From IMG/VR virus record IMGVR_UViG_3300019762_000007, positions 1-64,000 of that record: DNA of 64,000 nucleotides; one strand, written 5' to 3'. Positions within the stretch are counted from its first letter, which is position 1; each line of letters begins with the position of its first letter. The notes under the pieces are model-generated. The model was not told the DNA's origin. It made no database searches and saw nothing but the letters and a program-made list of their open reading frames with translations. A program made the position numbers and the translations under genes. The stretch comes from a virus. Positions 1-64,000 of the stretch are shown in pieces.

Positions 1-1314
1 GTCTAAGACAATCTCATTAGGTGTAACAACAGTTTCTCCTAAAGAAGATGTCTTCTTAAATATATCAGGTCCACTGGTAGTAATTTCAGTACGAATAGTA
101 GACTGTCCGTCAAATCGTATAGGTATAGAATAGTTTGTCTTTTGTTCATCATTGTTATATCTTATACAAGATGATACATAGAGAATCTTACCTTCTGCAA
201 CTTTAAATATAGTGTCCTGCCACCCAGTAGCATCATTACTCCCTTTAGGCTTTCCTTGAGGCACATCCGATAAAGTTACCTCATACCCTTCATCGAAATC
301 TTTGAATATAAAATCTGTATACTCTCCAGATTCTCTAGTTAATTTAGTTATACTCCAATCATTAGTAGTTGCATTAATTCTAGTAGCTTTATGAGTATCT
401 CCTAATGTAAAATTAGGTCTCCAATAAGTAGTATTTAGATATTCTTGATTGCCTGGTAAATTGCCATACCTTACTAATAAAGGGTCAGCACTAATTATCT
501 CAGGCCTACTCCAATAATTTTTTAATATTCCATATACATTCTTAGTTGCATATATTTGATATAAGTCATTAGTTAGTATATAAACAAGATAATCAATTTC
601 ACCAGGAACTGCTGGTGTATCTGACCAACCAGAAGGAGAATTATTAGCTATACCGTTTACGAAGAAAGATGGGGAGGTGACCGCTGTACCTTTTGGTACC
701 CATTTAAATCTAAAGTCTATGTATTGTCCGTCCTCATATGCAGAAGAATCTGATAGAGATTGAGGTATCCCCCACTCTCCAGTTAGTCCATTTTTTTGTC
801 TTACCCATTTATTACTTAAAGGATTGTAAACATCCTTCCATATCTTGAGTGATTGGTTTAAGGTCAGATAACCTTCTGTTGTAGCATAACCAGCTTGATA
901 AGCTTGTTCAGCAATATCAACTGATTTGTATAAAGGTATACTATCTAAGTAATTATCTGAGTATTGGTAAAATACTTCTTCACTACCTCCCAATTCTGTA
1001 TCTGGTGTCCAGTACTGTGATACATCCCATTCACCAACTAAATCTTCAGTAGGTAATTGATATAATCTATAAGTCTTAGCTCTATTAAATTTCCCAGAAA
1101 GATCTGTATGAGCATTAACAGTTACTTTACATCCTACCAATAATCTATCAATAGAAATATTTCTTACTTCTTGGATCGAATCACATATAAAAGGACCTCC
1201 CATTATCTCATTGCAATAACCAGTAGGGAATTTCTCCTTATCAGTTTGTGTTGTAAAAGTACCTCTAGCTACTATAGGTGCTTTCATTCTTAATTTATCG
1301 TTAGCTATTGTCAT
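1..1314 (-). CDS. Tail fibre/spike-like virion protein (partial, runs off the window end)
   Basis: ATG at 1314 (MTIANDKLRMKAPIVARGTF...). The frame is open in the stretches checked down to position 1; it is missing from the ORF track because no stop lies in the window. Trp/Pro/Thr-rich sequence at the distal end of the structural module. Confidence 0.6.
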   Translation of the reverse strand, partial: MTIANDKLRMKAPIVARGTFTTQTDKEKFPTGYCNEIMGGPFICDSIQEVRNISIDRLLVGCKVTVNAHTDLSGKFNRAKTYRLYQLPTEDLVGEWDVSQYWTPDTELGGSEEVFYQYSDNYLDSIPLYKSVDIAEQAYQAGYATTEGYLTLNQSLKIWKDVYNPLSNKWVRQKNGLTGEWGIPQSLSDSSAYEDGQYIDFRFKWVPKGTAVTSPSFFVNGIANNSPSGWSDTPAVPGEIDYLVYILTNDLYQIYATKNVYGILKNYWSRPEIISADPLLVRYGNLPGNQEYLNTTYWRPNFTLGDTHKATRINATTNDWSITKLTRESGEYTDFIFKDFDEGYEVTLSDVPQGKPKGSNDATGWQDTIFKVAEGKILYVSSCIRYNNDEQKTNYSIPIRFDGQSTIRTEITTSGPDIFKKTSSLGETVVTPNEIVLD

Positions 1315-1321
1315 TGTATCT

Positions 1322-2086
1322 TTATTGTAATTTAATTTTAGCTAAGTTTAGTACTGAACTGGTTGCCGTCCTAACTACTGTGTAAGGAACTTGGTTACCA
1401 TTTATATTCAATGTTATATTAGAGTGACCTTTGTATAAAGGTACAGGTAATGGTCCTTCTATTGCTGAATTTATTTGAGGGTAAATAGTTGGAACTAACC
1501 AGTATATGTACACAGGAAGTGCTGTATAGTTGTATGTTTTACTAGCTAAGGATGATATTATGTTATCCACAAGAAGTCTGTCTAAATTTACAAGATCTTC
1601 ATTGCTTGTTATTGAATTTTGCACAGAGTACCCTACGAATGATGGATATACAAACTTAGTACCTAAAGAGATACTATGCTGACCTATACTGTCTATAATA
1701 GACACAAATAGATCTTCTGGGAAGACTCCTGGTATATCAGATGATATATTATTAAATGTTACAGAATCTTGTATAGTAAGATCAAGACCTGTATTAGTGT
1801 TTCTAGATAAAATTGTAGAAGAGCCTTCAACAATAGCCCCTGATATTACAACATCCGTAACAGACCCAACTTCTACTACTTTAGGCGTAGTAGTATAATT
1901 AAGTTGAGATGGTACATAAGGTACATAATCTATAGTGTAAACTATCTTACCATCACTAGTAGTTTGTGTTACTTTTATACTATCACCTCCTACTATCGAA
2001 AGCCCGTCTTTTATTTCCTTATTACCTATAAATGTAGGTATTGCTGAACAACCATTAATCATCTGACTGTGTTTTATATGTTTCAA
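1322..2086 (-). CDS. Hypothetical virion (tail-associated) protein
   Basis: 254-aa beta-rich ORF between tail genes. Confidence 0.45.
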   Translation of the reverse strand: MKHIKHSQMINGCSAIPTFIGNKEIKDGLSIVGGDSIKVTQTTSDGKIVYTIDYVPYVPSQLNYTTTPKVVEVGSVTDVVISGAIVEGSSTILSRNTNTGLDLTIQDSVTFNNISSDIPGVFPEDLFVSIIDSIGQHSISLGTKFVYPSFVGYSVQNSITSNEDLVNLDRLLVDNIISSLASKTYNYTALPVYIYWLVPTIYPQINSAIEGPLPVPLYKGHSNITLNINGNQVPYTVVRTATSSVLNLAKIKLQ

Positions 2087-2660
2087 TATGCTCTACTATA
2101 CGTTGAGCTTCTATATAATTCCCTTGGCACCACTGGTAATAAGATCCGTGTGTCAGTGTACCTACTTGGTTAAGTAACTTTTCAGCGTTTATAACCTCAG
2201 AGTTATGACCTCTGTCTGTAGATGTCTGCATATATAGTCTTACAAGATCACTAGTAAGTTTTCCTTTAAGTGCTATACTATTGTTAAGACTGAATATATC
2301 AATAACATTTGGAACTATTGTTTTCAGATAATCTGAAGAGGATGAATCATTCTCTATATTACTTCCATCTATTTTAATTACTTTGTTTAAAGATTCATTA
2401 AAATAAAATGTATCGATACCTAAAGGAATAGTGGAGATTAGTGCTGCCTCTACATGGTAATACCCATCAACTAGGATCGGAACCTCAAAATCAGTTGTAC
2501 CTACAACTACTTCAGAAGTCTGCACCAATGTAGGACCAGCTGTGCTATTATACTCAGCCTTTATAGCTATTCCCTTTCCAATAAGATCTTCCTGAGATAC
2601 ATCAAGCTTAAATATAGCTACTGTACCTTCCGCATTTTCTCCTATTTTTATTAAACTCAT
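2055..2660 (-). CDS. Hypothetical virion protein, possibly tail hub
   Basis: 201 aa; has its own TAATTTTG box; lies upstream of the tail fibre genes. Confidence 0.4.
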   Translation of the reverse strand: MSLIKIGENAEGTVAIFKLDVSQEDLIGKGIAIKAEYNSTAGPTLVQTSEVVVGTTDFEVPILVDGYYHVEAALISTIPLGIDTFYFNESLNKVIKIDGSNIENDSSSSDYLKTIVPNVIDIFSLNNSIALKGKLTSDLVRLYMQTSTDRGHNSEVINAEKLLNQVGTLTHGSYYQWCQGNYIEAQRIVEHIETYKTQSDD

Positions 2661-2681
2661 ATGTGTTAATTTTAGTTTTTA

Positions 2682-2689
2682 CAAAATTA
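2682..2689 (-). promoter_or_regulatory. Bacteroidota sigma-A -7 box (TAnnTTTG)
   Basis: Minus-strand TAATTTTG 21 nt upstream of ATG 2660, immediately after a terminator. Confidence 0.55.
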
Positions 2690-2719
2690 AAAAACCTTTC
2701 TAGGTTTCGCTAGAAAGGT
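2688..2719 (-). terminator. Intrinsic terminator after the ejection-protein operon
   Basis: 10-bp stem ACCTTTCTAG/CTAGAAAGGT followed by a U-run on the minus strand. Confidence 0.75.
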
Positions 2720-2741
2720 ACAAATTATTTATGATACTTTA

Positions 2742-5700
2742 TTAATACTTATCCATATACCTAATAGCATTATTAAGGTGCTCTTTAGATAACTGATTTC
2801 TATTCTTTACAAATAAATCTACTAACTCATGGTATAATTTAGAGTCTCCTTCTCTAGGCCCTTTTTCGTATACTTCAGATGTTTCCCCAGTAAGTCTAGA
2901 AAATACTTTTAAAACTCTAGCTAAGAAAGCAGAAGATGCAGCAGGATTTTGTATAATTCCTAAAGCTGAAGCAGGGTTGTAGAAGAATGTTGATTCTTTA
3001 TATACCCTAGCAACTGTATATTGCATCATTAGTTCTCCAATACTTTTTTCATCGTCATCATCTGTTCCACCTAAAGCAGTAGCAGCAAGAATTAGAAGCA
3101 GTGTAGCAGTAATCTCAGCAGTCATTCTTCTTAGGTTAGCTTTCTCTCTAGCTGATAAAACAGTAGAGTTCATTACTGTCATCAGTGCAAAGTTTTCATT
3201 CTTTAGACGTTTAATAAAGTTGCCGAGTATTCTAGCACTATCAGAGTAGTACCCAGCTCTATCAGCGTCTAGAAAATAATTTCTTCTATTCTTACCCCAT
3301 CTTCTTTCTATACCAGGAGCAATCCATTTTCTGAATTGATATACCATATTCATCAAAGCATTTCTTTGAGCTAATACTTCAGTATCTTTACTATAGTTAC
3401 CGTGCATTTCTCTGTTCAAAGCTCTAACCTTCCTAGACATCTTACTTCTTTCGGCTACAGAATATTTAACAAGATCTCCTTTATCGTTCTTTATATATAC
3501 ATCTGCTATTTCTAATTTATTAGTTTTCTTGTTAACTGAATGAGCAGATAGTACAGTACCTATTTCTTTACCAGTTTCATCATAAGTTTTAATATGCTGC
3601 ATCACAGCTAGAGCACTTGTAGATTGTAGCAAGTGCTCTCCAGAACTTTGTAATGCAAATGCAAGACTAGTTCTACTTATCCATTGCCCAACGCCAGTAC
3701 CAGTTGTCTTTAAATCTGTACTACCTTTTTCAGCAAAATTACCTAAGAAATCATACTCTAAATTCATATGATTTATGATACAGGTATCTTCTCTATTGAT
3801 TACGTCAGCTAGTGTATTTCCAAAGTTCTTAGCATAAAATGCATTAGCTTTTGCGTAATCTTTTGAGTTATAGAACTCACCAGCTGCCATTTCTATCATT
3901 TGGTTGAATTGACCTTGTATTATATTTACAGTCCCAGCTAATACATTTCCTCCTAATATTGTAAAGGCAGTACTAGTTCTAATCTTCTCTAGTATCTTAT
4001 CTGAGCTTATTTTAATGCCTGCTACATTAAACTCTCCTAAAGCATCCCTATGCTTACCGTAAAGTTGAGAATTAATTAGAGCATCTAGTGCTTTAATAGT
4101 ATTTGATTCAGCACCTGATATAACATCCTTAGGAATGCCTTTTAGTTTAGCTACAGTTCCTTTAATACCATACTGCATTTTAGAGTATTTAGCATTATAA
4201 GCTGTTTCTCTTAGAGCCTCTATCTGATATTTTACTGCTTCTTTCTCTTGAAAGTCTATAGCAGCACTTGTGTATAACATTATAGAATGTGCTATATCTA
4301 AAGACTTTGCACTATCATATAATCTAATAGCTTCTTTTTCAGCTTGTTTTTCTATCTTAGACAATTCAGAATCCTTTAGATTAAGATTGCCAGACTCTTT
4401 AACATACTTTCTTATTAATCTATCCTTTACATTAGAGTCAAATCTTTGTGTAAAGAACATAGGTACGTCCCTAAATAGATTCTTAGCTGACTTATCAACT
4501 GTTTGATCTTCATCAGTATTAGATACTTCTAATGACATTTGTACCTTTGTCTTATACTCTAGTGCAATATCTTTAACAGGTTTACCAGACAGTAAAGCCT
4601 CTATATTAGATTGCATTACTGAAGGTATTCTATAACCTATAGCATCTTTATTATATAATCCTTTCTGACTGTTAATAAAAATATCATCTATTACAATATC
4701 GTAGAACTCTTTTTGAGCTTTAGTTAAATTGTTATACCAAGCATTAGTTACTCCTCTAGCATTTGCTTTCTTTTTAAAATGCTTCTCCCCTTTAATATCT
4801 TCTATAAAAGTTTCGAATAGTTTCTTAGGTGACATCTTTTCACCCTGTTCCTTAAGTAAATTCTTCTGTGCTTCATAGATTCTATGTGTAGTATCTATCT
4901 TTCTCCTTCTGGCTGACTGTGTCTGTTCATCTAATAACATAGCTATTCCAGCTAGGATAGGATTCTTAGAGTCTTGTAATGTCTTTAACTGAGCGTCATA
5001 ACTATCAATATCTGTAAAGTGTCTTGCAGCAGCTTCTATAACATCTTCAGTTTCATTAAGTATGTCTACTAAAGCATCCATCCCTACTGTATCACCTAAA
5101 GAAGTATAAGCAGCTTTGATATCTCTAGTTGTATTCATAGAGGAGTGGATCTCTTTTAATTCCTCTTTAAAGGCTTTAGTAAAAGAAGTATCCTCTGATA
5201 AGGTTGCTAATAACATTTCAAATTCTTCCAATACTTTAGAATGATGATATAAGTTAGATAGTTGACTTAGCTTGTCTTTATTATATTCATCTTGAGTAAC
5301 TCCTTTACCTTTTACAAGGTTTTTAATTATCTCTAGAGATTTGGCAGCTTTATCTAGTTCCGTTTTTATACCAGACAGCATAGCTAAAGTGGTAGACTTG
5401 TCTGATAAAGATTTTAAACTCTTTCTAAGTTCATGCAGACTTTCTGCTTTTTCAAACTCTTTCTTTCCAATTAGGAAAGATTCTTTTTGTTTAATCAACT
5501 TGTCAATAGACTCCTGTAAATCCTCAATCTTTTTAGTCCTTCTAAGAAAAGGTTTTACAAGTTTAGATAATTTACCGCTTTCTTTTAATAAGATTAAATC
5601 AGGTATATTAATTAAAGACAACAAAGGTTCACCGTTCTTGTCTGTCTTACTATCCATTAACTTTCTTAAATTCTTTAAAGCATCTGAATCTGTAGACTTT

Positions 5701-5873
5701 TCTACAGTACTAGCTACTTCCCAGTTACCAAAAGTAGACTTAAAGTCTGCTGTCTTGGTATAGGCCCACATTAATAGCGCAACATCTGAATCACCTATTT
5801 CTTTCTCTAATTCTGCAAATAATAGTGAACGCTCCCCATTAGGAGCGAACACTGCATTAAAACTACATCCCAT
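2742..5873 (-). CDS. Large ejection/cargo (polyvalent-type) virion protein
   Basis: 1043 aa, helical. N-terminal APNGxxSxLF...FKSTFGNW...DKNGEP motif of crAss giant virion proteins; hydrophobic stretch near the C-terminus. Confidence 0.65.
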   Translation of the reverse strand: MGCSFNAVFAPNGERSLLFAELEKEIGDSDVALLMWAYTKTADFKSTFGNWEVASTVEKSTDSDALKNLRKLMDSKTDKNGEPLLSLINIPDLILLKESGKLSKLVKPFLRRTKKIEDLQESIDKLIKQKESFLIGKKEFEKAESLHELRKSLKSLSDKSTTLAMLSGIKTELDKAAKSLEIIKNLVKGKGVTQDEYNKDKLSQLSNLYHHSKVLEEFEMLLATLSEDTSFTKAFKEELKEIHSSMNTTRDIKAAYTSLGDTVGMDALVDILNETEDVIEAAARHFTDIDSYDAQLKTLQDSKNPILAGIAMLLDEQTQSARRRKIDTTHRIYEAQKNLLKEQGEKMSPKKLFETFIEDIKGEKHFKKKANARGVTNAWYNNLTKAQKEFYDIVIDDIFINSQKGLYNKDAIGYRIPSVMQSNIEALLSGKPVKDIALEYKTKVQMSLEVSNTDEDQTVDKSAKNLFRDVPMFFTQRFDSNVKDRLIRKYVKESGNLNLKDSELSKIEKQAEKEAIRLYDSAKSLDIAHSIMLYTSAAIDFQEKEAVKYQIEALRETAYNAKYSKMQYGIKGTVAKLKGIPKDVISGAESNTIKALDALINSQLYGKHRDALGEFNVAGIKISSDKILEKIRTSTAFTILGGNVLAGTVNIIQGQFNQMIEMAAGEFYNSKDYAKANAFYAKNFGNTLADVINREDTCIINHMNLEYDFLGNFAEKGSTDLKTTGTGVGQWISRTSLAFALQSSGEHLLQSTSALAVMQHIKTYDETGKEIGTVLSAHSVNKKTNKLEIADVYIKNDKGDLVKYSVAERSKMSRKVRALNREMHGNYSKDTEVLAQRNALMNMVYQFRKWIAPGIERRWGKNRRNYFLDADRAGYYSDSARILGNFIKRLKNENFALMTVMNSTVLSAREKANLRRMTAEITATLLLILAATALGGTDDDDEKSIGELMMQYTVARVYKESTFFYNPASALGIIQNPAASSAFLARVLKVFSRLTGETSEVYEKGPREGDSKLYHELVDLFVKNRNQLSKEHLNNAIRYMDKY

Positions 5874-5875
5874 AT

Positions 5876-8800
5876 TTAATCACATTTAATTTCTATTTCA
5901 CCAGACTTTAACATCTTGTCTAAGTTACGTTTACCTTCTTTTGATAATGACTCTTTTAATACGTCAATAGATTCAAAAGATTCTCTTGCTAAAGTAGTCA
6001 TATCAACTTTCATATCCAATACTTGTTTTGATGTTTTCTTATTTGCAAAATAACCATTATCTATAGCCTCAAATACTTCATTCATTGTAGGCCTATTAGA
6101 TAGATAACTTAGCAAACTCTTAAAGAAATTTCTTATCAATGAACTAATACCTTTTCTTACTTTACCTTTAGGTTTTGCATAATTCATAAAAGCATCTGCT
6201 AAGAACTCCGTAAGACTTTCGCCTTTTACTGCATACTTGCTAGCTTCTTTAAGTAAAGCATCTCTTTGAGATTCCTTTAAGTATAAATTAAACACTGCAT
6301 GAAAAGCCTCATGTCTTACTACTTTTGGCATTGCTCCATTTACAATAGCGACCATATTATTATCAAATACGCCTAATGCTTCGGTTCCATACTTAGTACT
6401 CATCTCAGCTAAAGATTCTAAAATAGAGATTGGGACATTAGGAAGAACTTTCTTAAACCATTCTAAATCTGTAGTTTGACTAGAGTTGAATAAATTCTTA
6501 TCAAATAACTTAAAATCTATATTGCCAAAAGGATTACTGAGATCTGCTTGTTCCTGTTCTACAACTATTCTATTATGAAGTAATTTATTAGTCTTCTCTA
6601 CCTTCTCTTCAACAGTCTTAATCTCTTTCGGTGCACTTTCTACAGGATTCTTTTTCATAAAGGCTGAAAAAGAATCTAATAAATTTTCTCCAACCATTTG
6701 ACCAGACTCATTAACATTTATAGAGATTGGAGCAGTCTCCTCTACTATTGGTGCATCTGTTTTAACTTCCTGTACATTTGCAAATACCTTAACAAGATTT
6801 TCAGTTTTAAATGAGCTACTACTTAACTCTGTCGTTAGAGTTTCTAGTCTACCATTTAGGGCGTTATAGGTGTTACCATTTTTAAGTAGAATTTCTACAG
6901 AAGGTGCTTTAGTATTTGGATCCGATAGAGAGTTTTGCAAAGTATTAGATAAAGATCCAACTATCTGTTCTATAGTCGCAACATTATTCTCTACTAAATT
7001 TAATATTACAGGAGAGGTTACAGCTATCTGTATAAGATTTTTTATAGTGTCATCAGACTCTAATCTTGTTTTGATAGTTGAAAGATCTTCAATTTCCTGA
7101 CCGATCATTCCTACTATAATATTATTTGCTATATCACTAGGCAATGTACCATCATGAATAGCCTGTACTATTATTTTAGAAAGACCAGCCTCTATTAAAG
7201 CATCTACCATAGACATATCCTTACTTAAATCAGAGTATTTCTTATATACTGCACTGTACCCTTTAAGTTTCGATAGAGACTGTAAGAAATTATTACCTGG
7301 AGTATCCATTAGATTAAGTAATGTATTATCTAATGCCAATGCCATCTCTCTATTAGCAGTAGAAACTACCACCTCACCTTTAGCACTTTTCTTAACTTCT
7401 GTAACAGTTTTCTTATTGCCTCTTGACTCTATCTTACTTGCTACTTTTGGATCTGTTATCTTTACCTTGAACTCTGGGTCTGCATATATATCACCTCCTG
7501 GTACTATATTAACATGTAACCAATTTTCTATTATATCCTTAGAGTTTTCTCTTATTGCTTCAGGATTTATTAACATGTACCTAGTGTTTAAGGCTTCCAT
7601 AATAGCCTCTTTACCAGTAATATTCTCTCTTATACTTTTACCAGTACCTACTTCTTTTCTATTATATTGTAGTTTAGGTACAATATATTTACCTTCCGAA
7701 TCCTTTGTAGGATTAGTAGCAACTAATTGGAAATACGTAGGTGACCCTGTAACACCGTTAAATTTAATAAGACTTGTAAGTTCAGAAGTATCACCTACCA
7801 TTCTCTTATAAACATAATCACTCCACTTATAAGATACACCTCTATAATCAAACTTTTCATTTGATTCTTTAGATGTTATAAGTTTAACAGCTTCTCTCTC
7901 TGTTACACCTCTATCTGACATTATACTATTTACAGTAGCAATAAATTCAGTATTCAATTCATTTACTAAAGTTTCTACTGTATCATAAATATGTTCAGAA
8001 GCAGTCTTATTACCTACCATCACTTTACCAGCAGTCTTAGTAGTAACTGCTAATGGTACTAATGCTCCAGAAGGTGATACTGTTAACATCCATGTACTGC
8101 CAGTAGATTTTCTCATCTCTGGTGTAATATCTATAGGCTCAGGATACATCTTACCATCAGCATCATGCATAAACATTGATGTTGATGCTGTACTGTTAGC
8201 AGTCTCTGAATAAAAGTTACCAATGAACACTGTAGGCTTTCCATCTACTTTTGGCAAGTTATTGTCACCTAAATTATTTAAAGGAGTCTCCATTCCTAGT
8301 ACTTTTATAATATCAGAGGACCTACTTTGTTTTGTATATGTAACCTCTACTTTACCTGAGTCCTTTACAGCATTTACTAATTGCTTGTTATCTGTAGTCT
8401 CTTCTAATACAGATATAACTTTACCAGAAGAGTCCTTTAATAGGATTACATTTTTTCCATTGTGCTCGGTCAATTCTAAAGTTCCTTTAACAGAACCAGC
8501 AACTTGCTTACCTTTCTTATTTAGAAGTGGTTTACTAGCAGCAGTATGATCTATTAAAGAAGAAGACTTTATTTTTGATTCAGTAGGAGTAGCTAAGAAT
8601 AAACCGCTACTTTCTCTACTTTCATCAAATCTATCTGCTTTGATAGTAACCATTCCACTGATTACTTTAGTATCTACTTTAGGAGTTTCTTTAACTTCTG
8701 TAGCAGTTTCGATAGGCTTTTCAATCTTTTTAGTTAGTAGTCCAGAAGGAGCAGGAGTAGTTTCTTCCTTTTCGGTCTCCTCAGTTTCTTCAACAACATC

Positions 8801-11344
8801 TTTTTTATTTAATCTTTTAACGTGTTTATCAAAGTTCTTTTTAAGTTTTTTATTGCCTAAGAAGTTCTTACCAAAAGCGGATTCAAAAGCAGCTTCTAGT
8901 TCAGTTTCATCAATAGCCTGTTCAAATATAGGTTGATTATCTTCTAGTTTATCTTCAGTAACTTGTTCTATAGTTTTACCTAATTCATCTCTAAGTTGCT
9001 CTCTACCTTCTTGAGTTTTAAATAATTTAGCTACTCTATTAGCTTCTTCTATAGACTTATCTCTAAAACCAGAAGTAGTAGTCATTTCTGATAATGTAGA
9101 CACTTCTGAACCTATTCCCAATCCAGGATAGATCTCCTCTAGATATGCCTTCTTTGAGTCAAAGGATTCAGATTTAGTTTTAGACAAAATGTCCTCTATA
9201 CCTCCTTTATATACAGAATTAAATATATCAGCGACATCACCACTACTAAGTTTCCTACCTTCCTTTTGGGCTTTTTTTACCTCTGAAGTTAGATGCTTAT
9301 TTGCTTTGATGTAGATATCTTTTGTCTTATCTATCAGATCTTCAATAGCTTGTTTATCATAATCAGACTTATTTATTAAATCTTCTTTTATCTCTTTATA
9401 AGATTCCTTACTCTTTTTATTAAGCCTATTTACCATTTTAGCAGTTAATGAAGCATTAAGTACTTTCTTTACTGCTAGGTCCTCAATAGCATTATCATAA
9501 GAATCTGCATATTTAGCAATAGTCTTCTTAGCAGCTTCTTGTTCTTCCAAGAAGGTAGCTCTATCATTGTTATAAGATTGTCTCTCTTCTGGAGACATCT
9601 TAGTTTTATCTTTAACCTCAAATTCCTCAGTTAGCTTAGCTCTTGCCTCATCTATTTTTGTCTGCACTTTTTTAGAGGTTCCATAAAGTCTTCCAGCAGA
9701 ATACTGTCTTATTGCATTATCTGCAACATGAGATCTCATCTCTTCATTTGCATCTTTAAGAATAGACACATATTCTGTAAGATTTTTTCTATACTCTTTT
9801 ACATCTTTAATGTCTTCATTACCAGTTTTAATTTCTTCATCAGTCTTCGATAATATATCTTCTGCATCTCTTATACCTCTTTCAATATTACCTTGAGATA
9901 CTGAGTTAGATACATTAGCTATTATACTTCCATATGTGTTAATATCTTTTAAGTTAGGGTTTAGAAGAGACTGCTTAACTGTATTGTTATAAGCGGTATC
10001 TGCTATCTTTGCCATAGACATCTGAATCTCCAGGTTTTTAATTTTATTAGCATTACCCCCTTTTACTTGGTTAATTACTTTACCTCCACCTCCAAATAAA
10101 ACTCCGCCAAAAGCTCCTAATACTACAGCTTCCGCAAACCCATCCTCTGCTGTAGCCCTATCTATAGTAGAGCCTAAACTTTCATAGTTGGCTAAACCGT
10201 GTTCGGCCATCGTATTTTGCATAGACCAAGCATTCGTAATATTTTGATAGCCTTCTTCTAGTCCCTCAGATATACCAACACCTCCTAACTCTCCCAAGCC
10301 CATAGCCCATCTTCTAAGACCTTTAGAATTTGCTAAGTCTTTTTCAAGTTTCTTCATTGAGTTTACAGCTGCTTTTGATCCTTTGGATACTTTAAGCATT
10401 TTACTTATTGCAGATAGCTGTACAAAATCTTGTAACATCATTGGAGCGTTTGCTATATAATTACTTCTACCAGCCTCTCCAGCAATTTCATTTTTTTGGT
10501 CTTCTGTTAGCTCACTTGATTTTTGTTTAGATAAGTCTATTACAGTGCCATCTTGTAATTCATAGATACCATTAGTTATCTCTCCAGAATCTAATTGCTG
10601 TTTCATAGCAGCTACAGTACCCATAGCCTCCATTTGTGATTCTATGTGTCTAGTTATAAGAGTTTGTCCTAGCATGTTAGCATTTGCTAAAACCTTAGAA
10701 GGGTCCATCTTTAAAACTTTGGCAAGCTTTAATATTTTATTACCAGCACCTAAAGATTTTCCTAATAGACTAAGACCTTTAGTAGCAGCCATTCCTGGAA
10801 CCATTATTGTAATTGTACTAGCCATAGTTCCTGCATTCTTAGCCCAAAAGGAACCTGATAAGAAATTTTCGTCTCTAGCTGAGTAAACCTCACCAGATAA
10901 GTCCTCCTTAAGTGATGATAAGTATTCAGCAGCCCAGTTAGTATAATTTGTAGACTCTCCTGTAAATACCGCACCTATCTCAGGTAAATCAGCTAATCTT
11001 GTTAAGCCTTCCGCAGTTCCTAATATTGCTTCTGCACCAAAACTCTTCATACCCTCAATAAGAAGATCACCAGTAGTCTGTGCTTCTGCTCTTTCGTATC
11101 CTAACTCCTCTTGAGAGATCGATTCAAGTCTTGTAGGATCTAAATTTAAATCATACTTAGATTTCTCGAATCTTCCAATACCTGATCCTACATCTCCAGT
11201 ATAAGTATCTACAAGACTAGTTCCTCTAGCTTGTTCAAAAGATGCTGCTAAGTCTTGTGCAGACATTAAACCTTCTGCTGCATCTATGCTATCATTAGTA
11301 GCCTTCTTATCCAAAAAGGCTTGTGCTTTCTTATCAAATCCCAT
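5876..11344 (-). CDS. Giant ejection protein with C-terminal zincin (HExxH) metallopeptidase-like domain
   Basis: 1822 aa. RHEAFH at nt 6299-6313 followed by ESLTEFLADAF; N-terminal Gly/Ala-rich membrane-like helices (EGLEEGYQ, GAFGGVLFGG); crAss cargo position. Confidence 0.75.
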   Translation of the reverse strand: MGFDKKAQAFLDKKATNDSIDAAEGLMSAQDLAASFEQARGTSLVDTYTGDVGSGIGRFEKSKYDLNLDPTRLESISQEELGYERAEAQTTGDLLIEGMKSFGAEAILGTAEGLTRLADLPEIGAVFTGESTNYTNWAAEYLSSLKEDLSGEVYSARDENFLSGSFWAKNAGTMASTITIMVPGMAATKGLSLLGKSLGAGNKILKLAKVLKMDPSKVLANANMLGQTLITRHIESQMEAMGTVAAMKQQLDSGEITNGIYELQDGTVIDLSKQKSSELTEDQKNEIAGEAGRSNYIANAPMMLQDFVQLSAISKMLKVSKGSKAAVNSMKKLEKDLANSKGLRRWAMGLGELGGVGISEGLEEGYQNITNAWSMQNTMAEHGLANYESLGSTIDRATAEDGFAEAVVLGAFGGVLFGGGGKVINQVKGGNANKIKNLEIQMSMAKIADTAYNNTVKQSLLNPNLKDINTYGSIIANVSNSVSQGNIERGIRDAEDILSKTDEEIKTGNEDIKDVKEYRKNLTEYVSILKDANEEMRSHVADNAIRQYSAGRLYGTSKKVQTKIDEARAKLTEEFEVKDKTKMSPEERQSYNNDRATFLEEQEAAKKTIAKYADSYDNAIEDLAVKKVLNASLTAKMVNRLNKKSKESYKEIKEDLINKSDYDKQAIEDLIDKTKDIYIKANKHLTSEVKKAQKEGRKLSSGDVADIFNSVYKGGIEDILSKTKSESFDSKKAYLEEIYPGLGIGSEVSTLSEMTTTSGFRDKSIEEANRVAKLFKTQEGREQLRDELGKTIEQVTEDKLEDNQPIFEQAIDETELEAAFESAFGKNFLGNKKLKKNFDKHVKRLNKKDVVEETEETEKEETTPAPSGLLTKKIEKPIETATEVKETPKVDTKVISGMVTIKADRFDESRESSGLFLATPTESKIKSSSLIDHTAASKPLLNKKGKQVAGSVKGTLELTEHNGKNVILLKDSSGKVISVLEETTDNKQLVNAVKDSGKVEVTYTKQSRSSDIIKVLGMETPLNNLGDNNLPKVDGKPTVFIGNFYSETANSTASTSMFMHDADGKMYPEPIDITPEMRKSTGSTWMLTVSPSGALVPLAVTTKTAGKVMVGNKTASEHIYDTVETLVNELNTEFIATVNSIMSDRGVTEREAVKLITSKESNEKFDYRGVSYKWSDYVYKRMVGDTSELTSLIKFNGVTGSPTYFQLVATNPTKDSEGKYIVPKLQYNRKEVGTGKSIRENITGKEAIMEALNTRYMLINPEAIRENSKDIIENWLHVNIVPGGDIYADPEFKVKITDPKVASKIESRGNKKTVTEVKKSAKGEVVVSTANREMALALDNTLLNLMDTPGNNFLQSLSKLKGYSAVYKKYSDLSKDMSMVDALIEAGLSKIIVQAIHDGTLPSDIANNIIVGMIGQEIEDLSTIKTRLESDDTIKNLIQIAVTSPVILNLVENNVATIEQIVGSLSNTLQNSLSDPNTKAPSVEILLKNGNTYNALNGRLETLTTELSSSSFKTENLVKVFANVQEVKTDAPIVEETAPISINVNESGQMVGENLLDSFSAFMKKNPVESAPKEIKTVEEKVEKTNKLLHNRIVVEQEQADLSNPFGNIDFKLFDKNLFNSSQTTDLEWFKKVLPNVPISILESLAEMSTKYGTEALGVFDNNMVAIVNGAMPKVVRHEAFHAVFNLYLKESQRDALLKEASKYAVKGESLTEFLADAFMNYAKPKGKVRKGISSLIRNFFKSLLSYLSNRPTMNEVFEAIDNGYFANKKTSKQVLDMKVDMTTLARESFESIDVLKESLSKEGKRNLDKMLKSGEIEIKCD

Positions 11345-13656
11345 TATCTTCTTTTTGCTTGTTTTAAATAGTTTTGTTGACGCTCACTGAGAACTTGCTT
11401 ATTTGCCCAAGCAATTAGTCTTACTACTTCTGGATTAACTACTTTTACATCAGCACTCTCAGTATTATCTAGTAACCTCTTAGAGTCTTCTGTTAGATAA
11501 GATACAAGAGCACTATTATGTATTGCAGATGAACCATTTTTAGCTAAATACTCAATAGCGTTTATTGCGCTGTTAGCTGCCTTTTCTTTATCACTAAGAT
11601 CCTTCTCTGCTTTCGTGGATTTTAGATTTCTTAATAATTCTAAAGCACCTGGTTTAGGGGTGATAAATTTAATAACAGGTCTTTCTCCTCCAGGAGTAGA
11701 AACTGACCCATAAGTTTCTCCAGTTACTGGATTATATCTCATAGTTCCTTCGTTACCACCAAATTCAAATTTAGCTGTACCAGCTTCTCGTGCAAACATG
11801 GCCCTACTTGTCACAGAAGCTAATTTATTATTTTCTGAGCTAGGAGGCATAACTAATATCTTAGTCTGTTTTTCATCATCTAATTGAAACATCACTGTTC
11901 CATGAGGCATTCCTTTTCCTATATTATTTACCTCTCCTAGATAAGATGCTGATACTTTACCTTTACTCTCTCCTTTATCAGGTGTAGCACTCTTAAGTAA
12001 TTCTGAGAATTGCTTAGCTGTTAGACGTTTACCAGAAGAGTCTGAATCTGAGTCTCCTGCTATTATACAGGTCTGATTTCTCATTGGACCATTAAGTAGA
12101 TTTATCCTATTAGTTGCATGTTTAGCATAAGTCTCTTTATCACTTATTAATCCTTCTGGATAACCTATGTGTAGTGTACTTATTATTTCCTTTTGTAACT
12201 TTTCTCTAGCAGCAAACATATTCTTTACTCTCTCTTTAGGGGACTCTGCAATCTCTGGTAGATATAATTCACCAGTGCTCGTATCGAATTTCTCAAAAAG
12301 AGAAGATTCTAAAGCTTCAAAGTCAGACATAGAGTCGTCTGTGCCTCCTTTTGTTATTATCTTTTTATAAGAGTAATCTTCAAAATCTTTGGTAAGTTCT
12401 TCTACATCTTTATTATATTCTTCTATTATATCTTGTGAGGCACCTTTTGTTGTGAATTTTGAATACTTGTCCTTAAGTGCTTTTAGTTTTGAATTTAATA
12501 ATAAGTCACCTGTCTGTCCTATAGCAGATATTAATTTATTGTTAGTATTGTCTATTAAAGTTCCAGTTGCATTTGTGTAACCTCTTCCTACAAAATCCAC
12601 AGACTTACTAGCCAAACCATATCCAGCTGTTGCTTTTGGAATTAAATTAGCGTCGGCTCCAAAAGAAACGGAATCTACAATGTCGTCGATCTCTTTAGCT
12701 TGTTTTGCTATATTAGCATTAGCATTTAGAGTTCTCTCAGAAGTAAACATATTGATTTTAGAGTCTGTGTCTACATCCTTACCTATACTAAATGGTACAC
12801 TATTGTAACTAACTTGGGATTTTTGAATAGTAGGTAAAGCTGCACCAGCTCTATCTTTCCTAGCCATTAAATCTTTAGTATAAAGTTGTGGATCTGTTCC
12901 AGCTTTAGCCATAGCTTTTAGCTTTAGTGCTTTTCCTTTTGAAATAGCACTAGGTGACCACTCCTTACCAGCTAACATTAACTCGTGTTTAACTTCTACT
13001 TCTATATTAGCCATAACCTCTTCATCATGACTTAGCAGTGTTTCTATTTCATTTATTAGACCTTTACCTTTATATTCAAATCCGTTCCAGTATTTAGCAT
13101 GGGCTGCTTTAGCATATTCGAAAGCTTTCTTTTCAATATCTACGTACTTTGGCAAAGCTGCTGACTCATACCCAGATACTATATTTCCAGCAGCATTTAA
13201 TCTTGTACCAGAATAACTCTTTAAATGATGTAATCCTACTTCATACTCTTTCTTACTAATAGCAGATGCTGCATACCTCTGATCTAATAATTTTCTATCA
13301 GCTTCTATATCTTGCTTAACCTTCATTAGACTGTTTAATCTAACATCGGCTCCTACTTTCATAGTAAGTTCCTTAGCCTGAGAAAGTAACTGTGAATAAT
13401 CCCCATTAGCATCAGTAACTAATTTATCCATGTGAGTTCTATACTCTTCATGAATTTTATTTGTTTGCTCTTGATCGGCATCGGCAACTACATTTGATGA
13501 CATTCCTATATCTGTAGCACCAAACATTTCTTTAGCTGTAGAATATGTAGCCTGTTTCTTTTCTATCTGCTTAGTCATAAAATCAAGAGGTAAACCAACA
13601 TACTTGCTGGTTACCTCTTTAGGTTTTGGTTGTGCAGAAAATCTATTTATAGCCAT
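11344..13656 (-). CDS. Ejection/cargo virion protein
   Basis: 770 aa; N-terminal NRF...SKYVGLPLD motif; lies between cargo protein 1 and the giant ejection protein. Confidence 0.55.
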   Translation of the reverse strand: MAINRFSAQPKPKEVTSKYVGLPLDFMTKQIEKKQATYSTAKEMFGATDIGMSSNVVADADQEQTNKIHEEYRTHMDKLVTDANGDYSQLLSQAKELTMKVGADVRLNSLMKVKQDIEADRKLLDQRYAASAISKKEYEVGLHHLKSYSGTRLNAAGNIVSGYESAALPKYVDIEKKAFEYAKAAHAKYWNGFEYKGKGLINEIETLLSHDEEVMANIEVEVKHELMLAGKEWSPSAISKGKALKLKAMAKAGTDPQLYTKDLMARKDRAGAALPTIQKSQVSYNSVPFSIGKDVDTDSKINMFTSERTLNANANIAKQAKEIDDIVDSVSFGADANLIPKATAGYGLASKSVDFVGRGYTNATGTLIDNTNNKLISAIGQTGDLLLNSKLKALKDKYSKFTTKGASQDIIEEYNKDVEELTKDFEDYSYKKIITKGGTDDSMSDFEALESSLFEKFDTSTGELYLPEIAESPKERVKNMFAAREKLQKEIISTLHIGYPEGLISDKETYAKHATNRINLLNGPMRNQTCIIAGDSDSDSSGKRLTAKQFSELLKSATPDKGESKGKVSASYLGEVNNIGKGMPHGTVMFQLDDEKQTKILVMPPSSENNKLASVTSRAMFAREAGTAKFEFGGNEGTMRYNPVTGETYGSVSTPGGERPVIKFITPKPGALELLRNLKSTKAEKDLSDKEKAANSAINAIEYLAKNGSSAIHNSALVSYLTEDSKRLLDNTESADVKVVNPEVVRLIAWANKQVLSERQQNYLKQAKRR

Positions 13657-13680
13657 ATACTTTATCGTTTATTATTATCA

Positions 13681-13688
13681 CAAATATA
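13681..13688 (-). promoter_or_regulatory. Bacteroidota -7 box TATATTTG
   Basis: Exact TAnnTTTG 24 nt upstream of ATG 13656. Confidence 0.6.
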
Positions 13689-13691
13689 GCT

Positions 13692-15200
13692 TTATTTACT
13701 GAAATCTTTTCTCTTTTTAGCTTTAATGCTAATATCTGGCATCTTTGGTATCTTACTGTACTTAGCTGCTTTACCTTTTGTTGTTAATTTACCACTATCA
13801 TCGACCACCACATTAGGATTATTAGACTTAACCATCTCCAACATTCGTTTATCTCTTTTGGCATTAAGTTCATCTGTAATCTGTTGGTTTCTAATTCTAT
13901 TCATGTCAGATATTGCTTGATCTTGATAAGCCCCAGAAGCTGCACGATTCTGTGCATCTAGCTCGTTATACTTATTTACAAGTTCTAAATTAATAGCCTT
14001 AACTCTTGATTTCTCTCCAACATTCCTAGCTTTAATCTGGTCAGCTCTAGACACTTCCGCAACATTAATAGATGTCATCGCTTTCATCTTATTAGCTACA
14101 CTAGCTCTCTTATTAGCCAGAGCAACTCCAGCATTACCGCCAGTCATTCTATCTATGTTAGAAGACTCTATTTTAGAAGCATCCATGACATCTTGACGTA
14201 CTTTGGAAGATCTATCCTTATATTCTATTTTGTCTGGAGATAGAAAATTTCTAGAAACAGTTTCAGGTTTTTTTAAAGATTTTCCTAAAGTAGCAATAGA
14301 GCTGGTATAGTCTAGCGCTTTACTGATATTGGTCCTGCCAGCTGCATCTTCTTTATTAGCATACCCTTTAGCTTTTCCAAAGACATCTTTAACTACAGCT
14401 CCGAATTTAGCTTTAGGTTTACCTTTCAGACTCATTTCAGGTAACTTATTTTTAATCATATCTAATTTATTATTATCTTTTGTTTTTAATGCTGCAACTA
14501 CCTTTTGTCTATCTTTCTTTGGGAATACCACATCTCCTTTGTCAGCACTGTATTGTATGCCTCCTTCCTCATGAGTTGGCCCACCTTTAAAGTCAGCCTT
14601 TACTTTATATTTCCCATTTATCTTTTTTGCTACAATCTCATCCCTCTCAACTTCTAGATTTGGTAGTAATACCTTTTTAGTACCTTTTCTCATTACAGTA
14701 CCTTGTGTATTGTTTCCAGAAGTTATAAGATCCTTTCCTTTTTCTTCTAGACCTGTAAGATACTGGGTTCTAGCTCTTTTTCTTAACTTGTCTGCATACC
14801 TTCCACTAGCCCCAGTTAATAAATTTAAACCCGGTACAAAAGTACCTAATTTATCTCCAGTGCTAACATCCTTATTAGTCATTACTTTTAGTGGATTAAA
14901 TGCTCCACCTATTGCAGCATTAGTAGAAGCTTTCTTAGTATTTATAAATCCTCTACTATCTACTCTTTCTGACTTTTCTTTTATAGGCTCGCCTATAGCA
15001 TCTCCTACAGCTGTAACTCCTTTTATAACTCCTCCTATTACAGGTACCTTTCCAACACCTTCCATTACAGCATTATACTGACTAGCACTTTGCTGTGCTT
15101 TAGCTCTCTCATCTGCTTCTTTAGCACTACCTGTAATACTAGCCATAAACGCACCATTTTGTGCTTTAGGTAATTTCTTTTTTATAGTTATCTTTTTCAT
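13692..15200 (-). CDS. Cargo protein 1-like virion protein
   Basis: 502 aa, basic; EVERDE...GPTHEEGGI...GDVVF motif; directly downstream of the muzzle gene as in crAss gene order. Confidence 0.6.
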   Translation of the reverse strand: MKKITIKKKLPKAQNGAFMASITGSAKEADERAKAQQSASQYNAVMEGVGKVPVIGGVIKGVTAVGDAIGEPIKEKSERVDSRGFINTKKASTNAAIGGAFNPLKVMTNKDVSTGDKLGTFVPGLNLLTGASGRYADKLRKRARTQYLTGLEEKGKDLITSGNNTQGTVMRKGTKKVLLPNLEVERDEIVAKKINGKYKVKADFKGGPTHEEGGIQYSADKGDVVFPKKDRQKVVAALKTKDNNKLDMIKNKLPEMSLKGKPKAKFGAVVKDVFGKAKGYANKEDAAGRTNISKALDYTSSIATLGKSLKKPETVSRNFLSPDKIEYKDRSSKVRQDVMDASKIESSNIDRMTGGNAGVALANKRASVANKMKAMTSINVAEVSRADQIKARNVGEKSRVKAINLELVNKYNELDAQNRAASGAYQDQAISDMNRIRNQQITDELNAKRDKRMLEMVKSNNPNVVVDDSGKLTTKGKAAKYSKIPKMPDISIKAKKRKDFSK

Positions 15201-15201
15201 T

Positions 15202-18200
15202 TTAATATGTATTTAATACTACATCTGTTTTATAGTCCTCTAAGGTACTAAAGGATTCTTTATCATTCTCAAAATCAATTGAAGTTGTTATAAAAGATCC
15301 TGTCATCTTTGCTTTAAATTGTCCTAAATAATCTATAGATCCGTCTTCTTCCTTTCTATCTACAGGTATTGCTAATCTATAGTGATCTTGTATTTTATTA
15401 ATATTCAATATATCATTTTGAAACACTGTATCAATAAAAGAAGTTACTATATTAGGTATAAGTATTCCAGTGTCTTTATAAGTATTAAAGAACCTAAAAT
15501 TCTTAAGTTTTACTTTATTAGTATTTACTTTATGTATACTTGGTACTTTATAATTATTTAATTTAAATCTAGTATTTAAAAATTCGTAATTCTCCATATT
15601 AGAATTAGAAGTTTGAATATTTAATGAGAATGTAATATTACTGTCCCCATTAATTGATCTTAATGCACTCTGATATAGTTCATCTGTTTTTATTAAATAC
15701 TTATTATTTATTAGGTATAGTGTATCATTTCCTACATTAATTATAGATTTAGGTCTATAAGTGTGAAAGCTAGAAAAACTATTAAGCTTCTCGTCATAGC
15801 TTAATGTCCAATTATCATTAGATATATGTAATGTATTATTACCAGTGCTATAACCTATAAATAAATTACTATTCTCCTTTAATAATCTAGAAAGAGAATA
15901 CTTACAAGTATCTGCTCCTAAAGGAACTAGAGAATCTGTAAGCTTTAGGATACTTCCATTTTTCTTGTCTATGAAGAAATACCCAAAAGGAGTACTCACT
16001 GAGTGGCTGTGGTCGATACATCCTGTATAGGAACCCTTGGAAGTAGCCATTTCAAGTGCAGGTCTATTAAACAATCCTCCATTACCTAAGTATACTTCTC
16101 CTAAAGAAGATGACTGAATTACAGCATCATTTACAAAACACCTCCAAAGAGTGTCAGCTGTATGAGCGTATAAGGTATTATTAGTTGAGAATATATTTGT
16201 TATATCTCCTCTAGATACATTTAAATCAGTGTAGTTATTTACTAAGAAGTTTCTATAAGAGTCTACAGAACTTCCAGAGTTTTGAACATCTGAATATATA
16301 ATGCGTGTACCAAATGTACTAACGCTTTCAATATCTTCTGTAGGTGTAAACTTAGGTTCTATAACATTCTGAGCAGAGTACTGTTTATTGTATGCTGTAG
16401 GATGGCCCAATTCACCAGAATAATTAAATAACCCGAAAGGATCAGTCTTACTTAACATTTGAGTGAAGTTTGGGTATAGAGGAAGAGTACCTTCTATACC
16501 ACCTTCTGCATTTATTTGCTTAAAGTATTGAAGATCATAATTAACATTAGACTCTAAGGGTAAATAGTATAGATTTCTTGAAATTAATTCAGGAGTTCTA
16601 GCCTCATTAGTATTCCAATAAAATCTATAGATACTTGTTTTAGAAAATATACCAACTTTATTTATAAAAGTATCTCCACCGAATACATTTATTGATGTAG
16701 AATCAGATGTTCTAATATCTGTTAAAGGATCTATTCTAGCTGTACCAAAGAGTACTGTAGTGATAGGTAAATACTCCTTACTGCTTATAGCTCCATAATA
16801 ACCAGGTCTAGAAGTTTTTAAATTATAAACATCTACTGGAATAGAGTCATCCCACAGTTTAACTATGTCTGTATCACCAGAATCTATATCATGTACAAAT
16901 TCTATTGTAGATCCTATATAAGAAGTAGGAAAGTTTCCATTTGTTTTAAAACACATCAATGGGCCAGATCCAGTACCAGATTTAATAGGTTCTCCTAAAC
17001 CATTTATAAATGCAGAAGAAGTATTAGCAGGTATATCAGCAGAACCTAAAACTTCAACAGTTTCAGAGTCATTTAAATTACCACTAGTACTAGACACATC
17101 TAATAGATTCATTAAAGGAATGTCTTCATATCTACCAGCATTAGTTAGCTTATATTTCGCTGTATAAACTGCTACCCTTTCAAGTATAGAAGCATCACGT
17201 TGCATATCAGTGAATATATAAGGTTCTGGTGTTAATATACCTAATAGGCTTCTATTTACATCAGTTTCTTTTTTATTAACACGAGTACTGCTTCCATCCC
17301 TAACTGTATAGTTAACTGAAAGACCGCCAGGAACTGGAGTATGAAACTTATCTTTCGAATCATCTTCGATCGTCCAAAAATGCTGACCTATACCTTGAGA
17401 TAGTATAGTTTCTTTTCCCTTTCTACTCTCACGAGTTATAGTGTAACCGTCCATCTGAGAGCTTATCTCTTCTGGTATTACTACTGTAAAGTTGAGACCT
17501 AATATGTTAATAACCAGTATACCATTAGCACTAGAACTATCTATCACAGGACATACTGACTCTGTTGGCATTCTATGATACTTTATAGTATTACCAGACA
17601 GTGCCCCAAAGTAGTCAGGATATTTAAGCCCAATTCCAGAGGTTTCTGCTACACCTAAAGTACCGTCAGCTAGGGCATTTTGATTAGTTCCAATCGCTGG
17701 TATATGATAAGTATTTAAAGCCACTCCTCCTACTATTGGTGTAAACCCAAAAGAATATACCTCGCCTCTTCTGTATCCTACTCTTCTGGCACAGTCAATA
17801 GGATTCTTATAAATACCTTCGTGTATACCTGTTTCTAGAACATTGTTCTCTCCATTAAAAGCATCTCCTCCAGTCCTTGCTATTCCAGTAGGAACAGTAT
17901 AATCAGAATCATAGTCAAGTAGTTCACCAGAAAAAGAAAATGTATCTGTAATACTCTTCTTGTATTTAACCCATTTTACAGAAATACTATTAGCTATGTT
18001 CTGCCATTTAGAGTGTTCTATATCTTCTGATGTTGACAGGTTACCTAAGAACAGTATATTATCTTTTGTTCCTATAGTTTTTGCAGTTTTGTAGTTTACG
18101 CCACCTCCTAATATTTCTTCTACAGGTATAGATTCTGAATCAGTTTCCTGAGCTGTATACTCTATTGTAACTGAACTTCCTTTAATCTCTACTTTATTTA

Positions 18201-18969
18201 GCGCAGTCATTTTTGGAACGTTGCTATCACCTATATAGGTAAAGACAACTGGCTGGATATACTTATACACAGAAGATACTCCACTTATAGTAGCTGTTAT
18301 CCTCTTATTTGTTTTAGTTTGTGGTAAGTCCCCAGTAACACCTCTACCAACACCTGACCCTTTGAATATAGGAATTGGGCTAGTAAAAGCTCCAAAATTA
18401 GAGCTATTACCAGTATCAGTTACATACCTTGCACCTATCATATATATACCAGAAGGAATACTACCTCCTTCAGTTACTGCTTCAAGTTCAGTTACTGTTG
18501 GAGCAGCCGTTACAAATAATCTAGTCTCTTCCTCTTCACTATTATAAGTTTTACCTAAGTAGTGTACTCTCGGTACGTTGTAGTAATCTAGAAAATAAAA
18601 TGTAGGTTGACCAGTATAGGTAGCTTTTACTATAAATTTAGTATAACCACTATTTAATTTTATTGTAAGTAACTCTCCTACTTTAGTGAGTTCCCCTAAA
18701 ATGTTATTACCTTCAATATGCTTATACTCATATATTCTAATACCTGTATCAAGTCGGGTAACTATAAAATTTCTACCATTTAAATAGGCATCCCCAGCAA
18801 CTGTTTCTCCTTCAGGTATACTTACAGAATCCACAAATGGTTTCTCGGTCCTAACTTTTCCTGTAATATCCCTTGTTATGTTAATAGCATTTTCATAAGT
18901 ACCTGGAATAGTTTCAGAACCTACAAAGTCTAAAGCTAGACCTTTACTAAAATCTTGTCTAATTTCCAT
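15202..18969 (-). CDS. Tail muzzle / tail stabilization protein (Tstab)
   Basis: 1255 aa; motifs LFLGNL, GYRRGEVYSFG, FGGDTFI, TRIIYS, GDITNI, SFSSFHTY. Confidence 0.85.
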   Translation of the reverse strand: MEIRQDFSKGLALDFVGSETIPGTYENAINITRDITGKVRTEKPFVDSVSIPEGETVAGDAYLNGRNFIVTRLDTGIRIYEYKHIEGNNILGELTKVGELLTIKLNSGYTKFIVKATYTGQPTFYFLDYYNVPRVHYLGKTYNSEEEETRLFVTAAPTVTELEAVTEGGSIPSGIYMIGARYVTDTGNSSNFGAFTSPIPIFKGSGVGRGVTGDLPQTKTNKRITATISGVSSVYKYIQPVVFTYIGDSNVPKMTALNKVEIKGSSVTIEYTAQETDSESIPVEEILGGGVNYKTAKTIGTKDNILFLGNLSTSEDIEHSKWQNIANSISVKWVKYKKSITDTFSFSGELLDYDSDYTVPTGIARTGGDAFNGENNVLETGIHEGIYKNPIDCARRVGYRRGEVYSFGFTPIVGGVALNTYHIPAIGTNQNALADGTLGVAETSGIGLKYPDYFGALSGNTIKYHRMPTESVCPVIDSSSANGILVINILGLNFTVVIPEEISSQMDGYTITRESRKGKETILSQGIGQHFWTIEDDSKDKFHTPVPGGLSVNYTVRDGSSTRVNKKETDVNRSLLGILTPEPYIFTDMQRDASILERVAVYTAKYKLTNAGRYEDIPLMNLLDVSSTSGNLNDSETVEVLGSADIPANTSSAFINGLGEPIKSGTGSGPLMCFKTNGNFPTSYIGSTIEFVHDIDSGDTDIVKLWDDSIPVDVYNLKTSRPGYYGAISSKEYLPITTVLFGTARIDPLTDIRTSDSTSINVFGGDTFINKVGIFSKTSIYRFYWNTNEARTPELISRNLYYLPLESNVNYDLQYFKQINAEGGIEGTLPLYPNFTQMLSKTDPFGLFNYSGELGHPTAYNKQYSAQNVIEPKFTPTEDIESVSTFGTRIIYSDVQNSGSSVDSYRNFLVNNYTDLNVSRGDITNIFSTNNTLYAHTADTLWRCFVNDAVIQSSSLGEVYLGNGGLFNRPALEMATSKGSYTGCIDHSHSVSTPFGYFFIDKKNGSILKLTDSLVPLGADTCKYSLSRLLKENSNLFIGYSTGNNTLHISNDNWTLSYDEKLNSFSSFHTYRPKSIINVGNDTLYLINNKYLIKTDELYQSALRSINGDSNITFSLNIQTSNSNMENYEFLNTRFKLNNYKVPSIHKVNTNKVKLKNFRFFNTYKDTGILIPNIVTSFIDTVFQNDILNINKIQDHYRLAIPVDRKEEDGSIDYLGQFKAKMTGSFITTSIDFENDKESFSTLEDYKTDVVLNTY

Positions 18970-19579
18970 ATTTATTGTATCTCTCTTTGTAGAATGTATC
19001 TACATAGTCAACTGATTGTTGCTCTTGTAAAGGTACTATTCTTGTTATAATATTATTTATCCTTTGCATTTGATCTGGAGTAGGAATGTAAGTCTCTGCT
19101 CTAGCTTGTCTACAATAGGAGAACCATTGCTGTTGTGCGTATTGATGAGATATCTGCTTATTTGGTAAATTCCCCTGAAGAGCTAGATACATACAACAAC
19201 ACCACATTAAAGCTTCTTCAAATGCAGGGCTATCTGGTATCTTAGGGTACCCCTCATCGTCTACTGCAAATCTTTTATAAACTAGTGTAACTTCTCCCTC
19301 TCTGTCCGCTACTATTATCTTATCACCTCTAGATACAAAATCACTATTATCTATTAATCTTACAGGTAGTATAAGATCTACTGGAAATCTACCAGTATAA
19401 TCTACAATTTTAATTTTCGCAGAAGTAGTTTCATAGAAATCACCACCTATTTGAGATAGCCCCCAAATACACCATTCTATCATATCTTGCATAGGTATTT
19501 CACTCTTACCTACTAGTCCTAATTTCCTAACTATTGCCCCAAGTATGGTTTTCATTGAGGTCATGTTGTTTGTTACCAT
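18959..19579 (-). CDS. Tail tubular / ring protein (Ttub)
   Basis: 206 aa; YKRFAVDDEGYPKIPD, QWFSYCRQAR; immediately upstream of the muzzle gene. Confidence 0.8.
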   Translation of the reverse strand: MVTNNMTSMKTILGAIVRKLGLVGKSEIPMQDMIEWCIWGLSQIGGDFYETTSAKIKIVDYTGRFPVDLILPVRLIDNSDFVSRGDKIIVADREGEVTLVYKRFAVDDEGYPKIPDSPAFEEALMWCCCMYLALQGNLPNKQISHQYAQQQWFSYCRQARAETYIPTPDQMQRINNIITRIVPLQEQQSVDYVDTFYKERYNKYGN

Positions 19580-19584
19580 ATTCT

Positions 19585-20016
19585 CTAGTATTTTATTTTT
19601 ACTGATGCAGGAAACAATTGAGATTTAACTTTAGCTACACTTGCACAAGCTCTACTAGCTGCTCTACAAGGTTTAAAACTATAGAAACTTCTACCCTTCA
19701 CTCTGCATTTACTTTTGGACCAATGCCATTTAAGTGACCATCCATTACTATGGTCATTTTCATGATATACTATCTTACCAGTAGTATTAAATATATTGTA
19801 ATCTAATTGCTTATATTTAGCTTTAAATTTACGTATACTAATACTATTTACATAAGGCAGTTTTACATCTCTACCTTCTAAGCATTTCCTAACTATTTTC
19901 TTATTAATAGTTTCACATACTGCTCTAAACTCTTTTAATGTTAGAGTATTATCAGCATCCTCTTTATATATAAGGTATGCGTCATACATACCCTTTTCAC
20001 CATAACTAACCTTCAT
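19585..20016 (-). CDS. IHF/HU-like DNA-binding protein (crAss IHF homolog)
   Basis: 143 aa, basic; GRDVKLPYVNSISIRK...YHENDHSNGW...YSFKPCR; conserved position before Ttub. Confidence 0.7.
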   Translation of the reverse strand: MKVSYGEKGMYDAYLIYKEDADNTLTLKEFRAVCETINKKIVRKCLEGRDVKLPYVNSISIRKFKAKYKQLDYNIFNTTGKIVYHENDHSNGWSLKWHWSKSKCRVKGRSFYSFKPCRAASRACASVAKVKSQLFPASVKIKY

Positions 20017-20666
20017 TATTTAATATCATTTCCATCATTTATATCATCTTTAGGTATAGATAAAGCTCTAGTCTCAGAACTTAAAAATAGATTTTGCATC
20101 TGTGCCATCCAGTTACTAGGAAATGGGTATTCCCAATCATAATATAATTCCTTATTTGTCTTGTTAAAATTTATCACATCTCTTGGAGATTCTGCAACAA
20201 GCGTTACCATTACATCATCTAATGCTGTAAGGTCAGGAGTTACTACAAAAATATAACCATCTTTAAAATACCACCTATTAGTATTAGCTGTATATCTTCT
20301 GTATCTCTCTAGATTTGATAGTTCAAATGTTGTTCTTAGAAATGGTAAATAATCATCCTTAAGTCCTACAAAAGTTATACCGTCAGAATCTGGAAGAGAT
20401 ATAGGAGTGGGTATTTTTACCTTAGATCTTAACACTACTGTACCATCAGGTGAAGAAAGTACTGGCGATTTTTCCAAATCAACACTATATATAGTCTGTT
20501 CAAAACCGCTAATTGGTTTACCAGCGGCAGCTTTCTGATTCGCTAACATAGCTCTGTAGTAATCAACTATAAATTCTATTTGCCTGTTAGTAAGTTTATA
20601 ATCGTCAGAAGTTATCCCACCATTCTGTAGATTCTTTAGATTATAAATTATTTTAGATAGTATCAT
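20016..20666 (-). CDS. Tail ring protein
   Basis: 216 aa; LTNRQIEFIVDYYRAML, YRRYT...WYFKDGYIFV, DDINDG C-terminus; synteny. Confidence 0.7.
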   Translation of the reverse strand: MILSKIIYNLKNLQNGGITSDDYKLTNRQIEFIVDYYRAMLANQKAAAGKPISGFEQTIYSVDLEKSPVLSSPDGTVVLRSKVKIPTPISLPDSDGITFVGLKDDYLPFLRTTFELSNLERYRRYTANTNRWYFKDGYIFVVTPDLTALDDVMVTLVAESPRDVINFNKTNKELYYDWEYPFPSNWMAQMQNLFLSSETRALSIPKDDINDGNDIK

Positions 20667-20689
20667 ATTAAATTTTTTTTAAATATACG

Positions 20690-20720
20690 AAAAAAAGAGG
20701 GTATGTTTAATACCCTCTTT
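20690..20720 (-). terminator. Intrinsic terminator
   Basis: AAAGAGGGTA/TACCCTCTTT stem plus U-run after the 303-aa gene. Confidence 0.75.
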
Positions 20721-20744
20721 ACATTAATCTTATTTTATAATCTT

Positions 20745-21656
20745 TTAAGTTAAATAACTATCTAAGTAAGTCTCTATGTCTGCATCTGTAGAATCAAATG
20801 CAATTACTGTACTTACTGGAGAATCATCTAACTTCTCTGCAAAAGCAGATACTGGTAAGAATGATTCAACTGTATAGATGTCATAAGTCTTAGAATCGTC
20901 AGCAATATGTGGAAATAAATCAACTCTGTAATCCATAAGATCTGTTTGTCCCCAATTTGCTTGCGCCATAAATTCAAGTTCTCGTACTTGAATTGGTAGG
21001 CCATACCCAGCAAAGCCTTCTTGAATAACTTCTGGTGTAATACCAACAAAAGTCTCGCTAATTGCCATTTGGAATCTTACATACTCATACTTATTAATTG
21101 ATTTAGTAGGAATTGAAATACCTTCAAATTTAACGCCATAGTTACCAGCTCCATCAGTAATTACTGTTGCAGTAGCATATCTAGAGGGTTGCATATTGAA
21201 GTCAGTAGCGATACCTGTTGCAATTTCCAATTGAGTAGCTGTAGCGTCACTTTTATAATTAAAAGTAGTACTAGCTTGTTTAGATGCAATAAGTCTTAAC
21301 TCATCATTATAAATAAGTCTACCTTGATATGTAGTACTATTAGCTACAGGCAAAGCTCCAGAAGTACCATTATATCCAATGGTCATAATATGAGATGTTG
21401 CAGCAGCATAAGCTGTTTTCTGTACGTTTCTTAATTTTGCTTTGTTAATAACGGATGACATAATAAATTCACCATCACCTGTACCCATAGCTACTACAAT
21501 TTTACTTGTATCAGCAGCTACTGGATTTACTTTATAATTTGCAGCATCTAATACTACAATTTCGCCTTTAGCTAAAGTTAATTCTGTAATATCTTTAGTA
21601 TTAGCTGCTGTCGCATTTTTAGTGTGAGCGACAATCACTCTTTGTACGTTGTTCAT
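20745..21656 (-). CDS. Auxiliary capsid / abundant structural protein
   Basis: 303 aa, Ala/Thr-rich; GYGLPIQVRELE motif; has its own terminator; synteny with the crAss auxiliary capsid gene. Confidence 0.6.
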   Translation of the reverse strand: MNNVQRVIVAHTKNATAANTKDITELTLAKGEIVVLDAANYKVNPVAADTSKIVVAMGTGDGEFIMSSVINKAKLRNVQKTAYAAATSHIMTIGYNGTSGALPVANSTTYQGRLIYNDELRLIASKQASTTFNYKSDATATQLEIATGIATDFNMQPSRYATATVITDGAGNYGVKFEGISIPTKSINKYEYVRFQMAISETFVGITPEVIQEGFAGYGLPIQVRELEFMAQANWGQTDLMDYRVDLFPHIADDSKTYDIYTVESFLPVSAFAEKLDDSPVSTVIAFDSTDADIETYLDSYLT

Positions 21657-21714
21657 CTTTAATTTGTTTTTAAGTTAATACTCTGAAAACGTGTTACAAT
21701 ATAAGCAAATTTTT

Positions 21715-21903
21715 TTATTGCTTATTCATATTCTCTAATGTTTTCTTTTTAATTTTATTATCTACTCTAGCATTAGGTATTTTGAAACCTATAAACCATA
21801 CCAAAGTAACTATAGCTACACAAATAGATAGCACAGTACTTATCTGTACGAGTGTTATATTTAGAAGTATTGTTCCCAATAGGGTAAAGTAGTCTTTAAT
21901 CAT
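21715..21903 (-). CDS. Small membrane protein, holin-like
   Basis: 62 aa, hydrophobic N-terminal half, basic C-tail. Confidence 0.45.
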   Translation of the reverse strand: MIKDYFTLLGTILLNITLVQISTVLSICVAIVTLVWFIGFKIPNARVDNKIKKKTLENMNKQ

Positions 21904-21935
21904 TCTACATATTATAAATTATTTTTATTATTTCC

Positions 21936-22361
21936 CTAAAGTAGTAAAAGAATTATTAATAGAATAATAGTACTACCACCAATTTTATAAATTACTTTAG
22001 ATTTCTCGATCTTTTTGTCTTTATATGAACACTCTTCAAGAAGATCATTTGTTTCAGCTATAGCTTCTCTTGCTTGTTTTTCTGATACTTTTAACTGTAC
22101 ATGTAATGTATTGGTTATAGAATCTCTAATAGCCATAGAATTATGTAAATTCTTAATTAAACTATCAGTGATAATTTTCTCTGCCTTTAATACCTCATAA
22201 TCAGAATAAACTATATTAGCTATCTTTATTTGATATAAATGTACTGTCTTTAAAGAGTCTCTCTGTCCATTCATCGAACCATACAGAGTGTACGGAGTTA
22301 CCAATAAGCATAATAGAATCCCTAGTAGTTTTACTACTTCTTTTAAGTTTTTCATACTCAA
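21936..22361 (-). CDS. Spanin-like membrane coiled-coil protein
   Basis: N-terminal signal/TM containing Cys, coiled coil and C-terminal TM; overlaps the upstream gene by 146 nt. Confidence 0.45.
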   Translation of the reverse strand: MSMKNLKEVVKLLGILLCLLVTPYTLYGSMNGQRDSLKTVHLYQIKIANIVYSDYEVLKAEKIITDSLIKNLHNSMAIRDSITNTLHVQLKVSEKQAREAIAETNDLLEECSYKDKKIEKSKVIYKIGGSTIILLIILLLL

Positions 22362-22578
22362 GTATTTGTTTATTTAGTATACTATCTAAATCAGACTTCA
22401 CTACTAGTAGGCTGTCATACTTTCTTACAAGTGTATCTTTGTATACAACTCGCTCAGTAGTTACCTCTACTACTTTAGGGGAATAAATAAGTTTCCACAA
22501 AAGTAGAAGTATAAAGAGTACTAGTACTGCTATACTAAAGTTCTTCATCTGTAAATAGTTTAGTAACTGTCTTAACAA
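22216..22578 (-). CDS. i-spanin-like protein (likely start MKNFSIAV)
   Basis: N-terminal TM followed by a coiled coil; overlapping gene pair. Confidence 0.45.
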   Translation of the reverse strand: MLRQLLNYLQMKNFSIAVLVLFILLLLWKLIYSPKVVEVTTERVVYKDTLVRKYDSLLVVKSDLDSILNKQILEYEKLKRSSKTTRDSIMLIGNSVHSVWFDEWTERLFKDSTFISNKDS

Positions 22579-22765
22579 TCAGAACAACTGAAGTGATTCC
22601 AAACACTAACCATAGCTTTGTAGTATCTCCAAAAGGAGCTTGGGTAACTGCAAGTTGCCATAATGGTAAAGAGTATAAACAAGTATCAGCGATTCTTTTT
22701 AAAGTTATTGGAGTTCTTTTATTGAAGTTGCTTAGCTTCATTCCTCTATTTTTCTTTTCTGTCAT
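22535..22765 (-). CDS. Putative holin
   Basis: 76 aa, two hydrophobic segments, TPITLKRIAD motif, charged ends. Confidence 0.5.
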   Translation of the reverse strand: MTEKKNRGMKLSNFNKRTPITLKRIADTCLYSLPLWQLAVTQAPFGDTTKLWLVFGITSVVLIVKTVTKLFTDEEL

Positions 22766-23069
22766 AACCTATAATTATTAATATTAAACCTATTATAGCT
22801 AAATAGCCATAAGTTACATACTCTGAGTTTTCTGTGATTATTTTAAACATTACAGCTATACCATATAAACATCTTAGAGATCCTACCAATAAGGCTACAT
22901 TTACAAATTTCTTTATATTAGCCTTACTAAAATTTCTAATATACAGTAAAAGAAATAGAGTAGTTAAACTTTCCTTCATAAAATATATAGCATTCCAAGC
23001 GTCATTGTCGCTTGAAAATGCTACATAAATTACTGTAACTAATAACCATATTAGTACACCGTTCTTCAT
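22746..23069 (-). CDS. Four-TM membrane protein
   Basis: 107 aa with four hydrophobic helices. Confidence 0.5.
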   Translation of the reverse strand: MKNGVLIWLLVTVIYVAFSSDNDAWNAIYFMKESLTTLFLLLYIRNFSKANIKKFVNVALLVGSLRCLYGIAVMFKIITENSEYVTYGYLAIIGLILIIIGYDRKEK

Positions 23070-23160
23070 ACTTATACCTTTACTGGAGGTTTAGTTGGTG
23101 CTACTACTTTTTCTCCTTCTTCAATCTCATTCTCTTCGTTCATAATTTGAATTTATTTAA

Positions 23161-23823
23161 TTAATATTTCTTTTGCTCTGTAAAAATAATACTTATATTT
23201 TTTATTTCTATGTTAGTTAATGTAGCGCTAGATTTAACATAGAGTTCAAATATATTATCTTTATCAACAGACATTATATCTGTGTTTACTATAGTCGCGA
23301 AAACTGAAGAGTTAGCGAAACCATAATCAGTACTTTTAAATAACTCTCCATTTTTGTATAGTGCTAAGGTAATTGTACATGGTTTATTTACAGACACTAA
23401 AGCCCTGCCTATATATAAATACCTACCTGACACATTAGCTGTTAGATGGTTATTAGTAGTTGACACCCATCCTGTGTTTAAAGGGGTTTCGTCCCAAACG
23501 CCACCAATCTTGTAGTATTGTTCATCAGTAGTCGCTACTACTGTATGTCCTGTAGACATCATTGATTCTCCAACATTAGAGTCCAATTTAATATAATCAA
23601 ATGTATCCCACTTAACCCAAGTACTGGAAACATATTTCTCTAATATAATTGTACCAGTTTCATCAAAATGTTGCCAGTAGTCTCCTTCATTAGGTGATGA
23701 TAGTGTTCCTCCATTAGAGCTCCAATAACTTTCAGACAATGTAGGAGGAATCACACCAGAAGGATTTACATCTAATAATAATGGTAAGCCTGTCAGTGCG
23801 TCTATATAAATTCTATGCGCCAT
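23161..23823 (-). CDS. Hypothetical virion protein (C1q/TNF-like beta-sandwich C-terminus)
   Basis: 220 aa; SGRYLYIG...LALYKNG...DNIFELYV pattern. Confidence 0.4.
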   Translation of the reverse strand: MAHRIYIDALTGLPLLLDVNPSGVIPPTLSESYWSSNGGTLSSPNEGDYWQHFDETGTIILEKYVSSTWVKWDTFDYIKLDSNVGESMMSTGHTVVATTDEQYYKIGGVWDETPLNTGWVSTTNNHLTANVSGRYLYIGRALVSVNKPCTITLALYKNGELFKSTDYGFANSSVFATIVNTDIMSVDKDNIFELYVKSSATLTNIEIKNISIIFTEQKKY

Positions 23824-24056
23824 TATAGATATTTTAAGTTTAATTTATTACTCCAAGACCCTATAGCTACCCTAGCTAACTCCTCTCCAGTTGTATTATC
23901 AGTTCTAATAATATACCACTCCAGTGATGTATCGAGTGTACCTGGTTTTGATAGTCCAGTATAAGTGTAGTCACCTATTACAACAGAAGCCCTTCCAATG
24001 AACCCCTCTGGAACCCCTTTTTGAATTGCATTTACAATTCTAGTAGTGTCATCCAT
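23823..24056 (-). CDS. Hypothetical protein
   Basis: 77 aa; YTYTG...PGT...WYIIR...W..K.NLKY. Confidence 0.5.
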   Translation of the reverse strand: MDDTTRIVNAIQKGVPEGFIGRASVVIGDYTYTGLSKPGTLDTSLEWYIIRTDNTTGEELARVAIGSWSNKLNLKYL

Positions 24057-24058
24057 AT

Positions 24059-24715
24059 TTATTTAATTTTAAAAATTTCATTTATTTGTGGTTGGGTTGC
24101 CATTCTAGGCGACTCCCACGTATCCAGTATTAAAGTTACTGCTGCGTCTATCACATCATCTATAAAAGCTAATTTAACAACACTAGTCAGTGTAATCTCT
24201 TCTGGCTTCTTTAGGTAATTAAACAATATCTTAGTGACAGTGTTACCTGTGCCAGCATCTGACTGTATATAGTTGTCAGAAAAGAACGACACAGGCTCTA
24301 CTTCGTTAGGTTTATTGAAAGGATCAGAATAAACTTCTCCTAAATTATCTATCTTTTGTAGCTTAGGTGTGTGTGATACTGTTTCAGAATTATCGGCTCG
24401 TTTTATTATTACTGAATGCCTCACATGAAACAAGTAGTCACTTGGTAAAGGAGCTACTCCATTTACAGCATTTATACTAGCAGTAACTACCAATGAGTTT
24501 AACTCATCGGTAGAATACTGATTTTTTTGAAACCCTTCTCTGTCATTAGAGGCTATACCTCTATTAATATTAAAGAAGTATTTTTCTTTAGTTAACTTTA
24601 AGGCAGCCTTATTGAGCATAAGTAGGACCACCTCTGGTTGAATTACTCTGTTCGAGGCTGTGTTTAGTCTATTAAGGTTTACCATAACCTGCAATACTGC
24701 GTCCTTTCCAGTCAT
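24059..24715 (-). CDS. Head-tail ring protein
   Basis: 218 aa; LMLNKA, EGFQKNQ..DELNSLV, LPSDY, DPFNKP, YLKKP; second gene after the MCP. Confidence 0.75.
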   Translation of the reverse strand: MTGKDAVLQVMVNLNRLNTASNRVIQPEVVLLMLNKAALKLTKEKYFFNINRGIASNDREGFQKNQYSTDELNSLVVTASINAVNGVAPLPSDYLFHVRHSVIIKRADNSETVSHTPKLQKIDNLGEVYSDPFNKPNEVEPVSFFSDNYIQSDAGTGNTVTKILFNYLKKPEEITLTSVVKLAFIDDVIDAAVTLILDTWESPRMATQPQINEIFKIK

Positions 24716-24716
24716 A

Positions 24717-25508
24717 TTACTTTAATTCTAATTTTAATTGTTCTGTAAATGTTTTATCCTCTGCTAATTTCTCAGCTGCTTGTGTAATAGAATAACCTAA
24801 GATATTCTCTCCATGCATTACTACTCCTTCATGGGTAATAGAAACAATATTCTTATTTAAGAACTTTCTAAGTAGCACAGTGTACTTTAATAGTTTATTA
24901 TCAATAAAGCTCATAAACTTATTGTAATCTGATTCCATTAAATCGCCTAATTTAGCTTCTACTCCATCTTCAGTAAGTGTTGTAGGATCAAATCCATAAG
25001 CATATAGCATATCAGATCTCTGCTCTAGCGTTAAGTTTTCAAAAGCAGCATTGGCTTTACGTCGTGCTCTACCTCTTTCATTCTCTTTCTTAACTACTTC
25101 TTCCTCTACATATAGAACATAGATAGCATTAGCATTTACATTCAAGTCATCTATACCAACTGCAACTTGTGGTTGTGCTTTAAGGAAGTTGATATAGAGA
25201 TCTTCTAATGGATCATCTGAATTAAGCTCCATTACCTTACCATCTACTTTAATACAGAACATGTCCCAGTATTTTGAATTTGGTGCTAACTCTCCAGGTT
25301 TTAAATTTAACTTCTGTTCAAATAGTTTCTCTGTACCAGGAATTTTAACAGTCCTCCCTTTATCATCTTTACCTTCTGTGTCGCAAGTTAAACCTGTATT
25401 AGGTCTACCATGTTTATCAATAGAAGGTCCAATAGAATCTTTACTTCCTCTGTACTTTAATTTTTTGACCCAAGGGTCCTCTCTTACCAATCTAAACTTG
25501 TAAATCAT
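24717..25508 (-). CDS. Conserved crAss protein downstream of the MCP (gene 75-like)
   Basis: 263 aa; NTGLT, NSKYWDMF, LNSDDPLEDL; synteny. Confidence 0.7.
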   Translation of the reverse strand: MIYKFRLVREDPWVKKLKYRGSKDSIGPSIDKHGRPNTGLTCDTEGKDDKGRTVKIPGTEKLFEQKLNLKPGELAPNSKYWDMFCIKVDGKVMELNSDDPLEDLYINFLKAQPQVAVGIDDLNVNANAIYVLYVEEEVVKKENERGRARRKANAAFENLTLEQRSDMLYAYGFDPTTLTEDGVEAKLGDLMESDYNKFMSFIDNKLLKYTVLLRKFLNKNIVSITHEGVVMHGENILGYSITQAAEKLAEDKTFTEQLKLELK

Positions 25509-25529
25509 ATTTAATTAATTTAATTTCCT

Positions 25530-25537
25530 CAAATATA
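25530..25537 (-). promoter_or_regulatory. Bacteroidota -7 box TATATTTG
   Basis: Exact TAnnTTTG 21 nt upstream of ATG 25508, after the MCP terminator. Confidence 0.6.
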
Positions 25538-25556
25538 CAATAATTTCTAGTAACAA

Positions 25557-25590
25557 TAAAAAAAGAGTTGCAGTTTTTAGTCTGCAACTC
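25557..25590 (-). terminator. Intrinsic terminator after the major capsid gene
   Basis: GAGTTGCAG/CTGCAACTC stem plus U-run. Confidence 0.8.
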
Positions 25591-25649
25591 CTGAAATTAA
25601 ATATTAGATATAGTTGTTGATTGATCTTCTCTAATTAAGATACTAGTTC

Positions 25650-27107
25650 TTAAAAATTACCGCCTACCATTACCAATTCTCCGCATGATGTAGGATCTTG
25701 TACTTGAATACCGATCTCTGCAAGCATATGAACCTTGTAACCGTCGAATCCAGAAGAACCCATAATAGAGATTGACTTCTTAACTCCAGAAGGAGACATA
25801 GAACCGCCCTCATACCACATTACAGTCTCACTATCTCTTTTGGCTACTTTACGAATATTAGCTTTACCATTGATAGTGCCAAAGTTCATGAAAGTGATAC
25901 GGTAAGACTCAATTGGACGACCTGATACAGGGTGTAATTTGCGGTTACGAATAGTATCGTCATAAGGAGCAAATTCTTTCATTGCCAAGTTGATACCATT
26001 AATAAACTCTACACGTTTATAATGACCAGTTAGTAACAAGTCGGAACCAGAACCTCCAATAAACTTAGTATCGTTCACCGTAATACCCATAAGAGCAGTA
26101 TACTCCTTCATGGCTTTACTGAACTCAGACATACCCATTTTACCAGTTAAGCCTACAAAGTTATGATTACCACCACCTTGTGAAGCATTATAAGAAAGCT
26201 CCATTAAGAAATCTTCTAATAACTCATAAGTAAGTTTAGCATAGAAACGCTTATTTGCTGGACTAATTTGTTGACGGAAACCAGCACCAGTATAAACAGG
26301 TCTTTGGTTTTCACCCATTAATTTGACTCTACCTTGTGCATCAGAGTTATAAGTAGATATCAAAAGCATACGGTCAATTTCTTGATACCATTGTGCCATA
26401 GCAGTCCACTCTAACAATTGAGTAAAATAACGTGTTTTCTTAGAACCGTCTGGCGAATATAGTTCGATAACCATAACATCAGTAGCAGCAGAACGAGTAA
26501 TGCTATATTGCTTACGAATAGTAGTAAGTCTATTTTCCAGAGTCATAGGAGCTTGGAAGTCTGTTCCACCTCCGTCAGTTGATCCTTCAGAAACAGTAGA
26601 ATAGTCTTTAGAGAAAGCACCACCTAGGTTAAAGTTTGAAGCAGCATACCATTTATCATTATCTGCTAGAGTAGGTACAATAGTATAAATAAAATCAATA
26701 CCATTACTACGAACTGCTTGTACACGGTACTGGTTACCATCGTTATCTACAATGTTATCAGTAACTTTGAAAAAGTCTTCTGCAAAACGAACCATAATAG
26801 GTGTTTGTCCTTTACCAGGATTCGCTGTAATATTTATTGGTGCTCCAGAGATTTCAATAACACGACCATCTTGCCCATGAAGGTCCCACTTGTACGTATT
26901 ACTATTAATATACTTAGTATTACCGACACCGCCTGTCAAGGCTGCAATAACACTTTCTCCTGTTGTACCAAAAGCATAAGCAAGAACAGATTCAAACTGT
27001 TCTGGTTTTGTTAAGTACAAATTACTTAGGTGAGATGCTTCAGTCATTCCAGTAGGAATAGCTCTCAACTTATGTAATTGTAACGGGCTAACTGTTGTTT
27101 GTTTCAT
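25650..27107 (-). CDS. Major capsid protein (crAss-type HK97 fold)
   Basis: 485 aa; NRLTTIRKQY, TGAGFRQQI, TGKMGMSEF, HPVSGRPIESYR, DGYKVHML..GIQVQDP. Confidence 0.93.
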   Translation of the reverse strand: MKQTTVSPLQLHKLRAIPTGMTEASHLSNLYLTKPEQFESVLAYAFGTTGESVIAALTGGVGNTKYINSNTYKWDLHGQDGRVIEISGAPINITANPGKGQTPIMVRFAEDFFKVTDNIVDNDGNQYRVQAVRSNGIDFIYTIVPTLADNDKWYAASNFNLGGAFSKDYSTVSEGSTDGGGTDFQAPMTLENRLTTIRKQYSITRSAATDVMVIELYSPDGSKKTRYFTQLLEWTAMAQWYQEIDRMLLISTYNSDAQGRVKLMGENQRPVYTGAGFRQQISPANKRFYAKLTYELLEDFLMELSYNASQGGGNHNFVGLTGKMGMSEFSKAMKEYTALMGITVNDTKFIGGSGSDLLLTGHYKRVEFINGINLAMKEFAPYDDTIRNRKLHPVSGRPIESYRITFMNFGTINGKANIRKVAKRDSETVMWYEGGSMSPSGVKKSISIMGSSGFDGYKVHMLAEIGIQVQDPTSCGELVMVGGNF

Positions 27108-27126
27108 TATTATTATAATTTAAAAT

Positions 27127-28125
27127 TTAGTCTTCAATTGTTATCTGTCTATCAAAGAAAGAACCTTCTGGAACTCCTTTACTTTCAGTAACAGTTCTTC
27201 TAGTTGTAAGTCCAGTATTGTGTTTTGGATCAGCTTTTGAGAAGAACTTTCTAGTTTCTCTGACAGCTTCTGTCTTAGCCTTTCTATCAACAGTACCTTT
27301 ATCGACACCTAGATATGACAAATATAAGAGTTTAAGCCTATTTTCCTCTGTATTTTGAAGTTCTGCCTGAGTTTTTCCATCTTTTACTGGCTTAAACAGG
27401 AAATCAACAAAACCTTTTTTAGATTCAGGTGTCATATCATATCCTGCAAGTTTGTCTAATTTCATAATATTAGACTTTACTTCATCTACATATTCTGCCT
27501 CAGCCTTTAATTCAGCTTCTTTTTGTGCCGCTATCTGAGTCTCTTCAAGTTTACTTAGATATTTCTGTGCGACTTTAGCTTCTTTCTCTCCTTTGTCAAG
27601 CTCTAGCATCTCAGTAATCTTCTCCTCTGCCTCTTCTGGATCATATCCAGTTGATTCGTAATAAGCTTTAAGCAAAGTTCTTTGATTCTCTTCTGAACTA
27701 ATATCCATAGAGCCAAATGATCCTACTTCCTCTGTTTCTATAGTAGACATATTAGCCATTAGATTTTCATAATGAGCTTTTATTGCCTTAGTATTATCCT
27801 TCAGCATCTCTTTGAATCCTTTAGGTGTAGGCTCATACTCCTTACCATCTTCTAGAAAGATCAATTCCTCTTCATGTAAAGTATTAGCGATATCCTCAAA
27901 TATTTCAATACTATCTAGCTCTTCTGGAGTTTCTACCGTACCATCTTCTACTACAACTTCGTCTACTAAAACTTCTTCAGTTGTTTTTGTAACTTCTTCT
28001 GTAGCTTCTTCCGCTACTACTACGTCTTCTACTTCAACAGTATCTTCTACTATCTCTGTGTTTTCAACACTCTCTGTAGGTACTTCAAAGTCCCCAAAGA
28101 ATGTATTAAATGTTTCATTTGCCAT
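27127..28125 (-). CDS. Acidic scaffold-like protein between portal and MCP
   Basis: 332 aa, very Glu-rich N-terminus; conserved position. Confidence 0.65.
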   Translation of the reverse strand: MANETFNTFFGDFEVPTESVENTEIVEDTVEVEDVVVAEEATEEVTKTTEEVLVDEVVVEDGTVETPEELDSIEIFEDIANTLHEEELIFLEDGKEYEPTPKGFKEMLKDNTKAIKAHYENLMANMSTIETEEVGSFGSMDISSEENQRTLLKAYYESTGYDPEEAEEKITEMLELDKGEKEAKVAQKYLSKLEETQIAAQKEAELKAEAEYVDEVKSNIMKLDKLAGYDMTPESKKGFVDFLFKPVKDGKTQAELQNTEENRLKLLYLSYLGVDKGTVDRKAKTEAVRETRKFFSKADPKHNTGLTTRRTVTESKGVPEGSFFDRQITIED

Positions 28126-28138
28126 CTTTTATCTATAT

Positions 28139-30589
28139 TTAATTTTTACTAGGGTTGGGTTTGTTTTTAGCTATCTCAACCTTAGATTTAATATCTTCTC
28201 TTTTAACTTGTATATCCTCTGAATGTTGTTTATCCTCTATACTTATCTTATGTTTATCCAAATCAATTTTATTGTTAGAGTCCTGTAAAGATAGTTGTTT
28301 TTCTAGAACAAGCAATTCTTTAGCGTGCTCAAATTTCAATTCTTCTCTAGCATCTTCTCTATCATCTGCCATTTGTTGTAAAGCATCTGCTCTATCTAAG
28401 GCTTCTTGCGCTGCTTGTTGCTCTGCTTCAGCTTGTTGTTGCGCTTGCTGCTCTCTAGATTCTACATTACTTACAAGTATACTTGTCTTTTCAGAAAGAG
28501 ATTTAGTGTTGATTGACTGTGCCAAGTCTTTTAAATTTGCTACTCCTTGTTGTATAGCCACGTTTAAAGCTTCATCTAGTTTGTCTAATTTCTCTCCATC
28601 TTCAACAGAGTTAGATACATAAACCCCTAAAGTAGAAGTATTAAGCAGGTAGTGGTCTAGTTTGATTGTCTCAGATGTTAAGCTATCTGTTACATACTCT
28701 AATACATCTGTATCTACATAAGCAATCTTTGCTGCTTCCAGCATATAGTTAAGAACTTCTTCTTTAAACATGTCGTGCATGTAGAATAGAGATCTTGTAA
28801 CATTAGTAGACTGTATAATAGCTCTTTGTGCTCCAGTAGCTGTCTCTGACCTTCCTATATCTCCCTCTCTTTGTGGTGATACCCCTGTTATTGCTCTAAT
28901 CTGTTCTTCAAGTTTACTAAGTATTTGCATATATTCTCCAACTATATTGGACAAAGACATGTCAATTGAGTTAAACTGATTAAACTTAGCTATAGAATTA
29001 GGATCTCCCTGTCTTCCTTCTTCTTGTGAATTAATCCAAGCAACACCAAGGTTATCAAAGTGATACATCCACTGGTCTACTGACCACCCTAAAGATTTAG
29101 GAAGTTGTGCCACGTCCATAATGAACTTTTTACCTTTAGCCTTAGCCAATTCTAATTCAAGTCTATACCAAACAATAAGGTAAAATATTTGATGAGGTTT
29201 AATTAAGTCTACTATACTAGTAGGTTTAGAATTAAGTTTATTATGAACTATTCCTACATAAGGTAAATAAGGTAACTGGTTTTCTAAAGGTCTTATGTTA
29301 ATATAAATATCACCACATTTATGCCCTTCCCAGATTTCCCATATCCACTCCCACTTAACAGTTGCTCCAATCTCACTTAACTCTTTTGGCATTACATAAG
29401 TATCTTCTACAGTATCAAGTACTTCCTCTCCAGATAGTGGATCAATATATCTAAGTTCCCCTACTTTTCTGAGAGATCTCCAACATACAGTATCAACTTT
29501 AATATAATTAGGTCTATCGTTACTAGAATTAATTCTACTCATGGAATTAAATTCATAGGCAAATCCTAATTGATCGCCTGTTCCAAAAGAAGATATATTT
29601 CCTTCTTCAATTCTTTGAATTTCACTGTCACTTAAATACTCTCCAAATTCGTCTAGAATCGTACCTACGCTTAACCATCTCTCTTCTCTAAACCAGTTGG
29701 CTTTGTGTATAAATGGTGTATCATTATCTAAATCATAATCTATATGAAGTAAATTTACATTTCTAGTACTTACTTTATCCTTATCTACTGTAATTTTGAT
29801 AATTTCTTCAGCACCAATAATAGCATCATTTAGAGCTACAGAGAATTTATACTTAAGTTTCTCCTCTCTTGACATGTATTCTATCAATCTATTACATGCA
29901 ATTTCAGATGGATGTGCATATTTAGTAGACATCTGTTCTTGTATTACAGCTGATAAAGCCTCAAAATCAGGGTTTTGTACATCTTCTTCCTGAACTGGTT
30001 GTTCTTGTCCCTCTAAATCAAAAGGTTTTGGTGCTTTCTCTTCTGGTACCATTCCTTGAGCAACCCTGAATTTATTATAACTGTCAAAAATTTTATCCTC
30101 TGACTCTGATTCATTAGGATTAATTAATGGTGGAGTATCAACAGATGTACCATTGGGTTTTGGAAAAGCTTTATTTAGTTGCTCAATAGCAGCATCTAAA
30201 ATGGCCCTAGATTTCTTCTGGCGTTTCTCTGATATAATAGTACCATTTACTGCGACAGCAGAAAAGGCAAAAGGAAGTTTAAGCTCTTCTCCTACTAGTG
30301 CACTGATTTGTGACCTTATAATATTATACCCACGCATCCTAGCAGGAGCCTCTCCCTCAGATCTACCAGAATTATAAGGATCTAGAATATATTTAAAATC
30401 TATATTCTCGTAGTTAGAGTTAACTAAATCATAATTATCCTCTTTATCTTGCCTATTAGTTCTACCATACTTATTAGTCGTACTAGCAGATGCTATAATA
30501 GCGTCTACGTTCTCATGTTTCCATGTGTCAGTTTTCTTGCTACTGTGTATCCTCTGTTTTGGTAATGTTAATTTAAACTGTTGTTGCAT
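28139..30589 (-). CDS. Portal protein
   Basis: 816 aa; LPKQRI...KKTDTW, YNIIRSQISALVGEE, WEWIWEIWEGHK, TGVSPQREG; directly after TerL. Confidence 0.92.
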   Translation of the reverse strand: MQQQFKLTLPKQRIHSSKKTDTWKHENVDAIIASASTTNKYGRTNRQDKEDNYDLVNSNYENIDFKYILDPYNSGRSEGEAPARMRGYNIIRSQISALVGEELKLPFAFSAVAVNGTIISEKRQKKSRAILDAAIEQLNKAFPKPNGTSVDTPPLINPNESESEDKIFDSYNKFRVAQGMVPEEKAPKPFDLEGQEQPVQEEDVQNPDFEALSAVIQEQMSTKYAHPSEIACNRLIEYMSREEKLKYKFSVALNDAIIGAEEIIKITVDKDKVSTRNVNLLHIDYDLDNDTPFIHKANWFREERWLSVGTILDEFGEYLSDSEIQRIEEGNISSFGTGDQLGFAYEFNSMSRINSSNDRPNYIKVDTVCWRSLRKVGELRYIDPLSGEEVLDTVEDTYVMPKELSEIGATVKWEWIWEIWEGHKCGDIYINIRPLENQLPYLPYVGIVHNKLNSKPTSIVDLIKPHQIFYLIVWYRLELELAKAKGKKFIMDVAQLPKSLGWSVDQWMYHFDNLGVAWINSQEEGRQGDPNSIAKFNQFNSIDMSLSNIVGEYMQILSKLEEQIRAITGVSPQREGDIGRSETATGAQRAIIQSTNVTRSLFYMHDMFKEEVLNYMLEAAKIAYVDTDVLEYVTDSLTSETIKLDHYLLNTSTLGVYVSNSVEDGEKLDKLDEALNVAIQQGVANLKDLAQSINTKSLSEKTSILVSNVESREQQAQQQAEAEQQAAQEALDRADALQQMADDREDAREELKFEHAKELLVLEKQLSLQDSNNKIDLDKHKISIEDKQHSEDIQVKREDIKSKVEIAKNKPNPSKN

Positions 30590-30607
30590 ATCTTTATTTT
30601 ATTTTAA

Positions 30608-30615
30608 CAAATATA
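30608..30615 (-). promoter_or_regulatory. Bacteroidota -7 box TATATTTG
   Basis: Exact TAnnTTTG 18 nt upstream of the portal ATG. Confidence 0.6.
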
Positions 30616-30623
30616 GTAATTAA

Positions 30624-33600
30624 TTAAAACAACTTTCTAGTAAAGAACGAATCTACTCTAGTTATGTCTTCTTTTTTCTCTACTACTATTCTATGCATCT
30701 GCTGTTTCTGTATAATACATAGCATCATTGCAATAACACGGTCAAAGTTTCCAGTAGCATTATAAGTAGCTAACTCAGTTAAAAGTCCTACAGAGTAAAT
30801 CCTATGTAAGTTTTTTACACCATCTCCTGCATCTGTAAGTAGCCAATCTCTAAGATAAATCTCAGCCTCTTCTTTTACATTCTTATTCATATGTTGACCG
30901 AGCTGTCTATTTACTTTAGAATCTACATTTGCTTTAAGTACAGTTGGTGTAGGTGCGAGGTACTGTAAACTATTGTGAGATTCAAAGTAAGATTTAATAT
31001 TCATCTTCTCGTTCTCATATAAACAAGTACCATACATATTATAATATACTAATAATCTTCTACAAGTTTCATAGAAGTCTCTAGCTAATGCAGGTCTTGC
31101 TGTGTATTCCGCTACTATCTGATCGTACCCTGATCCTCCTACACATTGCCTCTTCATAATAAAGATAGACCCTAAAGAAACAGAAGTTGCTGCTTTGTCT
31201 TGGTCATAAGGGTCACAGTTATGGTGTGATATGCCTTTAGATAGATATGTATGAGTCTCACATTCTAAGTTATAGACGGGTCCAGTATAAGTAGATTTAG
31301 TTACGTCTTTAACCTGAAAGTATATGTATTCTAAGTCATTGCTAATAAAGCAGCCCATTTTAGGCTCCTTTCTAATAGTAACTATATCTTGTATTTTAGC
31401 TAATTTTATGTTCTTGTTATTATTTATACCTATTTGTAACTTAATCGTACTATGATGACTAAGTCTTAAGTGATATGTTTCACCAGTTATAGAATTTAAA
31501 CTATTTATAGTAGCTGTTCCTGCTTTTCTTAAAAGGTTAATACTGCTGACTATACCTACACTAAATAATATATCTTGAATATCTTCTAGCAATTCTAGAC
31601 TAATGCTAACAAATTCTGTTATAGAATAGCCATTTGTATGTGTTGATATACATCCGTCAGAGTCTAAGTACCCTTCTAACAGTTTGAATTTAAAGTCCTC
31701 TTTTATATATTTAATACTCTCAGATATGTGTTTACCTTTTGCACCTTTTCCAAAAATAGAAGACAAGAAGCGAGATATACCCTCATGAGAGAAGGAGACT
31801 TCTACACAATTTTCTCTAGTTCTACTGTTAGCTGACTTTCTAAATAAATTCTCGATAACAGATTTAAGTCTTTCAATAGTATATAATTCTGTAGCATTAA
31901 GTGCTACAGATACCCTGTTTCTACCTTTATCACACCAACCATCTCCTAACCACAATCCTACAAACCACCAAAAGTCGTCAGACTCTAGCATCTCTTCTGG
32001 GATATAGTGTATATTTAAAGGCTTTACTTTTCTATAAATATTAGGAAACTTAGACCACTGTCCCACAGTTACATCCTTAGCTTCTACATAATCAAAACTA
32101 AATAAAGACTCGTCTATAGTTTTATCTGATCTATAAGGAGTATTACTAACATATATAGGATGCTCCTCTGTAAAATTAGTTGTTCTAAATGTGTTAGACA
32201 TTTTGAATCTGTAAGTAGGATGCTCAACTTTATTACGTATTTGTAGATTTATTATACTAATCTCTTCCCCATCTTTATTAATTAACTTATCATCTAAAGA
32301 GACCTCTTCTATTGATTTCAATCCTGAAGTAGTTATAACCTTTTCACCAGGTGTTAGGCACCCACCCATATACATTCCGTATCCTGCTTCTGGTGTTGGG
32401 TGTTCCCATATTTGGACTGCTCCTGTGTTATCTGCATCAGGTTTTACAGGGTAACCACAAACTTGTAGTTTACCAGAAGTATCAGGTACGAAGTTTACCT
32501 TCCCTTCTGCGGTGGTAATTAGTTCTCCAATCTGTCCTTTTATCTCACCGTCTAAAGAGGCATTTACATAGCCTAATTGGGCACGTAAGTCCGCAACTGG
32601 CATAATACTACCTCCAGCTACTAAGAAGGCCTCTCCGGGGAATATAGGACGCTGTGTAAGCTCGTCATTATATGCTTTCTTATTATTAGCTTTAGCTTTA
32701 ACTTCTCTAGCTCTTAATATATAATAAATAGCTGCTTTGTAATCTGTATTACCAAGTTCGTCTTTATACTGGTTGAGTCCCATCCAAGCAGGAATAAACA
32801 AGCCAATCTCTTTATCTGTCTCACCATAGTGATCCTTTCGGGCTACACATGCCCAAGCTCTAGGGTCATAGAATACAGAATAGATAGCTAAACTAGCTCC
32901 TCCGTCCATATCACCTCCAGTACCTGTCATCCATAATCCTCCAAACTTCTCTCCACCTGCTACCATACACTCTCCTAGCTGTCCCATAGCCCCTAATAGA
33001 TTATACATTAAACCTATCTCGTCTAGAACTCCGAATATATAGCGGTTACCATTACCAGCAAATATATTAGCGTCAAAAGATCTATGTTGGATATTAGATT
33101 TAGTACCTTTAAATTTCCATGTTCCACCTTCTTTAACTTTATACTCATGTCTAAAAGGATTCTTTCCGTTCCCACAGTCTAGGGAACCAGCTGTAAGCCT
33201 AGAGAAAGGGCTAGGGTAAGTTATAGATCCTACACTTTGAGACCCTACCATTTCCTCCATACCAAGTTTGAACTTTGATACAGTATCACCAGAATACTTA
33301 GAGTCAATAGCACCTATTAATTGTTCTGCTGTAGGAGGCTTCCCTTGTGAATGGGCTAGCTTAGCAGCTTCATAAGATGTAACACCAGAAGTAATAAAGG
33401 TATATCCTACTAATCCACTCATTGTATAAGACTTACCTACTCCTCGACTTTCGATATCGGCTAGATTAAGAGCCTCATTAAACATAAGTATTGTACCTAG
33501 AGGTTTAGTTTGGTATTCCCAAAGCATTTCATCTGCTGGTTTATACTTCTTATAAGTACCAGAAGAGGTAAGAAGGCTTTCATGTGCTCTGTCCTTGGCT

Positions 33601-34061
33601 CCTAGATTGCTCAGTCTAAACTTTAGTTCGAGTACATCTTCTTCACTCTCATTAGGATTTAGACCTTCTAGTGCTCTATGTGCTGAAAACTCATCATCTA
33701 ATTCAAATCCAGAAAAACCTCGCATTTCATAATATAGATAGAATTTAATCCATTCAACGTCACGTATCTTAGGCCTTCCAATTACTTTACCTTTAATATC
33801 AGACTTATCGTCATTAAGTTTAATACTCCAGTATTTACCATAAAAGTACATTGCTCCAGGAACCCACTTATGTAATCCTTCATGGCTTACCCAGAATCCA
33901 TCATATATTCTTCTTTCTTCTTCTCTCCAATATAACTTATACTTTATTGATAAAGGATTAATAACTTGTACAGGGCCTCTAAGTACCTTATCTAAAGGTA
34001 TTTTGTTTATATATAGAATCTTATCTATATTAATCTTACCTAAATATTCATCTACTGTCAT
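30624..34061 (-). CDS. terL: Terminase large subunit (764 aa after intein excision)
   Basis: Walker A-like SRGVGKSY, Walker B LDEIG, GTGGDM, nuclease motif GG|CDPY, LYENE, GNFDRV. Confidence 0.93.
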   Translation of the reverse strand: MTVDEYLGKINIDKILYINKIPLDKVLRGPVQVINPLSIKYKLYWREEERRIYDGFWVSHEGLHKWVPGAMYFYGKYWSIKLNDDKSDIKGKVIGRPKIRDVEWIKFYLYYEMRGFSGFELDDEFSAHRALEGLNPNESEEDVLELKFRLSNLGAKDRAHESLLTSSGTYKKYKPADEMLWEYQTKPLGTILMFNEALNLADIESRGVGKSYTMSGLVGYTFITSGVTSYEAAKLAHSQGKPPTAEQLIGAIDSKYSGDTVSKFKLGMEEMVGSQSVGSITYPSPFSRLTAGSLDCGNGKNPFRHEYKVKEGGTWKFKGTKSNIQHRSFDANIFAGNGNRYIFGVLDEIGLMYNLLGAMGQLGECMVAGGEKFGGLWMTGTGGDMDGGASLAIYSVFYDPRAWACVARKDHYGETDKEIGLFIPAWMGLNQYKDELGNTDYKAAIYYILRAREVKAKANNKKAYNDELTQRPIFPGEAFLVAGGSIMPVADLRAQLGYVNASLDGEIKGQIGELITTAEGKVNFVPDTSGKLQVCGYPVKPDADNTGAVQIWEHPTPEAGYGMYMGGCLTPGEKVITTSGLKSIEEVSLDDKLINKDGEEISIINLQIRNKVEHPTYRFKMSNTFRTTNFTEEHPIYVSNTPYRSDKTIDESLFSFDYVEAKDVTVGQWSKFPNIYRKVKPLNIHYIPEEMLESDDFWWFVGLWLGDGWCDKGRNRVSVALNATELYTIERLKSVIENLFRKSANSRTRENCVEVSFSHEGISRFLSSIFGKGAKGKHISESIKYIKEDFKFKLLEGYLDSDGCISTHTNGYSITEFVSISLELLEDIQDILFSVGIVSSINLLRKAGTATINSLNSITGETYHLRLSHHSTIKLQIGINNNKNIKLAKIQDIVTIRKEPKMGCFISNDLEYIYFQVKDVTKSTYTGPVYNLECETHTYLSKGISHHNCDPYDQDKAATSVSLGSIFIMKRQCVGGSGYDQIVAEYTARPALARDFYETCRRLLVYYNMYGTCLYENEKMNIKSYFESHNSLQYLAPTPTVLKANVDSKVNRQLGQHMNKNVKEEAEIYLRDWLLTDAGDGVKNLHRIYSVGLLTELATYNATGNFDRVIAMMLCIIQKQQMHRIVVEKKEDITRVDSFFTRKLF
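31218..32360 (-). mobile_element. Intein with LAGLIDADG homing endonuclease (381 aa, residues 568-948 of TerL)
   Basis: Starts CLTPGEKVIT and ends ISHHN with +1 Cys. Block B FTEEHPIY; LAGLIDADG motifs VGLWLGDG and LEGYLDSDG. Removal restores MYMGG-CDPYDQD. Confidence 0.93.
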
Positions 34062-34645
34062 ACCATTCCACTATCACCTAAAGAAGGAACTGCTCCTCCA
34101 AAACTGTTACTTGCACTTTGATTCTGTAACTCTGCTCTCAATTCTCTAATCTTACCATATATCTTATCAGTAGATGTGATCATAACATCTAGGTCCTTTG
34201 CAGTACCTTTAACCAATATAGGCTTAGTACTCCCTTCTGGTACATCCCAACTGTCTAAAGAATAAGGAGTATCCCTAATAAACTTGTCTCTCTCTACTAA
34301 TTTAGATTCTATATCTCTTAAAGACCTAGATAGTTTTGTATCTATAAAATCAATAAAGGCTTTCTTAGTTACATTCCATTCCTCGCTACTTCCTACATAT
34401 TTAATAAGGTCCATATCTACTATCGACACTGCATTCTCATATGCTTCATCTTCTGGGGCATTATATAACTCACTATCTAAATCCAAAAGTAGAGTTAGTC
34501 CCCACATTAGCTTGATACTCTTGTTCTTGTTAGTACTTCTATCTTTCTTAAATATATCTTTAAAGAAAGGGTGTGCTTTAAATACAGGAAACAGTTCCCA
34601 GAAGTCATCTGTAGCATCTCCATTAAAGGCTTCATAATATTTCAT
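34058..34645 (-). CDS. Putative terminase small subunit
   Basis: 195 aa, ATGA-overlap with terL; ERDKFIRDTPYSLD motif. Confidence 0.5.
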   Translation of the reverse strand: MKYYEAFNGDATDDFWELFPVFKAHPFFKDIFKKDRSTNKNKSIKLMWGLTLLLDLDSELYNAPEDEAYENAVSIVDMDLIKYVGSSEEWNVTKKAFIDFIDTKLSRSLRDIESKLVERDKFIRDTPYSLDSWDVPEGSTKPILVKGTAKDLDVMITSTDKIYGKIRELRAELQNQSASNSFGGAVPSLGDSGMV

Positions 34646-34791
34646 ATCTCAAACATTTTATCTAAATCGTGCATTGTAATTGGGTCCTCTAGACCATCTC
34701 CTACAGCTACCAACCATTCAGCCATTTCCTCAGGCTTTGGATCATATAGCTCTAAGACAAATCCACCCATTTGAACTTTTATTATTTCCAT
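34642..34791 (-). CDS. Small hypothetical protein (49 aa)
   Basis: MEIIKVQMGG...KMFEI; stop overlaps the next ATG; below the ORF-track cutoff. Confidence 0.5.
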   Translation of the reverse strand: MEIIKVQMGGFVLELYDPKPEEMAEWLVAVGDGLEDPITMHDLDKMFEI

Positions 34792-34838
34792 ATAAGTGTA
34801 ATAAGATTAGGGAAGTATTTACTCCCCTAACAATTTAA

Positions 34839-35687
34839 CTATTTAACTACTTCTAAGTATATATCACACAGAGATCTTATAGGAGTTATAAACAACATAT
34901 CTTTATCCCATTTACCAAGTTTAGAGTATGTAGGGTAATTTTTACCCACCTTAGTCTTTCTAATTTCTGTAACAACCTTAGCAGTAAAGTCAGAATCTGA
35001 AACAGATTTCCAATCTACTTCGCTGAACTTAATAGACAGTTTATCCTTAACCTCTTTAACTTTAGCTTCAATTTGTTTATTAAGCTCTTCTATTAATAAA
35101 TCTCTACAAGGCTTGCGCTCTTTAAGGTAGTCCAATTTAACTGTATCAGAGTAAGCACTCATAACAGCTCTCTGAGATTCTTTGAAAGCTAATACTGCAT
35201 CCGAGTCATTCTCTATACCTTCTGGTTGTTCTGGTATCCCTAAAGAAGCGATAAAGGCTTTAGCATCTTTCTCATCGGGTTCGGCTTTGTCAGATACGTA
35301 TGTAACATAATAGTAATAAGGAGATCTTTTACACTTATACAGTTCTTTTCTCCAGAACTCTCTTTCTTCAAACAAAGCATTAAAAGCATCAATGGAAATA
35401 GTTTTTCCAGCTACATCTACAATCTTAGGTATAAGTTCTACATCCTCACTATTATTACCAACCTTAATCACTTTTGGTTTCATGCCACTCTCACCATTAT
35501 ACAAGATAAACCCTGTATCTGCTATCTTCATCAATTGATCAAATGCTAAACCATCTGGGATAGATGTAACATCGTAGATAACTTTAAATTGGTTTCTATA
35601 CTCACTAATCTTTGCAGGACTAGCATTCTCTAATACCTCTTGTTCTAACTCTAAGGCTTTAACTTCTTTTACTGATAATTTTTCCAT
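34839..35687 (-). CDS. Hypothetical protein
   Basis: 282-aa ORF in the operon. Confidence 0.6.
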   Translation of the reverse strand: MEKLSVKEVKALELEQEVLENASPAKISEYRNQFKVIYDVTSIPDGLAFDQLMKIADTGFILYNGESGMKPKVIKVGNNSEDVELIPKIVDVAGKTISIDAFNALFEEREFWRKELYKCKRSPYYYYVTYVSDKAEPDEKDAKAFIASLGIPEQPEGIENDSDAVLAFKESQRAVMSAYSDTVKLDYLKERKPCRDLLIEELNKQIEAKVKEVKDKLSIKFSEVDWKSVSDSDFTAKVVTEIRKTKVGKNYPTYSKLGKWDKDMLFITPIRSLCDIYLEVVK

Positions 35688-35932
35688 TACTTTAAATTTT
35701 TTATTAACTCCAATTGATCTTTACTAAGATCTATAATTTTGCTAAGATGTTCTGCCCTAGCTTTACTAACTTTAAATATTCCTAAATGCTTTAACCTAAC
35801 TGCTTCAAACTTTTCACTACTCATAGCTCTAGCAACTAATTCTAACTGTGCTCTAAGACATGCCCTACTGACATACCTATAAGTACAATGCTCTTCTGCT
35901 ACTTCTGCATGTATCTCATCAATTGCGGTCAT
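35687..35932 (-). CDS. HU/IHF-like DNA-binding protein
   Basis: 81 aa; AVRLKHLGIFKV resembles the HU V.L.GFG.F motif. Confidence 0.55.
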   Translation of the reverse strand: MTAIDEIHAEVAEEHCTYRYVSRACLRAQLELVARAMSSEKFEAVRLKHLGIFKVSKARAEHLSKIIDLSKDQLELIKNLK

Positions 35933-36275
35933 ATGTTAGACTTATAGATGTTGGTATAACACTCATATCTATATCACTAAACTTTGTTAAGAACTTCTTA
36001 TCCTTTAGGGACTTAATTAAGTATCCAAGATACTGTTTTGAACCAATACCTAAAGTAGTACCATATTGTGCTCTACTTTCAGTAGACAGCAGGAATGATG
36101 GAATAAACTTAACAGCTAGTCCATCTTCTGCTAATTGTAGTCTTTTCTCTAATAATAAGGTAGCTAATTCTATCTCATTATCAGATAACTTCCATAAGAA
36201 GTTAGACATCTGGATAATTTTAATGAGAGCATTATTTGCTCTAGCACTCTCTAATGTAATTAATACTGTACTCAT
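35919..36275 (-). CDS. Hypothetical protein, possibly winged-helix
   Basis: 118 aa; LSDNEIELA...YLIKSLKDKKFL; first gene of the late operon. Confidence 0.5.
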   Translation of the reverse strand: MSTVLITLESARANNALIKIIQMSNFLWKLSDNEIELATLLLEKRLQLAEDGLAVKFIPSFLLSTESRAQYGTTLGIGSKQYLGYLIKSLKDKKFLTKFSDIDMSVIPTSISLTYDRN

Positions 36276-36295
36276 ATAACTAATTTTAATTTGAA

Positions 36296-36326
36296 CAAAT
36301 ATAGTACATTACTGTGTAAGTACAAA
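36296..36326 (-). promoter_or_regulatory. Full Bacteroidota sigma-A promoter TTTG-N19-TATATTTG heading the late operon
   Basis: Minus strand: TTTG at 36326-36323, 19-nt spacer, TATATTTG at 36303-36296; 20 nt upstream of ATG 36275. Confidence 0.75.
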
Positions 36327-36406
36327 ACATTATTGGGTAAATAGTTTCTATAGATGTTGGCATTTCAAAATTTTTTTCTGTGGTAGAAATATACACTCTC
36401 TATCCA

Positions 36407-36448
36407 TTACCTCCCCCACCTCGTCTCTTCGTTCCGACTGGGGGGTAA
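36407..36448. repeat. GC-rich inverted repeat at the strand-divergence point
   Basis: TTACCTCCCCCA ... TGGGGGGTAA in an AT-rich genome. Confidence 0.6.
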
Positions 36449-36505
36449 CCAATACAACCAATTTCTACTACGTCAATTTTATTTTAACTATAAAAACTAG
36501 AAATT

Positions 36506-36946
36506 ATGAGTACATTAACAGCAGAACAGCAAGCAGTAGTAGCACAGATGTTGAGTAAGTTTAACTTAGCTGACGCTAATATTAAACAATCAAATCTTGA
36601 AATATCAGGCGAGATGCCTAATATCAAGGTATCTGATGTTGTAACATTCTTACAAGCATCTGGATTTCCTGATACATACTTTGGTCATTCATCTACAGGC
36701 AATGCATTTGTATTAGCTTGGTCTAAAGCTGAAGGCAAGAGATTCTTTGTTAACTTCTTTACTACTGATTACAAGAAGATTGATGATAGCATAATGGCTG
36801 ATATCTCTGAAGATACTAATATCACATTCCGTGAAGCTAGATATCGTCAAGATTATACTTATGTTCATCCTACTACTAAAGTAGAGACATTGTATGCTAA
36901 AGGCAGTACAATCTACTCACTTGTATTAGAAGAGATTGAAGAATAA
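36506..36946 (+). CDS. Hypothetical protein, first early gene
   Basis: 146 aa; A-rich initiation region; followed by a terminator. Confidence 0.7.
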   Translation: MSTLTAEQQAVVAQMLSKFNLADANIKQSNLEISGEMPNIKVSDVVTFLQASGFPDTYFGHSSTGNAFVLAWSKAEGKRFFVNFFTTDYKKIDDSIMADISEDTNITFREARYRQDYTYVHPTTKVETLYAKGSTIYSLVLEEIEE

Positions 36947-36949
36947 TAG

Positions 36950-36977
36950 AAAGAGAGCGTAAGCTCTCTTTTATTTT
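36950..36977 (+). terminator. Intrinsic terminator
   Basis: AAAGAGAGC-GTAA-GCTCTCTTT followed by TATTTT. Confidence 0.85.
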
Positions 36978-37068
36978 CACTTATAATCCAGTACAAACAA
37001 TTTCTATTGTTTAATAGTTTTTATCAAGCAATCAATAACGAAACAATCAATAATCAAATAACGCAACC

Positions 37069-37437
37069 ATGAGTAATAGTCTAATATTCAGAGTAAATTT
37101 AGCTACATTCCTAGTAATGCTAGCAATTGGAGTAACAATTGGATTAACCCAAAAGGATAGTAAGGTAATTACACCTAAGGTACACAATGTAATACAGGCT
37201 AATCAGAACATATTAGTATCTAGTCTAGCATCTAATAACGAGATATTATCTGTATTAGATTCTAAATTAGAATCAGCATTAGAAAACTTGGATAAAGCTA
37301 CTAGATACACTCATGATTCAGGAGCTATTAAGAATCCCCAGAAGTACGAAGAGTGTAAGTTAATAGTTGAAGAGCTACAGAATACAATAGATACTTATGA
37401 AAGGATTAATAAGATACTTAGGAGTTCTTTGAAGTAA
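37069..37437 (+). CDS. Membrane-anchored coiled-coil protein
   Basis: 122 aa, N-terminal TM. Confidence 0.6.
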   Translation: MSNSLIFRVNLATFLVMLAIGVTIGLTQKDSKVITPKVHNVIQANQNILVSSLASNNEILSVLDSKLESALENLDKATRYTHDSGAIKNPQKYEECKLIVEELQNTIDTYERINKILRSSLK

Positions 37438-37495
37438 GCCAGAAGTAGAAGAGGATAGAAAGAATAAGCCCAGATCTCCTTTGGACAGAGTCTGG

Positions 37496-37530
37496 GCTAA
37501 TTGCTAATTGCTAATTGCTAATTGCTAATT
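37496..37530. repeat. Tandem heptamer (GCTAATT)x5 inside a long inverted repeat (37435-37588)
   Basis: Five perfect copies read directly from the sequence. Confidence 0.9.
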
Positions 37531-37716
37531 AACATACTATTTATATCTTATTCTTTATGTATTACCTCTCTTCTACTTTCGGGGCTTAGTAGTTGTTGTT
37601 TCTTTTTGAACAAAACATACCGCAGCTCTCCTCGCTTGACTGTCGCAAGCTCGGTATTTTTATTTACATAAACAAGCATTTTACTAACTATTTTATAACT
37701 AAATAACGAAATAATC

Positions 37717-45375: not shown

Positions 45376-45571
45376 AATAAATTAGAAACAAACCTATATT
45401 TAAGTCTAAGCCCCTTAAATGCTAGGTATAGAAGTTATTAAGTAAACTATTATAAGAGCCTTCAGTGTTCATACACTTACTCGTTCTAGAGTAGCTTAGT
45501 TTACAATTAATAACTTCTATAGTTTCTAAGTAAATATTAAATAAGCTAATTATTAACTAATACTATTAATT

Positions 45572-45820
45572 ATGAATTTATTAAGCTACGTACTTATAGC
45601 AGTATTGTTTATATATGCTGTTATCACAGGTGTTTATACTTTCAAACAAAGAATAATCACAAGAAAAATTATTAAAACTAAAATCTCTGCATTAAATGCT
45701 GAACTAGAGCAAGCTAGAGAACAACAATCTTATTGTAAAGAAAGAGGTTGTTTGTATACAGGTAATTTAAATGATATAGGAAAAGAGATCAGTAACCTTA
45801 AAAAACAACTACTATGGTAA
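45572..45820 (+). CDS. Membrane-anchored hypothetical protein
   Basis: N-terminal TM. Confidence 0.55.
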   Translation: MNLLSYVLIAVLFIYAVITGVYTFKQRIITRKIIKTKISALNAELEQAREQQSYCKERGCLYTGNLNDIGKEISNLKKQLLW

Positions 45821-45889
45821 GAACAAAAAGACCTAGAATTGTTAGAAAGAAATACATATTAGTTTATTCTACTGAAAATAGGAGGAAAC

Positions 45890-48376
45890 ATGAGTGATTT
45901 ACGAATGCCGCTAAAGGTAGAAACTTTAGTGTTTGAGGAGTCCTCTAATAGCTTTGAAAATGTTAGTTTATGCGGATGTTCTATTGCATCTGGAAGGAAA
46001 GACTGTGATGATATACCTTGCGGACGATGTTATTTAAACGAAGATAACAGGAAAGACTTAACTAAATACCTAGAAGAAAATCCTTCTTTATATCCAAATA
46101 TCCGAAAAGCTATAGGTTTACCTAAAGAAGATATTAAAGATGTTCCTAAAGTATCTGATAAGTATTCTGAATATGATAAGTATAAAGAAGCTAGATTGAA
46201 GTTACCTATAAGTACAGCTATACATTGTAACTCTAGAGAAGAAAGAGATTTTATAGTATCAGAACAAGTGGAATCTACTTCTCCTTTTATAGAAAAAGGT
46301 TATATAAGACTGAAATATGGTTATGATACTTTATCTTTTGCTTTTAGAGAAAATATACCTGTGTATTCTTTTGAATCTTATCTTAAAGCTGATTTATCTA
46401 AGCCATTAAAGTTAGATAAAGACGGTAACATATTAAAAGACGAACCTTTTGTAGTTTCTATTGCAGATACTGCTACTGAAGAGCAGAAGAAAGCCAGAAG
46501 AGCTATTAAAGATATAATGGTTAAGTGTGAGTTACAAATACAATGGGACTTTATAGTAGAGGATTGTAAAATAGATCTCAATGTAGCTAGATGGGGAAGG
46601 TATAAAGAAGAGTCTTATATAGACATTCAAAACAGAACCTATGGTAAATGTCGTGTCACTAACAGTAAAGTCATATCATTTGAAGAGTGGTTACATTATA
46701 CACCAAAGACTGAAACTAAAAAAGAACCTTTCCACATGATAGGTGCTGGTAAGATTCAAGAGCTAGAAGTAGAAGGTACTATATATAAAGTTCCTGATAT
46801 TAGAGGTGTAGCAAAAGGATACGAAGCGTCCTTAGATGGATTTGATGAAGAAAATTTACATTTTTGTGAAGTATTGAATATCAATAACTGTGTTGTAATA
46901 CAGTGCAATCAATGTATATTAAACAGTTCTACTTTCGGCTTAGATAAATTCAAATCTTTAATAAAAACTAATCCTAATTATGCTGATTTAAAACCTTTAT
47001 TAACAAAACAAGACGAAGATGATAAAACCAATGTTCCCTTGAAATCAGAAGTTAAAGTAGAACCTGTAATTGAGTCTGAAAACAAAATAGAATCTATAAC
47101 CTCTAGTGATAATTCAATTGTCAAGGATTTGAAATATAATATAGGAGATCTAGTAGTAACTGATTCAGGTATTATGCGGAAAGTAGTGGATATAGATAGT
47201 AAAGGTTACACACTTCTAGAAGGGTCTCCGATTAAATGGAGAGATCATGAAATAGATCATACTCTAACTAATCTACTTCAGAGGAATCCTCATTTATTTG
47301 AGAGCGAATCTAACTTTAAAGATGTGTATAAAAATTCTAGTATAAATGAAGAACCTATGAAAGAGAGATTTAAACCTGGTGATAGAGTTAAGGTTATTGC
47401 CAATACTAGCGGGCATAGATTTAAAATAGGCTCTATCATTACTGTAAGAGAACTTAGTGAAAACGACTATTCATTTAAAGAAGGAGTATGGTATTTAACA
47501 GACAAGGAGCTAGAGTTACATGTAGAAGATTCTAAACCATCTATACTAGAAAGTAAGTTTAAGGTTGGTGATAAAGTCCGTATTGTTGCTTGTACGCATA
47601 ATCACGGATTTAAAATTGGTACTGTAGTCACTATAAAAAGCTATGGCTCAGATTTTTATAGTGTAGAGGAGGACCGTTGGGTGGTTACACCTGAAGAAAT
47701 TGAATTAGTTGAAAGGGCTACTCCTGTATCTAATGTACAAGAAAGCAAATTCAAAATCGGTGATAAGGTTAAAATAGTTGCTAATAATTGCAGTCATTAT
47801 TTCCAAATAGGCTCTATAAAAACTATAACTTTTGTCACATTTATAGGAAGTAAAAAAGGAGCTAGATATTATTTCAATAGGCAGGATACTTCTGGATATT
47901 TTGCAAAAGATGAAGATTTAGAACTAATTACTGAAGAAACAGAAGTAAGAGACCCAATATTATTTAAAGAAAAAACTTCTATAATAGTAGACTGTATAAC
48001 TTATGATGTACCTTGGAATATAGACGTTAATATAACTTGTGATGTTGAAGATGGTTATATATGTGGGTGTGATGCTTCTTCAGTTTCTTGTACAAAGATA
48101 GAATGTGGTAAATGCTTATTTAATTCAAATAACAGTAAGGTCTTTACTAATTTAGTTAAAACAGATTCTAGGTTTAGTATGTTTAAACATTTGTTACCTA
48201 AAGAGACTAAAGATCCTGTTGAATCAGTTTCTGAAAGTATTAGTTTAGTTGGTTACGGACTACGGGGCAAATCTTCTAGTAGCTTAATACCAAAGGAAAA
48301 ACCTATTAAGGAGTGTAAAAAAGAGGATAGTTTAACAACTTTCTCTCCAAGTATTTATAAAAAATTTAATATTTAA
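45890..48376 (+). CDS. Multidomain protein with Cys clusters and tandem SH3/KOW-like FKxGDxV repeats
   Basis: 828 aa; YNIGDLV, FKPGDRV, FKVGDKV, FKIGDKV; three CxxxxCxxC clusters. Confidence 0.65.
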   Translation: MSDLRMPLKVETLVFEESSNSFENVSLCGCSIASGRKDCDDIPCGRCYLNEDNRKDLTKYLEENPSLYPNIRKAIGLPKEDIKDVPKVSDKYSEYDKYKEARLKLPISTAIHCNSREERDFIVSEQVESTSPFIEKGYIRLKYGYDTLSFAFRENIPVYSFESYLKADLSKPLKLDKDGNILKDEPFVVSIADTATEEQKKARRAIKDIMVKCELQIQWDFIVEDCKIDLNVARWGRYKEESYIDIQNRTYGKCRVTNSKVISFEEWLHYTPKTETKKEPFHMIGAGKIQELEVEGTIYKVPDIRGVAKGYEASLDGFDEENLHFCEVLNINNCVVIQCNQCILNSSTFGLDKFKSLIKTNPNYADLKPLLTKQDEDDKTNVPLKSEVKVEPVIESENKIESITSSDNSIVKDLKYNIGDLVVTDSGIMRKVVDIDSKGYTLLEGSPIKWRDHEIDHTLTNLLQRNPHLFESESNFKDVYKNSSINEEPMKERFKPGDRVKVIANTSGHRFKIGSIITVRELSENDYSFKEGVWYLTDKELELHVEDSKPSILESKFKVGDKVRIVACTHNHGFKIGTVVTIKSYGSDFYSVEEDRWVVTPEEIELVERATPVSNVQESKFKIGDKVKIVANNCSHYFQIGSIKTITFVTFIGSKKGARYYFNRQDTSGYFAKDEDLELITEETEVRDPILFKEKTSIIVDCITYDVPWNIDVNITCDVEDGYICGCDASSVSCTKIECGKCLFNSNNSKVFTNLVKTDSRFSMFKHLLPKETKDPVESVSESISLVGYGLRGKSSSSLIPKEKPIKECKKEDSLTTFSPSIYKKFNI

Positions 48377-48403
48377 TTTTAATCATTTTAATAAATTTTA
48401 ATT

Positions 48404-48880
48404 ATGACAAGTAAAAAAGTAGAAGTAGTGAAGGTAAAAGAGTTAACAATCATGGCTAGAATCAAAGCTAAGTTTGAAATGGGTGAAATGGGACATATCA
48501 ACTCTTTCTTTATTAAGGAAGTAGATAAGTTGCGTTCTGATATCAAAGACATTCAATGGGATATTGATACCCTTACTCGTGAATATGAGAAAAAGTCTAA
48601 AGACTTAGAATCACTGGCTTTAACGGCTTTCGAAACTCTTGAAGCTGCTGCTGAAAACATCACTAACGAAGATGTTAAAACAGAAGCTGCTAAAAAAGCA
48701 TTTGCTCCTAAATATTGGAAAGGAGTAGAAAGTGCTGAAGCGGAAGTTAAAGCTGTAGAGGTTAGAGTTGACGAGCTTACTAAAAACTACAATGCTGAGA
48801 AAGAAAAGATGCAAACTGAAATCGCACTTCTTCAAAGCAGAGTAGATCTTATCTATGGCAAAGATGCTATAGAAGAATAA
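48404..48880 (+). CDS. Coiled-coil hypothetical protein
   Basis: 158-aa ORF. Confidence 0.65.
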   Translation: MTSKKVEVVKVKELTIMARIKAKFEMGEMGHINSFFIKEVDKLRSDIKDIQWDIDTLTREYEKKSKDLESLALTAFETLEAAAENITNEDVKTEAAKKAFAPKYWKGVESAEAEVKAVEVRVDELTKNYNAEKEKMQTEIALLQSRVDLIYGKDAIEE

Positions 48881-48947
48881 ATAAAAAGAATATATAAATA
48901 ATATAAAGTAAGCTTCTTAGTTGAGGCTTACTTTTAATGTTTTTATT

Positions 48948-49346
48948 ATGGTACTTACAGATACAGCAGAATATTGGCAAGATGTAAAAAGACATTATCC
49001 CTATACTGGACGTGAATTTTATCATATTCCAAATGCAAATTGCGGACACAGACATTTGCATGAAGCGAAAAGAATTGATGACGTAAATTGTTTTGCTTGT
49101 TTAAAGCTTATTGAACAAGGCTATGAACATGGGTTACCAAAAGGAGAGACGGACTTTAGAAGTAAAAAACAAAAGAAACGTGATAAACAGGCTGAGTTAG
49201 CTAAAATTGAACGAGAAAAGCTTGGAAAATGTAATTGCGGCTATCAGAGAGTAAAAAGACTAAATAAATCAAAAAACGAATATTTTTTAGGTTGCTCCAA
49301 TTATCCGAAATGTAAAATTACTAGTAGTATTTTAAATGTTTTGTAA
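48948..49346 (+). CDS. Protein with C-terminal topoisomerase-type C4 zinc ribbon
   Basis: CNCG...FLGCSNYPKC; ATG at 48948 preferred over TTG 48921. Confidence 0.6.
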   Translation: MVLTDTAEYWQDVKRHYPYTGREFYHIPNANCGHRHLHEAKRIDDVNCFACLKLIEQGYEHGLPKGETDFRSKKQKKRDKQAELAKIEREKLGKCNCGYQRVKRLNKSKNEYFLGCSNYPKCKITSSILNVL

Positions 49347-49410
49347 CAAGTGAATAAAGTTAATACTTTTATCTAGTAGTAAAAGTTAATACGCAACTAA
49401 AATATATTAT

Positions 49411-49517
49411 ACTAAGGTGGCGGAATTGGTAGACGCATACCTAGAAGCAGTGAAATGAAAGCAGTTACAGGTTCACAAGGTTACGGCAAGTTGCAGGTTC
49501 GAGTCCTGCCCTTAGTA
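49411..49517 (+). ncRNA. tRNA-Leu-like body with an extended, non-canonical anticodon arm
   Basis: Acceptor ACTAAGG/CCTTAGT plus A73, Leu-type D arm GCG-GAATTGGTAGA-CGC, T arm GCAGG-TTCGAGT-CCTGC; ~55 nt between D and T arms. Confidence 0.7.
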
Positions 49518-49541
49518 CTGAGTAATTAAATATTTAAACTT

Positions 49542-49997
49542 ATGATAGCAAACATTGTAGAAACATGTGTAAGAAAGCATACTGGAGGAGAAGAGTTCTT
49601 TACTGCTTTAGATTTAAGATTGAAAGATAGAACTATATTATGTAGCCTCTTAGATGAAGTACTAAAGTTCCAGTACCCAGAAGTAGAATCTATGGGTTTA
49701 GTGGTGTCTGGTAAGTTTGGTCAATTTGTGTCAGATAATTCCCCTACTGGTAACATACTGCACGTATCAGGAGGTTTAAGGGAAGATAAACCCTTAGAGA
49801 TAATAAGACATTTAGAAGATACAGAGTGTAAACACTTTATATTTCTAGATGATTCTTTTTATTCTGGTAAGACTAGAGATACTATTAAAGAATATTTAGA
49901 GAGTAACGGTAATACATTATTAGAGACATTTGTAGTATATGATGGCTCTAAAGAAAAAGATGAGAATGTACATTCTTTGTACAGATATTATAAATAA
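49542..49997 (+). CDS. Type I phosphoribosyltransferase-like protein
   Basis: PRPP-binding loop FIFLDDSFYSGKT. Confidence 0.7.
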   Translation: MIANIVETCVRKHTGGEEFFTALDLRLKDRTILCSLLDEVLKFQYPEVESMGLVVSGKFGQFVSDNSPTGNILHVSGGLREDKPLEIIRHLEDTECKHFIFLDDSFYSGKTRDTIKEYLESNGNTLLETFVVYDGSKEKDENVHSLYRYYK

Positions 49998-50002
49998 TAG
50001 AA

Positions 50003-50132
50003 GCTCCGTGTGAGGGAGACAATATAATAATAACAAGCTGAAATAGAAGGCTAATCTACTTCTGGTTCCTTTGGGGATAAGTAAGTTATTATTGGCAGCT
50101 AAATAGAGCTGGTTCGATGCCAGCATGGAGAT
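50003..50132 (+). ncRNA. tRNA-like RNA with stemless D region and branched insert
   Basis: CTCCGT/ATGGAG acceptor, TAATAATAAC/GTTATTATTG stem with two inner hairpins, T arm GCTGG-TTCGATG-CCAGC. Confidence 0.55.
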
Positions 50133-50273
50133 TAAAATCTCATTATCTCTGGAGATCTTTATTTAGCCTTCAAGCATGAAAGTGTTTGTCGTATAGAGAA
50201 ATCTAATTGTGCGACCTTGAGTTGATTACTCAAGGAGATATAAAAATTAATTACTAAATAAATAAAACTTATT

Positions 50274-50642
50274 ATGAAACAAACAAAAAGTGTTAACGAT
50301 TTAATGGTAGTTACAGATAAAATAACTATAGGATTAGTACCAAGTCAGAGAGTAATGGTTACTAAGAAAAGTATTATTGCTCAAACAGTACTAGCAACTC
50401 CTCACTCTTTGTACAAGAGTCTTGAAACTCCTATAAGAAAGAATATTTCTAAGGATTTATCAGTAGTAGTAACTAAGCATTCTACAGTAGGTTATCTTAC
50501 TTACTCAGTCTCTTTTAAGCCTTTAACTAATTTAGTTAAAGTATCTAATCAAGCTAAAGCTTTAGCAATGGCTACAGCTAGACAATTAAAAGCTTCTGCT
50601 ATGTTAGAGGATGCCCAGTTACTAATTGATTTTACTAAGTAA
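50274..50642 (+). CDS. Hypothetical protein
   Basis: 122-aa ORF. Confidence 0.6.
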   Translation: MKQTKSVNDLMVVTDKITIGLVPSQRVMVTKKSIIAQTVLATPHSLYKSLETPIRKNISKDLSVVVTKHSTVGYLTYSVSFKPLTNLVKVSNQAKALAMATARQLKASAMLEDAQLLIDFTK

Positions 50643-50794
50643 TGGTAGGATTATTATCAGTTATCTTAGTTATAGTTGGTTGGAACTCTATTGTTAACTC
50701 TGTTAGAATTAGAAAACTTGAGACTATTAAAGAAGATATTGAGTACCAGCTTCAAGAACTACAAGATGAAGTAGCAGAATTAAAGTGTAAATAA
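50642..50794 (+). CDS. Small TM plus coiled-coil protein (50 aa)
   Basis: MVGLLSVILVIVGW...; TAATG coupling to the upstream gene. Confidence 0.5.
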   Translation: MVGLLSVILVIVGWNSIVNSVRIRKLETIKEDIEYQLQELQDEVAELKCK

Positions 50795-50838
50795 CAATAG
50801 TGACTCTTCTTTGCAGGAGTCACTTTAAATAAAATTTT

Positions 50839-51054
50839 ATGGAAAATAAAGATAGGTCAGCTTTTTCTTGTGTAAATGATATTTACTTACAAGAAGGTTT
50901 AACTAAAAGAGAGTACTTTGCTGCTAAAGCTATGCAAGGTATATTAAGTAATAATCATTTACTTGAAAAGTTAGGTAACGTAGACGGAAATAATACGTCT
51001 TTAGCTGTAATTTCATATAGAGTAGCAGATACTATGTTAAATATAGATAAATAA
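50839..51054 (+). CDS. Conserved phage protein (GLTKREYFAAKAMQG family)
   Basis: Widespread phage motif. Confidence 0.65.
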   Translation: MENKDRSAFSCVNDIYLQEGLTKREYFAAKAMQGILSNNHLLEKLGNVDGNNTSLAVISYRVADTMLNIDK

Positions 51055-51063
51055 ATTAGTATT

Positions 51064-51309
51064 ATGAGTTGGAAATTTGAAAAATCGTTTAGAGAAGCGC
51101 ATCCTGAAACAATAGGGGAAACAGACAGTCATTTTGATTTAGACAATTATAAGGACTGGCTAGAAAAGCAATTAGAAGCTAAAGATAAAACTATAGCATC
51201 TTTGCAAGAAAGTCATGATTTCTTAGAGTGTCTTGAATCTGCTGGAGTAGATAATTGGGATGGTTATGAGCTTGCCCAATGCATGATGAAAGAAGACTAT
51301 GGGTATTAA
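51064..51309 (+). CDS. Small acidic protein with GVDNWDGY motif
   Basis: FLECLESAGVDNWDGYELA. Confidence 0.6.
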   Translation: MSWKFEKSFREAHPETIGETDSHFDLDNYKDWLEKQLEAKDKTIASLQESHDFLECLESAGVDNWDGYELAQCMMKEDYGY

Positions 51310-51347
51310 TACCTAATTGTTAGTCAATACAGTACAATTTCTTTTAG

Positions 51348-51355
51348 TATATTTG
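51348..51355 (+). promoter_or_regulatory. Bacteroidota -7 box TATATTTG upstream of the vRNAP gene
   Basis: Same octamer as the late promoters, 24 nt before ATG 51380. Confidence 0.6.
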
Positions 51356-51379
51356 ATAAAATTATTTAATATTAAAAAT

Positions 51380-54300
51380 ATGACGTGTAAAGTAACTAGT
51401 AAAGTTGAAGATTCTAAAAATCAACTAAAGTCAGTTGTATCACAAGTTGAGCCTAAAGAGTCATTGAATCCAATACCAGCAGGGTTTATATCCCATACTA
51501 CTTATGGTATAGCTGTGGACAATATGACTTCAGGCTTACTAAAAGAAATTACTGCTGTTAAAGAAGCAGGAGTTATTACTCAGGTTCCTTTAGGAGAAAT
51601 TACTTATGAAGATATTCATTCTGCTTATAAAAGAGTTGTAAATAGACTTGAAAAGATTCATACCGATAATCTAAGTAAGATTGCTAATATAGAGCAGAGA
51701 ATGCTTGAAGCTACTTTTGATGAAGCTAATAGACCTAAAGCTGAGAATGCAATATCTATAATAAAGGCAGCTAATCTAGAGCTAGTCGAAATGATGAGAC
51801 CTGATAATCATAGATTATTAGAGGACACTACCAGAATGTTAAAATCTTTAGGTATTAATGTTTCTTTGGCTAAACTAGAAGTATCTTTAATGTCTGAGGA
51901 GGATTATAAAGAGTTTTCTAAAGAGTATGAAGAGGAAAATGATGCTGAACAGAATAGTAAAGAGAGAATTTATTCTCAGGATTCTGCTTCTATAAACCCA
52001 AAAGATACTGTAGGTACAGTTATCAAGTTGTATCTACAAACTCAAGTTGAGAAGAGATATGATAAGGATGGTAATATAGTACAAGTAAGAGATCATAAAG
52101 GTTTCCCAAAGAAGATAAATGTTAGTAGGACTATTGCAGAGCTTTATTCAGTTCTTTCAGATATCAGTACTTATGAAGGAATGATAGAGAAACTTAAAGT
52201 TATTGGAACTGAAAATGCTAATCTAGCTTCTATAGCTAGTGACTTAGAAACTAAAGCTCTTGAAGACCCAGAAGCAGAATATGCTACTTTCGCTAATACT
52301 TTCTTTACAGTGTTTAATACAAGTTATACAGAAGGTAAAAAGATTATAAAGGATTTACAGATTGTAAATAAAGAAGATAATCCTGAAGCTGAAATGTGGG
52401 GATCAGAGTTTGGTACTGGTGAGCAATCACAAGAAATTGCTAAAATTTCTGTGATATCTTCAAATACTTCAGCAGGAGAAGAAGGTTTATTTAATGAATG
52501 GAAGTCTGCTTTCAATCTAATTCTCATTAAAAATAAGGAAAAAGAAGAAAGAGATTTCTTATTAAAGTCAGGTGCTCAGGTAGCTCTAGACTTGTTGAAT
52601 GCTGTTTCTTTATCTGAGAATACTTCTAAAGGTTTTGAGAAGGTTAAAGATATACTTCATTCTAGGTTTATCAATGTAATGAAAATTGCAGGTATAGAAA
52701 TGTCTCATGAAGGTATGAATGCTTTAAAGGAGAGTTTCGATTTCAGGGCCAGAAGGAAAGCTAAGATGGATGGGAAAGAGTATGTTGAAGCTCCTGCTGA
52801 ATATTTAGCTTATCTCAAGAATACTGTTAAATTTACAGTAGATGATTTCTTACATAAAGGAAAGAACTTTATTAATTCTAGTAATCAATCAGACAATCAA
52901 GTAGCTAAGATTAAAGACTTAGCTTCTGCCCAAAGATCCATTGGTACTGATGCTACAGTAGCTTCTTATATTAATGACAACCTCAAGACTTATTTTGCTA
53001 TCGGCAATTCAGATTATGTTAAAACTGTAGTAGCTTCTATTAAAAATGGATCATCTAGAGTTGTTAATAAGATTGCGGAATCTACTAGATTATTTAAAAA
53101 TCTAAGTAATGTAGACAATTTAGGGAAACCTTTAGCTGAAATTAATAGATTTGATACTGATGGTAGTGCTGGTGACTTTAAAGAGTATTCTGATTTAAGT
53201 CAAGCCTATACTACTAGACTTAATATGGCTTTCAATCCTTTATTTAAAGATAAGAAAGTAAGTACTGAAAAAGAGAAATACACTATTAGAGCTAAAGCAT
53301 TTAATAATGTTGGTTACTATTTTGTCCCAACTCTTAGTGATAGATCTCATGCTGACTTATTGAAGTCTTCTAGTCTTTTATCTAGAGATAGTAGAGGAGA
53401 AATTACATCTCCATTTGATACTTCTGGGAACTTAAAAGAAATATTCAGTAGAGAGTTTACTAATATATCTTTAGCTGAGGCTAATGAAGCTAATGAAGTT
53501 AGAATGTTACATACTCTAATGTCTAAGTGGGAAAAAGCTACAGATGAGCATTTCAATGAAGTTATTGCTATCTATGAAGAATCTGATTTAGGTACTTGGG
53601 TAGCTGAATTAAAAGAGTCTAAAGATTCTAAATTAGCAGATAAAATTAAATCTACTTTTGTTAAGAATTATCATGTTAATAAAAAAGGTGGTTTAGGAAA
53701 TGCTGGGTGGCTACAAATAGTTCCTCAGCTTAATACTCTTTTAGAATTTGACGAAACTACTGGAGCTATTGCTAATCTTGAGATATTATCTTCTCCTAAA
53801 GCATTAGAAGTAATTACTTCTTTTGTTAAAGAACAGTATAATTATTTTGAAGAAGAATTGATAGATGGAGGATTCTTAGGTAAGTCTGCAAAAGGTAATT
53901 TATTCCTTACTAGTGATTTAGGTGCTACTTTAATACAGAGCCCTCAAAGTAAGAATATGGTCGATTCTTTACAGTCTATGTTTATCAATGACTTATTGAA
54001 TAGCTACGAGTATATGATTAACTTCCAAGGAGGTGTACAATATAATACAGCAGCTGATTTTCAATCTTATTATGATTCTTATAAAACTGACCCTGCAACT
54101 GCAAAGTTAGATTTACAAGATATGATTATTGACTCTAATAAGCGTATGTCATTGCTAACTTCTCCCCAAAGTAAAGGTAGAATTTCTACTGATGAAAATC
54201 CTGGTGGCATGAAAGCTACATTTAAAGTAGCTATTTGTAAAGATGTTTATATTCAAAGTGCTTTTATGGACATGTATAAAGCAGTTCTTGCTAATAATGC

Positions 54301-64000: not shown

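What the first reader, a model, noticed from the sequence alone, without database searches (positions are those of the whole stretch)
2742..11344. Matching terminal cysteines on the giant ejection proteins suggest a disulfide-linked chain
Seen: the 1822-aa protein ends ...EIKCD, apparently its only Cys. The vRNAP starts MTCK and ends ...DGCII, and the 1043-aa protein starts MGCS. These proteins are otherwise Cys-poor. Inference: head-to-tail disulfides or shared metal sites (1822-aa to RNAP to 1043-aa) could link the proteins for ordered packaging and ejection, releasing them in the reducing cytoplasm. This would also let a relocated RNAP gene still be packaged, and it hints that the gene once lay between the other two.
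Basis: inference. Interest (0 to 1): 0.7.

Follow-up and report, generated by a model that had tools for sequence, protein, structure and literature searches.

The report
Terminal cysteines chain crassvirus cargo proteins
Three giant proteins that this crAss-like phage most likely packs and injects, one of them its RNA polymerase, keep cysteines at exactly the four ends that face the next protein; relatives follow the same rule and lack these cysteines where the genes are fused, so the proteins are probably tied head to tail by disulfide bonds, a link nobody has yet shown in a crassvirus.

Summary
The 1822-aa protein has one Cys, at residue 1821. The vRNAP (2360 aa from MTCK) has Cys3 and Cys2358. 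The 1043-aa protein has Cys3. The three proteins hold 8 Cys in 5225 aa, against 1.06% Cys in the window's other ORFs.

The pattern is conserved at about 20-27% identity:
- It holds in crAss001, cr128_1 and phi14:2.
- It holds in 27 IMG/VR clusters: 26/27 C-terminal and 25/27 N-terminal Cys, about 0.3 expected for each, and the exceptions resolve on inspection.
- 54 of 65 distant homologues of the 1822-aa protein have a C-terminal Cys.

The cysteines track polypeptide breaks, not domains:
- Zincin+vRNAP fusions of 3300-5300 aa keep only a C-terminal Cys.
- Triple fusions have no terminal Cys. Two of them (4532 and 4924 aa) have no Cys at all.

All 9 informative independent tree contrasts go the predicted way. 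A physical precedent exists: cryo-EM of cyanopodophage A4 shows a gp27 Cys1715-gp26 Cys5 disulfide. I found no sequence homology between A4 and this module.

Best reading (about 0.7): head-to-tail disulfides make a "virtual polyprotein" for ejection. No papers I searched describe this for crassviruses. This scan has noted the same rule on other crassvirus genomes. The bond itself is untested.

The parts
5876..11344 (-). Gene of the first chain member ('Z'): 1822-aa giant cargo protein with a C-terminal zincin-like domain. Homologue of crAss001 gp47 and phi14:2 gp67.
   Evidence: Translation. tblastn of the C-terminal 200 aa hits crAss001-group 'RNA-polymerase subunit' genes. HMMER finds 133 distant homologues.
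5882..5884 (-). TGT codon of Cys1821, the only Cys of the 1822-aa protein, two residues from its C-terminus (...EIEIKCD*).
   Evidence: 54 of 65 homologues of 1500 aa or more have a Cys in the last 10 residues (0.41 expected), and in 38 it is the only Cys.
6299..6313 (-). HEAFH motif (residues 1678-1682) of the zincin-like domain. A conserved Glu (E1713) lies 31 residues downstream.
   Evidence: H1678, E1679 and H1682 are invariant and E1713 is kept in 14/15 of an alignment of 15 homologues. The AF2 model has a three-strand sheet followed by the motif helix. Pfam and Foldseek support is only weak.
2742..5873 (-). Gene of the last chain member ('P'): 1043-aa protein, homologue of crAss001 gp49 and phi14:2 gp65. 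It starts 2 nt after the stop of the 1822-aa gene.
   Evidence: Translation. tblastn hits 63 phage records, E down to 5e-35 (bajarodcaudo virus 1); crAss001-group hits 1e-34 to 5e-32. Junction DNA.
5865..5867 (-). TGT codon of Cys3 of the 1043-aa protein (MGCSFN...).
   Evidence: C3 is one of only 3 invariant columns among 25 family members at about 18% mean column identity. It lies in a low-confidence N-terminal tail of the AF2 model (residues 1-6, pLDDT below 50).
51380..58462 (+). Gene of the middle chain member ('V'): 2360-aa virion RNA polymerase. It sits about 40 kb from the other two genes, on the other strand.
   Evidence: Translation. tblastn hits crassvirus RNAP genes, including phi14:2 g066. 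The DFDYD residues D1672, F1673, D1674 and D1676 are invariant in alignment A1.
51386..51388 (+). TGT codon of Cys3 of the vRNAP (MTCKVT...).
   Evidence: M1 and C3 are invariant in the vRNAP alignment. The N-terminal Cys is present whenever the polymerase polypeptide has a separate upstream partner.
58451..58453 (+). Codon of Cys2358 of the vRNAP, three residues from the C-terminus (...NDGCII*).
   Evidence: 26 of 27 IMG/VR clusters have a Cys in the last 10 residues of the polymerase-containing protein (0.32 expected). It is absent in 5 of 5 proteins where the P domain is fused on.
56393..56407 (+). DFDYD catalytic motif of the vRNAP (residues 1672-1676).
15202..18969 (-). Context: crassvirus muzzle protein gene. 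[quoted passage not shown]
   Evidence: Pfam PF25731 crAss_MUZ, E 9.8e-51.

Best explanation
The window is a very divergent crassvirus. Its three giant cargo proteins are Z (1822 aa, zincin-like C-terminal domain), V (virion RNA polymerase) and P (1043 aa). They behave as one polyprotein that has been cut into pieces.

At every cut, the upstream piece keeps a Cys within about 10 residues of its C-terminus. The downstream piece keeps a Cys at residues 3-7. Almost all other Cys have been purged.

The most likely mechanism is as follows.
1. The termini dock: Z C-terminus to V N-terminus, and V C-terminus to P N-terminus.
2. An intermolecular disulfide locks each docked pair in the virion, giving one linear thread, Z-S-S-V-S-S-P.
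3. These proteins must partly unfold to pass the narrow tail channel, so only a covalent link can keep them together.
4. A link at the extreme termini keeps the thread unbranched. The lack of internal Cys avoids loops that could not be threaded.
5. In the reducing cytoplasm the links would open and release the polymerase.

Shown here: the sequence rule, its conservation, and its co-variation with gene fusion and fission. Taken from the literature: a disulfide of this type in phage A4, disulfides in crAss001 virions, and the need for cargo to unfold. Inferred: the bond in crassviruses and its role in ejection and release.
For: 1. Window: 4 of 8 Cys lie at the four junction-facing termini and none at the two outer termini.

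2. Cultured relatives at about 20-27% identity show the same pattern.
- crAss001: gp47's only Cys is at -3. gp50 has Cys5 and a Cys at -9. gp49's only Cys is Cys5.
- phi14:2: gp67's only Cys is the last residue. gp66's only two Cys are at 3 and -2. gp65's only Cys is Cys3.

3. 27 IMG/VR clusters below 40% identity: 26/27 have the C-terminal Cys and 25/27 the N-terminal Cys, with 0.32 and 0.27 expected. The three exceptions resolve on inspection.

4. 65 Z-domain representatives of 1500 aa or more: 54 have a C-terminal Cys, with 0.41 expected.

5. The Cys follow breaks, not domains.
- Z-only proteins: 37/42 have a C-terminal Cys only.
- Z-V fusions: 15/19 have a C-terminal Cys only.
- Z-V-P fusions: 3/3 have no terminal Cys, and two (4532 and 4924 aa) have no Cys at all.
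- L013, another triple fusion, has no Cys.
- cr4_1 and cr6_1 (Z-V fused) and crAss002 (V-P fused) fit the rule.
- Where the zincin domain sits on V, a separate upstream protein with a single C-terminal Cys is still present.

6. Tree contrasts: 5 of 5 informative pairs on the N side and 4 of 4 on the C side go the predicted way, and none go the other way.

7. In this window V is 40 kb away on the other strand. In crAss001 Z is on the opposite strand. So a DNA-level junction signal cannot explain the pattern.

8. Precedent: the A4 gp27 Cys1715-gp26 Cys5 disulfide seen by cryo-EM (PMC12002296). Each of those proteins has only that one Cys.

9. Disulfides exist in crAss001 virions, and the cargo proteins must partly unfold to pass the tail (PMC10172136).
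Against: - No biochemical or structural observation of the bond exists for any crassvirus. The cargo proteins were not resolved in the crAss001 maps.
- The partner assignment rests on co-occurrence only.
- A4 gp26 and gp27 show no detectable sequence similarity to Z, V or P. Foldseek did not link the P model to the A4 structure 9k3a. A4 is therefore an analogue, not a shown homologue.
- Gut crassviruses live in anoxic, reducing surroundings, and disulfides do not readily form in the cytoplasm. When and where the bond would form is unclear.
- Each tree test alone is not significant (p 0.06 and 0.125).
- Three exceptions needed post hoc re-reading of start or stop sites.
- Some lineages keep many internal Cys, for example 9-13 in some polymerases.
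Confidence: 0.7

Rival explanations
1. The termini are tethered head to tail in the same order, but by different chemistry. The facing Cys would share a metal ion, or form another covalent or redox bridge, rather than a simple disulfide.
For: The sequence data show only that the Cys pair up across breaks. They do not show the bond type. Acidic residues often flank the Cys; in this window the contexts are ...EIEIKCD, MTCKVTSKVED and EDMNDGCII.
Against: Each terminus supplies one Cys, and no His or second Cys is conserved beside it. A standard tetrahedral Zn site cannot be built from that. The one solved example with the same signature (A4) is a disulfide.
Confidence: 0.12
2. The terminal Cys do not pair with each other across the chain. 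Each would bind something else: the same Cys of a second copy (a homodimer), another virion component such as the portal or a cargo protein, or it would act as a redox sensor.
For: Copy numbers of the three proteins in the virion are unknown. Other crassvirus cargo proteins occasionally have a single near-terminal Cys. Examples are crAss002 gp30 at -8 and cr6_1 gp34 at residue 10.
Against: - The outer termini (Z N-terminus, P C-terminus) lack Cys in nearly every sequence checked.
- Cys are absent as pairs at fused junctions, and the remaining pair is always a native neighbour pair under the chain model.
- Triple fusions have no terminal Cys.
- A model of intramolecular V(N)-V(C) plus Z(C)-P(N) pairing would leave 'widowed' Cys in both kinds of two-protein fusion.
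Confidence: 0.1
3. The C-terminal Cys of the 1822-aa protein is a 'cysteine switch' that caps the zinc of its own HEAFH metallopeptidase domain. That would keep the domain latent, as in matrix metalloproteinase pro-domains.
For: Cys1821 lies about 140 residues after the conserved HExxH...E motif. The tail has low model confidence and so is probably flexible.
Against: - The Cys follows the polypeptide end, not the zincin domain.
- In Z-V fusions it sits about 1200-2800 residues past the zincin domain.
- Where the zincin domain has moved onto V, the zincin-less upstream protein still ends in a single Cys.
- The idea explains none of the other three Cys.
Confidence: 0.02
4. The pattern is chance, a compositional bias, or a DNA-level signal at gene junctions (for example translational coupling) that happens to encode Cys.
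For: TGT lies next to the stop and start codons at the Z/P junction. The finding was noticed post hoc.
Against: - Expected counts are about 0.3-0.4 against 25-54 observed in three independent samples.
- The Cys persist when the genes are 40 kb apart (this window) or on opposite strands (crAss001).
- Their distance from the terminus varies: residues 3-7 at the N-terminus and mostly -1 to -10 at the C-terminus, with outliers at -13 and -44.
Confidence: 0.01

Closest known systems
Cyanopodophage A4 (Anabaena phage A-4L) ejection proteins gp27 and gp26: Cys1715-Cys5 disulfide in the pre-ejectosome (PNAS 2025, PMC12002296; PDB 9k3a)
   Same: Two consecutive giant ejection-protein genes. The upstream protein (1717 aa) has a single Cys at -3. 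The downstream protein (1114 aa) has a single Cys at residue 5. Cryo-EM shows these two Cys disulfide-bonded, with the C-terminal helix of gp27 docked into gp26. The C-terminal context (..NPCQF) resembles several crassvirus polymerase tails (..NPCK..KPCKK).
   Different: - No sequence similarity to Z, V or P by HMM, hhalign or phmmer, and no Foldseek link.
- It is a two-protein link in a T7-like pentameric core with no RNA polymerase.
- The paper does not describe a conserved rule or any link to gene fusion.
- Here the chain has three members, with the polymerase in the middle.
Crassvirales virion RNA-polymerase cargo module: crAss001 gp47/gp50/gp49 (Bayfield 2023, PMC10172136) and phi14:2 gp67/gp66/gp65 (Drobysheva 2020, bioRxiv 10.1101/2020.03.07.982082)
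   Same: Z, V and P are homologous to these proteins. They carry the same terminal Cys. The proteins are found in virions by mass spectrometry, and they are fused into one polyprotein in some phages.
   Different: Neither paper mentions these cysteines or any link between the three proteins ('cysteine' and 'disulfide' occur 0 times in the preprint; the crAss001 disulfides described are in the tail and gp57). In this window the polymerase gene has moved 40 kb away to the other strand, and P is shorter (1043 aa against about 1350-1420 aa).
Leptolyngbya phage Lbo-JY46 (PP438436.1), an unclassified 125-kb cyanophage
   Same: A 1552-aa protein whose only Cys is its last residue is followed by a 2748-aa protein whose only Cys is residue 4. 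The second protein carries a P-family domain (HMM E 1.8e-93).
   Different: These proteins show no DxDxD polymerase motif. The phage is not classified in Crassvirales. Nothing is known about its virion.
Schitoviridae (N4) ejected vRNAP with gp51 and gp52 (Nat Commun 2026, PMC13434306)
   Same: A giant virion RNA polymerase is ejected together with partner proteins encoded in one operon.
   Different: The polymerase family is unrelated. The paper contains no mention of cysteine or disulfide, and it states that crassvirus ejection proteins still await structures.

Membership tests
Crassvirales virion RNA-polymerase cargo module (Z/V/P = crAss001 gp47/gp50/gp49) | Giant single-chain RNA polymerase with the DxDxD catalytic motif, homologous to phi14:2 gp66 | tested here: met
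   tblastn hits 79 phage records, including phi14:2 g066. The DFDYD residues D1672, F1673, D1674 and D1676 are invariant.
Crassvirales virion RNA-polymerase cargo module (Z/V/P = crAss001 gp47/gp50/gp49) | gp49/gp65-family partner protein | tested here: met
   tblastn E 1e-34 to 5e-32 to crAss001-group 'RNA-polymerase subunit' genes. Aligns with 24 family members.
Crassvirales virion RNA-polymerase cargo module (Z/V/P = crAss001 gp47/gp50/gp49) | gp47/gp67-family partner with a zincin-like HExxH domain | tested here: met
   The C-terminal 200 aa hit the gp47-type genes of cr128_1 and Kehishuvirus. HExxH and a downstream E are conserved. Assignment of the fold to zincins is weak.
Crassvirales virion RNA-polymerase cargo module (Z/V/P = crAss001 gp47/gp50/gp49) | Lies in a crassvirus genome next to the tail and muzzle genes | tested here: met
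   PF25731 crAss_MUZ, E 9.8e-51, at 15202-18969. Z and P follow on the same strand. V has been relocated.
Crassvirales virion RNA-polymerase cargo module (Z/V/P = crAss001 gp47/gp50/gp49) | The proteins are present in virions | not testable with these tools
   Shown by mass spectrometry only for crAss001 and phi14:2.
Disulfide-tethered consecutive ejection proteins (A4 gp27-gp26 type) | Upstream protein with a near-C-terminal Cys and downstream protein with a Cys at residues 3-7, both otherwise Cys-poor | tested here: met
   Window. A-4L. Relatives.
Disulfide-tethered consecutive ejection proteins (A4 gp27-gp26 type) | Homology to A4 gp26/gp27 | tested here: not met
   No HMM hit at E<=10. hhalign probability 0.2%. 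No phmmer hit at E<=0.01. 9k3a is absent from the Foldseek hits of the P model.
Disulfide-tethered consecutive ejection proteins (A4 gp27-gp26 type) | A physical S-S bond between the two termini in the virion | not testable with these tools
   Needs non-reducing gels, cross-link mass spectrometry or a structure.
Cysteine-switch latent zincin (MMP pro-domain type) | The Cys stays associated with the metallopeptidase domain that it caps | tested here: not met
   The Cys tracks the polypeptide terminus even when that is about 1200-2800 residues from the zincin domain, or on a zincin-less protein.

The most novel reading that the evidence does not exclude
Crassviruses, and at least one cyanophage that carries a P-family domain (the non-homologous A4 shows the same signature), inject a redox-latched 'virtual polyprotein'. 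Split cargo proteins are stitched N-to-C by terminal disulfides into one unbranched thread that can be pushed through the tail in one direction. Reduction in the host cytoplasm is then the trigger that frees the RNA polymerase to start early transcription. Selection for this threading would explain the near-total purge of internal cysteines from 1000-5000-aa proteins. It would also explain why gene fusion, fission and relocation are tolerated so freely in this module.
Probability: 0.45. Interest if true: 0.85.

Novelty: new variant of a known kind. Interest (0 to 1): 0.75.

Why it matters
How crassviruses, the most abundant phages of the human gut, get about 0.7 MDa of polymerase-associated protein through a narrow tail is an open question. 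[quoted passage not shown]

The terminal-Cys rule gives a concrete hypothesis that is cheap to test in the two cultured systems, crAss001 and phi14:2. It explains three things:
- why the three proteins can be fused, split or encoded far apart without loss of function;
- why they are almost free of Cys;
- how stoichiometric co-delivery could be ensured.

The rule also helps annotation. It points to the true start codons and polypeptide boundaries of these giant genes. It also identifies chain partners when the genes are scattered, as in this window.

Tried and rejected
Searches and tools that gave nothing:
- Word-indexed homologue searches with the 1043-aa and 1822-aa proteins returned only the query itself.
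- IMG/VR scans with single proteins found no relatives. Only the alignment-based scan worked.
- PHROGs and Pfam gave no family for Z, P or V.
- PDB sequence and profile searches with P, Z, the P-family profile and the zincin-domain profile gave nothing meaningful.
- Foldseek of the AF2 models of P (pLDDT 67) and of the Z C-terminal domain (pLDDT 70) gave no hit at E<=0.001. The only weak hint was to the IrrE/PprI-type metalloprotease.
- The pdb_via_wide library was not available.
I could therefore not see the gene context of the nearest Z homologues.
- MAFFT timed out on the polymerase cores. I used hmmalign plus FastTree instead.
- The published version of Drobysheva et al. (PMC12127119) is not held. 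I used the preprint.

Ideas rejected:
- Cysteine switch: the Cys tracks termini, not the zincin domain.
- DNA-level junction artefact: the genes are 40 kb apart or on opposite strands.
- Intramolecular V(N)-V(C) plus Z(C)-P(N) pairing: both kinds of fusion contradict it.
- Homology of the A4 proteins to the crassvirus module: not detected.
Full report
WHAT IS THERE

The window is a very divergent crassvirus. It comes from an IMG/VR record of 88.7 kb. A muzzle gene matching PF25731 (E 9.8e-51) lies at 15202-18969 on the minus strand. Downstream on the same strand are a 770-aa ORF, a 502-aa ORF, the 1822-aa protein (5876-11344, here called Z) and the 1043-aa protein (2742-5873, here called P).

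The P gene starts 2 nt after the Z stop codon...AAA TGT GAT TAA AT ATG GGA TGT....

The polymerase (here called V) lies 40 kb away on the plus strand. Its first ATG is at 51380, behind an AT-rich leader.

Homology of the three proteins:
- V is homologous to crassvirus virion RNA polymerases, including phi14:2 g066, and has a DFDYD motif.
- P is homologous to crAss001 gp49.
- The C-terminal 200 aa of Z match the gp47-type genes of the crAss001 group. They carry a conserved HEAFH...E signature.

THE OBSERVATION

It is correct.
- Z has one Cys, at residue 1821 of 1822.
- V has Cys3, Cys2358 (of 2360) and three internal Cys.
- P has Cys3 and one internal Cys.

That is 8 Cys in 5225 aa (0.15%). The other 53 ORFs of the window hold 1.06% Cys, and only 2/53 and 6/53 of them have an N- or C-terminal Cys.

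With uniform placement about 0.08 terminal Cys are expected, against four found (P about 2e-6, my arithmetic). The four are exactly the termini that face a neighbour in the order Z-V-P.

CONSERVATION

No close relatives exist, so every comparison is at about 20-30% identity.

Cultured and reference phages show the same pattern:
- crAss001: gp47 (2341 aa) has its only Cys at -3. gp50 has Cys5 and a Cys at -9. gp49 (1349 aa) has Cys5 as its only Cys.
- cr128_1 shows the same pattern.
- phi14:2: gp67's only Cys is its last residue. gp66 has exactly two Cys, at 3 and -2. gp65's only Cys is Cys3.

In phi14:2 the genes lie in the order gp67-gp66-gp65 on one strand, which is the order of the proposed chain.

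An alignment-based scan of IMG/VR returned 80 loci. I called ORFs with a first-ATG rule and assigned domains with three HMMs. After clustering the P family at 40% identity there were 27 clusters.
- 26/27 have a Cys in the last 10 residues of the polymerase-containing protein (0.32 expected).
- 25/27 have a Cys in the first 8 residues of the P protein (0.27 expected).

The three exceptions resolve on inspection:
- L011 has an in-frame stop followed by a further ORF that ends ...EEC just before the P gene.
- L017 has a GTG start that gives (M)NKCP.
- L033 has a second Met that gives MKC.

Cys3 is one of only three invariant columns among 25 P-family proteins.

Independently, an HMMER search of 1.84 billion representatives with the C-terminal 1200 aa of Z gave 133 hits. 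Of the 65 that are 1500 aa or longer, 54 have a Cys in the last 10 residues (0.41 expected). In 38 of them it is the only Cys.

THE CYS TRACK POLYPEPTIDE BREAKS

The module occurs in several architectures, and the Cys follow the breaks in each.

| Architecture | Terminal Cys seen |
|---|---|
| Z alone | 37/42 have a C-terminal Cys only |
| Z-V fused (3300-5300 aa) | 15/19 have a C-terminal Cys only, often the only Cys of the protein |
| cr4_1 and cr6_1 (Z-V fused) | Fused protein has a Cys at -4; the next gene starts MIC or MIIC |
| crAss002 (V-P fused) | Z ends ..VCS; the fusion has no C-terminal Cys and has an internal MSC at Met33, probably the true start |
| Z-V-P fused | 3/3 have no terminal Cys; two (4532 and 4924 aa) have no Cys at all; L013 also has none |
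| Zincin domain moved to the N-terminus of V | V keeps both terminal Cys, and a separate upstream protein of 1300-1650 aa with a single C-terminal Cys is present |

A FastTree of 53 polymerase cores gave 10 independent pairs that differ in Z fusion. The N-terminal Cys state changed the predicted way in 5, the other way in 0, and was unchanged in 5. There were 4 pairs that differ in P fusion, and about 4 of 4 went the predicted way. Each test alone is not significant (p 0.06 and 0.125). Together they give 9 informative contrasts for and 0 against.

The window's V is on a long branch. It sits in a clade that holds split, partly fused and fully fused forms.

WHAT THIS EXCLUDES

- A DNA-level junction signal. 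The rule holds when the genes are 40 kb apart (this window) or on opposite strands (crAss001).
- A cysteine switch for the zincin domain. The Cys stays at the terminus, not with the domain.
- Intramolecular V(N)-V(C) pairing together with Z(C)-P(N) pairing. This would leave unpaired Cys in both kinds of two-protein fusion, whereas under the chain model the surviving pair is always a native pair.
- Homotypic dimers. These do not explain why the two outer termini lack Cys in nearly every sequence checked.

MECHANISM

The best-supported mechanism is a head-to-tail tether, Z(C)-V(N) and V(C)-P(N), most probably a disulfide.

Support from the literature:
- Cryo-EM of cyanopodophage A4 shows the C-terminal helix of gp27 docked into gp26 and fixed by a Cys1715-Cys5 disulfide (PMC12002296).
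- I confirmed on the A-4L genome that these are the only Cys of the two proteins (1717 and 1114 aa).
- crAss001 virions contain several structural disulfides (PMC10172136).
- The crAss001 cargo proteins gp47, gp49 and gp50 are in the virion and must partly unfold to pass constrictions under 50 A (PMC10172136).

My inference from this is as follows. Once the proteins unfold, only a covalent link can hold them together. A link at the extreme termini keeps the thread unbranched. Purging internal Cys avoids loops that cannot be threaded. Cytoplasmic reduction would then release the proteins.

The AF2 models place Cys3 of P and Cys1821 of Z in low-confidence terminal tails. That is compatible with accessible ends, but it is weak evidence.

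LIMITS

- Nobody has shown the bond in a crassvirus.
- A4 is not detectably homologous to this module.
- It is unknown when a disulfide would form for phages of strict anaerobes.
- A metal bridge cannot be excluded.
- The zincin assignment rests on the motif, with only weak Pfam and Foldseek hints.

NOVELTY

The following papers contain no mention of these cysteines:
- the crAss001 atlas;
- the phi14:2 polymerase preprint;
- the Yutin 2021 survey;
- a 2026 paper on N4 ejection.

Full-text searches found no report of them.

The kind of link is known from A4. New here are the three-member chain that includes the polymerase, the order-wide rule, and its coupling to gene fusion and fission.

The rule also holds in Leptolyngbya phage Lbo-JY46, which carries a P-family domain.

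This scan has already noted the same rule on at least eight other crassvirus genomes. Those notes led me to read the A4 paper, which had already appeared in my own search. I checked its claim myself.

What this window adds is a case where the middle gene has been relocated and all four Cys are still kept.

Noticed in passing
L005 (crAss002, NC_055828.1) 15657-15760: The annotated start of gp33 (MVLDYS...) lies 32 codons upstream of an in-frame MSCTPSNP. By the family rule (M-x-C) the true start is probably Met33, at about L005:15753.
   Followed up: partly
L017 13780-13840: The P-family gene seems to start at a GTG that overlaps the end of the polymerase gene (...GAT TGT GAA TAA / GTG AAT AAG TGT CCA). 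This gives (M)NKCP. The first ATG is 194 codons further on.
   Followed up: partly
L011 about 9750 (compare L012): An in-frame stop splits the Z-V polyprotein, which is continuous (4461 aa) in the related L012. The downstream part still ends ...NNPFEEC. It could be a sequencing error, a real split or read-through.
   Followed up: no
L066 10408-11734: The polymerase gene is interrupted by about 1.3 kb that holds a LAGLIDADG-type endonuclease ORF (..YWLGFIYADGCIS..), presumably a group I intron.
   Followed up: no
L089 (Leptolyngbya phage Lbo-JY46, PP438436.1) 2564-15470: A cyanophage outside Crassvirales has a 1552-aa protein whose only Cys is its last residue. It is followed by a 2748-aa protein whose only Cys is residue 4 and which carries a P-family domain. 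The junction-Cys rule therefore reaches beyond crassviruses.
   Followed up: partly
window 1322-2062 (-): A 246-aa ORF two genes downstream of P starts MINGCS and has this Cys5 as its only Cys. P has no C-terminal Cys, so this may be chance (2/53 ORFs have an N-terminal Cys).
   Followed up: no
L003 (cr128_1) 4680-4925: A small phage gene annotated as thiol-disulfide isomerase/thioredoxin lies about 3 kb upstream of the polymerase gene. It could serve nucleotide reduction or virion disulfide chemistry.
   Followed up: no
window 45890-48376 (+): An 828-aa protein has 23 Cys (2.8%) in CxC/CxxC-like clusters, in strong contrast to the Cys-poor cargo proteins. It was not identified.
   Followed up: no
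L008-L087, P-family N-termini: Two recurrent N-terminal contexts appear. Many environmental lineages have M-x(1-5)-C-P-N (MANCPN, MICPNL, MSCPNL). The gut crAss001-like lineages have M-A-[RK]-x-C-A-I-I. C-termini often end in K-x-C-K, NPCK or KIKIVC.
   Followed up: no
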